Below are positions 1 to 64,000 of a stretch of DNA of 64,000 bases, in pieces. The DNA is from Amphiscolops sp. MND2022. Lineage: Eukaryota. Location: positions 8,124,001-8,188,000 of the forward strand of contig OZ076409.1 in assembly GCA_964187785.1 (NCBI GenBank), given 5' to 3'. How positions within the stretch are numbered: the first letter of the stretch is position 1; each line of letters opens with the position of its first letter. The notes beneath the pieces were generated by a model. That model was not told where the DNA came from and ran no database searches. It saw nothing but the letters and a program-made list of their open reading frames with translations. Made by a program: the position numbers and the translations under genes.

Positions 1-223
1 TTGAGGTCTGCCAAGTTTCAGGGGGTCTGCCAAGGCCAACCCTTTTTACATTTTTCGGCTCTATGCGACTTACCGGAGACTTCAAAAAAATTCAAAAAAA
101 AAGATTTCGGAAACTTTTTTTCCTCATGCGGGCACTGTAGAAGAGAATACTTGACACTTTGAAGTCATTTTGCTATTTTTGAGCCTTAGATATGGCGCCG
201 ACTGGGGCCGTTCCCGGCTTGTT
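1..223 (+). mobile_element. HINE-like non-autonomous element family B, 3' part (cut by window edge)
   Basis: Ends GAGCCTTAGATATGGCGCCGACTggGGCCGTTCCCGGCTTGTT, the same terminus as copies ending near 45716, 48166 and 56110. Confidence 0.6.
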
Positions 224-243
224 TATTTTTCTAGGTGTCATAC

Positions 244-495
244 CATCTTGAGACATTGACCCAGAGTCATGGAAGCTGTGAAGGTGAAGAGTGTGGTGAC
301 ACCCACGACTAGGAGAGCCTCCAGCATCCGCATGCCTCGGCCCTTGGGGATAACGTGGAGAATGCGCCAACGGGTGAGGTAGTAGTTGAGCTGGTTGAAA
401 AGTGCCCCCAGGAGCCCCCCGATGACACCCATCACCACAAACATGAGCACGTCCGGCAGAGACCACAACGTGCAGTTTTCGGCTTCTTTGGGACA
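244..495 (-). CDS. CLCN6: CLC-6-like Cl-/H+ exchanger, coding exon 12 (CPKEAENCTLWSLPDVLMFVVMGVIGGLLGALFNQLN...ASMTLGQCLKM); gene continues left of window
   Basis: ttttgcAG acceptor (497-496), GTatga donor (243-242); peptide matches the CLC-6 segment 'FVVMGVIGGLLGA.FN.LN'; phase 0 with exon 11. Confidence 0.9.
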
Positions 496-707
496 CTGCA
501 AAACACACCAGAGACACATGTGCGGTGAAGGAATCGGAAAAACTAAATGAAGAAATGCTGAGATTCCACATCCGTGGAAATCTCTCGTTCAATCACTTAC
601 TGCTTTAAGCTATCCGAGGTCTAACGCTCTCAAAGCCTCAAAACTATCGCAACTTGACTCAATTCTACTTCTAGACACTACCAAGAAGCTTCTTTACTGC
701 TTACTAC

Positions 708-1008
708 AACCAGAGCCGCATGTGCGGTAAAGAAGTCGGAAATCGATTAAAATATTGATAAACAAATTACCTACTTTATTGCAATTTGCTCATTTTTGGA
801 CTAATTTTGGCCATATTTCTCAAATCCCAGTCACATGATTTAGATGTCATTGCACACGCAGTGGCCCCTTTGGGTGTAGAATGACTGTGCTAAATTTTGT
901 GAAAATCGTAAGGACAGTTTTTGAAAAATTTGAAATATTCATTTGAAGGTCGGGAGAAAAAAGGTACGATTGCATAACCAATCAAAAAATTTTTCCGACT
1001 CCTAAAAA
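708..1008 (-). mobile_element. HINE-like non-autonomous element family A
   Basis: Minus strand: TTTTTAGGAGTCGG ... CCGACTTCTTTA-CCGCACATGCGG hairpin-CTCTGG-TT; related copies at 29799, 43198, 52427, 59130. Confidence 0.65.
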
Positions 1009-2340
1009 CAAAACAGCTGGTCCTCACTTGAATCTTTCTCCGGAATCTTATTTTCATTGAGTAAAACTTCTATGTATCTATAAACTTTTACATTCATGAG
1101 AAATCGAAAAACGTTTTGTGATTCTCAAAAAAGCTCTTTAGTCATTGTGACGGCATGATAAAACGTTTGTTGGCTGAAGTTTTATCATTGCCTGCAAATC
1201 AAACGCGCAATTGTGACGCAACCCTGATTCAAGACGCCCACTGAGCGTCCTGAATTACTCTAGTCGCAGCAAACTCTTAGAACTCTTGCATTTAGATTTC
1301 TCGAAGCTAAAAATATGCTTATTTTTTGTTCTTAATCTTTCATTTTTCATTCCCAAAGATTATTTTATTGCATCATTTTAAGTTTGTTTTGGGGGCTTTT
1401 TTCCACATTTGATTTCTTCTCCAGTGGACTAAGCTCTTTGGAATATGAAATGAGTTTGAGTAGTGAGTTAAAGGTGTGGTTTTATTCTCATACGCTGAAT
1501 GGGCGAGAGAAAAAACGAATATTTTCCATCTCATGATAAAAAATATACCAAAAAAGCCAAAATGTTTCATAATCTAAGGACTGGAAAGTGAATCCTTTCA
1601 ACAACCTTTCGATGTTCTCGCGGAGTGGGCAATAGCAAAGACGTGCACATTCAATAGTGCCATTGTTGCAGAAAATTGAGGCACTTAATCAATTCGAGAA
1701 TCAAAATAAGAGCAATGCAAAACTTTCCACTACAGAACATTGAAAACAGATGCACACACTTGTGGAGACTGTTGAACCTTTTAGCATGCTGCAGGCCTGC
1801 ATGCAGGGTAATTTTTCATAAAACCTAGAAAAGTCAGTAAGGCTTCATTCGTGGATCCACTGCATCAAATTCGAAAATGAATCCTGCTTCATTTTCGACA
1901 CGGTCACTTTTTATTCACACTTTATTTTCGAAACTATTCATCTGATGTGATCACCGATTTTCAAATAACACGCTGAATTTGACGAATTTGCATATTACAA
2001 TGTGACTGGAGATAATTTGCATTAAAACGACGGTAAATCTGATAGCAATTTAGTTGCATTTAAACTTGCAACTGATTTTTAGTAAAACCTGTAAAACTTC
2101 AAACCTTAAACATACCGCCAAGGCTAGATGAATTTTTCAAGCAGCTTGATAAAGGTCGAGTACAACAGCGAAAGACTTTTCCATGAAAGATTCCGTACGA
2201 GAATTAGAAAATCATCTTCAACAAGAAGTAAAAACAACTTCGACAAAGGAGTCCTTGAAACTCTATACGCGATCGATGTACAGTGTATTTCAAGAACTTC
2301 GATCTTTTACAGAGTGAAGTGTAAGTATGCGACAAGCATA

Positions 2341-2628
2341 TACAGAATCTAAATCTCGTTTAGCAAAAATTGAGAGAGTTCAATATTGTATTTGGTGAAG
2401 AACCAACGTCAACTGTTTAAATCAGCGGTAAAACACAACCCACTTTTTCACAAAATCGGAAAAGATTTCATAACATTCGAACAAAATGTGATCAAAATAT
2501 TGAATAAAGGAAACATCAGATTCCGAGATAGCAAAGGCATGAACATTAGAATTTGAACATTAGAATTGAGAAATTTCAAACACTTTCAATTTGCAATACG
2601 CTTTCATTTGCTATTTTAAAGAGCAACA
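2341..2628 (-). repeat. BEL/Pao 3' LTR (distal end uncertain)
   Basis: Ungapped match to 10601-10888 with ~14 substitutions by eye (~95%); starts TGTTGCTC on minus, preceded by GGGCCCGGAGGA. Confidence 0.88.
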
Positions 2629-2799
2629 TCCTCCGGGCCCAAGAAGATGTGGAGAAAGAATCGAACAAAACTTTTTTTTCAATTTTGTATTCGTAAACGA
2701 TTCAGGAAATATAGTAAACGGAAGTTTTTCATGAAATATAGTAATATACGGTGAAACGAAACAAATGTAGTTTATTCGGGAACGAGGAGAACAGGGGCG

Positions 2800-5700
2800 A
2801 GCTTAACAAGGGGACGAACGAGGTTACCAGTTGATGTTTTGACTTCAGCGGATCTGGCGACGGCATCAGTGCCGAAGTTTAACTTCACAACACGGGCAAG
2901 CGGGTAGTGTCCTCTAGGTGCAGTTGGCTCAACTATCCAAACAAGATCTCCGGTCTTGAGCTCTGTTGGGCGACTTGCACCATTTTGAATGGTGATTCAG
3001 ATTTGGAATGTACTCCTTGAGCCAACGATTCCAAATAGCGTCTGAGTACGCTTGGGCACGAACGTACCGCTTTCGATGATCTACTTCGGCGTGAAAATGA
3101 GTAGGTAGCGTTGAACTGGCGGTTCCCAGTAGGAAATGGTTTGGGGTTAGTGCATCTAAGTCTGCTGGGTTGCTACTAGCTGGTGTAATTGGACGAGCGT
3201 TGAGACATTGTTCGATCAAGCAGAACGTTGTCATCAAAATTTCATCTGTCAATCGGCGGTTTCCCAGGACAGCGTACAAGACGTGTTCGAAGCTTCGGAC
3301 AACACGTTCCCAAACACCTCCGTGATGCGGAGCACTAGGTGGATTAAACTTCCATTTTATTCCTTTCCTTACGAATGCTTCTCCGAGGACTTGCTAGTTC
3401 CAATTCTTGATGTTAAACAGGAGTTCTTTCTCACTAGCTACAAAATTTGTCCCATTGTCGGACCAAATAACTGAGGCGATGCCACGACGGGCGCAAAACA
3501 TTTCAATTCCCATCACGCAGCTACTGGTTTCCATACTTGGGACAACTTCCAAGTGAACAACTCAAGTCGTGAGGCATGTGAAGAGAAAACCCCAACGTTT
3601 TTCAGTAGAACGCTTCACAGATACAAAAAAGAGTCCAAAGTAGTCGACGCCAGTGTTTGAAAACGGTGGTTCTTTGAACGCAAGTCTTTCACGGGGCAGG
3701 TCCGCCATTATAGGAGTCAGAGTTTCGGCTCTTCGTTTGCGACAAACAACGCGTCTCGAAACAATGGTTCTCAGGGCGGTTCTTAACTTGACTACAGCAA
3801 ATCGCTGCTGCACCAATGCTCGGAGGTAGTCAACACCCTGATGACAATGTTGTGTGTGCAAGTGTTCCAACAGTAGTTTTGTCAACGGATGACGGGCATC
3901 CAGTATGATGGGATGTTTCACATTAAACGTAGCAATCGTGAGTTGTTTCACTCGTCCCGAAGCTCTTACAAGACCGCCTGGTCCAATAAAGGGAGAAAAT
4001 TGAGCGATTTTAGACTTACCGCTAAGCGACGAGGACTTGAAGAGATTACTTTTTTCTCTTGCAAAGAAATCGGTCTGAACCAAGTAAAAGAGATGTAGTT
4101 CAGCAATTTCAAGTTCTGCAGGATCAGTGATGCCACCAGTTTTACTCTTATACAAGTTACTCTTCAACAAAAGACGAAGCATATAGGCGGTAATGCGCAG
4201 GAGTTTCTCGTATGAGCAATACTTCTGCCACTGAAATGTTTCTGCAATGGCAGTGTGGTGTGCGATTAACATTGTCGACGACTCTGTCATTCATACATCA
4301 TTCGGATCCGGTTTCGCTTGCTTCAGTTTCGTTCGGAAGTTTTCGCATGGCTTGAAAGGCCAGTCAGAAGTTTTCAAGAAACTGGGTCTTTTCAAGCAAC
4401 AACTTGCAAAGAGTTCTTTAGCAGCCAAAACTCAGGTTCCTGCGTCCGCAGGGTTGTCAGCAGACGAAACGTGAAACCATTCGTCTACAGTTGTTCCAGC
4501 TTTGGGATTGTCAAGGCTTTCATTGGTGCAACACGTGCTTTTCCGGAAACAAATGCTAACTCTGTTGAGCTGCCATGTTCGGAAACAATCATTCCTCTCA
4601 GAAAAGCCACGGCACTGAACACGTCTTGCGAACTGTCCCCAAACATGTGTAGTTCCACAAACGCTCGACGTTTTGCTGGAAATAGCTTCTCGGTAAGACA
4701 ATCTGGCTAAGGGATCACAGTTCAGAACTCCACGCTGTAAACTTGGTCACGGTGTCGTCTGGTAGGACGTCGTCCCATTTCTGACCACTCAGTCTCCAAA
4801 TGTCTCTCAAGAGAAGTCGAGCCTTAAGTGTATACGGGGCTACGAGACCAATAGGGTCGTACACGGCAGAGACCAGACTCCACACGATTCTTTGACTGAC
4901 AGTTCGTTGTGTGTCCGGCGTTGTACCTCGACTGACAACAAGTGTGTCTGATTTGTGATTCCACTTGAGGCCAAGGATGTGGGAAGACTCGTCCTGTGTC
5001 GGCAATTGTTTTCCATCATTGCTTTGATTCTCTGAATCCGGTTCAATTTGATTCAAAATCTTCGGGTCGTTTGATACGAACTTGTTGAGTTTGAAACCGC
5101 CTAATAAAAGCATTTTCACCAAGTCTTTAGCCTTCTAGGCAGCTTCTTCCGCGGTTGGGCTCGACTCGAGATAGTCGTCCATGTAATAGTTGGTGTGCAC
5201 GCTCTGAGCAGCTTTTGGGAACATGTCAGCGTTGTCTGTTGCGGTTCTCTTCAGAGCGTAATTTGCGCAAGTCGGAGAGTCCTTCGCGAAAAAGATGTGT
5301 CTGACGTATTGAAACACAGAAACTTCGGTTGATGGATCCTCCCACCACAAAAAACGAATGGACGGCTGGTCTTTCGGAATAACTCCTACTTGTAGGAACA
5401 TTCCTTCAATGTCGGCGGATACGGCGTTGGGGTACTGACGGAATCTAAAAAGGATGTGGATCAAGTTTTGCAGCATATCCGAGCCGTTCAAAAGAACATT
5501 GTTTAGAGAATACCCGTGGAACTTCGCAGCACCATTGAGAACTCTTCTAACTTTACCGGGTTTGTGCGGATGGATCACGGGATTATGTGGCAAGTACCAC
5601 TCACGACAGTTGTTGGTTCGGAAGCACTCGAATTTATCGATTTTAACAATATACCCTTTTCCAAAATCCTCTTGGATTGTTTTGCTGTAGCTTTATTTCA

Positions 5701-8700
5701 GTTGAGTATCTTAAGGCGACGCTCCAACGATTTCATTTGAACGAGAGCCGAGAAGTAGTTGTTCGGCAACGTACTTTCTTTGTCGGCCCACAACATTCCA
5801 ACTTGGTAACGGCAGCCATCATTGAATTGTTGTCTCTTCGAGAATCTTCATCGCTTGCGCATCGGCAGCGGAACGAGAGTCAGCTTGTTTGTAAGCTCCA
5901 TATGACTCCATGTCATACCAGCTACGAAGTTGTTCGGCGAGAATTGAATCCTTTTCAGAGCTAGCAACAGCCTTGAAACAAGTCGAGAAAAGACCCGTGG
6001 CTAAGGAAGTGGACCACTCAATACCCAACCCAACGGTAAACGAACGGCGATTGGAACATTCGCACGGTCGGATTCGAAGTACTCCAATGGGCGGATAGAA
6101 TGGAAAACATCCTGGCCAAGAATCAACTCAACATCGGCATAGCTGTACTTGCTCAGGGGAACCGGTTCTAAGTGCGGGTACTTAGTTTTCAGATTTACGA
6201 CGTCTATCAAATCGTTTCCGATTTTCAAGTCGTTTCGAACAAATGGTTTCACGGCAAAGGATGAACAAGAGTCACCTGAATGAACGGGTGTCAACTTGAG
6301 TTCAACTGTTTCCGTGTCTATCAGTTGTTGGGAGTTTAACCCCGTGGACAGTTACTTTAGTTGGAGAGCCTTTAACCTGGACTCTGTCAGCCAATCTTTT
6401 CGAAATCCAAGAGTGACTACAAGCTGAGTCACACAAGACAAGTACCTTTTCCGAGCTTGACGGAGATTCTAACTCAACTTCCGTAATCTGTAACAAACCT
6501 TTGACGTCGGACACGGAAGGCATGCCGGAACTCTCGCTGCTGGATTGTTTCCGACTGACCTTGGATGATCTACCAGTATCAACTTTGTTATTTTTGCTTT
6601 CTTCATTTGATGTTCTTCGTGGAAATATTCTGTCAGAGACGTGCAGTAAAGTATTGTGAGAGCTACTACAGCCTTCCGTAGTACATTGTCTTGGTTGGGG
6701 GCATTGGCGAAAGGCGTGCCCTTCGTTGAGAGAAAAAAAGCAGAGCTTGCCCTCTGCAGCTAACTTAGTTCGCTCTGTTGGTGTTTTTCGGCGGGAAACT
6801 GGACAACGCCAAAGCGGATTACTGTCTTTGCAGGCTACACAGTGTCTGTCACCTTTTGGTTTGGTTTCAGTAGTTACTTGATTACTGGTGGTCGCGGCAA
6901 AAACCTTGGTTCCTGTTTTGGTCTTGGTTACAGTTGAAGCAGGAAAGTCTTCAGCTTTGGACTTACTGGAAGTGGCTTTCATTCTTTCATGCGCTTCTGC
7001 TTTCTCCTTTAGTCAGTCATTGAAATGAATCAGTGTTGGTCGGTCCAGATTTTGTTTCACAGTGTTCATTGACCAAGCTTCCTTCAGGTTGGGCGGAAGT
7101 TTCTGAATGGCTTGGCCTAGCAGGGAAGCACTTGACAGATCTTGTAAATAGTTTAGGGAGCGGAAGACTCCCACGAGTGACGAAACTGTTGCCGAATAGC
7201 TTATTATGCTGTCACTATTGTGCATTTTGACTGGTGGGTACTTTGCAAGTTTGTCTAAATAAGCGCTCACAACGGTCTGTGGTTGTCCGAACTTGCGCTC
7301 CAATGTCTTCAAGGCGTCCTTGTACATGGCGCCACAGTAAGCAAATTCAGCAATTGCCGTCTTAGCCTTGCCGGAAACCAAGGTTTTCAAGTAAGTCAGT
7401 TTCACGTCATCGGTTAAAGGCGCTGAGTCAATGGCACTCTTAAACTGGCCAAACCACTGGTGCCATTGAAGTGGATCCCCACTGTATTGAGCCAATTTCC
7501 ATTCTGGAAGATGGTCCTTTTTCGATGACATTAACAGTTGTGCCAGATCTTGAACTGTGAAACTGCTTGTCGGTGGTTGTGGAGGGGCGATTGTTGGAGA
7601 CGATGCAAATGACAATGCGGTTGGTGAAATAGTAGAGACGGTCGGAAGTGGTGCACTAGTAGGCATTGTTACGGTAGCCAGGGACGATGGACTGAGATAG
7701 TACACAGTTCCTCCTGCAGTGACTGGAGTAACGGGTGTTGGAGTGGGATTACCAGTGGTAGTTGGAACCACTGTAGGTAACGTTGGTGTTAGTTGAATCG
7801 AAGTGGTGACGGGAATCACACCTGTCGGCGCGTTGTTGGTGGCAGGTGGAAACGTCCATGCAGACAAATTCGGTAAAACATGGCTTGCGGGAACGGTTAA
7901 CGGTTGTGACTGCACCATTACGGTTGGCACGATGGGTGGCGCAAATGCATTTGTCGTCGGTGTACTCATCACCGGAGGATTGACAGGTAAATGGGCCGCA
8001 CCCATGGTTGCTTGTGGAACGGTAATGGTCTGTAGTTGCATTGCGGGTGCATTATTTGATGTCGACGCTGTACCGGATACAGTGTGTACATTTGCAATTC
8101 CAACGATTGGTTTAATGCTCGGACTTGTAGTTGTAACAGGCAAAACAATTGCTTCCTGTTCTGGCATGGTCCCAGTCACGGTGTTCGTAGGAGCAGATGC
8201 GTTAACAACAGGTGAGTTGTTTACCCACTCTTTAACACGTGCTGTCCCGTCGGCTTTGAATGAAAGCTGCGACAACGTTTCCTCCAAATTGAGTTGGGAA
8301 TCGGACAAGTCATCTCTCAGTTCGAGCTCCGTGAGGGTTGCCTCAGCAAAATTTTTCCGGTTTTCCTCCTGTAGTTCTTCAACTCTGAGTGCTTGTTCTT
8401 TCCTTAGACGTTAAGCTTTAATACGTAGATACTCTTGTTCATGTTGGAGACATTCAAGCTCTAGTTCTTGCTGTTGCTTTGCTATTCGAAGCGCTGCTTC
8501 GTTTTGTTTCTCTATTTCTTCTTTACGTTGTTTTGCAATCAACAAGTCCCTCTGTCTTTGACTAGATGTTCTTGATTGACGCGACGTTTTTGCACTTGAT
8601 GTTTTGCTTGGTTGCTTATTTTTTGGAGTGGCTGCCGTAGACGGTTCAGATGCTACATCGACACTCGGACATTCATCGATGTAACTACGAGCCTTTTTCA

Positions 8701-8995
8701 GAATTGTGTCGTTTTGAGTAGTCACTTCGCTCAACCAAGATTCTAAATCGTGTTTGACTAGCGACGGGTCTTCTGTTTTCGTAGCCAAGTTTAACAAAAG
8801 GTCATGCTTTGAAAGCAACGTTGTCATGGCTTCCTCACATGAACTTACAAGTCGCTCCACGCGGACGCGTCGCTCTTCATCTTCTACGGCATCTTGAACT
8901 TTTTGCTGGGCTCTTCGTAGTTCAGTTTCCGCCTTGGAACGGCTTTCGAATAGTTTTCGAACCTTTTCTTGCATCGGTTCAGCCATTGTTCTCAA
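2800..8995 (-). pseudogene. BEL/Pao gag-pol, broken by stops, frameshifts and an internal deletion
   Basis: EWKLAQYSGDPLQWHQWFGQF (DUF1759-like); CxxC-type knuckles in 6302-6982; LCDSACSHSWI protease; ADIEGMF and YMDD RT; YDPIGL and NPADAGT Pao motifs; H..HCHQG and GVDYFG integrase; LTPNHFLLG C-terminal motif. Confidence 0.9.
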
Positions 8996-9477
8996 AATTG
9001 CCGAAACAAGGATAAAACTCGTTATTTACGGCCTGTTTTCGGTCACAAATGCTCACAAACAAGCTCTATTGCAGTGTCAACTAAGCAATTGAGCTCAGAC
9101 ACAGCTGATTGAAAGGGATATTGGAGCTGAAGCGTGTCGGTGATGTTTGTTTTCTTTGAGAGTAGTCACCAACTACAATACTGCAGTTGATGGGACGAAA
9201 CAAAGATTTTAGAACGCGCGTTGCCCGAAAAGGTGGCAATTCGTCCTTTTTTTGGTGCTCGAAGAGCGAGGAAGACCGAAAAGACCTCAAGCGGACAGTT
9301 AAGTCCGGACACAGTCTACACGGCGAGGAGGGAAAAGGAAAGTTGTTTCTGAGTATCAACCGGACAGTAAAGTACGGACGCAACTCAGAAAACAGACGAA
9401 ATGGCTGTAGGAACTTCAACCAAACAATGAAGTCTGGACACCGTTGCTACAGCACTGTAAAGATTGAAGAAAGGAGT

Positions 9478-10098
9478 TTAGGACGACGGAGCAGCAGCTA
9501 CTGCTTTCTGAATAGCCTTTCGGGCGCGCTTACTGGGCCGCTTCGGGCGGCTTTTATCGGTTATGCTGTTAAGCTTGCTCTCCTTCCGCAGGAGAAAGTC
9601 AATATGCTTCAACTCAATCTCGGGGCTCTGGTGTAACACCTTAAGTTTTTTGAGAAAATCAGGATCTTTCTGTTTTCTCGTGAAAATGAAATCATCAACG
9701 ATACTGAACACTTTAATGTTTGTTGTGTTTTCAATTTCCTTCAAATTCGGCAAAATGTTCGGGGTACGGAAACGGTGGCAATACACAAGAGCCCGAAGCT
9801 TGTTTTCGAAGAATTCCAAAATCTCCAACAATTGCGGAACAGTTAAAGGACGGAAGTTATTGCTCTCGTGGTTGGAAATGCTAATATTTAACACATCATG
9901 CCAAATAACGATGTCAGTTTTGTCGGAAAGTTCTTTAGAGAGCAAGTTTTGAACGATCTTTTTTGGGTTTTTTGTGTTTACATTAAGGCTTAGGCTCGGA
10001 AGAGAGTAAAGTTTTTCGTTATAGTTTTTTCGGTTTTCGGGGTTTAGGGTTTTGAGGGCATGATATACGGAACTTGCCGCTACAATAAATACCATCAA
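9478..10098 (-). CDS. Accessory ORF of the BEL/Pao element, divergent SGNH/GDSL-hydrolase-fold-like protein (~206 aa)
   Basis: Open ORF between 5' LTR and gag; VFIVAASS, DIVIWHDVLN and LHQS spaced like SGNH blocks I, III and V; basic C-terminal tail. Confidence 0.5.
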   Translation of the reverse strand: MMVFIVAASSVYHALKTLNPENRKNYNEKLYSLPSLSLNVNTKNPKKIVQNLLSKELSDKTDIVIWHDVLNISISNHESNNFRPLTVPQLLEILEFFENKLRALVYCHRFRTPNILPNLKEIENTTNIKVFSIVDDFIFTRKQKDPDFLKKLKVLHQSPEIELKHIDFLLRKESKLNSITDKSRPKRPSKRARKAIQKAVAAAPSS

Positions 10099-10583
10099 GT
10101 TTTTTGATGCCGTGAAAACTTCAGTGTTACGAGATTGTTATCAACAAGTATGATTATTCCGGCTAGAAAGAATCAATTCACAAAGCGCAGTGAAGTTGAA
10201 ATTCCCTTCCTTTTCACTGAAATTAATCACCAGAGCTTTTTTGACATCCTTTCTGAGATTTTGTTACTTTGCATTCACACGATTTTGCTATCTCGAACAA
10301 AACAATGAAAGAAACTCTCTGGTTTTCAAGTTCTGAAGTTTTTTGTTTTTCCCAGTTACTCACAACAAAAGCTCCTCTATAGGTTAGGGGCTACTCTACG
10401 GGGTTTCGGGCACCTTCAGAGCTTTGTGGAACCTTCGGCTCATCGGGGTTTCGGGAATACACTTTCGGGTTCTGGCGTCAACGGGGCCATTTGGAATAAT
10501 GCTTCTGTGAGAGTATTAGTCGTAGCAGTAGTAGTAGAAAGAAGGAAAGTACTTTGACAATCAGGGCCTCTCAATGGCCACCT

Positions 10584-10888
10584 TGAAAAAAATATAGAAA
10601 TAAAGAATCTATATCTCGTTTGGCAAAAATTGAGAGAGTTCAATATTGTATTTGGTGAAGAACCAACGTCAACTGTTTAAATCAGCGGTAAAACACAACC
10701 CACTTTTTGACAAAGTCGGAAAAGATTTCATAACATTTGAATAAAATGTGATTAAAATATTGAATAAAGGGAACATCAGATTCCGAGATAGCAAAGGCAT
10801 GATTATTAGAATTTGAACATTAGAATTGAGAAGTTTCAAACACTTTCATTTTGCAATACGCTTTCATTTGCTATTTCAAAGAGCAACA
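10584..10888 (-). repeat. BEL/Pao 5' LTR
   Basis: TG...CA on minus; followed by PBS-like aGGTGGCCATTGAGAGG; matches 2341-2628. Confidence 0.85.
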
Positions 10889-11286
10889 TGCGACAAACTC
10901 GTCCAAAACAACTAACCGAATACAACTCACCGAATACAACTCGTCAAAATTAAGGCACGGAAAACGGGTGAAAAACTAACTTGTTGTTTAGACTCAAACT
11001 CGTCTGTTACAAAAAATCATTAGGCTGTCAAATAATCCATGAGAAAAGCGTTTCGTACAAATTTTATTGCGTAACATAAATACCTGTTATGTGTTTAGAG
11101 ATTCACTTTTCAGTTTGTAATTTATTCAAAATTACCTGGTGGGAATTTATAGGTTTTAGGATGACAATAGAAAACGACTCTGCTGTTTAAAAAGAAACTT
11201 CAGTCATTAATATGCATCGAGACGACAAAATAATACGACCATTAGGAATCTTAAGGACACTTCCCGTGAAGACCTCTGCAACATCC

Positions 11287-11553
11287 TGTGCTGCTTTTAA
11301 TGGTTGGTTAGTTCTTTGGATGGTATTATTCACAACTACTAAAAACGGCTGAGAGACAGACTAGCTAGCTTACTTTATTACAACTAGTTCGAGGTGTTAG
11401 AAGTAGAACAAAAAGGAAGTCAACTGAATACTGATTATTAGTTTTCTCTCTCTGAGGGAGTAGAGATTTACAATCATTCAATAACAAATAAATGTACATT
11501 CTAGAACATTCTAAACATCTAAATACTATTGGTTATTAATGTAGGTCAGTACA
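11287..11553 (-). repeat. Giant element 3' LTR (267 bp)
   Basis: Differs from 29419-29687 by 2 substitutions and one 2-bp indel; AATAAA on the minus strand; preceded by PPT-like CCGGGATGGA. Confidence 0.95.
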
Positions 11554-11734
11554 TCCATCCCGGTTTTTAAATAAAATAAAATTTTAAAGTAGCATCATTA
11601 ATTGAAATGAAGAAAAATTTTTTGTTTAAATGTTCTTAGCGTTTCAGCTAGTTAACATTTTTCAATAGATGGATGATTAGCATAAGTCTCGTTAAGAGTG
11701 GTGTAAGTTCGACTCATTGGTGTACCTCGAACTG

Positions 11735-12061
11735 TCAAAATTTTGATTGACACCTCGTAGGTGCGACTACAGTTCGAAAAGCGTCAAAGTGTTCTTTTTC
11801 ACTATGCTTTCGTCGGCTTGTTTTTTGAACTGGTAGATGCTCAATTTTATGCTTCTGTTGAAGTTTATGAAAGAACTTCGCATTGAACAAACGTGAGCAA
11901 ACATCATACGAGTTAAAGGTCAAAGAGTCATTGAAATAATATCGTTGAGAAAAATTTTCATCGAGCGTGAAATTTGTCTGAAAAGATTCCAGGTTGTGAT
12001 TAACTTTGGCGGGTTTGTTATGTAACAAATGTTGAAAACTTTGAGAATTTGGGTCTGTCAT
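11735..12061 (-). CDS. Accessory ORF C of giant element, unknown function (108 aa)
   Basis: ATG-initiated sense-strand ORF just upstream of the 3' LTR; no recognised motif. Confidence 0.35.
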   Translation of the reverse strand: MTDPNSQSFQHLLHNKPAKVNHNLESFQTNFTLDENFSQRYYFNDSLTFNSYDVCSRLFNAKFFHKLQQKHKIEHLPVQKTSRRKHSEKEHFDAFRTVVAPTRCQSKF

Positions 12062-12730
12062 TATTCGAATTTGATTTGAACAATGTGCTTGATCTAATTT
12101 TGAGCTGGTTTTGTTGAAGTTTGAAAAGATTTGTTGATAAAATTTGTGAATTTTTTGGATAGGATAGCACCGAAAAATAATAATTATTACTAATTATTCT
12201 TTAAAAATAAAGCAAATAAATATCGGTACGGGTGTGAAGAAAAGACTTTTGGGCAAATAAATGTGGGTGGGGATGAAATTTGAAATAAGAACTACATAGT
12301 GAATATTTTCGGTAAGAGTTTGAATTCATTGAAATATTAGATGACTTTGAAACTTTTCGAAATGTTATCATGCACAATGTTTTTTCTTTGAGGTTTCTTT
12401 ATTATTAAATATCAATCATCTTCGGCTGAGAATGTGGGTGACGATTGAAGATTGGAAGATGGATGAAGAAGGGTCAGCAGATGAATGAAGATGGGCAACT
12501 GTTGGGCGGCGATGAAGTTGAAGATGGGTGCTGATCTGCGACGATCAATCGTTGAAGATGTGGAATTCGAAGATGGGAGTAGACAGGTGCTGTTGATGGC
12601 GTCTGTTGATATTAGAAAAAAACGTAAGTATATGTTTTGTGCGGGTAATTATCATCTAAAAGTGCTTCTGGAGGGTCTTTTTGAAGTTCTTCGTCAGTAT
12701 CATCGTTATCATCTGAAGGCCAATAAGAAT

Positions 12731-13202
12731 TTAGACGTTGTTTTTCCATTCAGAACGCATTCTATTGGATACATTTCGTACTAAACGTTTGGGCTTGATG
12801 GTAGTATGTTCTGTTTGGGTAGTGGCGTCTCGTTGGGTTGAATAAGTGTCAGGATGTTTATGAAAATGGAGATATTGGTCGAAATTTATTCTTGTTATTT
12901 GGAATATTTGGAACATATTAAGCAATATCATCCTTGTAAGATGTGGGTCTGCCTTTTTGTCTGTTCTAAGCTGCGCATTTAATGTCGTTAAATGCTTTTT
13001 CAGGATCAAGGATCGCAATCGAGCTGAAGAGATTGAAAGAAAAGGAGCTATCGGGCAGTCTATGTCGCCAGAATGAATAGTTGTCATATTGAAGAATGAG
13101 AAAATTTCGTTGAAAGCTGTAGAAGATACTTTGGAATTCTTCTTGAATGGGTGGCCTGAGAGGAGGAAGGAATGCTGAAGAAGCAGTTGTGGCGATATTC
13201 AC
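12731..13202 (-). pseudogene. Accessory ORF B of giant element (overlapping 78-aa and 118-aa frames), unknown function
   Basis: Sense-strand frames beginning at a candidate splice acceptor (ctattttAG near 13203); probably frameshifted. Confidence 0.35.
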
Positions 13203-13607
13203 CTAAAATAGATTAGTTTGTTTACAAAAAAGTTCCTTTGAAAATAGAATTTCGTAGTTGACATTTTTTTATTGAATTTTGTGATGTTATAACTTTTTAA
13301 TTTTCAGATTTAAAATTTTGTATTTTGGAAGTTTTTTGAAGGGTATTTAAATATCTTTCATATAAGTACTTATTATGTAATCGGTCCATTAAAAAGAGGA
13401 GCAATTGAGGAATTTTGTTGAAAATTTTTATGTCGTGATTGAAATTTTTTATGTTATTTTATTTTAAAAGTGTATTTTAACATCAAGCATGTATTATAAT
13501 CGTGCATAGCAGGCATATGCGTGTAGACTCAATTACTTTTGACAGGTTGTTAAGAGATTAAGTGATAAGTGTTAACAATTTTAAAGTGATTTTTCCATAA
13601 TTACCAG

Positions 13608-14897
13608 TTAAGATCGATGCATTTTTTCAATAGTGTAGTTGAATTCGTCTAGAGATGTGCGAATGCACAAAGCTGATTGGCTAATTCTTGTCGTATCAAA
13701 TACGATATTTTGTATTATGCTTCGAGCTTGTTCAAGGGTATTAACGATTTCAGCGATTGTTATAAGAATATCTCGGTTCGGATGATGATACGGTTTTATG
13801 ATATTCAGGATATCTGTATAGTTCTGTAATTCATGTTGGGCGAAAACTTTGTGGTTGAGGAATATCATTTTTGGTTTTCTTAGGCGATTCTTGTTTTGCC
13901 TTTTTATATTCTTTGTGATTTCCATTTGTAAGAAGTGAAAGCAGATGAGAAATAATGAAAATTAATTCATTATTTGAATATCCCTTTTTGGTCATTGCGT
14001 GAAAACAAGATTTTTCACAGTCTCCCAAAGGTTGAGAGGCTATATGTTGAAGTGGAGGAAGAGGATCAGATATATGTTGAGGTATATCTTCTTGTAGTAA
14101 CGAATCGTCGTTCAGAATGAGGTATTCTTGTGGTACAATGATTGGTCTTTTTGGGTTATCATTTGGAAGGAAGAGAAAACTTTGTTTCAGCGGGTCATAA
14201 TTTCTAAGTTTTCCTTTTGTTTTGGTATGATCTATTAAATATTCTGAGTTGAAAGTGAATGGCGTTGTATATTTGGAGTTGAAGAATATAGAATTATCGG
14301 GCTCTTTATATTGAAGAAACTTTTGATAAGTCATGTGGTGGGCCTTTTTGATTTGGTATGGCAAAAATTTTGCATCATTTTCTTCGGTTCGAAGATCATA
14401 TGGAGATGGTCTGGGGAAGTTGTTTGGAGTGAGAAAATTTTCACTTTATTGTTTAACTACCAATCATATGGGGTAATCAATTTTGAAGCAATTGATGTAT
14501 GATAATCATTTTCAAATTCTCTGATGATGAATTTGTATTTTGTTGGAATCATGTATAACGAAGTTAACTGAGATTGAAAGGTGAAGTGTTTTGACAAGAG
14601 AATAGGAACTAATTCACAATCTCTATCTTCATCTTGTTTAATTGGTTTTATGAAAGGAGGGCAAGCGCCAGATTCCATAAAAGGTTTATCTGCAGTTATA
14701 TCTGGGTACTTTCTTTTTTGAGATCTTGTGTTAACATGATCTACTTGTTCAATAGGAATATTTTCTACAGGGTCTTGAGAGTTGGAGGAAGAGTTATTAT
14801 CTTCGTTAACATTTTGTTGAATAGTTATATTCAAAGGGGATGCAAGCAATTCAGAGGGATTAGAGTTAACTACATCAATTTCGGGCAAGGATTCCAT
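13608..14897 (-). pseudogene. Accessory ORF A of giant element (~430 codons; one stop and two frameshifts), unknown function
   Basis: Three collinear sense ORFs (14457-14897, 13831-14364, 13608-13925) with similar composition that join by frameshift. Confidence 0.5.
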
Positions 14898-15339
14898 TAT
14901 TTAAACTTGCGTGTTTTTGTAGAGCTAAAATAATGATTATAACGTTTGATTACATTGTTTCTAATAATAAGGAAAAATTTTGTTATGTCTTTTCTATCCA
15001 TTAAATTGTTTGTTAAAATTAAAGTTTAAATTGTACTTACAATATGGGAATACTGAGTCAATGATGGGTTGAAAACATCAACAATCACAGTGGCATCTAT
15101 TCCAGGAATAGAAACTTCTGTGATTTCGGTCTTTTAGATGGACTGAAAATCCAGTTGAAGTCTTCTGGTTGAGAGTTGAGTTGTGGTGGGCAAGTGAATT
15201 TTTTTTTTGAGTTGAAAAAGAGAGACCGGTCCGAATGAGAATTTGGGTGTGAATGAAAGTTAAAACTGAGAAGAATTTAGTTGATAATTTTTTGAACTTT
15301 TTCTGAGATTAATTTGTTTTTTAAGTTATTGCTTTTCAG

Positions 15340-17916
15340 CTAGGAGGGATTGAATTTTATAAAGACTTTAGCAGGACTTTCCGGTACAGCTATTACATTT
15401 GACATTATTGGATCATAGTCCTGAGAATTAATATCGTTTACATTAGTTGGGTGTGTCTTTTGCGGTGATTGAATTGTTGAATTCTTACTGGAATATTTAG
15501 GAGGTAAATAAGGGGAGTCAGTATCAGAGTGTCTTCGTTTATTGTTCAATTCTTTTTCCGGCAATAGGATATTATCATTTTCACTTGTTGTAATTTTGTG
15601 TTTAGTATATATCCGTTTTCGTTTTCCTGTATTGTTTAAATCGGTTACCATTTCCGATGTAACTATATTAAAAAATCCATGGGCTATTGAACTCAAAATG
15701 GAAATGTTGCTTTGGAGAGTATATTTTATGCTAATTGTTCTGTAGAATTTGAGTAAAAATGTTAAAACTTCTCTAATGAAAAGAAATGTTGAAAAATAAA
15801 TTCCACATTGTGTTAAAACATAACATGGATATCCAAAGAAATTAATGAATGCTTGACTGAATCAGTCAGGGTTAAAAAGTGGTAAAAGGTTTAACAAGTG
15901 GTCATGTACTCCAATCCTTAAATGATTATAGGGATTATGTCCTGAGTATGAGTGTTTATCATAATGCATTGAGATGAAATCATAGCTTAATGATTTTCCA
16001 AGTAATTGAAGTGTTGTGTCTGAATGTTTAGCAAATAATACTCTATTCCAGAGTTGATGTAATTCTGCATTTGAGTATATACCGGCATCTTGGGCGGTAA
16101 ATGTATTAGGAGTGATTGTTGTTTTAGTTTGGGTAGGTTTAAACATTTGTGGTGCTTCTCGTTTGAGTGGTTCTGGTGTTAACACATAAAAATCTCCGTC
16201 GTTGGAATCTGGATCTAATTCTATTATATTTTGTGGATTATTTCCACATTCAATTGGTGTTGCATAGTTAAAAGTTTGTCTTGTTATTGGGTCATTATAC
16301 ATTATCGTTTCTCGGTAGTGTATAGGAATTCTATCAAAGCATTTGCCTGCCTTGTATAGTGTTGATATAAAATGAGGGCAATCATACAGCCATGCTGTAG
16401 ATCCTTCGACGTAGAGAAAGTTACTACGATTTCCAGTTAAAAGAAAACCGGCTAATCGAGGATTTTTAACTGACATAGCTAAGATTGTTAATAGTTGAGT
16501 TCTTTCCAGTTCACATATTGTATGAAAAGTGTTTAGTTCTTGTACTGTCATGGATTTAAATACATGATTTATTGTGAAATCAATCTTTGTATCAATGTGG
16601 GCATCATAATCTAAAGTGGCGAAATTGTTTGATATATTCAATGCAGGGAATATATACCTTTTGTTTGAATCATCATATTTTATATTTCCACTAATTGTTT
16701 GGTCAATTATTGAGTGTGGTTTTGGTAATCCTGTGTTCATATCAAAACCATCTAAGTATGTAACAAAGATGTCATCATATTGTGTTGAAAAAAAAGGTTC
16801 AGGTTTTCCACAGAAGGTTTGTGCAATTGGGTATATTTCAAATCGAGAAAGGCTTGGATTGCTTACTTTTGATTGTGGTGTTTTTACATTAGGATATCTT
16901 GTTCCTTGTATTCCTTCTGTTTGAAGTTTTTGTGTGATGTTTGAAGTTTCAATGAAGGTATCGGTTTCTATCCAGTATCTATCTTTGATTCGTGTCATTC
17001 TACCAATGAATTCTTGAAGTTGAAATATGAGGCAAAATTTTTCATCAAACCATGTTAATGTATATGGAGTTTTGGTCGTTGGTTTACAAAATCCGTCTGA
17101 ATGATAACATGGTAATATGTGTCCGTCATGTATTAATTGATTGTTTTTATCGTCATAATCTATTGCGGTGTTAACAATTCTAAATTTCCAACTTTGTCTG
17201 GTAATTAAAAGTTCTCGGTCTGATCGACATCTGGAGTATGTATTTTGTGTAACATTAACTATCCAGTCAGGATAATTTTCATCAAATACGAAGGTTCCAA
17301 TATGCCATGTATTTAATTTTTTTACTCTGAATGGTGTCTGAATTCGTTCAATTGTGTTTTGATAATTACTATCGTCGAACAAAGAGAAAGAGCTTTGTTT
17401 ATTGTAGTTGTTTAGTTCTTCGCTATCAGTCGCGTTTAAATATCTGATCATATTTTTGCATTCAAAAGGGTCCAGTATTTTTGGAAGTTCTAATGTGTTT
17501 TGTCCCCATTGTAAACGATCATATCGTCTACTAGATGTGAATGTTCGTGAACACCAGACTTTCTCAGTCTTTATATATGCTTCGCATTTAAAGGCTTTTA
17601 TTCTTTTAGCTTTTGCTCTAACATAAACTGTTGTTTGGGTTTTTGTGTGTTGTATATCTGAGGGTGCTTGTTTACATGGTTCTACATTAAATAAACTGAA
17701 TTGTCTTAAGTTGTTTTGTGTTGCACAATCATAATGGGATACCATCAAGTTTAAAATGTTAGGGTCTTGGTCTGAAATATGATTTTCGGAATTGGTGGTG
17801 TCAACTTTTGGAACAGTTGAAGGGTGAACTAAAGAGTGAACTATATGTATTATATATGTGTATTTAACAACTTGTATTATATATATTAAGTAAAAGGTAA
17901 AGGTGATTTGGTTCAT
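15340..17916 (-). CDS. env: env-like class III (gB/chuvirus-glycoprotein-like) fusion glycoprotein, ~858 codons, one premature TGA at 15862-15864 just before the TM segment
   Basis: Hydrophobic N-terminal signal-like segment; HYDC...EPC...FKC...WC; ICELERTQLLTILA...NP.LAG.LL...EG..AWLYDC...CFDRIPI...DPITRQ...IEC; N-glycosylation sequons; the same frame continues past the TGA into FINFFGYPCYVLTQCGIYFSTFLF and a cytoplasmic tail. Confidence 0.8.
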
Positions 17917-17918
17917 GG

Positions 17919-19380
17919 TTAAAATATTGATCTATAATTGAGTCCGGAGTAGGGATTTAAAAAGTTTATATGTCCTGTTCTAATCTCAGGTAAATCTGCG
18001 TCACAAAGGTAAGAAATGGATGTGACTATGAATGGTGATGGGGTTGTTTTGTGTGCTACTCTTGTTGAAAGAGAGAATGGATGAGGTCCTAACGAGTTGA
18101 ATGTGACTTCTACTTCAAATTTTAATGAGAGTTGTTGTTCTTGTAATCTTCGAAGTTCTCTTTGTTTTCTTTGAGTTGAGAGTGAACTGTTGTTTATAAA
18201 TCTTGCAGGTAATACCGTGTATCGAGGATCTTCGTTAAGCGTGCGAACAATTTTTGAGTTAACACGAATAGGATATTCGTGAGGATTTGGCGATGGAGGT
18301 CTTGAGAAATCTTCTAAAAAATATTCAGGTAATTGTATGGAAGAGTTTGATGCTATTGAACTAGGTGAGTAAACTCGTGAAAAATTAGCTGCGCTATCTG
18401 ATATAGTTACTGGCTCTTCAGAAAGAAGAGAGGCTGTTTCAAATCCTGATGTGATTTGAAATGGTAGTGATAGAGAAGATGGTATAGTGGGTTGAGATGA
18501 GGAAAGAGAAGAAGTGTCCAATCTGGGTTGGGCGTGCTGTCGAAGTAGTCTTGAGTTTGTACTTGAACTAGTTAAAGATTGTAATTCTTGAGAATTTCTT
18601 TGTTGTTGAGATCGAAGGTTATAATTATGTCTTGGTACTCTAGTACTAGCAGTTGAGTCAGAATCTTTATCTTTATGATATAAATCTGTTAATGAAGAGG
18701 TGGTTGTTGAATGTACACGTTGTATATTATGCTTGGGATATATTTGAGAAAATGTGAATGAACTTAGTTCAGATGGTGAAGGAGTTGGGTGTTGTTGTGT
18801 TTTCTTCGTTGGTGATTTCAATGAAGGTTCTGGTAAAAATGTTATTGGAATATTACTTGATGATGGTAAATCAAGATTTTGTGGTAATGAAGGTAAAGGA
18901 GTTTTTCTTTTTGTTTTCGTTGCGGTTGGTACTTTGTGTGGACAAGAATTTATGTATTGTAGGACTGAGCTAAGATCAGGGATATGAATAGAACGAGTGG
19001 TCGTAATCGGTGGAAGAGGAGGTCTATTTAAAATATTTTAAGTATCTTGTGTATTTGGTATTGTAGGTGTTTCATCATTAGAGTCAGAAAGTGGTGAATT
19101 TGTTTCTACAAATGTTAGATTTCGTGAAATAGGATGTGATTGAGTTGTTAATATTAATGTTTGAGTTTGGGTTATAGGTGTATTGGTGGGTGTTGTTGGT
19201 ACTCTATCAGGAGTATATGGAGCGGATGGACTGGGATTTGAGGATGAGGAATCCAGTATGTCTGTATCTGAGTTTAAATATGCTGTATATTCAGGTAATC
19301 TTTGGAGTGAATGTGTTGAACTAGAAGAAGAGTTATTTGTGGTTGATGATGGCGAGTGAATATGTCTATCAATTTTGAAA
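17919..19380 (-). pseudogene. Ser/Thr/Pro-rich ORF between pol and env (open 17919-18821; upstream part interrupted)
   Basis: Long low-complexity sense reading frame; its TAA lies 2 nt before the env ATG (TAAccATG); upstream part encodes PSAPY. Confidence 0.55.
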
Positions 19381-19550
19381 CCTTTGTGTTAAGGTAGTTT
19401 GTTTCAATTTATAAAGTTTTTATAGTTTCATATCGATTTCTTTCGTTTATTATCACTTGTGAAATATTTTTCATTCAGTTTCACAGTAAGCTTCAAACTT
19501 TTGCTTTTCTTTCAAATTTTCTTTATGTGCCTTTTTCTGTATTCCGTATT

Positions 19551-22500
19551 TCAGCAGAATTTTTGAGAAAGTGAAATTATATCGTTTTGACCAAGGAAAA
19601 GTCGGTAGTCTTTTCTTGGTTGTGGGCGGAAATGGTATCTATTATAGGAGTGTCTTCGGAGATTAATAAAATTATCATAGTCATGAATATCTGATTGGTT
19701 ATCCAGGTAGGTATTTTGAGGAATTTGTTCTTTTTGTTTATATGGAAATGAAGAATATTGGCTAAATGATTCTGGTTGTAAGTCAATCGTGAATGGTATA
19801 TCCGTTTCTTTATTAGATGTTGTGGAAGGAAATTGTTCTTCGTCTGTAAATTTGTCTTCATCAGAGTTAATTATTTGATCGTTTATATTTGAATGACAGT
19901 CATTAAATAAATGAGGGTTATATTGTTGTAGGAAAGGAAAAATAACTGGTTCTTTTGGATGATAAGGAATTAAATCATTTCTATGTATGTGCGATGTATA
20001 ACCATCTTGATTAACAATTTCATATGTTATGTCGGAGATTTTGTTATTAATTTTGAATGGGCCAATTCTGAGAGGTTTTAATTTATCGGAAAAATGAACA
20101 TGGAGAAAATTTCTTTTTAGTACAAATGTACCAATATCTAAGGGTCTTGGATTGTGATATGTTTTGTTAAAATAAGCATAGGAATTAATCTTTCTTTTTG
20201 TGTTGTCATATACCGTATGGTATATCTGTATCATAGCAGTTTCAGTAGCTAAGATCCATTGTGGAATTGGTTTAGATAAAATTTTATGAAAAAAAGGGTT
20301 TAGATTTGATTTGTCATAGTGTGTATGAAGTGGTAATTCTTGACAATATTGAGAAGTACAATTTCTATATGTATCTCTTTGGAGATTGAGTTCAAAGTTG
20401 ATTGGAATTCTGGGTATAGTATGGAATACTGTTTCATATGGAGATAAGTTTAATTCAGAAAGTGGTTGTGAATTATGAGCATAAGCATACATATGAACTT
20501 GAGTTGACCAATTTTCTGGAGTGTTATGTAAGAAAAGTCTGAGATGAGTTCCAAGATTTCTGTTTTGATTTTCAACTAAACCATTTGTCCATGGTGCATA
20601 AGGAGTTCTTGGTGAATGTCTAATTCCCATTGTGGTACAAAGATTTGCAAATTCTGAATTAATGTATTCTGTTCCACGGTCGGTAACTAGATATACAGGA
20701 GGTCCATATTTTGTTATCCAGTGATGTAGTAATGAGTTAACAGCGTTTTGAGCATTATTTTGTTTTATAGGTACTGTTACCACAAAATGACTGAATGCGT
20801 CTATTATAACATGAATGTATGAATTTTGATTTGATGGTGGGTTTATAGGTCCTTTTGTATCCATTGATATTCGGTAATTAAAATATGAAGCATTTTCTGA
20901 GAAGGTTTGTATAGATGCAGTTTGTAATTTTTGGTTAATATGTTTCTTTTGTTGGCATTCAATGCAATCATGGATGAATATTGACATCCATTTATTCAAG
21001 TACGGTATGAAGTAAAATTGGTTGAAAGCCTTGATGGATATCTTTATTCCTGAATGTCCATGAGCATGAAGTTTGTTAAAAGCTGCGTGGAAAAGTTTAA
21101 ATGGTAGACATATTTTGTCTCTTTGATTCGGGTTGGAATCGTGAAGATTAGGATAACCTATGTGGATAATTTTTGTATCATGATTAATATATAATTGGTT
21201 GAAGATTTTGTAAAATACTAATAAGAAAGAGTTAGCTGCAATTGTTGGGTCTATTTGTAAGGGTCTTTCATTATTAAGTATCCATTGGTAAACCTTTCGT
21301 AAAACAGTATCTTGGTTTCGTTGAGCTTTTATTGTTTCAATGGTTATTTGTGTATCTTCTGGTAGGAAGAAGTAATTAAAATATTTTTTGTATTTGAAAA
21401 AGGATGGATCAAAAAATGGAACTTGTTGTTTACAATAGTCGGATTTGGTAGGATATTGTATAGCAAGGGTGTGTTCCTTTACTATGTCTGAGTTTTCTTG
21501 TTGGATATTATTTGATTGTGTTATTTCATCTTCATCACTAAGAATGTCAGTATCATTAAGAATTGTCGATTGTTGTAAAAAAGATTTTGCTTGGTTTTTT
21601 GTAGGCTTTTTATTTTTTGATTCGAATGGAACAATAGATTGAAAAGAGAAGGAATCTAAAGGTTTTATGTGTATTTCTTCTTCTTTGTTATTTATACGGA
21701 TAGAGAATTGGTCGTCTCCGTAGTCAGCAAGGATAGGGTGACAATCATTCTTTTGATTATATTTTATTTCTTCATGTTTTACTAAATAATGTACTGGTTT
21801 GAGTTGATTATTTTTCATGATAGAGAAATCTATTTGAGGTGGTAATTGTTTGTGTCGTAATTGGTGTACTTGTAACTGTTCTTTTGTAAAGGTTCGTGAA
21901 AGCATATCTGCTACAGTTAAATTTTTTCCAGGGGTATGAATGATTTTTAGTTTGAGAATTTGGTTAGTTGCATTTGTGCTCTATAGAATCTAGGACTAAG
22001 ATTTCCTTTCTTTGCGAAACATTGTAGTAAAGGCTTGTGATCTGTGAAGAGGTATATAGGATGAGGAGATCCAATGATCAAAAATTCATATATTTGCAGT
22101 GCGTAAACTATTGCAAGAACTTCTCTATCTAAAGTTGAAAGTTTTTGTTCTTGTGTGTTAAGAATTCTGGAGTTATAAGAGATTACTTTCATCTTATTTT
22201 CTTCGTTCATTTGGAATAAGACTGCGCCTAAACCTACTAACGAAGCATCTACTGTTATGAAAAATGGATGCGTGGTGTTGGGTATTGTTAATTCAGTGTT
22301 TGCTGTCATTGTATTTTTGACATTTTGAAATATTTTTCTAATTCAGGTGTCCATTGAAATTTAACATCATCATGTAGTAATGTATACAATGGTTTAAGGT
22401 TTAGATGAAGTTTTTCAATGAATTTTGAATAAAAGTTAACACTGCCAAGAAATTGCATAACATCTTTCTTTTTTTGGTGATGGAATTCTTTTAATAGCTT

Positions 22501-23281
22501 CAATTTTGGATGGAATTGGTTTAATTGTGTTGTTACCAATTTCATGTCCAAGGAATTTTACTTTGAGTAACATGTAGAACGATTTTTCAGGTGCAAGTTT
22601 GAGATTTTCTCGAGATGCTATTGTATGTGATTCTTTTATAAGTTCAAACATTTCGTGTTTTTCGTTTGCGAGTAATAAAATATCATCGAAATAAACTAAC
22701 GCAGAACGTTTCTCTATAAGCGATCTAAAGAAAGTTGACATTTGTTTTCTAAAAAAAGTTTGGAAGTTCTTTTAATCCATAAAATCCACGGATAAAGGCG
22801 TATAATTTGTCACCGGATGAAAAGCCTGTAAGTTTAATTGTTTCTTCGTCTAATGGTGTATGAGCATATGCATACATTAGATCAATAGTTGATTTGTATT
22901 TTTTATTGGCTCTAGCTAATTGAGGAGCTAAAGGTTCAATAGGCCAAGATTCAGGTTCTTGGTTAGTGTTTGAGTTTAGATGTCTTTCGTCTAAAACAAC
23001 TTTTATTGCGTCTCCTTTTGGGATAATAATTAAAGGGTTTAAAAATGTTGTTCCAATAGTATGTTTTTCATCTGTTGTTGAACCAATTTGTTTTATGATG
23101 TTGTATTTTTCAAGTTCTAATAAAAGTTTATTTAGTCTATCTCTATAATGAATAGGTACTTTAGAAGGTCTTTGTGTGTGAAGTTTACAATTATCTTTTA
23201 TTCTAATTCGAAAGGGAGTAGAAATCTTTCCTACGTCGTTCTTATGTTTGGCGTAACAATTTTGGTTATTAATCAAAATAT
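19551..23281 (-). pseudogene. pol: pol of giant element (RT-RNase H-insert-integrase), ~5 single-base frameshifts
   Basis: KYKSTIDL and YFDD RT; DASLVGLGAVL, TDHKPL and ADMLSR RNase H; H..GH..C..C zinc finger, MDTKGP, TDRGTEY, NGLVE integrase; GPF C-terminal motif. Confidence 0.92.
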
Positions 23282-26200
23282 TCAGAGGTTTACATATTCT
23301 GTATCGGTTAAATCTGAGTATTCAAAATTGAACTTCTTTATGAATTGTTGATTTTCTGTAGAATAGGGTAATGGAGGGAATTCTTTTCGAATTTTATCTG
23401 AAGGTCGAAGGTTTCCAGTAACAGAAGGTATAGGAAGTTGAAGTGTTTTGTCGTTAATTTCTATCTTGTTAATTTCTAATAGGGATTGTGGTGTTACCCT
23501 AGTACATAAATTCATATCTACATAAGGATTTTGTTTAATCGGAGTTGTGGTATCAGGGTGATACGCATGTATTACAGAGTGAATAAGTGAATTTACATCG
23601 TTAACTCTGTAGTGAGGAGGAGTTGTTTGAGTAATAGGTATTTCTATATATCCAATAATTCCTCGTGGTAATGTAGCTGGATAAGATGTAAAGTTTTGAA
23701 TTATGGTTGCACATGAGTCTTTGCTTTTTTCATTGACTATCATATCTAGGAAATGAAAGATATTTTTGAATTTTTGTAAGAAATATGTATATGGGTTTGT
23801 TGGATAGAATTTTGTATTATCTTCAAGTTCAAAATTTAGATTTGAATAGTTTTTAATTGGGAAATGTATGGTTTTTCCTGACCTTGGTTTAAAGTGAATT
23901 GGTTCCTTACATTTAATAGTATAAATGTAAGAAATATATGGGTAATCTTTTTCTGTAAATGTGGAAAATGTAGTTTTTGTTGGAAGCTTTGGATGTTGTT
24001 CTGTGTACGTCATAATGTTTTGTTGAAAATCAATATTTTGGATGTGTTTTTTGAAAAAGGGTGTTCCAAGAATGTTGTATTTGATATTTGCTACGGCAAA
24101 ATCGATATTGAAGGATCGTGTTTTGTGATTTACTTCAGTGAAACAGGTCATCGAAATATAATGTATTATTGGTACTTCAGTTTGGTTTGCAACTGTAAGA
24201 GTTTTGGCTCTTTTGTTTTGAAGGTTAGTTGGAACATTGATGTTTAATTGTTTGGAAATTACATGAAATGTTGGTAAATTCAAAACAGATATGGATGCTC
24301 CAGTATCTAAGAGGAATAAGATTTCGAATTTTGAAGGTAGTATGTTATCATTTGGTTCAGAAGCGTGAATATATAGTGGATAAAACCAACTATAAGGAGT
24401 GATTGTATTAGCTATTTCAGTTATTTGACAGGTGTGGATTTCAAATTTTGTACTATCATTTTCTTTTGCAGATTTAACGTCTACTTGATTTATTCTGTTT
24501 TGTTGTCTGTTTCTTGAGGGTGTTCTAGATCTTGATCTAAAATCTCTAGGTTTTGATGGAGATTTATATGGATAATTATATCGTTTGAAGAAGTTTCCTT
24601 GTGATTGAGAACGAGATCTGTATCTTGAGCGAGAATTATATCTGTAATTTGAGTTATTTCTGTATGGAGATCTATATGGAGATCTAGATGGAGTTTTTCT
24701 TTGATAATAATTATCAAATCGAGATCTATACGGACTTCGGGATCGATTATAATATCTTTGTCGAGAGTTTGATCTATAGTTGTTTTGCGAATATTCTCTA
24801 CTATTGCTACGATATCTATCAATGTTTCTGTATCTATCATTATAGTAATTTTGATTATATTTACTACGATCATTATCTGAGGAGTAAGGATTTGTATTGT
24901 CATTTCGATTTTCTTGAGGATTATTAGGTTTACTGCGAAAATATTGTACAAAGGATTGTTGAGGAGTTCGTGATCTTTGGTTATTGTATTTCTGGTATTC
25001 GTCATCACGTTGTTTTTGATAACAATTTGAAATACTATGATTATTTTTGTGACAATAGGAACAATATTTTCTATACGCTGGTTTGCTTTTGTTATTTGGG
25101 TCTCCAGTTTGAGTAACCATTATCTGATCTTCATGTTCAAATTCTTTTTTGTTAGTATCATCTTCAAGCGATACTTTGTTTATTTCTAGGGCTAAGTCGT
25201 TAGTTCTAATTTTTTCATTAGCAATATCTTCAGAATCGACATGTCTAACAAGTGTATAAAATGGTATTGAAGGTTCAAGTAATGTTGATACATGTTTAAC
25301 TTGTCGTTTATGGGCAAAATCTTTAAACTTCTTTGGTAACCCTTTTGTAAAGATTTCATCATTTTTGAGATTTATGGTAGCTGCATTTTCATTACACCAT
25401 CCCTTTTTAACTAATTGTTGTACTCTAAGGGCGAAGTGGCGAACTGTTTCATTGTCCTTTTTCATGAGTGACATAGCTTCTACTTGAGCGTAGTAAGCAG
25501 TTTTTCGAGATGAGAATTGTTTTTTGAATAATTGTACAAAAGAATTCCATTGTTGTTCATATGATATATGGAGGTTAGTGTACCAATCGAGAGCTGTTCC
25601 TGTTAATGAACATTGTATGTAAGCCATGCGTCTGTTATGCCAAGATTTGTAATTTATAGGATTATTTTGAGGTTCTTCACCTATGGCGAAGGTTAATCTT
25701 GCTTCGACTTGTTGTAGATATTCTTCGGGGGTGTAAGAATGGTCCAAACCATCAAAAGGTTTCATAGGTTCTGGTATTGAAGCGGACATGTTTATAAAGG
25801 TATCTTGTGGCATTGGTAAATATTGGGGTGGAGGAGCTAATTGTTGTGTGAGTGTTGGAGGTATATGTTGGATTGTATTTGATGGTAATGGGTTAGGATT
25901 AGGGTTAGGATTTGGATTTGGATGCGTTTGATACAGAGGATCAGTTGGTATATGTGTAAGTGGAGGATTATGAAGTCTTCTTTGAGAATCCTGTGTAATA
26001 TTAGAATAAGAAGTGGAAGTATACGAGGTTCCTTGATTTTGAGAATATATATTCTGGGAAGTATTGGTATTTGATAATTGTATGAAGGGGTTTTGTGTTG
26101 TTGAAATTGTTTTAATTTGAGAGTGATGTTGGTTGGTATTTGTATTGTTAGTTCTATTTGATGGAGGATAAAAGTTATGATTAAATGGATCATAATATCG

Positions 26201-27583
26201 GTTGGAAGTTTGGGGATTATCATTAAAATTGTTGTTGGAAGAGGTTGATCTGTTTGAGCGAAATGCGGAGGGAATTGATGGAGGATCAAATCTAGATCGA
26301 GTGATGTATCTTGTATAATCAGGATTAGTTCTTGTTGGAGATGCAACATTAACAGAAGTATTCTGAGCACTAGATGTAGTCAAAATATCATCCTGTAATG
26401 TATCATGGGTTTCGTCGTGTATGTCATCTGTATGTGGAAGGTTTAAAGTTATATTACGGTTTGGAGATGTAGCTAAGTGAGATTGAGGACTATGTGTAGT
26501 TTGTCTTTGGTTTACAACTCTAGTGGGAACTCTAAAGGGTTGAGTATGTACTGATGTTGATGTCCCTGTTTGTGATGGATTATGTGTTGAAACTGTAGAT
26601 TCTTGGGTAGTAAACTCATTATCGTTATAGTTTTCAGGTTGATTTTGTTGTTGGGTTGTATTTTCCTGATCGGTGTTATCATCTTCAGTGGAATTGTTAG
26701 TGTTAAAATGTAAATTTTCTTGATCTTGAGAATTTTGTTCATAGTGGTAAGGTCTATTGTCTGCGAATAGATCATTTTCTGTAATTAATAGAGGATCGAA
26801 ACGTATGTAACCTAAAGTTTGTTTTGTAATTGATTGTGGTTTATGAAAGTAAGGATCTTCATTTTGTTCACTGATGATGAATGGTAAACATTCTTCTAAT
26901 GTAAAATGATCTGGAAATGCTGTAAAAGCAGATTGATCTTGTTGTGACCATAATAGTTGATAATTAAATCTGAAGTATTTTCTGAGAAATAAAGATATTA
27001 CTTTGATATGAGGAATTGTTTCGTCATTTAATGTTAAGTCTTTGAAGTAATGGTAGATGAAATTTTGAATTCGTAATATATCAGCTTGTAACCAATGATG
27101 GGGGTTGTCTTCAGGATTAACTAATCTTTCAATAATTTCTACGTCGAAATTGTCTATGTATCGTTGAAGATCGTCGAGTGCATTTGGACTAAATTTTGGA
27201 ATTTCCTGTGCTAAGTTGTGGTCTTTTACATTGTTTAGAAAAGCATGAAAAACTTGTTTAAAAGGAACTTGAAGGTTTATTGGATTTATTGTTCTTCTGT
27301 ATATATGAGATGAATTAGGTCTTTGATGAAGAAAGGATATTTGAAAAGTTGGGTATTCTTCGGTGGTTGTTAAAACTTTGTATCTAATATAGAAAAGGTA
27401 TGTGTCCAAGTGTTCTCTAATAAGAGGGATTGTTTCAATTGTGTGTGGTTCATTTTCAAATGGGAGTGGTTGTGTATAATGTGAAATAATGTTTTGTAGG
27501 AATGGGTTTAGTTCTAATTTTACAATTTTTGCATTTTTAATGATGGGGGTTTGAAAAGGTAAATAGGTTGTTGTTAATGACAT
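23282..27583 (-). CDS. gag: gag-protease of giant element (1433 aa open; probably once continuous with pol)
   Basis: PFDG...EEYLQQVE...LTGTALDWY...WNSF capsid-like region; CSYCHKNNHSISNC knuckle; Arg/Ser/Tyr-rich region; LLDTGAS and NILG aspartic protease. Confidence 0.9.
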   Translation of the reverse strand: MSLTTTYLPFQTPIIKNAKIVKLELNPFLQNIISHYTQPLPFENEPHTIETIPLIREHLDTYLFYIRYKVLTTTEEYPTFQISFLHQRPNSSHIYRRTINPINLQVPFKQVFHAFLNNVKDHNLAQEIPKFSPNALDDLQRYIDNFDVEIIERLVNPEDNPHHWLQADILRIQNFIYHYFKDLTLNDETIPHIKVISLFLRKYFRFNYQLLWSQQDQSAFTAFPDHFTLEECLPFIISEQNEDPYFHKPQSITKQTLGYIRFDPLLITENDLFADNRPYHYEQNSQDQENLHFNTNNSTEDDNTDQENTTQQQNQPENYNDNEFTTQESTVSTHNPSQTGTSTSVHTQPFRVPTRVVNQRQTTHSPQSHLATSPNRNITLNLPHTDDIHDETHDTLQDDILTTSSAQNTSVNVASPTRTNPDYTRYITRSRFDPPSIPSAFRSNRSTSSNNNFNDNPQTSNRYYDPFNHNFYPPSNRTNNTNTNQHHSQIKTISTTQNPFIQLSNTNTSQNIYSQNQGTSYTSTSYSNITQDSQRRLHNPPLTHIPTDPLYQTHPNPNPNPNPNPLPSNTIQHIPPTLTQQLAPPPQYLPMPQDTFINMSASIPEPMKPFDGLDHSYTPEEYLQQVEARLTFAIGEEPQNNPINYKSWHNRRMAYIQCSLTGTALDWYTNLHISYEQQWNSFVQLFKKQFSSRKTAYYAQVEAMSLMKKDNETVRHFALRVQQLVKKGWCNENAATINLKNDEIFTKGLPKKFKDFAHKRQVKHVSTLLEPSIPFYTLVRHVDSEDIANEKIRTNDLALEINKVSLEDDTNKKEFEHEDQIMVTQTGDPNNKSKPAYRKYCSYCHKNNHSISNCYQKQRDDEYQKYNNQRSRTPQQSFVQYFRSKPNNPQENRNDNTNPYSSDNDRSKYNQNYYNDRYRNIDRYRSNSREYSQNNYRSNSRQRYYNRSRSPYRSRFDNYYQRKTPSRSPYRSPYRNNSNYRYNSRSRYRSRSQSQGNFFKRYNYPYKSPSKPRDFRSRSRTPSRNRQQNRINQVDVKSAKENDSTKFEIHTCQITEIANTITPYSWFYPLYIHASEPNDNILPSKFEILFLLDTGASISVLNLPTFHVISKQLNINVPTNLQNKRAKTLTVANQTEVPIIHYISMTCFTEVNHKTRSFNIDFAVANIKYNILGTPFFKKHIQNIDFQQNIMTYTEQHPKLPTKTTFSTFTEKDYPYISYIYTIKCKEPIHFKPRSGKTIHFPIKNYSNLNFELEDNTKFYPTNPYTYFLQKFKNIFHFLDMIVNEKSKDSCATIIQNFTSYPATLPRGIIGYIEIPITQTTPPHYRVNDVNSLIHSVIHAYHPDTTTPIKQNPYVDMNLCTRVTPQSLLEINKIEINDKTLQLPIPSVTGNLRPSDKIRKEFPPLPYSTENQQFIKKFNFEYSDLTDTEYVNL

Positions 27584-28949
27584 TTTTCTAAAGTTTGTCT
27601 CTTATCACCGTAAGTATTTTTTCAAGAAGAACACAAACTATAAATAAGACACAAAACGTGTATGTTGTAATGAGTACTACTGTGGTAACCTTTTCCCACA
27701 TGTTATAATGTGAAGGTGAGAACGTTGCAATTGATTTTATATATTTTTTTAAGTTGGAGCTCTTGGGTAATGTCGTTGTTGATTTATGATAAAGAAAAAA
27801 TATTGTTGATATCGTTCAATTAATCTTTCAAAATCGTTTGCTGTAGGGTTTTGAAGGGAGCTAATTGGCGGAATGTAAAAGTTGAAAGGATAAATTGCTT
27901 GGTTGTATATGTTAGGGTTCATATAATTTGTATTATAATTTGATGTTGTTTGAAAAGTTAATAGTTGTGGATAGAGAAAAGAAGCGGATGCAGTAGGATC
28001 TGTATTCAACCTCAAAGGATTGCTAACAGAAACTAAATGTTATTTTAAGTCTGGATCACTTTAAGGTGTCTAACATAAGGTTACTGACACGTCCAGAAAA
28101 ACTAAGATTGTTTTATTTTTAAGTGGGTTGTGTGTTTTAAGACTAAGGGAGTGGAACTCTGAACAATCAACGTCCACTATCCAGAGTCTGATCAATACTG
28201 ATCAAGATCAAAGTTTGATCTTTGTTTCTTTTACTTTTACTTTTACTTTCTGAGAATTTTGAAGATTCGAACGTAGTTCGGTGTCCTCTCGATTCTCCTA
28301 AAAGACGTTTACACTTAACTAAGGTTTTTAGTCTGTCTTAGAATCAGAGTAAGCTGGTGAGGCTGTGTGATTGGCTAAGTCTTACGGGAGGGGATAGGAA
28401 TTGTGGGTGCCTGAAAGTAGAAAACTAACTTTACTGTGTTTGTGTTATTTACATGCCTTATTTTAAGTTTTAAAGCAAAAGAGTTGTGAGAATTGTATGT
28501 GGTATTTTGTTAAAATAATTGTTTTGTAGGATTATGTTAAAATTATTACCATTGAAAGTACTAGAGATAAGGTTGAGTGTACTTTGTGTTGTTGTTTTTG
28601 TTGGTTATTGAAAAATTTTTTGAAGTTACTTGTATTATTTAAGTTTTGTGAATTTATTTGTATTGTTTGTCGACAATAGGAAAAAAAATGGAATAGTGCG
28701 TGGTTGTTTTTTGTAGTTAGTCTTGGTTGCCTTTTTTTGTTTTCAGAGTCTATTTCTGAAATTTTTTTGTAGGAAATTTTGTAGAAAGGGGATCCGAAAC
28801 GTAAAAGTAGAAAATCCAGGTTTTCTGCCAACACGAAGTTGATCTTGAGACGTATGTGCTTATAGGTGAGCGGAGTTGGACATGCACTCAATCAACTATT
28901 ACACCAGGAGTCCACCTGACGTCCAAGATAGCAGGATTGAAGAAAGTTG

Positions 28950-29179
28950 CTGTGTCAAAGGTGTTAGAAACCTTGATAAACCAGACAAACGTCAAAGAAC
29001 TGTTTCAACAAGCTTCCGGATTAGCTGTGATAAATCAGTATAGAGAACAGAACTGTGTCACTTTGGATAAATCAGTCCGAAATGAAACCGTTTCAACGTA
29101 TTGGAAAACGTGATAAACCGGTATGGCAAAAAAAACAGGAAGAAGAACCGTGTCAACGTTAGAAAACGTGATAAACCGG
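28950..29179 (-). repeat. Array of five imperfect stem-loops in the 5' leader of the giant element
   Basis: Sense-strand consensus CYGRUUUAUCA-[variable hairpin]-UGAMACRG at 28950-28984, 29000-29038, 29053-29075, 29088-29121, 29148-29179. Confidence 0.8.
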
Positions 29180-29400
29180 TAGTGAAGAAAATTTGTTATA
29201 TTTAAATTGATTTTTGTAGTGGAGAAATTGTGTTTCGAACGATGATGTATTTATTGATGAAATTCAGAAAGTCACAGACTAAACTTTCAAGGAATTCTAG
29301 AAAGATTTCACTGCAATTCCAGAGAATTTCAAATATAGAGAGTGGTATTTGTATGATTGTTGAGAGAAGAGAAATCATCCAGGAGAAAAGGCAAAAATTT

Positions 29401-29415
29401 CTACAAGTCGCACCA
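29401..29415 (-). promoter_or_regulatory. Primer-binding site of giant element
   Basis: TGGTGCGACTTGTAG 3 nt downstream of the 5' LTR on minus; cognate tRNA not assigned. Confidence 0.75.
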
Positions 29416-29418
29416 AAT

Positions 29419-29687
29419 TGTGCTGCTTTTAATGGTTGGTTAGTTCTTTGGATGGTATTATTCACAAGTACTAAAAACGGCTGAGAGACAGGCTAGCTAG
29501 CTTACTTTATTACAACTAGTTCGAGGTGTTAGAAGTAGAACAAAAAGGAAGTCAACTGAATACTGATTATTAGTTTTCTCTCTCTGAGGGAGTAGAGATT
29601 TACAATCATTCAATAACAAATAAATGTACATTCTAGAACATTCTATAAACATCTAAATACTATTGGTTATTAATGTAGGTCAGTACA
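29419..29687 (-). repeat. Giant element 5' LTR (269 bp)
   Basis: ~99% identical to 11287-11553; flanked by TSD ATCC. Confidence 0.95.
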
Positions 29688-29798
29688 ATCCATTGTTGTT
29701 TTCCCATGTTTTAGAAAAGCGCATGGTTAAAAAAATTCGTTTAATCAAACTTTCTTGCAGGCCATTGACCATTTGCAAAGCGTTTCCAAAGAAAAGCT

Positions 29799-30395
29799 AA
29801 CCAGAGCCGCATATGCGGTAAAGGAGTCGGCTGATGTCTTTTTCCTTCTGACTCGCTCCAATCCCAGAATCATACGAATTTATTGAAATTGCACACATAG
29901 GACCACACATTCTATGGTGTAAAAATGACTGAAGAAATTTTTGTTCGAATAGTATGGAGTTTTTGAGAAAATCAAAAAATGGCGTTTTTTGGCCATTTTT
30001 GGTTAATTTTGGCTATGTTTCTCACATCCCAGCCATACAATTTTGATGCCATTGCACATATAGGACTCTAGTATGATGTAGAATGACTGTAGAAAATTTC
30101 GTTCGAATCGTATGGACAATTTTTGAGAAAATCGAAAAAAGTCGAAAAATGGCTGTTTTTTGGCCATTTTTGGGCTAATTTTGGCTATGTTTCTCACATC
30201 CCAGCCATACGATTTTGATGCCTTTGCACACGTAGGGGCCCCTTTGGGTGTAGAATGACTGTGCAAAATTTCGTGAAAATCGTATGGACAGTTTTTGAGA
30301 ACTTAGAAAATTTCATGAAAAGGTCGGGAGAAAAAAATACAAAAAAAAACAGCACGATTGCATAAGTAGTCGAAAATTTGTCCGACTCCTAAAAA
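29799..30395 (-). mobile_element. HINE-like family A copy with internal tandem subrepeats
   Basis: AGGAGTCGG/CCGACTCCT subterminal inverted repeats, CCGCATATGCGG palindrome, T-rich insertion site. Confidence 0.7.
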
Positions 30396-31726
30396 TTACG
30401 ATACGTTGCGAAAAAACATGCAAAACTAGCAACAGTGAAACCAACATGTCGAAATATTCGCAATAGATTAGAAACAAATCTTGAATGAAATCAAGAATTG
30501 GCAAAAAAATCTTTTTTTGGTTTTTCACTTTTATAGTTCAAACTCAAACTTTCCTCCACAAAAGAGTTCACACACTTCCTGTTTTTCTGCTGAGCTTCAT
30601 TATCGAGAGAAACTTTCAGCAGGTATATATATTGCGTCCCGAGATTGAAAAATGTCCCGTCAGAGACGAAGTTCCGATTCTTAGGAGTACTTGCCCAAGA
30701 ATTATCCCAGTCTGTTAGTGCTGAAAATAATTGGCATCTTTTTTCCTTTTGAGGACCACCGCTTAATCAGCCTTTAAAATTGGGCGTTCCTGATAACCAA
30801 TTGGTTTCTCATCTGCAGGTATGAGAGCGGAAAATATTAGCTCACGAATTAAGACATCAGCTAAATGCGATAAAATACCACATTACATTGGTATTGTACA
30901 ACAACAAGAAAGGGGCCAAACGCAACGTGCGTAGGAACTAGGACATAAGATTCATAATTAGGAATCTATTACCAAAAGTAGCAACATTCTAAAAGATACG
31001 CGAATGGCAATATTTTTTCAGTTTCAGCGTATGTAGTTCTTGCTAATTGTATCTTTCTTCCGGCAGTCTTCTTACGAGCATTCTTGTTGTCACGGTCTTC
31101 GCATGCGCGCATGTTGCTCAGTTTTCTTCAATTCGGGGGACAGGTAATTCCAGCTAACATGCTAGCTGACGACGTAACTTCTCCGATTCTGTTTTTTTAG
31201 AAATCGGATTTCGATCTGTGATAATCTGTTAGTGACTGCCAGAGGGTGACGTTACATAAGGCTCCATGTATAAAAATGAATGGAATCTTTAATAATCGGA
31301 CCCGGGGGTTCATTCAGAACTTCATTCCCTTTTAAACTTTCTTTTCACTCTTTTTTTGCTCCAATAATGTCCTCCTTGATTCACAATTGTCAACAAACGA
31401 TTTCAATGGCACGGTTGAAAACTTAGTGACAGAAAAAACACCAGCAACATATTTCGAGCTTTTTGGCTTATCATTCCTGATCAATGACATCACGTCATCA
31501 AATTGCAGTGTAGAAAAAGCCAATGTGCCTAATTATTTATTGTTTTCCTACCATTGAACGAAAAAGTTAGGAAGTTTTTTTGCGGAAAATAATGCTTTCT
31601 AAGACGGGCTATTCACAACAACGGATGTTTTTGCCCGAAAGATTTCTCAAAACTGAACCCAAATTGTGAAATTGCAGGAAATTCTGGGCAAAAACATTTT
31701 GATAGCTTCAGCGAGAGTTTACTTAC

Positions 31727-31840
31727 TTCGAATGAGCCGAAATTTAACAATCCTGGGTTATCGAAACTTCTCCAGTTGCCGTAATCAATCCCAGAAAGGA
31801 AAAAATTCAAAGTTGCTGTGGAAGTCATAGCACACGCCAG
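31727..31840 (-). CDS. CLCN6: CLCN6 exon 11 (LACAMTSTATLNFFLSGIDYGNWRSFDNPGLLNFGSFE)
   Basis: tttcAG/GTaagt; matches CLC-6 'TLNFF.SGI..G.W.SF..PGLLNFG.F'. Confidence 0.92.
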
Positions 31841-32374
31841 CTGAAACGAAAAGGAAATTGAAGTCTGATGTTAGTTTTAGGTTATTACGATCCAGGTATT
31901 ACGATAAAACTGCACCAAATAATAAACGTGATATAGGCATTACTGGAAATCAAAACATTTATACATTTAGCAGTTCATGGAATAACTGAACAATGTGCTG
32001 AATAAATAGTTGAACTTTTTGGATTTTATTACCAACTAAAACGTTCAAAAACTACAAAAAATGCAAGCATTTGATTAAAAATTAGAAACTTTTAAAACGC
32101 GCGTCATATAGTAATATTTTCCCTTATAATTTCCGTCCTTTTTTCATATATGAAAAAATGGACGGAAATTAATAGCCAATTGTTGGGGTTATTTTTGTCA
32201 CATGGTTGACTTTCTTCTTGTTTTTTTTTTCGTCTAAAATGGGCCAGTAAACTCATTGCTTTGTAGATTGATCCCAAATTGAGGCTTGTCTACTAAGTTC
32301 TCAAAACTTGAAATGGAGATCTGTCATTGAGTATTTGAGAAAATCAAACATCAGCGAAATTGTTCTTATCTAAC

Positions 32375-32460
32375 CGACTTCCAAGTGAGTGCCTGGTTCC
32401 AGAAAGACGATCCTTCCTCCAAACTGAACAAAACTCCCCCAATCGGTGCTCCAAATGCAG
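32375..32460 (-). CDS. CLCN6: CLCN6 exon 10 ([29 protein letters not shown]), contains the proton glutamate
   Basis: Canonical CLC motif [18 protein letters not shown] borders, phases 1 and 0. Confidence 0.95.
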
Positions 32461-32616
32461 CTTCAAAAAAACTAGGTTATCAGCTAGCCAATTATTGTCT
32501 AAGTGAAAAATGAATTCGGTGAAAACAGTTCATGAATGATTTCCTGGTGTTTGAAACAGTAAATGCATTTGTTTTCTTCCCATGCGTCGTATGTTAAAAA
32601 TCGGCGGGCTTGATTT

Positions 32617-33941
32617 CCCACGCTTTCAATCTTTGCGAATCTGTGCTTTTGCAGAATTTTGCAGATATGTGCAGATTTTAAAAAAAGACCTACTCAGAAA
32701 CACAATAAAAACACCACAGCGATGTCAAACGAAAAATAAAAATGTTTAAAACTGGAGAGAAGGGTCATTTATGTCACAATAATGAAACATTTTTCTGAAG
32801 CAATCTGTACAGATCTGTAAAAATTACAGATCTTCACACAGCAAAACAATGACCAATAAATTACCATAACGTATTCCGAGTTACCAGCAATTACTAAAAT
32901 AACTCCAACAAACCATGTTCCCGAAATATTAAAACCACAGCACTTTATCAACACCTCTATCAAACCAGAAGGTTGCCACATATCAAATTTCATCCGTCAA
33001 AGCGAAGTCAATACGGCAAACAAGCCTCTCAAGGTTCAACAACCACTTCTGGAAAGTTCAAGTGAAATGGATAAATTACGGTGTATAATTAATACCGCAC
33101 ATTCTCCGGTCTTCATAATTATAATGATGGGAACAATCTTTCCTTCTCGAGAATTTTGAGTTGTCGGAGAATTTTGAATTTTACGGAGAGTTTCAACTAA
33201 CTGAGCCGTGGTCAGCTGAAATACTTGATAAAGTAGTTGAAGAAGTCCATAAATGCACTGTATTAGTGCCTTAGTAGCTGCAGAAAAAATCTTTAACACT
33301 ATATGGACCATTGGGGCGGATTCGTCTCAGTTAGTTTCTGCAAACTTCTGAAGAAACCAGCTGCTCGTATGGTGAAGAAAACTCTTGAGATGTTCAGACG
33401 AACATAGCATTGCATGCCTTTTTACGGAAGATTGACATGCTGTCTCCAAATTCAAAAGAACGGGACCCAAAAAAATCAGCACCGATTTTCCGTTTTTTTC
33501 AGTTTTCGTTCCTGTCCACTTTATTCCACTGGTATAAAAATTGGGTCAAAGTGGCCATAGCATTTTTTGAAACATGCTGAAATGCAGTCAGAAATACGTC
33601 GTGCAACGTTTTGGCGCAAAGTCCGGAGACAGTGCGGGGAATCCAGTGCAAAAAACATTGCGCGGGGCCCGCGGTAGCCCAGCAGTTCAAAAAACAAATT
33701 GAAAGCCCTGATTGTCTTCTTTCGATCGCGCTATAAATCGTTTCACCAACTTGAATAGTTTAGAAGATATTGCGGTTTGAAGTTTAAGCACGAGATTTTT
33801 GAATGAATCCGGAAACTTTTTGGACCATTTAGGGTTGAAGAAATCTGCACACTTCTTCAAGATTCAGTGCAAAAACTTTTGCAGAACCCTGCAGAAAAAA
33901 CATGCAGATCTGCAGAGATTTGCAAAGGTCGAAAACGTGGG
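32617..33941. mobile_element. Degenerate TIR DNA transposon derivative
   Basis: Imperfect inverted termini CCCACGCTTTCAATCTTTGC...GCAAAGGTCGAAAACGTGGG with TGCAGA-rich subterminal repeats. Confidence 0.4.
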
Positions 33942-34436
33942 TTATGAGGTCATCATTGTCCCTATCATTTATTTACCATGTATGGTTTAGATGAAAACTC
34001 TATGTGGAAATTTAAACTTCCAATTTTGGGTTTTGGGTTGGGTGTTTGTCCAAGAAGAGTTGGATTACGTACCAAATAGCACAAGAGCAAATAACAAAAA
34101 CGAATTAGTCCCATTTAGCAAAATGAAATTTGTTTCACATAACAAAAACAAACCGAATACCCGGTTAAACAATCGAACTCGCGAAAAGGTATCTGTAATT
34201 TGCATAGTTTTTTCAGTGAATCTATTGAATTGTGAATGCTTTTGACTACTGAAACTTTCTCGTAAACAATGTTATTTGATGTTTAGTGAGACTAATTTCA
34301 TTCATTTATGTTATTTGGAAGTTAAGTTATGTTAATTTAGTTTTCATGTTATTTTCTTTTTTGTTATTTGGGAATCCACCGAAGAGTTGTTTTGGAATGA
34401 TAGGGCATTTGGTTTGGGGAAAAAACAAAAGCGAAC

Positions 34437-34483
34437 CTGCAACTCCAGCAGCGGCCCCAGCCGACACGAAATCCCGTTTTTGT
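34437..34483 (-). CDS. CLCN6: CLCN6 exon 9 ((R)QKRDFVSAGAAAGVA)
   Basis: CLC motif KRDFVSAGAAAGV; tttAG acceptor, GTtcgc donor. Confidence 0.92.
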
Positions 34484-34573
34484 CTAAAGCAAAACAACAA
34501 CTAAACTGTAACTTATTGAAATTTACTGGTGTTAAGTAATTCTTCGATTTATTGATGATTTAAAACATTATTA

Positions 34574-35414
34574 CACCGTTTCCGCGTTCAGTGAAGCATA
34601 TCGGATGTTAAGTGAACTGTCTCGGCTATCGTTTTAAAGTTTCAGCCTATCACAGGCCTTCAGATTGAAAGCGCTTTACCATCACAAGCTATGTGAGCCA
34701 TATTAGATGTCAAGTGAAGCAAAGTATTGAAAGTTGTTGTCAAGGTTTCGTTCGTTTGCTTGATATTGAAAATAAATGTAAATAATGCTCCCACTATACT
34801 GTTTTGAGCAAATAAAAAGTTCATTCAAGCTACCATTTCGTTATTTTTAGTTGTGATTTTCTGTAGCAGCCTAATCAAATTCTATTGGTTGTTCGTTTCC
34901 GCGTTCAGTGAAGCATATCAGGTGTTAAGTAAATCGTCTCGGCTATCGTTCCAAAATTTGAGCCTCCTATACAATCACAAGCTATGTGGACCATATTAGC
35001 TGTCAAGTGAAGCAAAATATTGTTGGAAATAAAAGAACAACAAGCGGTCCAAAGTAACAAAAGCGGACAAAGAAAGACTTAGGAATTAAAGCGCTCATCC
35101 AAGATTTTCGTTCACTTTGGTTGCAATTTGCTGTAGCAAGCTAATCAATTTGGCTGTTGACTTAACGTCTTATACCCTTAACTGAACGCGGAAATGCTGT
35201 ATTGCGGATAGTATTTTCATTGAATTTCAACAACTGAGCCAAATGCATGACATTTTGGCAACGTTCAATACTCTGCTTCACTTGACAGCTAATGATTCAC
35301 AGAACTTGTGATTGCGCTTTCCATTTGGAGGGATCTGATAAGCTCAAATTTTAGACCGATAGCCGAGACGGTTCACTTTACATCTGATATACTTCGTTGA
35401 AAGCAAAAACGGTG
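34574..35414. mobile_element. Foldback/MITE-like element with ~160-bp imperfect inverted termini and an internal direct copy of the left arm
   Basis: 34574-34730 is inverted relative to ~35262-35414 and directly repeated at ~34895-35020. Confidence 0.55.
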
Positions 35415-35504
35415 CATTAGATGACTTCAGAAAACGGTAAGCATACTAGGTGAACCAAAAAACGGACCGGGCAAAATATTCACTTTTCAAAATTGTAATT
35501 TTGT

Positions 35505-35710
35505 TGTGACATGAATATAGTTGAAGGTCAATAGTAACGCAATGTTACATAATTCTTACTTACTTTATGACCTTTTATGTTAATTACATAACATACCTGC
35601 TAGTAACTCTAATGTCATCTGTAGTACGATATAGTGAACACTATAACTTGATCTTACGTACAATACAGTATTACATTCCCAAAACTTCTTTATTCCATTG
35701 GTATACAACA
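35505..35710 (+). repeat. Mag-like element 5' LTR
   Basis: Direct repeat of 41279-41484. Confidence 0.95.
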
Positions 35711-35723
35711 TGGCGCAGTCAGA

Positions 35724-38700
35724 ATGAGTCAAAAGAACGAAAACAACTCCGCGGAATCCAATAGCAGAAACTCTTCAAGTGAAGAATCTGGAGACAAAAA
35801 AGGACGGACAACAACACACCAAAAAATGATACTACCAATATTCGAGAAGAAAACCATACAAGAAGCGAAACTATGGTGGCGACGATTTACTCAGTATGTC
35901 AAAATGACCCAGAAAATAGACTTGAATACAATGACAACAGACAAAGAGATATTGGAAGAATATCGAGAAGAACTGGAGAAAAAAATAAAAGACATTTTTA
36001 TCTGGGCATTGGGAGAGGAAGCCGTTACAGAAACGACAAAAACGGTGAGAGACAACGATCCAAACAAAATGAACATCAACCGACTCTACATATTATTTTG
36101 CCTCCACTTCATACCAGAAAGAAACAAATTCCACAGCCGGGCAGATTTTTTCGGAATAACGAGAGAACCGAATGAGACGGCTGAAGACGTTTGGACACGA
36201 ATATTGCAGACCGAGAAAAACTGCGAATTTGACAACGTTACCGCAGCCGAACTTATCGCATCGAAATTCCTATCTTTAATCGGGAGATCAACGGGAGACT
36301 ACGAACTCAAAAAGAAAATCCGGAAAAGTAACATTACCATTGAAACGATAACCGATCTAATACATGAATATATGTATGACCGGTTAAACGACTCAAACAA
36401 TTCTACTGACGGAAGGAACATAAAACATGTACAAGAAAGGCCGAGAAAAAGAAAATGGTCAGAGAAGACCAGTTACGACAAAAACAAAAAACGACCGGAG
36501 TATCAAAAACCAAGATACAAAGATAACCGGTGCGGACAATGCGGAGCACCTAACTGGTCCAGACAACACATATGCCCAGCCAAATCGGTAGATTGCCGAA
36601 ATTGCAAAAAGAGGGGGCATTACGAAAAAATGTGTAGACTTCCAAAAAGAATACAACATGTGGATAAAGTATCATCATCAGCAGAAGAAGACAACTGGGA
36701 CTACAATAAAATACAAAGAATAAACAACAACAAAAAGAACGGAGAGTATCTACACGCAACACTATTGGTTAACAACGCACCAATAAAATTTATAATAGAC
36801 AGCGGGTCCCCAGTAACTTTGATACCACAACGCTTATTTAACAAAATTACTGAAGTGGAAGAACTCAAAACCAATTACAAAGACGTAAACGACAACAAGA
36901 TCGATTTCCTGGGACAAACAAAAGCACTGGTGAAAACCAACAGTACAACACTTCAGCTGCCACTATTAATTACAAAAACAAACATTACACCGTTAAGGGG
37001 ACTAGATTGGATGAAACTGCTTGGAATAACAGTAAACACAACAACCGACGATATCAAAATACACAACATCAAAATGGACGAAACCGAAAAGAAGATCCTC
37101 AAACTGAAGAACGAATTTGAAGATCTGTTTTACAACAACACGGAAATAAAAGACTTGGAAGTAAAAATCGACCTGAAAGAAGACGCAAAAATAATACAGC
37201 AAAAGGGAAGACCAGTACCAATTCACCTTCAAAATCAAGTAGCGGAAGAAATAAAAAGACTAATCAAAAACGGATACTTGGAAAGGGACACAGAAATAAC
37301 CGAAGATTGTTTCGTGAGCCCGGCAGTCATCACGGTGAAGAAAGACAAATCAATAAAAATTGCACTGGATTCAAGAAAATTAAACGAAGCAACAATTAAA
37401 AAGAAAGCACAAATGCCGAACATGGAAGAGCTAATATCCAGAATATCACGGAAGATATCGGAAGAACAAGAAGGAGAAATATGGATAACAAAACTAGATT
37501 TCGATTATGCTTACGGTCTAATCAAATTGAACGAAAATACAAGAAATCTATGTATTTTCACCGTTACAGGCGGAGAATTTACGGGATACTACCGTTTCTT
37601 GAAAGGCTTTTACGGACTGGCGGACATCCCAACAATTTTCCAGGAACGGAAAGACAGAACACTGGAATTCGAACACCCCGCTTGGCTAGATGACATCATA
37701 ATCGTAACCAAAGGAACAATAGAGAAACACGAGTCGGAAGTAAAAGAAACAATGAAAAAATTAGACGAAGCAGGATATAGACTACACCCGAAGAAATGCG
37801 AATTTTTCAAGAAAGAGGCCGAATGGGTGGGACACCAAATAAACCAAGACGGCATCAGACCACTACAAGACAAATTGGAAGTGATAACAAAAATAAACAT
37901 ACCAAAAAACGAAAAAGAACTAAAATCCTTCCTGGGAGCAAAACAATATCTGTCAAAGTACATCAAAAATTTATCAGCACAGACAGATATACTCAGAAAA
38001 CTACTGAAAAAACAAAACGAATGGATCTGGACAGAAGAACACACAGAAGCGTTCAACAATTTAAAGAAATTAATCACCCAATTGCCATGTCTAGCGCACT
38101 ACAACTCGAATAAAGAAAATATCCTAACAACCGACGCAAGTACAAAGGGACTAGGCGCTACACTGTGGCAAAAACAAAAAGACGGAAATCTGAAACCGGT
38201 TGGCTTTGCAAGCAGATTTTTATCGGACACCGAGAAAAAATATGCGATAAACGAGCTAGAGCTACTAGCAGTAGTGTGGGGACTGGAGCATTTTCGCTTA
38301 TATGTTTATGGAAAACCAATTGAGTTACTAACCGATCACCAAGCGCTGGATCCACTAATTAAACGAAACAGATCAAATAAAACTTATAGCGCAAGATTAA
38401 CAAGATGGTTGGATCGATTAGCACACTTTGATATAAACATAAAGCACATTGCTGGCAAGCATCTGAAATTGACGGATTATTTGAGTAGAAACCCGATTTC
38501 AAAGCCGGAGTCAATTGAGAATTACGACGAAGAATACGTAATTAATTGCGTAATACCCTTACTGGAGTTCATTAACACACACGGTAGCATCACCGACGAA
38601 AAGAAAGTAGAAGCACAAACGGACGAAGTAGCAGCGTCAGCTAACAACCAATCACAAACAAGAAGCGTGAACAAAATACAACTCAGCGAGTACGAACAAG

Positions 38701-41003
38701 ACAAACAGTGGTCATTGAAATCCTCAAAAAGCAAGTACGCTCAAATACAGCTGACACAAACCAAACCGTACAAAACAGAATGGATATTAAAACGATCGAA
38801 TCTATCGAAAAGGTCGACCCATCGGAAGAAACACTGAGATTAACAACAAGATGGAAGGAGATAACAAAACCAGGCGACTACAGATTCACGCAGGGACAAT
38901 GGAAAAAATACAACCTATCCAGAGCACTGCGGGCAGAAGTTGAGCTGTGGCAGAAAAGAAACAAATTACTATGGAAACGAATGGAAAATAACAGCAGAGA
39001 GACAGAAGAAGAACTAGAGAGAAAAAGAGAATTCCATAGAGTCATCGAAAAAATCAGAGCGAAGCCAAAAAGGGACGATACCGGGACAAGCAGCAACACA
39101 CAACAATCACAAGAACAAGATGAAATAGAAACAATGGCATCGGACTCCGACCAAACAATCGCTGTACCGGCGATCAACTTCAAGAGATACCTGGGGGCAA
39201 CCAGTGTACGATATATACAAATGGGAACGGCGAGTAAAGTGCAATACAACGAAGAATGGGACTTAGAAGAAACCATTTGTCAGGCCGAACAAAAATTTTC
39301 AACCGATTCAAAAACAATCGCAGACAAACAACAAACGACGAAAAATTAAATAAAACACTAGTATGCCTGGAGAGGAGAAGTTACGAACAGATACCAGACG
39401 AATACAAGGAACACCACAAAAACATGTCGACACGATTCGGAGTAGTGTTCTCTAATGACAAAATAGTAATTCCGAAGCCACTACGAAAAACAGTCATCTT
39501 ATTACTACACAAAGGCCACCCCGCCAACAACAAGATGACACACGCAGCCAAACCCTTCTGGTGGCCAAAACTCAACAAAGACTTTCAGACGAAATGCAAC
39601 AAGTGCATTCACTGCAAAATGTCAGGTAGGAGTATAAAACCACAAATACCAATGACGGAGATAAATTACTTACCTCCGGTAGAAAAACCAAACGAGGAAA
39701 TCCAATTGGATTTCATCGGACCAATAAGATTCAAACACCGGCGATTTTATATACTGATATCTATTGACCGGTATAGCAGATGGCCGGCAGCCTGTATATG
39801 TGAAGCTCCTACAGGCAAAACAGCGAAAAATTTTTTACAACAGTACATACTACTGAACGGTATCCCACAAGTAATTAGAACAGATAAAGGAACCGCCTTT
39901 ACCGGAAAAGAATTTAGACAAATGTGTAAAAATCTACACATTAAACTAATATGGTACACCATATATACACACAGCCACGGGACTAGTAGAAAGGGGAATA
40001 AAAACACTGAAAGATTTAATGAGTACCAATTTAGAAGACAAATGCAACTTAAATGATGCTTTATTCCAGTCGCTGATGGTAATGCGAAAGACCATCCATT
40101 CAAAAACTAAAGAGACACCGTTTGAAAGACATTATGGTCGAAAGCCACGAACGGAACTAACCAGCCACTTAAACTTACCAACGGACAAAAATGATTATGT
40201 TTCAGCGCAACCGGAGACCCTACAAGTCTATTCGTTCAACAATGGGCGAGGAGGATATGATCAACTCATCATGAAAACCCCTCGAAAGCTGAAATGCGAT
40301 GTTAGTAATAACCTCCCATACAAATTCCTAGAGAAAAAACAAAATAAAAACAAATTTGAAAGTGAATACAATACAAATCCACAAATAGCAGTAGCTGAAA
40401 CCAAACACACAATAACGACGGACACAAATAAAATAATACACAAAAAACGGATAAGTAAACCATTACCAAACTCATTTCAGAACCCCCTATCAAGAAGAGG
40501 AGAAAACCGTTGAGGTACAGACGGAAGATTTGTCCAAACATCCATACAGTCAGACTCAGAAGACGAAGAAGAGGAAGAAGAAGAGACACAAACCGAGACC
40601 GATGAAAGGCGAGCAAGTACCCCAACGGCAGAAACATCAGTAGAGGGGATGGAAACCAGCCTCGATTTCACACCACCGATAGAAATCGGACGAGGAAGAA
40701 AAAAGACAATCAAGGAAAAAAAACCCGGGAGAAAACAACCTAAAATTCCACGTGGACAGAATGAGCGAAGAACAACAAGAGCAAGCAATGGAAGCAATAG
40801 CCGAGGACCCGACAACAATCACCATCGTCGACAACAACGGTAACGAAAATCAAAACCAAAACAACCAAAACCAAATAAAAACTGAAATAACGGAGTTACC
40901 AGATACAATTGAAACAAACAATACAAACATACAAACTAGAAAATCTTCTAGAATAAGAACGAATAATCCGATAATAAGATACGGAAATCCAGTAACATTC
41001 TGA
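35724..41003 (+). pseudogene. Mag-like gag-pol (1037-aa open gag-PR-RT-RH, then frameshifted integrase and tail)
   Basis: Two zinc knuckles (CGQCG...HICPA; CRNCKKRGHYEKMC), FIIDSGS protease, LDFDYAY and WLDD RT, TDASTKG/ELELLAV/TDH RNase H, H.GH..C..C, LDFIGP, TDKG integrase. Confidence 0.9.
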
Positions 41004-41278
41004 TATTTACAGGAAACACAGTTAAACGAATAAACAGCCAAGCCAGCGGAAACACACAATCAGACTGAGGAGGACCGGAAGAGAAAACAGGAGGAACGTG
41101 AGGAAACCAGTAGCATGGTATCGAGGCGAGAAGCACCGTCAAACCTTAAACAAGAAACTGAACGGACTCATTATCAACAATTGAGTTGATACAACCTTTT
41201 TGTTCATACATGTAATTTAAATTTGTGTTATAAAATACAGTTATCAATTATACTAGATAACTTCCTACCAGGGGGGAA

Positions 41279-41484
41279 TGTGACATGAATATAGTTGAAG
41301 GTCAATAGTAACGCAATGTTACATAATTCTTACTTACTCTATGACCTTTTATGTTAATTACATAACATACCTGCTAGTAACTCTAATGTCATCTGTAGTA
41401 GGATATAGTGAACACTATAACTTGATCTTACGTACAATACAGTATTACATTCCCCAAACTTCTTTATTCCATTGGTATACAACA
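41279..41484 (+). repeat. Mag-like element 3' LTR
   Basis: Preceded by PPT, followed by TSD TTTGT. Confidence 0.95.
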
Positions 41485-41960
41485 TTTGTAAACAAGACAC
41501 TGATAATATCTCACTTTCTCGGTCAATGATCCTCTCAATATGTAATCAAAGATTCATCAAAGAATGATCCGAACCTTCAGAAAAAGTCTAGACCTTTTTG
41601 CCAGTCATTCCATTCACACTTTTGGTGTGTGAAAGAAAGTTCTTGATTCCGAAGAAAGGAAGTCAGAGTGAATTACTGACAAGCTGTGTTTTGCCATGTT
41701 CAGAGTTGCTTTGAAACATTTGTTGACAAATATTTGAAACTTTGAGAGCTCAATCATTTTCATGCGTTCCATTTTTTATGGTTCACCTAGTGTTCTTTCC
41801 TGCTCAAGTCAAGAATCAAATATGAGTAAACAGGACGTCAAACTGGTTCTCGAAACGAAGTGTGAGTCTGGCTGTCAATTAAAATGTGCCAAAGGCGTTA
41901 TCAAAGTGCATGATGGAAAAATTATTTTTTGGAAGACGATTTCTTGTTTTGCATTCAAAG

Positions 41961-42064
41961 TATAGACCGTTTCAAAAAATTCGCGAGACTAGATACCAGT
42001 CACAATATGGGCTGCATATCGTATTGGGGTTTCGGTGGTCGCGAATTTTTTGAAACGGTCTATA
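41961..42064. mobile_element. Small MITE with perfect 26-bp inverted termini
   Basis: TATAGACCGTTTCAAAAAATTCGCGA ... TCGCGAATTTTTTGAAACGGTCTATA. Confidence 0.75.
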
Positions 42065-42252
42065 CAAGGCGAATTTGCCTCACGCTGTGAACCTTTTTTC
42101 TGAGCAAATGACTAGAGACTGAATGAAAGTTCGATTTTTAAAATCATTCTGTTGACATGTCAATTCTGAGAAAAATTCACAGGTACTGTTTTTTGCCAAT
42201 TATAAAATATAAGATGATTATATCCAGCAAATTTGAATAAATTAGTACTAGC

Positions 42253-42335
42253 CTGTCAGTTCTAAAGTGGCGGTATCCCCGGTCTTTGAGATTGGCGCAT
42301 TTCTGGTGTTTCGTCCACGAGTAAGGAAATTTGAA
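42253..42335 (-). CDS. CLCN6: CLCN6 exon 8 (FKFPYSWTKHQKCANLKDRGYRHFRTD(R))
   Basis: cgcAG acceptor; ends HFRTDR, leading into the KRDF exon; requires a GC donor (AG/GCTAGT). Confidence 0.75.
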
Positions 42336-42432
42336 CTGCGAACACGGTGAACGAATTTCATGCGGAGAACAATACAACTACAATTATTAGGGATTTAGGT
42401 TCAATTGAAAAATACAAGTAGATCTTTTTTAC

Positions 42433-42500
42433 CTGAGGCAATCCTGCAGCAACCACTGCTCCACTATGGATCATGGGTCCTTCTCTCCCGACAAACAAAC
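42433..42500 (-). CDS. CLCN6: CLCN6 exon 7 (GLFVGREGPMIHSGAVVAAGLPQ), contains the gating glutamate
   Basis: G(K/R)EGP signature; AG/GT borders. Confidence 0.95.
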
Positions 42501-43197
42501 CTGGGAAAAACATGCAATTCTCAAAGGCAAGAAATGAATGACACTTCTCGGACCATGATTCTTATTTCTCTCTGGTACACACCTGGCTTCCACCCATACC
42601 CCCCTCCCACAAGAAAAAAACGAAAACACGTTTATTCCTCAAAGTTCTTGCACGAATAAAAAATTATATGGTTACATATAGCCAAAATTTCACTCCTGAA
42701 ACAAGCTAAAATCGAATAGAAAGGCCCCAATTTCAACGCAAATTTTGTCCGCCATAAAATCTAATGAGCAACTTTCAACTGGCAGTCAATGTTAAAGGTT
42801 GGACTATGTCAAATCGAATCTTTTATTAGACCAAAGTTTCAACTCAAACAATGTCGACATAATGGTATTTGAACCTTCTGTCTTATACCTACAACCACCC
42901 CCCACCACCACCCCCGTGGCCGTTTGAGGGGGTTGAAGGTTAAGAAACATGGTCCCGCTTCTCTAATTGACTCCCTCTGACGACGTTCAGAAACAGTCCT
43001 TTCAATGATTCTTTCAATCACGATTTTTCAACATCCTTGAGTATGTTCCATTGGTAGACGTAAAAAAATCGAGAAAGAAGGGGTGTCGTACGAATTTAAC
43101 TACCGCTGAAACATTTCCTGTTTCGTGGTCACATGTAGGTATTGCTGGAAAAGATCGCTTTAAACCTGGTTTCGACGAAGAATTCAATCCGAAAAGA

Positions 43198-43610
43198 AAC
43201 CAGAGCCGCATGTGCGGCAAAGAGGGTTGCTTAGGTCGTTTTCCTTCTGACTCACTCGAGACCCAGCCATACAATTTTGATGAACTTGCACATATTGAGC
43301 CCTTATATGGTGTATAAAGACTCCATAAAAGTTCTTTCAAAGCGTAAAAAGTATTTGAGAACATAGAAAAAAGTACAAACATGGCCGTTTTTCGGCTATT
43401 TTTGGGCTAACTTTGGCTATGTTTCTCAAATTCCAGTAATACGATGCTGAAACCATTGCGCACGCTGGGAGCACCTTTGGGTGTAGAATGACTGCACAAA
43501 ATTTTATGGAAATCGTATGGGTTTTGAATAATTTGAAATTTTTATTGAAAGGTGGGTAGAAAAATGTACGATTGCATAAGTAGTCGAAAATATTTTGCGA
43601 CTCCTAAAAA
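43198..43610 (-). mobile_element. HINE-like family A copy (diverged)
   Basis: Same termini as 29799-30395. Confidence 0.6.
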
Positions 43611-43818
43611 GTTAGTGACTGTAATAGTGTGGCTTTGAATTAACTGAAATGCTTGCTATTCTTGACCCACTTTCGTGCATTTGATAATCCCATTGAGCAG
43701 CCAACTCAGTTGCTTTGCTTACTGATGGTTCAATCGTCATGACGTCTACTGAGCTTCGGTTACAGACAGTACCTGTTACTGTTGGTAATAGCAAACTTCA
43801 GATTTAAAACTTAGCTAT

Positions 43819-44171
43819 ACTAGGAGAACTAAAAAAAACGGAATGCACAAAACATCCACTCTTCAAAATCGTAATATTTGTAAACAACACACTGAGAATC
43901 TTTCACTTTCTCTGTCAATCATCCTCTCATTACGTAATCAAATCTCAAACAAAGAATGATCCGAACCTTCAGAAATAGCCTAGACGTCTTTACCAGTCAT
44001 TTAGTTCACACTTTTGATGTGTGAAAGTTTCTTGGCTTCGAAGAAAAGATATCTTGAATGACTGGCGAGCTGAATTGCATTGTTCAGAGTTGTTTTGAAA
44101 CTTTTGTTGACAAATATTTGAAACTTAAAGAGTGAAAAAACTTTTGTGCGTTCCGTTTTTTGTTCACCTAG
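43819..44171. mobile_element. Intact copy of the ACTAGG-TIR MITE
   Basis: ACTAGGAGAACtAAAAAAAACGGAATGCACAAAA ... TTTTGTGCGTTCCGTTTTTTGTTCACCTAGT. Confidence 0.7.
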
Positions 44172-44272
44172 TGTCTATTGATGTTTTAATCTACTTAGTT
44201 CTTAGTTGTACAAAGAAGATATTATTTTAGTATTCCTGTTTTATACCTAAAGTGTTAGGATACGACACTTAC

Positions 44273-44399
44273 CCCCCGCGACACTGAAGAGTACACCTGT
44301 GGCCTTGATCACCAGAGTCTTCAGCCGGGTCACATTGGGCATCTTGACCCCGTTTAGATAACATTTCACCTCCGGGATCCCAGATCCGGCTGCCAGAGG
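44273..44399 (-). CDS. CLCN6: CLCN6 exon 6 ([42 protein letters not shown])
   Basis: GSGIPE selectivity-filter signature; ttccAG/GTaagt. Confidence 0.96.
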
Positions 44400-45153
44400 C
44401 TGGAATATGACATGAAAACATGGCAGAACTGTATCAAATAAAATGTATTCGAACTATAACAGAATTCGAAAATTGGTTAGATTTTTCAAGATATAAAAAG
44501 CCTATATGACTACTATTTGGGTATACGTGGTGTACATTTAGGACACCCCTAGTCGAATCTGCCGGCAAGTTTTCCATGCTGCATTCATGCATGCAGGCTA
44601 ATTTTTTATAAAACATGGAAAATTCAGGGACCCTGCATGGAAAAATTTTGTAAAACTTCCAAGCAGTTTCTAAAATGCTTAAAGCATATCTATGCACTTT
44701 CAAAAAACTTCCAAGCATTTTACAGAATTTCTTATAAAAAAAGGAAGCAGCAAAACGAGGGCACCGAGCGACCTTTGACCTCCAAAAAACGTAGAAAACT
44801 TTTTCAAACGCTTCCTCTTCATCTCATGTACTTTCTCCTCTACACCTACTATAATAACCTTGATATTGAAAAACTTTTATTTCTTTCGATAATTATTCCA
44901 TTGTTTTCGATTGCAGAGAAACAATGATACAAAAACACTGAACATTCAGCTTCAATTTAAAAGGGACTTTTCGTCAGCACCGAATTTTGAAAGCGACGCC
45001 AAATTTTACTACTGTGTTGACAAAATGGATTGTTGAGTTAAAGCCCCGATGATATCCTTTATCGATTTTTTTCTCCAAATCTTTCAGAAGAATGGAAAAA
45101 AATTCTGGCAATTGAAGTGATAAGGATTTTGAAAATGTCTGCTACATTCCCCG

Positions 45154-45716
45154 TTTTTAGTCGGCGCTTCATGAAGTGAAACGCGACTATTATAGTGACT
45201 CTTTTTTTTTCAATCTACACGAACTGACCAAAATAGTTCTTAAAAGTTCTACGAAATATTATGGTGTCAAATTGAACCATTTGACCTAGCGAACGGAACC
45301 AAAATAGTTTTTACTTTTTTCCCGCGTAACATACAATACCGGGAGAGACTAAAGGGTCCCCCTTTCAGCTTTTTTCGGCATTGTGAGACTTTTTTCTAAC
45401 TTTTTTTCTGCCAAAGGGTCCCCTTCAATTTTTTGATGTTTTGCGGCAGCATACATGTTGAAAAAACCCAAACGGTCCCCTCTTCAATTTTGTTGATATT
45501 TGACAACAATGGATGTTAAAAAATCCAACAGGGTCCCCTTTTAGCGCGCCGGGGGCCCTCTAGCGGGACCCCAGCGTGTCAATTCGCCCCAACTTTCGTA
45601 CTGTTAAAGAAATTTGACACTTTCAGGTACTGCAAAACAATACTTGACACTTTGACGTCCACTTGCTATTTTTGAGCCTTCGATATGGCACCGACTTATG
45701 CCGATCCCGGCTTGTT
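45154..45716 (+). mobile_element. HINE-like family B copy
   Basis: TTTTTAGTCGGCGC 5' subterminal repeat; internal AAAGGGTCCCC subrepeats; 3' GCACCGACT plus GCCG..CGGC hairpin plus TTGTT. Confidence 0.65.
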
Positions 45717-45778
45717 TTAATTAACCAGAGAAGGTGTTGCTAGTTCACTGATGTGCTGAATTGGGAAAACCAACTTAC

Positions 45779-45885
45779 CTCGAAATAGGTGAGGAAGGTT
45801 GCAATGAACACAAAAGGCATGTTGAAGGCCAGCATGAGAAGCAAAGAGTAAGCCAGTTTTCCGTCTTTGGAGGTTTTGTCAACAG
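45779..45885 (-). CDS. CLCN6: CLCN6 exon 5 (SVDKTSKDGKLAYSLLLMLAFNMPFVFIATFLTYFE)
   Basis: TM helix segment matching CLC-6; AG/GTaag; phases 1 and 0. Confidence 0.88.
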
Positions 45886-47655
45886 CTAAAGACATGATAG
45901 GTTTTTTTCATAACAAATACAGCAATGGTTGGCAATCAATAGCAGTCCACCGATGATCACCGATGATCCACCGAAGTCCTACCGGTGGACCACTGAGGTG
46001 GCATCAGCAACTTTTGCGGTGGCCACCGTTGGACCACCCGTGGCCCACCGGTGGAAACATTTCATCTTGTATACAAAATATTGCAAATTGTATCGCGAAC
46101 ATGTAATCATTTCACTTGGCCTAGTGGTTTCCGAGAGTGTTTGGCTCGAGTGGGCACAAGTACTTGGGCTCGAGTACCGAGCTGGACCTTAACTTATCCA
46201 TTTTTGAAAAATAGACAAGGCCAGAGGATGATGTGCCCCCTTAGAGATTTTGACACTCTTTGAATTTGTTTTTAGATAAAATAGTCCAATTTACAACAGT
46301 GCTAACATAAAATCTGGAGTACATTCAGGAGTCCCTCTTTATTTTTATTTCATCTGATTTAGACCAAAAAGCTCGTTGAGTTTTGTTTAGCACAGTGAGA
46401 CTTCTTTGGAAAATATTTTCAACTCACCAGAGTTTTTTGCTTTCGTTTTTTAAAACTGCTTTAAAGTTTTGAAAAATCAAAAATACGTTTCTTTATGCTA
46501 GAAGGTGATTTTTTGGATATTTTGGACACTGTACAACTACTTTACAACCATTTAAAAAAATCACAGCAGGGTTTCATTTCCCATTTTTCGATGTTTCCAG
46601 CAAAGAAAGGACTTCTTCAGCCTGAAAGGTGTCCCTTTGGAAACATTTGCCATTCTAGGACTTTTCTCTACATTGTTATCCACCCTAGAGGCCAACAAGC
46701 ACGGGAGTTCGCAGCAACGCAGTGTCGAGTTTCTGTATTTTTCAATATGAACGATGATAATGCTTGTTTAGATGGAAAAAGCGCTATATCCGAATCAAAG
46801 AATTACATTCATTTTTATATAAAAGCTCTTTTCTGTTTTCCTCCACCGCCAAAATTTTTGATAGCAAATTTCCTTAAAACTTTGCCTTAAAAAGGTAAAA
46901 GTGAACCTTTTTTCATAACAGGAAGGTGACGTCTATAGAAAAGTTTTTTGTTTGAATAAAACATTGTTCACACATTTCAACTCTGACTATGTTCAAATTA
47001 TTTTATTCGAATTTTGTTACTAAAAACATGAAGCTGTTGATTTCTTTATCAACAATGCGTAATTTCATAGAGAAAAATTGTTTCTATCTCAATTCCAAAC
47101 AGTCACCTGGAGATACATTTAAAAGTGAAGGTTTCTGGTTTGTATTCAAATGTTTTTGTTGAAATTTCTCAACTAACTTTGCTCAAACATTTTGGTGATG
47201 GGGGCAGAAAAGAACCTATATAAATTTCACAAATAAGTAGGCCGGAGTGTGAATCTAGTCAATGCCGAACTTTCGTATCTTTTCAAATTGAGCCATTATA
47301 GTTTTTGAGGAAATAAAAACGCTGTTAGCTACAAAACTGCTCCATGTCCGACTCATTGCGGATTTTTTTGATATTCGTTTTTTGAATTTTATATATCGAA
47401 GGCCACTTTTCAATTTTTAGCAGAAACGAAACGCTTTGCGAGCACGGAGGACCTCGTTGAGTTTTTCCGAGCAGCTCATCGAAGAAACTTGTTTTGAAGA
47501 AACTTAAGGTTTTCTGTTAATTAAAACCGTTTTCTGAGTTTTAAAGGTGACCTTTTTGGTTATTTTAAGTCTTGTGAGACTGCTAAGCATTTTCTAAATA
47601 ATTTCACAAAAGACCTACTGTTAGGGTTTATGATATTTTCAGTTAAGAAGTCTTC

Positions 47656-48166
47656 TTAGTCGGCGTTTTCGAAGAAAATGCACGACTCTTACAGTGGCTA
47701 GTTGTTTTCGTCAGTTCAACGCGATCGATCCACTGTTTTGTTCATTTGTTCAACATCATCAACTTGACCTACGGACCTCCAAAACAAACTCGAAACGCCA
47801 GAACCTCGTCCATAACAAAAACATCGACGTACAGAACCTCGAAAACATAGGATGCCCCAAACCCTTTGGTGTTTTTCACTCGGATTTTTGTCGGCACAAT
47901 GCGACTTTTTTTTGAAGTTTTTTGGGTTCGTTTGTTCCGATATTTTACAACACAATGGATCTCAAAAAATCCCAAAGGGTCCCCCATTTTACATTTTTCG
48001 GCACTGTGACACTGTTCAAAATCTCATTTAAAAAATTTTGAGATCTCCCAAAGGTCCCCCTTTATTTTTTTTCATATTTTGCAACGAACTGGATTTTCCC
48101 AAAGGGTCCCCCTTTTACAATTTTGAGCCTTAGATATAGCGCCGACTTTGGCCGTTCCCGGTTTGT
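47656..48166 (+). mobile_element. HINE-like family B copy
   Basis: TTAGTCGGCG start; GCGCCGACT-hairpin-TTGTT end. Confidence 0.6.
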
Positions 48167-48314
48167 TTTTACCTTGAAAGGCCCCTTGGAATGTTTCTGT
48201 TGTCGGAGAAAACGAAAAACATCGCAGTGCCATTACGTCTCTTGTTCCAGTGACGACAGTACTGCACTGCAGTCAAATGAGTATACTGGAGTAATTGACT
48301 TTCAAAGTACTCAC

Positions 48315-48381
48315 AGTCTGAAACGTTGTCGAACTTTGCGTCCATGAGATGTTCAACGACAACGTCAATTGCCATGCCCAC
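48315..48381 (-). CDS. CLCN6: CLCN6 exon 4 (VGMAIDVVVEHLMDAKFDNVSD)
   Basis: ttttAG/GTgagt; phase-compatible; matches CLC-6 'VG...D..V......KF..V'. Confidence 0.85.
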
Positions 48382-49452
48382 CTAAAACCACATTTGATCT
48401 TGGATGATTTAAATAGGACCGCACAGGACCGCACAAAATATTGATAGTAGTACAATCTATACCGCAAAGATGAAAAGATATACATTTCCCCAATTTCGCC
48501 AAATAAGTATCTGTGTTTTCTTAGCAGCTGAATTTTTCGGATACTATCTGCCCGCCCATAGCAGGTTATTTTACCACATTTGCAGATAAAAGGCGGTTTC
48601 AAGTGACTTTTTCCACATTTGCTTGGTATTTGATTTTTTGCTTGCTAAGTTTTCGGCATTTTTAAACTGAACAAAATCTTGCTGCACAAAAGAGTTGATC
48701 AAATGCTTTTTACAAGCATGGTTTTCCCTCTTAATAATAAACCAACTACAGCCGGAACGTCATGAATCGGTGCTCCGCCCAAGACTCAAAAAGGTTAAAA
48801 TACCTCAAAATATCTCAGTGTTGATGAAACATCGAAAATCGAAAACAATAACAATTCTGTGAAACGGACATTCTAATTTCACAAACACGTTCCTTAAAGT
48901 TGAAAAGTCGTACAGTGCCGAAAAAAAAACAATCTTTGAAATTCATTACGATACAAGATCTTGCCAGTTCGATAAATAGCCAATAACAACGCGTTATCAT
49001 TTCAAATACACATTACGTTTCGATACTCATTACACTATTTGATTAATCGTTTCACTAAGTGATTAAAAACTAAGACGTTCAAAGTTAAAATGTCAGAGTT
49101 GAAACGAAGATTCTTAACCCTAAATGACCTGGGCGTTTTAGAAGATTTTCAAAAAATATGAACAAAAATTTTATATCATTGATATAAACCAATATTTCCA
49201 CAACCGAAGAAACTATCTATAGCGTACCAAAGAAACAATCTATAGCGCTTTTGAAAGGTCTGGTATTGGGCTTTCATTTCGGTCAAGTGAGCCCCTGTCG
49301 CCGCACGCCCTCTCCTTTATAATTTTAGTTTTTTTACGGTGCCGCCTCTTCGCGGCAGTTCCGCACTCGTAGGCTTCGGGGGCTTGCAGTAACAACAGGA
49401 TTTTATTGGGGTTTGTTGCACAAGGACTTGTTGTGGAAGGGTAAGTGGTTGG

Positions 49453-50492
49453 TTTTTGGGACACCAGCTTTGCGAAGTGCCCATATGGTGCCGTTTTCTT
49501 TCGCAGATTTCGTGACATGTGCCAACTTTTCAAACTTGTGAGGCAAATTTCTCAAAACCCAGAACAGATACGGACGCCATGTTTTCGCTGAAAGTTGCGC
49601 TAAAAAAATCAAAAAAAATCGGCTTCATGGTTTTTTAAAGAATTTTCGAAAAAACGCGATTTTCCGGTGTTTTTCTTTTTTGATCCCCTATATCTCAGAA
49701 CTGAGACTAAATACAGGGTCCATGATTTCGTAAATTGTAGAAGCGTTTCATAGGCTACGTTTTGGTTTAAACATAACGTCAAAATTGTTTTCCATATTTG
49801 GGTTTTCTCACTCGTAGCTCATATTTCTCAAAACCGATGAAAGATGGGAAAACCATTCTCTTTCGAGAAGAACAACATGGATATAGGCTACTTTTTGGAC
49901 CAACAAAATTTCCGTCATCAAGTATGACGCCTTGGTTTTTCTGCCAAAATGACTTGAGTTTTTAAAAAAAACTCTTGGTTCTTCTTTACTTGAGCTCCTA
50001 TATCTCACGACCGAGACCAAATATGGGGTTATGGTTTCGTTAGTTTTACAAGGTTTTAGTAGGCTACGTTTTAGGCTAAAAGTCCACTTTTTCTTCGTTC
50101 TGGATTTTTTGAGCAAATAAAGTAATGAAAAAAATTTTGTGAATTTTTTCCATTTTTTCCAACTTATAGCTAGTTTTTCCCAGAACTGAAAATAGATACG
50201 AAAACTTTTCTCCCTGACAAAGTGAGGCAAGGATGTGGGATACTTTTTGTATTATCAAAGTTTCCGTCATGAAGTATGACGCATTCGGGTTTCTGCCAAA
50301 AATACATTTTTTTATTCTCAAAAAAATTTTCCTTCATCTTTTTTTTATTTCTTTCATCAAAACATCCTCATCTGAGACTGGATAAGTTCACAAGGTTGTA
50401 GGCCCTGGAACACAAAGAATTTGTAACACCTTCTGCAGACCATTGAACGTTTCTGCTCGTGCCCTAGCGCGACATGCCGTCGCGCCTATGTT
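49453..50492 (+). mobile_element. HINE/Helitron-like family C copy (~1 kb)
   Basis: Homologous to 56283-57323; 3' GCTCGTGCCC plus GCGCGAC..GTCGCGC hairpin plus CTATG-TT. Confidence 0.65.
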
Positions 50493-50938
50493 TTCTATTG
50501 ATCAAAGACTTTTGAGAAAACTGGATTTCGCCAACAACTGAATTTAGGAAAATTATAACCTTTTTTGTGCAAACAGCACATTTTTCTCAGCTTTGGAGAC
50601 GTATTCACTTTTCTAATGCTTGGGTTTTTATATCAATATAGGTACCAATGAACTGTTTAAAAAACTGTGCTAAAGAATGAGCCACTGGCACAAGGAATCC
50701 GAAAATGAAAAATAGGTAGGCTGCTTTAAAGTACCACTAAGTTCATTAGGGTTAAAACTCATTTGGCCATCCTTATTTTTTGTCGATACACCTGAAGTGA
50801 CCGAAAAAGTTCTACCAAAAGTTCTACAAAATTTCAAGACGCTAAATTGTACCTTTTAGCCCAAGGAACTGAACCGAACCAAAAAAAGTTTTTTTTTCAG
50901 AAAGTGCCGACTGAAAATGAATTGAAAGACAAACTTAC

Positions 50939-51004
50939 ACATGCTGTAAGGAACCCAATTGCAAACATCATAACCCATGTTGTGAAAGCGTGGAACTTGC
51001 GGAA
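50939..51004 (-). CDS. CLCN6: CLCN6 exon 3 (FRKFHAFTTWVMMFAIGFLTAC)
   Basis: ttccAG/GTaagt; W...FAIG..T helix B motif. Confidence 0.88.
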
Positions 51005-51309
51005 CTGGAAAACATCAAAATTGAACCATTTACACGGTATTCCTCATAATGGAAAAAATGAGTTGCCTCTCCAGAGTCGAATTATTTAGAATCGAAAATT
51101 GCAACCGGCGTTTTCTGGGTCGAATTTTTAAGGATCGAATTTTTCAGGGCACTTTTGCAGTGGTATAGTATACATGAAATTTTCACCTCTTTCGATACTA
51201 GATAAAATCAAGTCCAAATTCGATTCTAGATAATTTTGCACATTTTTCGATTGTACATAACTCGACTCTGCACAGTAATCCCGAGAAAATGCGAGCCACT
51301 GAAACTAAC

Positions 51310-51468
51310 TTTATCTGAAAAAGAAGTCACCAACTTTTTGTACACCCGGTTGTACATGAGATCGTAATCCAGCGACTCATAATCGTTGCAAGGCAGACCG
51401 TGACTCAGGTGATGATGAAGCACCAAATTGTCCCTCTCTTTGGGCCCTGTTGTCGAATATCTTCTTTC
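51310..51468 (-). CDS. CLCN6: CLCN6 exon 2 (ERRYS...LPCNDYESLDYDLMYNRVYKKLVTSFSDK)
   Basis: DYESLDYD motif of CLC-6/7 N-termini; AG/GTtagt. Confidence 0.88.
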
Positions 51469-52426
51469 CTGTGAAAACCAGCAAACTGGTAGAAGAACTT
51501 GAGTATCTCAACTCATTAAACATGGACAAGGACATGCAAAAAATTTACAAAAAAATTGTTACAATTACTTAATTGTAGTGTAGAACAAGCCGGGAACGGC
51601 CCAAGTTGGCGCCCTACTCGAGTTACAAAAAAAATGTTTCCCAAATATGCGAAGGACACTCCTACTTTGGTACAGTACAGCATTTTACTTCTTTCCTACA
51701 AGCGTTTTCTACGACCCATTATTGAAAGATTTGAAATTGAAAATTCAGAAAAAAGTATGATGATTTTGGCAATCAAATAAATTTGGCATCCTCTGAAAAT
51801 TTTAAGTGGCAATTTTTGGCTGAAATTTCAAAAAAATTCAACTTTCTGAAATATGAGAAAAATGCTATTTCGGATTGCAATTGGCAATATTTACTATTTT
51901 TTTAAATTTTCGGGATTCCGAATTTCGTGAAGACAGTTTCCGGATTCGTGAAGATTATCGGATTAGAGTTTTGAGCAGTGGATTTGCGATATTTCATAAC
52001 ACCCGGCGCCGAAAATGGGCTTTGAAGTTACAAAATTTATTGAGGCAACCTTTCGAATTCCATTAGTGAAAATTGACTGTCGAAAGTTACACTCTCAACA
52101 ATCTCTTCCATAATTCACCTAAAACATTTCCAGTTTGATCAGCTGAGATGAAAGTTACAAATTAATCAGGTCCTGTATGCATATAAATTGTGAAGACAAA
52201 AGTCAAATTGTGAAGACAATATAAGTTCAATAGTTATACATGTAAGAAAAGTGGCCTTTTGGCACATACCTATTCCTAATGGAAAATTAGTCGAACTTGC
52301 AGTATTGGTCATTTTGAGCAATGCAATCAACATTATAATTTCCATCCCCAAACTTTTAAACCTTCTAACCGAAATTCTGAAAAATAGTTGTGAGTTGATA
52401 AAAGTTGATGCCTGAAAATTGATTAA

Positions 52427-53031
52427 AACCAGAGCCGCATATGCGGTAAAGGAGTCGGCTTGGGTCTTTTTCCTTCTGACTCGCTCCAATCCCATTTATA
52501 CGAATTTATTGAAACTGCACACATAGACCATACTATGGTGTAGAAAATGACTGTAGAAATTTTCGTTCGAATCGCATGGACAGTTTTTGCAAAAATCAAA
52601 AAAAGTCGAAAAATGGCTGTTTTTTGGCCATTTTTGGGTTAATTTTGGCTATGTTTCTCACATCCCAGCAATACGAATTTGATGGAATTACACACAAAGG
52701 ACCATAATATAGTGTAGAAGGACTGTACAAAATTTCGTTCGAATCGTATGGAAAATTATTGCAAAAATCAAAAAAAGTCGAAAAACGGCTGTTTTTTGGC
52801 CATTTTTGGGCTAATTTTGGCTATGTTTCTCACATTCCAGTCATACGATTTTGATGCTTTTGAGCACGCAGGGGCCTCTTTGGGTGTAGAATGACTGTGC
52901 AAAATTTTATCAAAATCGTATAAACAGTTTTTGAGAAATTTGAAGTTTTCATGAAAACTTCGGGAGAAAAAAAAACAAAAAAAACAGCACGATTGGATAA
53001 GTAGTCGAAAATTTTTTCCGACTCCTAAAAA
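52427..53031 (-). mobile_element. HINE-like family A copy
   Basis: Full termini and internal tandem subrepeats like 29799-30395. Confidence 0.7.
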
Positions 53032-53231
53032 GGATACTACTAATTAATTCGAAACTCCGTTTCGAGAACGTTTAGAGAAAATTGTCAAAAGTAAAAAAAT
53101 GGACAAAGCAAAGGGAAAACCATGGGTGACAGAATAGTTGGTATGAAAAAATGAAACTCGATTCTGCAATAGAGTCAATTATCCACGAGTTGTTTCGGAC
53201 TCGGCCGCTTGTTACTGCTGAGAATATTGGA

Positions 53232-53548
53232 CAGAGCTTTGACACCGCTGTTTTTTTATCGGTTAACCGCTGATTTCAAAATCGCTATTTTGTTGAAAAG
53301 CTTTTTCTTCAAACTATTAAATGTTTGAATTCAAGAATGACTGAAATACAAATTATGACTTAATTCAAATTTTGCAAGAAAAAACCAGAATTTGGTTTCA
53401 CAGATGAAAAGTTAATCCGTGTAATTCCGAGGAAATTTTGAATTTTGACATCTATTAGTTGCCGCTAATTTGAATCGCTAAAGTATCGCTGAAAATTCTG
53501 CGCAGACTCTAATTCACTAAATCGCTGATTTGCGGTGTCAAAGCTCTG
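53232..53548. mobile_element. hAT-like MITE
   Basis: 17-bp perfect TIR CAGAGCTTTGACACCGC; near-duplicated 8-bp flanks ATATTGGA/ATATTGAT. Confidence 0.65.
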
Positions 53549-53856
53549 ATATTGATGACTTTGGATCACGGCGTTTTTCCGTGTAATTTTAGCAAATTAT
53601 CAAAAAATAGCATACCCTTAACTTTGCTCTTATGTATCTTGAAATTCATAAAGTATCTTGTGACTTGTGTATCTTGAAATTCGGAAAGACACGATTTTCG
53701 AGAAAACATACATATACTCTAAAGTTGTTCCGAAGAAATGAAAACATCGCAGTGACTCTACGTTCCCGGCTGCTTGGTTTTTCACCTGTGGTTGATGCTT
53801 TTATGAATAAGTTGATGAACAAATGAACCCAAAACAGATGTGAACCAAAAACTTAC

Positions 53857-53901
53857 CGAAACATTTTCGAAAGGAAGCTCATCATCTGAATTTTCTTGCA
53901 T
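53857..53901 (-). CDS. CLCN6: Candidate first coding exon of CLCN6 (MQENSDDELPFENVS)
   Basis: ATG with an upstream in-frame stop, strong G/GTAAGT donor, phase 0 to exon 2; no homology support. Confidence 0.5.
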
Positions 53902-55537
53902 TCTTTTCCACTTTAATTTTACTCCTCAAGCAGTTGTTGAAGATATTTCGTCGGTCTATCCTATGTTGACAGAGCGAAACTGTTCAAGCTCTCGTTCACA
54001 CGGTGACTAAAATGAGATTCATTGTGCATCAAAACAAGACACGGCAATGCCATTTTTGTATTTTCGTCATTGTTAGTTTGTTGGTCTAATTTAAGATGAT
54101 TCGAAACTCCGCAATTCTATTCCATTATAGAGTAAGTATTGTTTGACAGCACGGTGAATAGAAATCTGGGCGTTGTTTTATTGAACTACAAGGTAAAACT
54201 CCTTTCATCATCTATTGTATTGCATTACATTGAATCTACTCAATCAATCTCATGATGATATCATTGTTTTAATGAGGAAGAGAAATCATGGCGAAACGTC
54301 TCTAAAAGGGATTTACAAACTATAGGCTCAACTGTCATAACAAAAAGGATAAATATTGCATAACCCTCAGTTAAATAGTGCTTTTTCCGATCGGTAATTT
54401 TACAAATTAGTTTGTTCACAAACTGAGGTGTGATCGATAAACTTCTGTGTTGAAAAACACTTTGGTCGAATCAATAAGAGTGAATCATTTCAGTTCAATT
54501 ACGTTTTCGACATTTTCGTTGATTATTCATCATTGGTTGTTCTTCTGATATGTTTTTCAAGACACATTTAACGACTGACAAAAAAACATTTGGCTTAAGT
54601 CGCTCCAAGGTACCCGAAGTTGATGCAGCGTAGATGATATTAAATTCAGTGATTTTTCTAATAAAACTCGAAGGAAACGAATGCTTTAAGTAAAGCAAAA
54701 AATGAAACCGAACTAAGTTCCCCAAGAAACAATGACCGGAGGAAAACAAACATTGAGAGTACGGCTTCTCGATACGTTTTTCGACCAAACACAGTTCCTT
54801 GGTTACTTGTGAACGAACCGAGTTGAAAATCAGCAGTTCAACACAAACGAAAGCTTTCTAGCCGCAAGACAACGAGAATTGACAAAATGAAACGTCCAGT
54901 AAAAGAATATATGCTAGAGCTGGGATAATGCCAAGGTTGCCTGGACAGGAGACCATACTCTAACTACAATCCTAAATCTGTTTCTGTCTCAGAAGCGGTC
55001 TCCCGGGGGACGTTTCTAACGTCGAGGAGACTTTTCATTTTAGAGCTCCGAGGTGACGTGCTGGCAGACTCAAAGTCAGGAAACGTCCCACAAGCACTTA
55101 AAAACTGTTCCTGGCGTTCCTAAAACTTCCTGCATACTACCGAGGTAAAAAATGGCAATAACTTGAAATAAAATATATTGGGTATGAGTAATGACAAAAT
55201 GAGATCTAGCAGATCATCCATCTCTAAATACCGTGAAATTAGTATAAGAACACTGCAATATGTATAGGAAACATCGAAATACAGTCTCAGCGAGTCTTTG
55301 ACTTGCGAGGTAGTCCATGCAAAAATTGTATTTTTCTTCTGTAGAGCATCAGCATTTCCAGAGCAATTCAATTTTCCGGGTGTTGTTATCAAACAGGACG
55401 TTTTCCGACACGAGCAGGAACAACACGGGGTTTGTTTGGGGACGTCTCTGTGTATCTGGTAGTTTTTTAGTGTTCTCTCTGAATCAACTTCTTGATACGT
55501 CTTCTTGACTGATTTTTGGTATCTGCCAGGTCAGCCA

Positions 55538-56110
55538 TTTTTAGTCGGCGCTTTTCTAGGGAAAAGAGCCCGATTATTACAGTGACTAGTTTTTTTTTCT
55601 TTTTTGTCAGACTACAGACCTCATCGTGTATGTACCACTTTTTACAGACTTCACTCGTTCACGTGTACTCGTCAGTACAGTCTTTACTCGATTTACGGTG
55701 AACCCAGAGGTCACGGGTTCGAGTCCTTGCTTTAGCCAGAAACTTTTTCGAGCAACTTTTTTTGACACTGTGCGACTTTTTTTCGAATTTTTTTTACCCT
55801 CAAAGGGTCTCACCTTCAAATTTTTTTGATATTTTGAAGCAAACTAAAATGCCCAAAAAGGCCAAAGTGTCGCCCCTTTTATGTATTTCGGCATTATGAG
55901 ACTGTTAAAAATTCTCATTTTTCGTTTTTTTTCGCAAATTGAAAAAAAAATCGATTTTTTTTGTCTTCAAAGGGTCCCCCTTTAATTTATTAGATATTTT
56001 GCAACAAACTGGATTTTCAAAAAGCCCGAAGGGTCCCCCTTTCACAGGTGTAAAAACTGCGCTTTTAGAGCCTTAGATATAGCGCCGACTTTAGACGTTC
56101 CCGTCTTGTT
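55538..56110 (+). mobile_element. HINE-like family B copy containing a pol III B-box segment
   Basis: TTTTTAGTCGGCGC start, GCGCCGACT end; GGTTCGAGTCC at 55716-55726. Confidence 0.6.
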
Positions 56111-56282
56111 ATTTTGTGCGGTACTTAGAAAATTTGCTAAAATACTAACAGGTGTTGTTTTGTTATCAAAATGGTGCAACTAAAAGCAGCAGAAATAGGT
56201 CAACAAAAGGCACCGCTGGTGTCTCAGTATCATTCCAGCTTCAGCCACTTCGGCGTTTTCTGAGTTATAATTCCCCCGGTTG

Positions 56283-57323
56283 TTTTTGGGGCTCGAGCTT
56301 TGCGAGGTGCCCATATGGTGACGTTTTTTTCGCAGATTTCGAGACATGTGCCAACTTTTCAAACTTGTGAGGCAAATTTCTCAAAACCCAGAACAGATAC
56401 GGACACCATGTTTTCGCTAAAAGTTGCGCAGGGTCCTAGGCTACAATTTTCGAAAAGACGCGATTTTCCAGTGTTTTTTTTGATCCCCTATATCTCAGAA
56501 CTGAGACTAAATCAGGGTCCATGGTTTCGTAAATTGTACAAGCGTTTCATAGGCTACGTTTTGGCTGAACAATAACGTCAAAAATGTTTTTCATATTTGG
56601 ATCTTTTGGGCAAAAAAGAGATGATAAAAAAAGTCTAAAAATTTTTTCTAAATCGTAGCTCATTATTCTCAAAACTGATGAAAGATACGGAATCCATTCT
56701 CTTTCGAGAAGAACAACATGGATATAGGCTACTTTTTGGACCAACAAAATTTCCGTCATCAAGTATGACGCCTTCGTTTTTCCGCCTAAATAACGAGTTT
56801 TTTTTAAAATAAAATCTTGTTTTCTTTTTTACTTGAGCTCCTATATTTCATGACCGAGACCAAATATGGGGTTATGGTTTCGTTTATTTTACAAGGCTTA
56901 TGTAGGCTATGTTTTAGGCTAAAAGTGACGTCCACTTTTTCTTCGATTTCGACTTTTTTGAACAAATAAAGTATTGAAAAAAAATTGTGAAGTTTTTCCA
57001 CTTTTTCCAACTTATAGCTAGTTTTTCTCAGAACTGAAAATAGATAAGAAAACTCTTCTCCCTGACAAAGTGAGGCAAGGATGTGGGTTTTTTTGTATTA
57101 TCAAAGTTTCCGTATGAAGAATGACGCCTTCGGATTTCTGCCAAAAGTACAATTTTCTAAAAAAACATTCAACTTTTTAGTTCTTCATCAAAATATCCTG
57201 ATCTGGAACTAGATATGATTGCTAGGTTTTGGGCCCTGGGATTTACTCGTTTTGTAGCGCCTTCGTCGGACCATTGAACGTTTCTGCTCAAGCCCAAGCG
57301 CGGCATGCCGTCTCGCCTATGTT
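56283..57323 (+). mobile_element. HINE/Helitron-like family C copy
   Basis: GGGCTCGAGC 5' and GCTCAAGCCC 3' subterminal inverted repeats plus terminal hairpin; homologous to 49453-50492. Confidence 0.65.
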
Positions 57324-58222
57324 TTGATATTGATTTGATTTCTATAGTGTAGCAGCTAAAGTATGCTCACCTAAAGTTTTGTCTTCGAAAAGTTTCTCCA
57401 AAAATTAGGAAGTGTGTGAAAACATTTTCTGACGAAAATTTGAGCGTCAGAATTGAAAACTGTAGAGCAATTTACTGCTGCAATCACAGCAGTATGCAGA
57501 ATTACAGCTGGCATTCTGTAGATAACTTTTTTCTGAGAATTAAATTAAAAGCTTGTTTGCAGTTCTTATTGTGTTATATTGCGATTCTATTTACAAAAAC
57601 GTTCCTAAGTTCTTTTAGTCAAATATAACATTTTCAAAAACTTTCAAAAACAAAGTTTCGCGAACGGTCGTTTATTGGCGAGACAAAACAAAGATATTTC
57701 ATTTTGTGCTTTCTTGGAGCATGGGACACCAAAAAAATTCAACTTTTGTTCAACTTGGGTATATGGAGCCTCATTTTGTAGCTGTGTGGTCGGCTTTTCA
57801 ATGTGTTGGTTATCTTTCGCCTCTTTTGCCTATTTTAGATATTAGGCTACCTGTCACCCTGAAAATGGAAATTCATTTCCTTCTTGGCATTATTTTTATG
57901 TGCCAGTTGAGCGGTGAGTTTACAGTGCCAAAAATATGCCGGTTACTCTTAGCGATAAAGACCAGGGCCGGTTGACAAGTATTCTGCTGGAGTGGGTCCT
58001 ACCACTCGGCCCCATGTGACGTATTTCATCCTGGAGGCAAAATGGACTTCTGACGACGGCCGCTTGTCCCGGGTGACAAACCCATTCTGCAGGTTCCTCC
58101 ACTCCGGTTATGCGATCAGCGACCCACTACTACTTGCCGTAACACTAGCTTACGAGACCGCTCGAGTCCTTGGTTGTGTGCCCACGTGCCGGGCGACCCT
58201 TTTCGTTCGGCATTCCGCCGAA

Positions 58223-58299
58223 GGAGCATGGTGTAGTTGTAGTAGAGCATTCGGCCTGTATTGGGGCGGTATCAGGTTCGAATCTCTCTCAACTCGCCA
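58223..58299 (+). other. tRNA-like remnant (SINE head or pseudo-tRNA)
   Basis: A-box-like TGGTGTAGTTG and B-box GGTTCGAATC at tRNA spacing; stems do not pair well. Confidence 0.35.
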
Positions 58300-59129
58300 T
58301 TGTTGGGCCTTAAACAAGTCCTTCATCCCTAACTGAGTGGTATGGGTATGACAAAAAATAACGCAATTGGCGGAGAAAAGTAAAAACAAAAAAGTGCAAC
58401 GGTGAGAAGTCAGACTTTTGTGACCTTGAGCAAGTCACTTTGGAACCACAGCTTCAAGTCCACCATTGCCTGACCATTTGGCAGCAAATATGGTACCATA
58501 GCTTGCTATGGGGAGGAGTATCCGAAACAGCGCCGACTTACAAAGGCAGAACTGCTTATTTAACGTCCACCCCGCGGTAAGGGGGAAATTAACTTTCTTT
58601 CTTTTTTTTCATTCCTCTGGAAACTTTCCCAAAAAGATTTGATAGCCTTGTATAGTAATCGATCGATATATAGGTGGTCACCTGTGACAGCAACCGGTCC
58701 TGAAGTTTCCGGTCTGTAACTCTATTTATCCGAGATGCATTTTTCATGTGTCCGAGCAGTCGGTAGTCTGGACACTAAGCCCGGCGAAGCAAATCTGAGG
58801 AGAATGGCAACTGGCATCGTTTTGAAGGTTGTTGAGGCTTCCTCAGATTTTCTCGATGATCCAAAGGTTCAAAAAGCCAATCCGCCAGTTGCCCCGGGTC
58901 CAGCTGAGGGTACAGACCGCCAAATTCCGAAGTCTTCCAAATAACCTCAATAGCTGTTTTTATTAAAGTTCCAAACAACCTCACAAATCAGAAGAGGTGA
59001 AATTTGAATGTTTTGCTCAAAATGTTTTTCTTGCATCATTCCAAAACATTCTAACATCACCAAATGTCGAAATTGTAAGTAAAAGTTCTACGGAAAGCAC
59101 ATTGATTTAAGATTATTTTCTGAGATATT

Positions 59130-59362
59130 GAAAAATCACTGTTTTTTGGCCATTTTTGGGCTAATTTTGGCTATGTTTCTCACATCCCAGCCATACGATT
59201 TTGATGCCTTTGCACACGCAGGGGCCCCTTTGGGTGTATAATGACTGTGCAAAATTTCGTGAAAATCGTATGGACAGTTTTTGAGAAATTTGAAATTTTC
59301 ATGAAACAAAAAAACAGCACGATTGCATAAGTAGTCGAAAAATTTTTTCCGACTCCTAAAAA
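59130..59362 (-). mobile_element. HINE-like family A, partial copy
   Basis: Near-identical to 30145-30395 including CCGACTCCTAAAAA. Confidence 0.65.
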
Positions 59363-61509
59363 TAGACCATACAAATCTTGCAGGATCATGAATTAGAATC
59401 TTGCTAGACATCATAGCTATGGTAATGTAGTCAAAAGCTGCACCGGTTGTCGAAAATGATTTTCTGATAGTAAGTTGATCATTCGGTGATGCTCAATGGA
59501 GAGAAAACAACCAACGATTTTTTGGACACCTCGGGAACTCTCAGTTGAAACATGCAAATATCTTGAAAGTCTGATACACTCATAGCTTTTCTCTTACAAT
59601 TCAAGTGTAGTTCAGCTGATAACACAAAATTTTTCAGCTTCGGTTAGTTTCGAACCAACGACCGCGTTTCCAACAACCACGCGATGTAGCATAGTGCTGA
59701 AGTGCTTTAGCAGTTATAGTGTCTCTAACGAATACTCTAGACGCTTTTTTTAAGCCAAATAACAAATTGGGTACACGCAGTAATTCAAATTCTAACGGGA
59801 AACTGTTTGCGCATAGCTACTATTGCCAACGAGTATCTGTCCCGATTTTTATAAATTAACTTAAAATGATTAATATAATTTTATTCATTTATACATTTAT
59901 CAGTTTTTAAAGGTAATTCAAATTATCAAATTGCTATGTATTATATGAGAAAGACAAACCTCACTTTTTCGGCTGGTTTTGCATCCAATGGCGATTTGCA
60001 TTTTCAGGCAGCGAACTGGCTAGATGTTTAATCAGAAGCAAAGGTACATGAATTTTGAGGTCACATGTTTCACAATTTAAGAATACGTTGATTGAATTAT
60101 CAAGATTTGAATAGGAAAGTAATTAAAAAAGAAAAAAAGAACGGTTTTAGTGAACCAAATTGGTGGTGCCATTTTTTAAACCAAAATATTACAATTTTTT
60201 CAAGATTTTCGGTCATAAGAATTATTCAAAAAAGATAACTCTGAACATTGTGAGTCTATGAATTGTGCAGCCCAGTGAACTCAAAAAAAACTGTGCTTAA
60301 TTTTGCCTCTGAATGTAAGTTTCTAAGAATTGAATTAACGTGGGCGATTTTGACGTTGAATGACGGGAAGTGAACTTGAAGACGTTTGTTCAACTCTTTT
60401 GAGAATTATACTCACCGGAGAAAATATTCCAACCGGCATTTTCAGTCCTGAGTGCAAATCAGAATGTTTTAGCTTGGATTTTTTCACACTTCCGGTATGA
60501 GTGATCAAACTTAATCAAATCTCCATTCAAAAATTGAAAACATTTCATTCATTTCGTTCATTTCTGAAAATGCCTCAATTAAATGCTAATTTGCGATCAA
60601 AAATTATTGAAATGCTCAAATGCAATAAAACTTTAAAACTTTATCCGAAATTTCTCGATTAAACAATTGCAACAAATCGACGGTTTACCAATTTTGGAAG
60701 AAAAAAAAACGAAACTGGGACTGTATCTGACAGAAAAAAAAACAGGAAGATACATAAGAAAAGCCATTCGGAAAATCTTGAAGAAAGTTCCAATATTTTC
60801 GTATTCTTCGCCTATCAATTGGTTAAACTTCGATATATTCTTCATGTAATGCGTTTTTTCTCTTGTTTTTTACTTTTTATTTGTAGACTTCATGGCTTAT
60901 GAGAATATTTTTAGACGTCACAAACGTGGATGAAATGAACTGAATGAAACGAAACTCGAATTAATTTTTGGTGGCCAATCTAATCGAACGTTCTTAATCT
61001 TTAATTGCTGGATATAGTCCACTGATAGTAAGCCATGCTGTTTGTAAGCATCGTCTGAAGGTTGAACTTAAAATGAAAATTCTGAAACGATAAACCCTGT
61101 TAGCAATTGTATGTCTTTGAAGTATGTCTATACTAGTTGACTGGATTTGCATACTCTCTTTAAAAGAAAAACAGCAAAATATTCTTTAAAAATGACGGTT
61201 GCCTTCGATAAGGATTCGAAAAGCAGAAGTCATTAAATCGAAAAAAAAATGAAAACCAATCTACAGACGTTTATAACAATGTCATTAAAAACACGAGGCC
61301 ATTACAATGTTTCTGTACCGTGATCAACTTTTCTCTCCGGGAAAGCTATTTGGTGGAGTGCCGCGCAATAAAAAATCAAAGACAAGAATTTTAAAAAAAA
61401 CAAGATCACTGCTGATGATGCTGTGTTCTCGTTATATTGATTTTTTCTGAGTAAACAGCCTGTTTTTTAGTATTGTCCTCTTCTCTAGCATTTTCTGCAT
61501 TCGGCGGCT

Positions 61510-62003
61510 TTAGTTGGGCAGTCATGTTGCTACATTACTCACCTTCCATCAGGTTTTTAGTCCATTAGGTTTTCCTCTTTTTCCGCGTTACATACCATAC
61601 CGGGCAACACCAAAGGGTCCTCCCTTTCAATTTTTTTCGGCACTGCGAGACTTTTTTTCTAAAATTTTTTCTCTTCAAAGGGTCCCCCATTCAATATTTG
61701 ATATTTTAAAACAGATTGGGTGTTAAAAAATACCAAAGGGTCCCCCTTTCAGTTTTTCGGCACTGTGAGACTTTTTTTCGAAAATTTGTTTTTTCTCCAA
61801 AGGGTCCCCTCTTCAACTGCGATAAAAAATGTTGACAATTTCGGAAGTGTCCCCGTTTTAGCGCGCCAGGGGCTCGCGCTAGCGTGCCCCGGCGCGCTAC
61901 TCGGTCCATTTTTTCTTGCTTTTTCGATTTTCAAGTACTGTAAATTGACCCTTGGAAGTCATTTTGCTATTTTTGAGCCTTAGATGTGGCGACGACTTGG
62001 GCA
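61510..62003 (+). mobile_element. HINE-like family B copy, 3' end truncated
   Basis: AAAGGGTCCCC subrepeats and TTGCTATTTTTGAGCCTTAGAT block shared with other family B copies. Confidence 0.55.
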
Positions 62004-63089
62004 ATAATTGTATCGTTCAGCGAAGTGCTGCCAAAGTTGAGGTGGAAATTTCAGATTTTGGCGTTTTGATAAAAATCTTATTGTTTTTGCGTGCAGCCCA
62101 GAACTTAGACGGAACTGTTTTTGTCACCTTTGTTGGCGCCACAGATTAAACTTTTAACTCTCATCTAGTGATATTCAAGAAATTTTCTCTCTGACATACA
62201 CCAGTGCTGGCATCCCTAATACTGCAGCACACAAACCCTATACCCAGCGCTATAATTTGTAGCAAGGGGAATTTCGTTATTCCTCTTCATTAGTGAGAAA
62301 TATTTGATAATTCGAAATAAATTCTTCTATTTTGTACAATTTGTATCGTATTTTTCCAAGAAGTAAAAAGAGAGCGTTTCTTCCCGAAGATTGATTGACC
62401 ACTCGTTATTCCCTTAATATATAGTGAACACCTAGCCCCACAAACCCATCGTGGCGGAATATTGATATAGCGCTTATTTCCTTAAAATTTCGACATTTAT
62501 TGTTGTAAATTTTATATATTTCGTATCGCAGATTTTATGAAATTATTTTAATTCTTTGATCTCATATAAATTATCATATCATGTGCATTCCAACTTCATT
62601 GCTGATAAGAAAGTGCTCGGTGAGACTCCAGTTCGGCGCGAAATTAGTATCTTATCTTAGTGCCAGTTTTGACTAACATTGTCATCAAAGATTGATGACC
62701 CCCACTTTGCCATATTATCATCCTGATTCATAATGACCTTGTGAATTATTTTCATTTATCTAATGCAGGAATGCTTCACTCCCATTACTGATGCTAATTT
62801 ATCCTAACTTTGAACTTTCACAGAATTACGAGTCATGTTCAACCTCTGATACTATTCAACTTTGAAGGTTTTACATTTAAATTCTGGAGAAGAAACAGAT
62901 AGGAAACTTAACGAATATGCGGCATTGAAAATTCTTTCTCTGTCGAATAGTTTGTTCTCATCGAAAATATTGAACTGTTAGCTCAAAGTATTGTAAGCAG
63001 TTAAAATTTGCCAGTGCCTGCGTAAAGCTCAGCTTAGAGCAGATTGTTTCCTCGGACAGATTTGTCTTTGATTTGAGCAGTAGCTACAA

Positions 63090-64000
63090 TTGGTCCGCCG
63101 ACCCGGACACTATTCAATCTGGGTTTTACTAGAAAACTTTTTATGCATTATGACGCAAAAATCAACAACTTTTCTTTTATCATCTGCAGTCACAGATGAT
63201 AGTTGGTACAGAGATTCTTCGAGAGAAAAGGATTTGAAGAAATCGAAAGATTTGATTAAATGGCAAACATTCGTGCATAACTTATTTTCCAATTTGAACG
63301 CTTTGAACACTCTTGCATTAGAAGATGGCTTCACTTTGGAAATGAACGACGGGGAGTTCCTTTGGGTTAATTTGGCTAAACTTCATGAAAGGTATCTCTT
63401 GTGTGCCGACCGAATCACTGATCTCTGCACTTACGGCTGGAATCTTTTGAAAACGAAGCCAGCTTCTCTTCTTAAATCAAAGTCACAACTAATGAAAGAA
63501 GGAGTATCTCATTTTCTGAGCAGATGAATCGAACTCAACAAGTGTGTTGATACAGTTATCGTCAGGCGAGAAGAACTCAAAGATCCAAGCAATGTTCTGC
63601 ACTTTATGAAAGTCACTGATGATGAAAGAAGAACTTCATCTCAAATGGAAACAATTCAGCTACAAATTCAAAATTGCATCAACTCAAATGACAGACCTCA
63701 GAAGGTAAATGCACTCATTGATTCTTGGCTCAAAGAAAGAGATCTGACAATGGCGTGTTCTAAAGAGCAAATGATTCTCCTGGAACCTGTGATGACAGCA
63801 AGGAAGCGCAAGGACCTGCATCATTTTTCTTTGAAAGCAACGAATATCCTTCAATCTTGGCATTCCTACTAGGACGGTGTGGAAGGCAACAGTAAAGCAT
63901 CTCACAGTAAAACAGTACACTTTGTTGATTCTTACCGGCCTTGTTTTGCTGAATCTCTGATGAGCCCTTCGGAGGCAGAAACAACATTGATGATGAGTGT
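63090..64000 (+). pseudogene. Decayed coding frame of unknown identity, possibly retroelement gag N-terminus-like
   Basis: One frame of ~300 codons interrupted only by TGA at 63525 and TAG at 63870, running off the window edge. Confidence 0.3.

Follow-up and report, generated by a model that had tools for sequence, protein, structure and literature searches.

The window analyzed here, a stretch of 64,000 nucleotides (nt) from Amphiscolops sp. MND2022, contains an LTR retroelement at positions 11287-29687. Its sense strand is the minus strand, which carries all long open reading frames (ORFs); all features below are on this strand. Along the sense strand, leader, gag-pro-pol, ORF3, env, ORF5, and ORF6 follow one another, the order proposed in the first-pass annotation. 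The 5′ LTR (269 nt; 29419-29687) and the 3′ LTR (267 nt; 11287-11553) both have TG..CA ends. They are 99% identical and differ by two substitutions and one 2-nt indel, matching the three differing sites counted before. The termini that had been described as intact were also located: a target-site duplication with the sense sequence GGAT (ATCC on the plus strand; 29688-29691 on the 5′ side and 11283-11286 on the 3′ side), a PBS-like core TGGTGCGAC starting 3 nt past the 5′ LTR (29407-29415), and a PPT-like stretch adjoining the 3′ LTR (11554-11568). A pattern search of the genome for tRNAs with a PBS-complementary acceptor stem remained at chance level (27 matches versus 48 in the control, 0 of them tRNA-like).

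The element was compared with related copies in the 1.07-Gb genome, where 18-kb copies number in the thousands. A genome search with the LTR yielded 42 scored matches among 1847 first-look candidates. Three other copies of the same family (family A) were alignable across 18.4 kb at 94-98%. A younger sister subfamily (A′) aligned at 86.6% and an older subfamily (A2) at 77-79%. Two further families, B (18,134 bp) and C (18,825 bp), show the same ORF order as A, with between-family protein identities of 57-61% for pol and about 54-63% for env. All seven other full-length elements that were fetched are colinear, with lengths of 18.1-18.8 kb. A′, B, and C have the same PBS-like core behind their 5′ LTRs, the CCGG core of the PPT-like stretch is common to all families, and a 4-bp duplication was present in 4/4 elements checked (window, A′, B, and C). 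One A′ copy and one family-C copy have identical LTRs, in line with the earlier view of a recently active lineage. The sense strand is strongly G-depleted (8.5-11% G). G-to-A hypermutation was considered and rejected: of the four copies compared for private substitutions, two had no more G>A than C>T, and in the remaining two the excess was no more than 1.7-1.8-fold.

The 1.8-kb leader (27584-29418) is non-coding by its substitution pattern, with a dN/dS of 0.56-1.02 in all three frames and no third-position excess. It includes a 119-codon ORF (28532-28891; dN/dS, 0.62; position counts, 30/35/33). The gag-pro-pol gene (19551-27601; about 2,680 codons) has a dN/dS of 0.11-0.16. It is a single 2610-codon ORF in another copy and has 2654 codons in A′. 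Gag consists of a 650-residue N-terminal extension, a Retrotrans_gag domain, a CCHC knuckle, and an R/S/Y-rich tail, and is followed by a D-T-G protease (motif read by eye), RT (YFDD), RNase H, and integrase. Pfam detected Retrotrans_gag, RVT_1, RT_RNaseH, Integrase_H2C2, and rve in the window pieces, and the order RVT_1, RT_RNaseH/RT_RNaseH_2, Integrase_H2C2, rve was found in these pieces and in intact relatives. An integrase C-terminal module (SH3/GPY-F-like; a weak Tf2-type SH3 by Pfam) is also contained in pol. The PR-RT-RH-IN order, together with the TG..CA LTRs, the short duplication, PBS, and PPT, places the element by sequence features in Ty3/gypsy (Metaviridae), supporting its previous designation as a Gypsy-type retroelement with env. 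Outside the lineage, the nearest pol relatives found were 43-45% identical, and the best match of that group in this genome was 41%. Named relatives (≤34% identity) were generic animal gypsy polyproteins.

The env gene (15340-17916) encodes a signal-like N-terminus, an ectodomain, a hydrophobic anchor, and a tail. The ectodomain matched the Pfam family PF24664 (Monjiviricetes_fusion; chuvirus/gB-like) with an E value of 1.6e-24 for the window (1.6e-24 to 1.8e-27 with the relatives), above the curated cut-off. The nearest Atlas clusters carry PF24664, some of them together with gB or rhabdovirus G families. PF24664 was the only Pfam match of the env ORFs; no F-type env family was matched (E up to 0.01-0.05). 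By eye, no hydrophobic fusion peptide was seen after the sole furin-like site near the N-terminus. Judged by these features, the protein does not appear to be the baculovirus F-type (class I) Env of the classical insect genus Errantivirus. PDB sequence and profile searches with env gave nothing credible (a chance CD48 match at E 0.2), the AlphaFold model of the ectodomain was unusable for fold class (mean pLDDT, 36.0), and an env profile scan of a viral contig collection found no relative. The gene is under purifying selection (dN/dS, 0.09-0.22) and is open in 49/50 (family B) and 31/50 (family C) scored copies. This selection pattern fits soma-to-germline infection and horizontal spread alike.

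ORF3 (17919-19037; 372 codons) is Met-free; its first half is rich in S, T, and P, and its C-terminal domain is conserved. The open frame runs on upstream (19038-19388) past an in-frame stop, where the coding signal is absent: dN/dS was 0.11-0.26 in the main part versus 0.35-0.56 in the upstream part. ORF3 is 36-41% identical to its counterparts in B and C (E 1e-37 to 1e-60) and is likewise Met-free in A′ (490 codons), B (418), and C (477). It lies 100-510 nt past the end of pol and adjoins or overlaps the start of env; in A, B, and C, its conserved C-terminal motif reaches the ORF3 stop codon. ORF3 gave only chance matches (E 0.3) in PDB sequence and profile searches.

In every family, the longest ATG-free interval covers ORF3 (1159 nt in A, 1183 in A′, 1024 in A2, 801 in B, and 905 in C, there preceded by one of 653). 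In all of these but B, the interval terminates at the env ATG; in B, it stops about 285 nt short of env, at an ATG opening 2 codons only. Over the ORF3 region, 1-3 ATGs were observed versus 7.5-10.6 expected (P 0.002-0.015 in each of five sequences), and the leftover ATGs open only 1-21 codons. This ORF3-wide ATG desert ending at the env start suggests that ORF3 and env share one subgenomic mRNA. No strong GT donor consensus was present in the first 3 kb of any of the five sequences scanned. The codon phase of a candidate acceptor ahead of ORF3 is shared by A and B but not by C. A CUG start for ORF3 was also considered. The CUG is conserved in a good context (AT[AC]CTGGAT) but lies in the upstream part (dN/dS, 0.55-0.56 in lineage A); we did not rely on it because the upstream frame lacks a coding signal in this lineage.

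ORF5 (13608-14900) has about 431 codons in other copies. Of its 98 scored matches in the genome, 81 are open, and the protein database contains it full-length at 69-97% identity. Its dN/dS is 0.11-0.14 versus 1.2-2.0 in wrong frames, and between families it is 35-43% identical (E to 1e-91). An ATG-free run like that ahead of env was looked for and is absent in family A, where only 58 nt without ATG precede the ORF5 ATG. ORF6 (12731-13198; about 160 codons from Met in other copies) encodes a basic stretch and an acidic tail and has a dN/dS of 0.12-0.22 versus 1.0-1.3 in wrong frames. Since similarity to the ORFs at the same position in families B and C was not detectable, ORF6 is shown to be the same gene only within lineage A. 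Neither ORF5 nor ORF6 has a signal peptide or membrane segment. For ORF5, the AlphaFold model was unusable (mean pLDDT, 36.7), the best PDB matches (a designed coiled coil, E 0.006; cofilin, 0.03) were not credible, and the ESM Atlas gave no usable match. Pfam searches with ORF3, ORF5, and ORF6 of the window and its relatives gave no match. The function of the three proteins is thus conjecture, because none has a Pfam match and ORF3 and ORF5 have no credible PDB match. In the 3′ untranslated region (UTR; 11569-12730), a 152-codon ORF (11735-12193) is not coding (dN/dS, 1.08; position counts, 50/42/41), and a second comparison gave a dN/dS of 0.61-0.92 in all frames. Of the ~3.5 kb of further ORFs annotated after env, two genes remain, ORF5 and ORF6; both are broken in the window and are followed by about 1 kb without coding signal.

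The window copy is dead: it is decayed, neither intact nor infectious, with about 10 disabling lesions. Its gag-pro-pol has nearly the extent of ~2,700 codons given in the first-pass annotation but is not one ORF. It is split into six pieces in three frames (1439, 190, 111, 83, 131, and 809 codons), with its five frame changes all falling in the RT/RNase H part, from about 21950 to 23320. The annotated env gene does belong to a viral fusion glycoprotein family by Pfam, but it carries an in-frame stop at 15862-15864, just ahead of the hydrophobic anchor. Two frame changes divide ORF5 into three pieces (147, 204, and 117 codons), and ORF6 has lost its C-terminus past a frame change. For this copy, the earlier suggestion of possible infectivity does not stand.

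The most probable reading, to which we assign a probability of roughly 75%, is that the element at positions 11287-29687 is decayed and non-autonomous and belongs to a high-copy lineage of endogenous retroviruses with Ty3/gypsy architecture, env (PF24664), and three further genes. In the proposed life cycle, Gag-Pro-Pol would be translated from full-length RNA, this RNA would be copied from a tRNA primer ending ...GTCGCACCA, and the DNA copy would be integrated with a 4-bp duplication. The downstream genes would be expressed from subgenomic, probably spliced, mRNAs, with ORF3 and env probably on one of them. Because ORF3 has no AUG, its start would be supplied by an upstream exon, as for CERV in Cer1, or by a non-AUG codon. 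The Env AUG could then be reached by scanning across the AUG-free ORF3 region. By analogy with the accessory genes of complex retroviruses, ORF5 and ORF6 are conjectured to encode soluble regulatory or host-antagonist proteins. If this expression model is true, complex retroviral organization would have arisen independently outside Retroviridae, and there would be three orphan proteins with testable roles, e.g., in RNA export, transactivation, or defence evasion.

Two alternatives concern the broken frames and the extra ORFs. The frame changes and stops could be assembly errors, such as homopolymer miscalls, in a copy that is really intact and young. All 14 private indels are indeed 1-2 nt long, several are in or beside short A or T runs, and the LTRs are 99% identical. 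Yet several private indels lie outside homopolymers, the ratio of 14 indels to 171 substitutions over 18,274 aligned sites is ordinary for neutral decay, and the env defect is a substitution-type stop. Moreover, the three other family-A copies are also broken, each at different sites, and many A′, B, and C copies of the same assembly have long open frames. We consider such errors very unlikely. A second proposal, that ORF3 and the post-env ORFs are chance ORFs, remnants of nested insertions, or a host gene captured in one copy, is largely refuted and has hardly any probability left. The absence of known domains from ORF3, ORF5, and ORF6 and the unrelated sequences at the ORF6 position in A, B, and C would agree with it. 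Opposed to this are the dN/dS values of 0.11-0.26, versus 1.0-2.0 in wrong-frame controls and 0.53-1.02 in non-coding controls (leader, spacer, and 3′ UTR), and the between-family conservation of ORF3 and ORF5 (E 1e-37 to 1e-91). In addition, the internal boundary check found no LTR or repeat edge inside the element, strand-composition skew is even over 12-28 kb, and none of the 7/7 colinear elements lacks the env/accessory block. Because of this colinearity and the purifying selection, ORF3, ORF5, and ORF6 are genuine genes of the lineage and not a one-off capture, and the earlier claim of several accessory genes stands.

ORF3 might still not be a separate gene but an exon spliced onto the Pol C-terminus, or a leader-peptide-like module at the Env N-terminus. 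Its lack of Met in four lineages and its position between the pol stop and the env start would suit either arrangement. However, the pol-ORF3 and ORF3-env frame relations vary between families, the conserved ORF3 motif extends to its own stop, Env has its own Met and signal-like N-terminus, and pol already contains the integrase C-terminal module; we regard this alternative as unlikely. As to the biology of the lineage, it may be purely intragenomic, with env and the extra ORFs kept for within-host cell-to-cell spread or another role and with no infectious extracellular phase. The thousands of germline copies, the distance of the nearest outside pol relatives (43-45%, and 41% for that group's best match in this genome), and the viral contig collection without an env relative are compatible with this possibility, which we find somewhat doubtful. 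Against it, purifying selection on env is as strong as that on pol, and env is open in most scored family-B and family-C copies; both are expected if env is needed for each new germline insertion. Beyond the reading of a decayed copy of an env-bearing lineage, we tentatively propose, with the odds against it, undescribed "complex" invertebrate retroviruses within or beside Metaviridae. They would have an independently evolved accessory module (ORF5 and ORF6 for regulation or to antagonize host defence, and ORF3, read together with env from one AUG-free bicistronic subgenomic mRNA) and would still be active in the host, in subfamilies with identical LTRs and all frames open. The G depletion might be a long-term footprint of cytidine-deaminase pressure answered by accessory proteins.

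Complex gene content, with regulatory or accessory genes around env and spliced subgenomic mRNAs, is usually held to be a hallmark of a few vertebrate retrovirus genera. Spumaviruses carry tas/bet after env, and lentiviruses have a bicistronic vpu-env mRNA. With these viruses the lineage shares layout only: accessory genes between pol and env and after env, likely subgenomic mRNAs, and possible leaky scanning to env. In contrast to them, it has a Ty3/gypsy-type pol by Pfam (RT_RNaseH, Integrase_H2C2, weak Tf2-type SH3) and an env that is not retroviral TM/SU, and ORF3, ORF5, and ORF6 matched no known retroviral accessory family in Pfam. By these sequence characters, it would not be a member of Retroviridae. 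The layout with env and three further conserved genes is unusually complex for an invertebrate-type retroelement.

Cer1 of Caenorhabditis elegans is far smaller than this 18-kb element. It encodes CERV, an additional protein that fits no known family. The spliced CERV mRNA takes its start from gag, and the protein is required for export of unspliced genomic RNA (Sun et al., PLoS Genet 2023, PMC10309623). Both are Ty3/gypsy-type elements with a lineage-specific extra protein, and CERV serves by analogy as the best model of function for ORF3, perhaps also for ORF5 and ORF6. The CERV exons overlap gag (PMC10309623), whereas the extra genes here lie after pol and after env. Bdelloid rotifer LTR elements have diverse ORF3s beyond gag and pol (Rodriguez et al. 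2017, PMC5408684). Each of those elements has one ORF3, often enzymatic (GDSL lipase, DEDDy exonuclease; a dUTPase is in pol), unlike the three non-enzymatic-looking ORFs found here on top of env. The earlier premise, that env is the most that Metaviridae have in addition to gag-pol, was thus too strong (PMC10309623; PMC5408684). In mosquitoes, BEL/Pao elements have captured a Chuviridae-like glycoprotein (Dezordi et al. 2020, PMC7642597; cited in PMC13524379). These LTR retroelements resemble the present lineage in the kind of env family but belong to a different superfamily, and the accessible description of them reports no extra genes.

Env-carrying Ty3/gypsy elements with gB/chuvirus-like env have already been described across Metazoa ("errantiviruses" with HSV/gB-type ENV; Chary and Hayashi, eLife 2026, PMC13524379). 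As in the elements of that survey, the order here is gag-pol-env, pol is PR-RT-RH-IN, env is Chuviridae-like or gB-like, and families are multi-copy, with near-identical copies; gag, pol, and env ORFs in one multi-copy element, which characterize the survey's group, are found in our lineage. The accessible part of the survey gives three ORFs only and lengths of about 7-12.6 kb LTR to LTR (46 of 1,512 table rows), compared with three more selected genes and 18.1-18.8 kb here; the PBS complement GTCGCACCA has 0 occurrences in its table as available. The pol-env gap of 1.3-1.7 kb exceeds the survey limit of 1,000 nt for non-insect genomes, and gag-pol plus env exceeds its 10-kb limit, so the lineage may have been filtered out (PMC13524379). 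Lineages such as this 18-kb family can escape the size and gap filters published for env-bearing gypsy elements. Env itself is already known from gypsy elements across the animal kingdom; what appears to be new is the size and the three extra genes: a Ty3/gypsy-type lineage with a negative-strand-RNA-virus/gB-like env has three extra genes selected across families that share only 54-62% of their pol and env residues.

The element at window positions 11287-29687 is flanked by a direct repeat, and all of its long ORFs lie on the minus strand. In that sense, the 5' LTR (29419-29687, minus strand, 269 nt) and the 3' LTR (11287-11553, minus strand, 267 nt) both start with TG and end with CA, and alignment revealed two substitutions and one 2-nt indel between them. 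The tetranucleotide GGAT (ATCC on the plus strand) flanks the element as a target-site duplication. A PBS-like sequence, TGGTGCGAC, starts 3 nt downstream of the 5' LTR, and a PPT-like stretch with a CCGG core (11554-11568, minus strand) adjoins the 3' LTR. Thus, end reading and alignment bear out the termini described in the first-pass annotation (LTRs, ATCC duplication, PBS, and PPT). Besides family A, to which the window copy belongs, this genome contains its older subfamily A2 and younger sister subfamily A', as well as the more distant families B and C; the PBS core and the 4-bp duplication are common to the families (window copy, A', B, and C). Rather than consisting of purines only, the stretch beside the 3' LTR has a CCGG core that is kept in A, A', B, and C.

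The minus (sense) strand is rich in A and C, and G is very scarce (11%). Sense-strand G was 8.5-11.6% versus 21-27% C in the element and in A2, B, and C, equally in coding and noncoding parts. Recent hypermutation was rejected as the source of this depletion because private substitutions show no clear G>A excess. Two LTR elements adjacent in the window lack such G depletion. One (2340-10889, minus strand) has 290-nt LTRs that are 95% alike and 8,260 nt apart; it carries DUF1759 (BEL/Pao gag-type) together with a zinc domain of integrase, and decay has broken it up into many short ORFs. The other (35505-41485, plus strand) is ~6 kb long, has 207-nt LTRs that are 99% alike, and encodes a Ty3/gypsy RT-RNase H-integrase without env; its sense strand contains 42% A, and G (19%) is not depleted. 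The window also contains a repeat of ~172-177 nt in tandem pairs and singles that are 75-96% alike (770-946, 29972-30320, 52608-52956, and 59130-59306), one pair lying ~300 nt away from the 5' end of the element.

Pfam searches identified Retrotrans_gag in the first long ORF, followed by RVT_1, RT_RNaseH, Integrase_H2C2, and rve, and detected PF24664 (Monjiviricetes_fusion; E 1.6e-24) in a 689-codon ORF, env. The first-pass annotation had described a gag-pro-pol of ~2,700 codons, which is not a single ORF in the window copy. Its gag-pro-pol region (27601-19551, minus strand) is spread over three frames as six pieces of 1439, 190, 111, 83, 131, and 809 codons, and all five frame changes fall in RT/RNase H, between ~23320 and ~21950. 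In env, an in-frame stop (15862-15864) stands immediately ahead of the hydrophobic anchor, at a position that is open in relatives. Furthermore, ORF5, downstream of env, is broken into 147, 204, and 117 codons, and the following ORF6 lacks its C-terminus. Compared with three other copies, 14 indels of 1-2 nt and 171 substitutions in 18,274 aligned sites are private to the window copy. Neutral decay commonly gives such a ratio, and some of the private indels lie outside homopolymers; for these two reasons, the lesions are taken as real. With gag-pro-pol, env, ORF5, and ORF6 all damaged, the window copy is dead, and the possible infectivity previously proposed does not hold for it.

We searched the genome (1.07 Gb, 1,929 contigs) for related copies. 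A 274-nt LTR query, comprising the 269-nt LTR and 5 nt from the PBS region, yielded 1,847 first-look candidates, and the 42 matches scored were 95-100% identical. Three other full-length family A copies are 94.1%, 97.9%, and 97.0% identical to the element over its entire length; break points differ from copy to copy, and in one of them gag-pro-pol is a single 2,610-codon ORF. Among 56 scored integrase-region matches, 28 were stop-free and only one lay in a frame of more than 2,000 codons. Subfamily A2 (LTRs 92.9% alike) is 77-79% identical to the window element. Subfamily A' is 86.6% identical to it; in the A' copy examined, the two 237-nt LTRs are identical and every frame is open. When matches to related pol were scored, at least 17 of 45 sat in a stop-free 2,654-codon open frame. 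Family B (18,134 bp) has 421-nt LTRs that are 99.5% alike, and family C (18,825 bp) has identical 340-nt LTRs; the env ORF was open in 49/50 and 31/50 scored matches, respectively. Thus, the recent activity proposed for the lineage holds, given the identical LTRs of A' and C copies. On contig C9 (7861239-7900349), three family B env matches on one strand are spaced exactly 18,204 nt apart, and this equal spacing suggests a tandem array of family B elements with common LTRs.

All lineages share the gene order leader, gag, pol, ORF3, env, ORF5, and ORF6, showing that the env/accessory block is not missing from the other copies examined. Between families, identity was 57-61% for pol, 54-62% for env, 42-52% for gag, 36-41% for ORF3 (E 1e-37 to 1e-60), and 35-43% for ORF5 (E 1e-56 to 1e-91). 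Similarity was undetectable between the ORFs at the ORF6 position of families A, B, and C. Nei-Gojobori dN/dS was calculated for family A copies versus A2 and for the A' copy versus both the window copy and A2. The values were 0.11-0.16 for gag-pol, 0.09-0.22 for env, 0.11-0.26 for the main part of ORF3, 0.11-0.14 for ORF5, and 0.12-0.22 for ORF6. Read in wrong frames, ORF5 and ORF6 gave 1.0-2.0, and the control regions (leader, env-ORF5 spacer, and 3' region) gave 0.53-1.02. A 119-codon leader ORF and a 152-codon ORF near the 3' LTR gave 0.62 and 1.08. A third-position excess was clear in coding regions and absent from the controls and these two short ORFs, which we therefore call noncoding. 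Position counts were also flat for the ~119 codons at the upstream end of the ORF3 frame (dN/dS 0.35-0.56). Of 98 genomic matches scored for ORF5, 81 were open. A protein-database search, in which ORF5 recurred at full length with 69-97% identity, gave 278 hits, none named and none with a Pfam domain, and its profile search returned 599 representatives. Of the accessory ORFs initially annotated, dN/dS and conservation uphold three genes (ORF3, ORF5, and ORF6), but the final ~1 kb, like the leader, is untranslated.

The domains of the pol product follow the Ty3/gypsy order, and a weak match to Tf2-type SH3 lies past the integrase core. PF24664 was the only Pfam match of env (E down to 1.8e-27). 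Its nearest ESM-Atlas clusters carry PF24664, in some cases along with herpesvirus gB or rhabdovirus G families; negative-strand RNA viruses and arthropod genomes are the main sources of these clusters. Chary & Hayashi (PMC13524379) file the Chuviridae-like glycoprotein of retroelements, which they describe as structurally similar to gB, as "HSV/gB-type ENV". From these matches and that classification, we read env as probably HSV/gB-type. ORF3 is S/T/P-rich in its first half and has a conserved C-terminal part of ~120 residues running to the stop codon. In ORF5, the core is conserved and the C-terminus is predicted to form a long helix; a hydropathy scan too strict to detect even env's own anchor flagged no membrane segment in it. 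In lineage A, ORF6 contains a basic stretch, and its tail is acidic. ORF3, ORF5, and ORF6 had no Pfam match, and ORF3 and ORF5 had no credible PDB match. The first ~650 residues of gag had no family match and are under selection (dN/dS 0.30). Past the CCHC knuckle, the gag C-terminus (24400-25000) continues as a long tail of low complexity, rich in Arg, Ser, and Tyr and similar to an RS domain.

ORF3, located between pol and env, is without a Met codon in all of A, A', B, and C (372, 490, 418, and 477 codons, respectively). Counting all three frames, the longest ATG-free interval of the element lies over ORF3; its length is 1159 nt (A), 1183 nt (A'), 1024 nt (A2), 801 nt (B), or 905 nt (C, where one of 653 nt precedes it). 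The env start codon closes this interval in A, A', A2, and C; in B, it stops ~285 nt short of env, at an ATG opening only 2 codons. A first-order Markov model of the ORF3 stretch predicts 7.5-10.6 ATGs there, against 1-3 observed (each of five sequences gave P 0.002-0.015), and the remaining ATGs open just 1-21 codons. The simplest reading is that env would be translated from a subgenomic mRNA with the ORF3 region as its long 5' part, through which ribosomes would scan to the env AUG. The start of ORF3 could be supplied by a non-AUG codon or by an upstream exon, as in CERV, the extra protein of the C. elegans element Cer1, which takes its start from gag (PMC10309623). A pyrimidine-rich AG lies directly upstream of the conserved ORF3 part in A, B, and C, its codon phase being different in C. 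In family A, two copies at different loci share an in-frame stop immediately upstream of this AG; an intronic position of the stop would explain the sharing. A scan of the first 3 kb of the families found no splice donor consensus. Overall, the ORF3-env arrangement is likely bicistronic. Gag-pol forms one ORF in A and A', contains an in-frame stop in the sole B copy examined, and has a -1 overlap in the sole C copy examined, suggesting that its expression varies among families.

By its pol domains, this lineage is an endogenous retrovirus of the Ty3/gypsy type that bears env and, in addition, three genes under selection. The first-pass interpretation stands for the complex gene content and recent activity of the lineage, but it overstated the state of the window copy. 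Outside the lineage, the best pol relatives form a group at 43-45% identity to family B pol, and named animal gypsy polyproteins reach at most 34%. Because the best match to this group in the genome examined is only 41%, a related high-copy lineage exists in another genome. The group comprises giant gag-pol proteins of up to 2,566 aa, and one cluster has 2,731 members. A search of the open literature, excluding RepBase and subscription journals, found no described animal element with the same layout. PMC13524379 reports 1,512 Ty3/gypsy elements from most animal phyla, described as having three ORFs and an env of F-type or gB-type, and its element table does not contain the PBS complement. The non-insect pipeline described there allows a POL-ENV gap of ≤1,000 nt and a region of ≤10,000 nt. 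The pol-env gap of our lineage is 1.3-1.7 kb and its gag-pol plus env spans ~12 kb; since both exceed these limits, the lineage could have been filtered out of that survey. Extra genes as such are precedented in gypsy-type elements, by CERV in Cer1 and by the varied ORF3s of rotifer elements (PMC5408684), so that the initial premise that most Metaviridae carry at most env beyond gag-pol was overstated.

Follow-up and report, generated by a model that had tools for sequence, protein, structure and literature searches.

A repeat array of predicted RNA stem-loops in the leader of an Amphiscolops Ty3/gypsy element as a candidate family-specific dimerisation and packaging signal

The 5' leader of an 18.4 kb LTR element of Amphiscolops sp. 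MND2022 carries, between its primer binding site (PBS) and gag, an array of five predicted stem-loops built around one conserved internal loop. This array is best read as a modular, family-specific dimerisation and packaging signal, a reading to which a probability of about 0.55 is given on the basis of sequence. The window, which is the whole 64,000-nucleotide stretch of DNA that was analysed, holds the element on its minus strand (29687 to 11287), and all five units lie there on the same (sense) strand at 29179–28950, just as the first-pass annotation had written them. The distance of about 220–450 nt downstream of the PBS given in that annotation agrees with the measured span of 236–465 nt, counted from the PBS's first base (29415). 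Of the multivalent protein-binding RNA element that had been proposed, what stands, well supported by covariation and by purifying selection across copies, is an RNA structure under selection whose repeats provide several sites for protein; among the roles suggested for it (packaging, export or translation control), packaging gains support from a single self-complementary loop in each copy. The dimer-type loop, the adjoining junction, the small open reading frames (ORFs) of the leader and the arrays of two sister families, called F0b and F1 to set them apart from the present family F0, were absent from the annotation and are added here.

The element has the LTRs, PBS, gag, PR-RT-RH-IN order and env-like gene of the gB type that mark a member of the Ty3/gypsy group (Table 1), and another copy retains an open gag-pol frame of 2653 aa. 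About 1,100 copies are present in the 1.07 Gb genome, where the PBS junction gives 1057 exact matches, and the subfamilies range from groups that are 99–100% identical to older ones at 85–93%. Only some of the copies have GTAAG sites, which are donor candidates, in their LTR. A search of the window for tRNA genes found none, and the PBS was matched to no tRNA. In its gag-pol-env order, its HSV/gB-type env match and its many similar copies the family resembles the 'ancient errantiviruses' of Chary and Hayashi (PMC13524379, in part). The window also contains a second, unrelated gypsy element (35505–41485, plus strand) with 207-nt terminal repeats that are 99% alike and with RT, RNase H and integrase frames, as well as a probable BEL/Pao element (2340–10889; DUF1759, integrase zinc finger) between 290-nt repeats that are 95% alike. 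A dispersed repeat family with an internal period of 172 bp recurs at 770–946, 29972–30320, 43197–43611, 52426–53032 and 59102–59362, and the 18.4 kb element is inserted near one of its copies.

Table 1. Features of the 18.4 kb element, in window coordinates.
Feature	Position	Strand	Remarks
5' LTR	29419–29687	-	269 bp with TG..CA ends; GGAT target duplication (4 bp)
Primer binding site core TGGTGCGAC	29407–29415	-	also present in sister families
Small ORF1, 58 aa	29202–29378	-	ends 22 nt before first unit; open in 108/135 copies
Unit A1	29148–29179	-	outer CCG:CGG, loop GUUUA/CA, UC:GA, A-U, apical stem-loop
Unit A2	29088–29121	-	outer CCG:CGG, loop GUUUA/AA
Unit B (short)	29053–29075	-	outer CUG:CAG, closed by C-G; copies have 1 to 3 or more
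Unit C	29000–29038	-	single per copy; bears self-complementary loop
Loop palindrome UCCGGA, A-flanked	29015–29020	-	predicted kissing-loop dimer site
Unit D	28950–28984	-	copies have 1 to 4; young subfamily with outer U-A pair, old one with C-G
Single three-way-junction domain	28825–28934	-	junction common to both sister families
Small ORF, 57 aa	27749–27922	-	kept across subfamilies
Small hydrophobic ORF, 37 aa	27588–27701	-	synonymous sites saturated, dN 0.23
Gag-protease ORF	23282–27583	-	Retrotrans_gag, one CCHC knuckle, RS-rich tail
RT, RNase H, integrase	19551–23321	-	split over several frames in this copy
gB-type env-like gene	15340–17916	-	PF24664, E 1.6e-24; interrupted in this copy
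Accessory ORF-A	13608–14900	-	fragmented in this copy; 435–495 aa in other copies of three families
3' LTR	11287–11553	-	97% alike to 5' LTR; ends TG..CA

The array is a constant feature of the family. A pattern made of the two arms of the unit gives 4450 matches over the whole genome against 3 for a reversed control, and no further occurrence with one core mismatch or fewer was found on either strand of the 18.4 kb element. From 139 loci 135 full arrays (122 of them distinct) with 845 units were obtained, in the order A, A, B (1–3 or more), C and D (1–4), the arms of a unit being spaced by 6 to 22 nt. All 30 copies that were chosen by the PBS alone carry 5–9 unit calls, a few of which are misplaced fuzzy calls, together with the downstream junction, and genome-wide the 1057 PBS matches compare with 1107 for unit C. 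Units are likely to be gained and lost through tandem duplication; a contig run of unspecified kind, in which 26 of 30 bins were covered, showed only variants in unit number. Rfam returned nothing at gathering score for 27500–29800, where two weak matches far below gathering lay outside the array, and had no match on loci L112, L084 and L120. Resemblance to the K-turn, the IRE and TAR was considered and dismissed because the motifs do not fit.

The pairing register can be read from the 845 units. The outer helix consists of a C-G pair (812 units), a middle pair that is U-A (511) or C-G (309), which bears out the switch between CUG:CAG and CCG:CGG that had been described, and a G-C pair (822). 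RUU is then unpaired and followed by a U-A pair (825), with an A opposite C, A or U, after which come U-A (827), C-G (830) and a variable pair X:X' that is A-U in 569 units and C-G in 250. The UCA:UGA pairs of the first-pass annotation have been corrected to UC:GA plus X:X', with the bulged base directly 5' of GA; the former register is paired in 479 of 845 units and in 13 of 24 distinct shared unit variants, as against 827 of 845 and 24 of 24 for the latter. A bulge is indeed found, although its base is not always U (U 720, C 92, A 32), and the RUUUA/MA internal loop is kept, although its first base is not always R and can be C. The apical stems differ in sequence yet pair, as had been noted, with types A and D sharing the loop UUUCUAAC on different paired stems. 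Covariation across copies, which the annotation had set as a test of its reading, is also present in that two core pairs, and only two, change on both sides through few independent events. Among the 24 distinct unit variants (each in at least 3 copies) 97.4% of cells pair, whereas slid controls reach 25–40%. The middle pair of unit D is, genome-wide (n = 1509), U-A in 1329 cases (a count obtained by subtraction), C-G in 167, U-G in 7 and C-A in 6. This switch falls at the same position between subfamilies and is probably one event, and both of its bases are CpG-type transitions. It is very probable that the units fold, as predicted, into RNA stem-loops on the genomic transcript.

The distribution of sequence variants points in the same direction. 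Variants found in at least 3 copies affect 6 of 90 columns in the core and 1 of 20 in the apical stems, against 10 of 18 free positions and 48 of 84 columns in linkers and loops; in the flanks the figures are 106 of 199 columns on the upstream and 142 of 263 on the downstream side. Rare (private) changes, by contrast, have the same rate everywhere (8.5–13 against 9.6–10 per 1000 for the classes of columns), so that the core is hit freely after insertion whilst the lineages that spread did not keep such changes. The test covers 118 of the 135 arrays, those of regular architecture, the 17 dropped ones being mostly cases of misclassified types. Its Fisher P values are nominal because the copies are related, and most copies were fetched with array-containing queries; the unit finder tolerated up to 3 core mismatches.

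The folding energy of the whole array is unremarkable (z -0.22 for the sense and -1.87 for the antisense strand) and was rejected as evidence for structure. Single units form weak, separate hairpins of -6.9 to -9.4 kcal/mol with z values of -0.8 to -1.95, and the antisense strand folds equally well or better; the choice of strand is consequently not fixed by energy. The functional strand is likely to be the sense RNA, on which six shared one-sided changes become G-U. These concern the fourth outer pair of the A unit (94 old G-U, 145 young A-U), a flank of B (32), two pairs of the three-way junction (50 of 133 and 32 of 133), one stem pair of F1 (58 of 300) and one case in F0b. Against the sense strand it may be held that the commonest loop apposition, A-C (579 of 845), would be G-U on the antisense strand, but the apposition is A-A in 210 units. 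A role of the linkers as splice acceptors was discarded, as a shared AG-to-GG change (32 units) removes the AG and keeps the stem as G-U.

Unit C stands apart from the others. Each of 131 copies has exactly one C unit, the loop of which reads A(A)-UCCGGA and then A. The palindrome is kept in 121 of these 131 units and in 1030 of 1127 genome-wide, in old and young subfamilies alike, whilst the other apical loops vary; 6-nt palindromes were found in no B or D loop and in 2 of 258 A loops. The array is followed by the junction domain, 110 nt in length, which folds at -31.8 kcal/mol (z -1.7) on the sense strand and as stably on the antisense strand, and whose descriptor has no match in the whole window other than 28934–28825. 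Further downstream in the leader, a stretch of 500 nt at about 28550–28040 (minus strand) is 83–85% alike between old and young subfamilies, is without a conserved ATG frame and includes a conserved donor-like CCC/GTAAGA. Small, mostly hydrophobic conserved ORFs precede gag in all three families, including the leaders of L084 and L112, with sizes of 37 aa in F0 and F1 and of 40–48 aa and 77–79 aa in F0b and F1. They resemble what are reportedly small membrane proteins of env-less infectious retrotransposons.

The sister families carry arrays of the same design that are made from other modules. F0b, whose integrase core is about 70% alike to that of F0, has in the same place units with a 5-bp helix (CUGAC:GUCAG, CCAAC:GUUGG or GCAAC:GUUGC), a 6-nt 3' bulge AUWCSU and a free apical hairpin; both this array and, behind it, the same junction with compensatory pair changes are found in 36 of 37 copies. 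In F1, the env of which is 53% alike, the array consists of 2–7 repeats of a three-way junction (67 of 67 copies), and its second hairpin, which lay outside a search pattern that took in the first two helices, switches between CGAC:GUCG and CAGC:GCUG over 300 units. The repeated junction of F1 (C-G, U, A-U, then CRRC:GYYG) is the one that is found once in F0 and F0b. A single self-complementary loop also recurs in most copies, with one GACG-loop unit in 31 of 33 copies of F0b and one CUAG-loop unit in 56 of 67 copies of F1 (the other 11 are without CUAG), and the complementary bases of these loops number only 2–4. GACG is the kissing tetraloop of MoMuLV. The F0 motif was found at 0 of 30 F0b and 0 of 60 F1 loci. 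In five distant gB-env families with the same PBS core, looked at in one or two copies each, neither array nor junction was found. Besides the three array-bearing families the genome holds at least five gB-env Ty3/gypsy families with the PBS core, L090 (C1:78589501-78599500), L093, L095, L097 and L099, in which gag and pol have separate frames and several ORFs of unknown kind lie between pol and env; the leader of L090 has a duplicated hairpin. In the F0b locus L112 the bulge module occurs once, circularly permuted, inside the long arm of the junction.

The array is quite likely to bind a protein in a family-specific manner. The CCHC knuckle of Gag is nearly identical in the three families (71% and 53% with flanks) though their motifs differ, and the divergence among the families is similar for the Gag N-terminus (38–41% alike), the RS tail (40–44%) and ORF-A (40–52%), which therefore does not single out a partner. 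The Gag tail has 24–28 RS/SR dipeptides in array-bearing families against 0–6 in four distant copies. ORF-A, which lies after env (L304:3037-4341, L302:1767-3107, L306:398-1882 and window 14900–13608, minus strand) and has a basic patch KRKY/KKRY/KKKY, occurs in each of the three families with an array, among which it is 31–41% alike; a look through the frames of the five distant array-less families did not find it. As RS tail and ORF-A both belong to one clade, their co-occurrence with the array is not independent evidence. In the model of ORF-A a small beta barrel is predicted with confidence, as well as a long helix at the C-terminus; single-sequence folding of the barrel did not reproduce it (pLDDT 42). 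ORF-A has no match in Pfam, no usable match in the Atlas, a best Foldseek E value of 0.32 with weak KOW/Tudor rows, and nothing at 0.001 in the viral library; its VIA rows are only coiled coils with Z at most 6.3. On the RNA side, the invariant unpaired bases of the unit are U and A, and UCUG occurs twice in 255 nt against 0.58 expected.

In a dimerisation and packaging signal of this kind, each unit would present the asymmetric internal loop RUUUA/MA on a free apical stem, and the loop would be read at UUUA, UC:GA and A. Through its 5–9 units the array would recruit several molecules of a protein encoded by the element, Gag being the most likely one, and the C units of two genomes would kiss via UCCGGA. 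A motif and a loop that are both specific to the family would allow its RNA to be singled out from thousands of related transcripts for pairing and packaging. The single self-complementary loop per copy and the position between PBS and gag in every copy speak for this reading; location and a hairpin with a conserved self-complementary loop, here a sequence feature only, are also what characterises a Psi or dimer-linkage region. Against it stand the U and A nature of the invariant unpaired bases, a knuckle that is conserved while the motifs differ, and the weak complementarity of the F0b and F1 loops.

The closest known systems are retroviral. The HIV-1 DIS is a hairpin with a 6-nt palindrome in its loop, flanking purines and internal loops, SL-D of MoMuLV kisses through two G-C pairs, and retroviral knuckles bind exposed G (PMC7599994, in part). 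With HIV-1 DIS/Psi and MoMuLV SL-B/C/D the F0 leader shares the position between PBS and gag, several stem-loops and a purine-flanked palindromic loop above internal loops, and with retroviral Psi more broadly a three-way junction and a Gag with a CCHC knuckle (PMC7599994, in part). Unlike retroviral Psi, it is made of one internal-loop module repeated 5–9 times in changing number with free apical stems, its invariant unpaired bases are U and A rather than G, the region encodes small ORFs, and the element is an invertebrate-type Ty3/gypsy. Lineage-specific repeated structures also mark coronavirus packaging signals, and the MHV packaging signal and SL5 offer short structured repeats with covarying stems that differ by lineage and serve selective packaging (PMC8206606, PMC12911879, both in part). 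In the coronavirus sense of a repetitive structural motif, with 2–8 lineage-specific repeats, three motifs are found in the three families, by analogy and not homology: the virus class is different, and here the hairpins are separate, joined by pyrimidine linkers and found in sister families that coexist in one genome. A literature search for such arrays in Ty3/gypsy leaders, with subscription journals poorly covered, found no description, and none of the terms stem-loop, UTR, packaging, leader and tandem repeat turns up in the main text of the env-element survey (PMC13524379).

Other roles for a structured leader RNA have to be weighed against packaging. As the main rival, the array could be a Rev-, Tat- or CERV-like response element whose loop is bound by ORF-A, or by the small ORF after it, for the export, elongation or stability of unspliced RNA. 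Multi-stem RNA elements and accessory proteins are indeed known from LTR elements (HIV RRE/Rev, musD MTE, MLV PTE, Cer1 CERV), and Cer1 of C. elegans needs CERV for export (PMC5767303, PMC10309623, both in part). The RRE, MTE and PTE are, however, single complex folds (PMC5767303, in part), whereas here a module is repeated next to the PBS. This role is unlikely: ORF-A accompanies the array in all three families and has its modelled barrel and helix, but that co-occurrence amounts to one clade and one event and is matched by the RS tail, ORF-A is without a Pfam family or significant fold match, and the single self-complementary loop per copy is left unexplained. Packaging and export or regulator roles can coexist. 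Translation control of a polycistronic leader, in which the array would govern how ribosomes scan, reinitiate or shunt towards gag and the small ORFs ahead of it, is improbable. In its favour, 106 of 108 intact ORF1 frames end 16 or 22 nt ahead of the array, a similar small frame ends just before the F0b array and more small ORFs precede gag; yet no ATG-started ORF was found before the F1 array, the hairpins are weak and separate with a freely varying number, and the dN/dS of ORF1 is a weak 0.75, no lower than in the +1 frame. A signal for a host protein, be it motor-driven localisation as with Egl-BicD or a host export factor, is very improbable. Egl-BicD, which transports I-factor RNA, depends on two bulged stem-loops (PMC13186709, in part), and the unit does have one 3' bulge besides a 5x2 internal loop and helices of 3–5 bp, but its large loop lies on the 5' strand where Egl signals bend at 3'-strand bulges, and sister families that share a genome would not be expected to carry three unrelated motifs if a host protein were the reader.

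Explanations that dispense with a sense RNA fare no better. An array of GATA-type DNA sites acting as enhancer or insulator, or a structure of the antisense strand, is just as remote as a host signal. WGATAR occurs in 545 of the 577 units of types A, C and D, antisense folds are equally stable, and it was the TGATAA motif that the first-pass annotation had offered as its alternative; that alternative is unlikely because B units, which lack WGATAR in 262 of 268 cases (6 have one), are equally conserved. The variable arm spacing, compensatory pairs that are meaningless in duplex DNA, the other motifs of the sister arrays and one-sided stem changes that give G-U on the sense strand argue against it too. 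Neutral tandem repeats with arms matched by template switching would fit the change of unit number by duplication and the CpG-type transitions of the D switch. This least probable reading is largely refuted by shared variants that are about eightfold depleted in the core whilst private ones are not, by an asymmetric loop that is kept and not corrected, and by three families with the same design.

The dimerisation and packaging reading may be extended, at somewhat less than even odds, to a swappable RNA identity code. An ancestral junction, a family-specific module amplified 3–9 times and a family-specific kissing loop would co-evolve with an element protein, and dimerisation and packaging would thereby be restricted, in each family, to its own genome. 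To our knowledge, how LTR elements select their own RNA among co-resident relatives is poorly defined outside vertebrate retroviruses. Three related and recently active families here provide three short, delimited RNA modules, a shared junction and candidate partners, and their specificity is thereby testable with RNAs of 25–110 nt and isolated domains. Once the partners are known, the repeats could serve as orthogonal RNA-protein tags. For the age of retroviral packaging architecture it would be informative to find a DIS-like loop alongside repeated packaging motifs in an element of the invertebrate type. If the identity code is true, it would provide the first example, from a Ty3/gypsy lineage, of a Psi that is modular, built from repeats and visibly subject to turnover; in one family the junction itself would have become the repeat.
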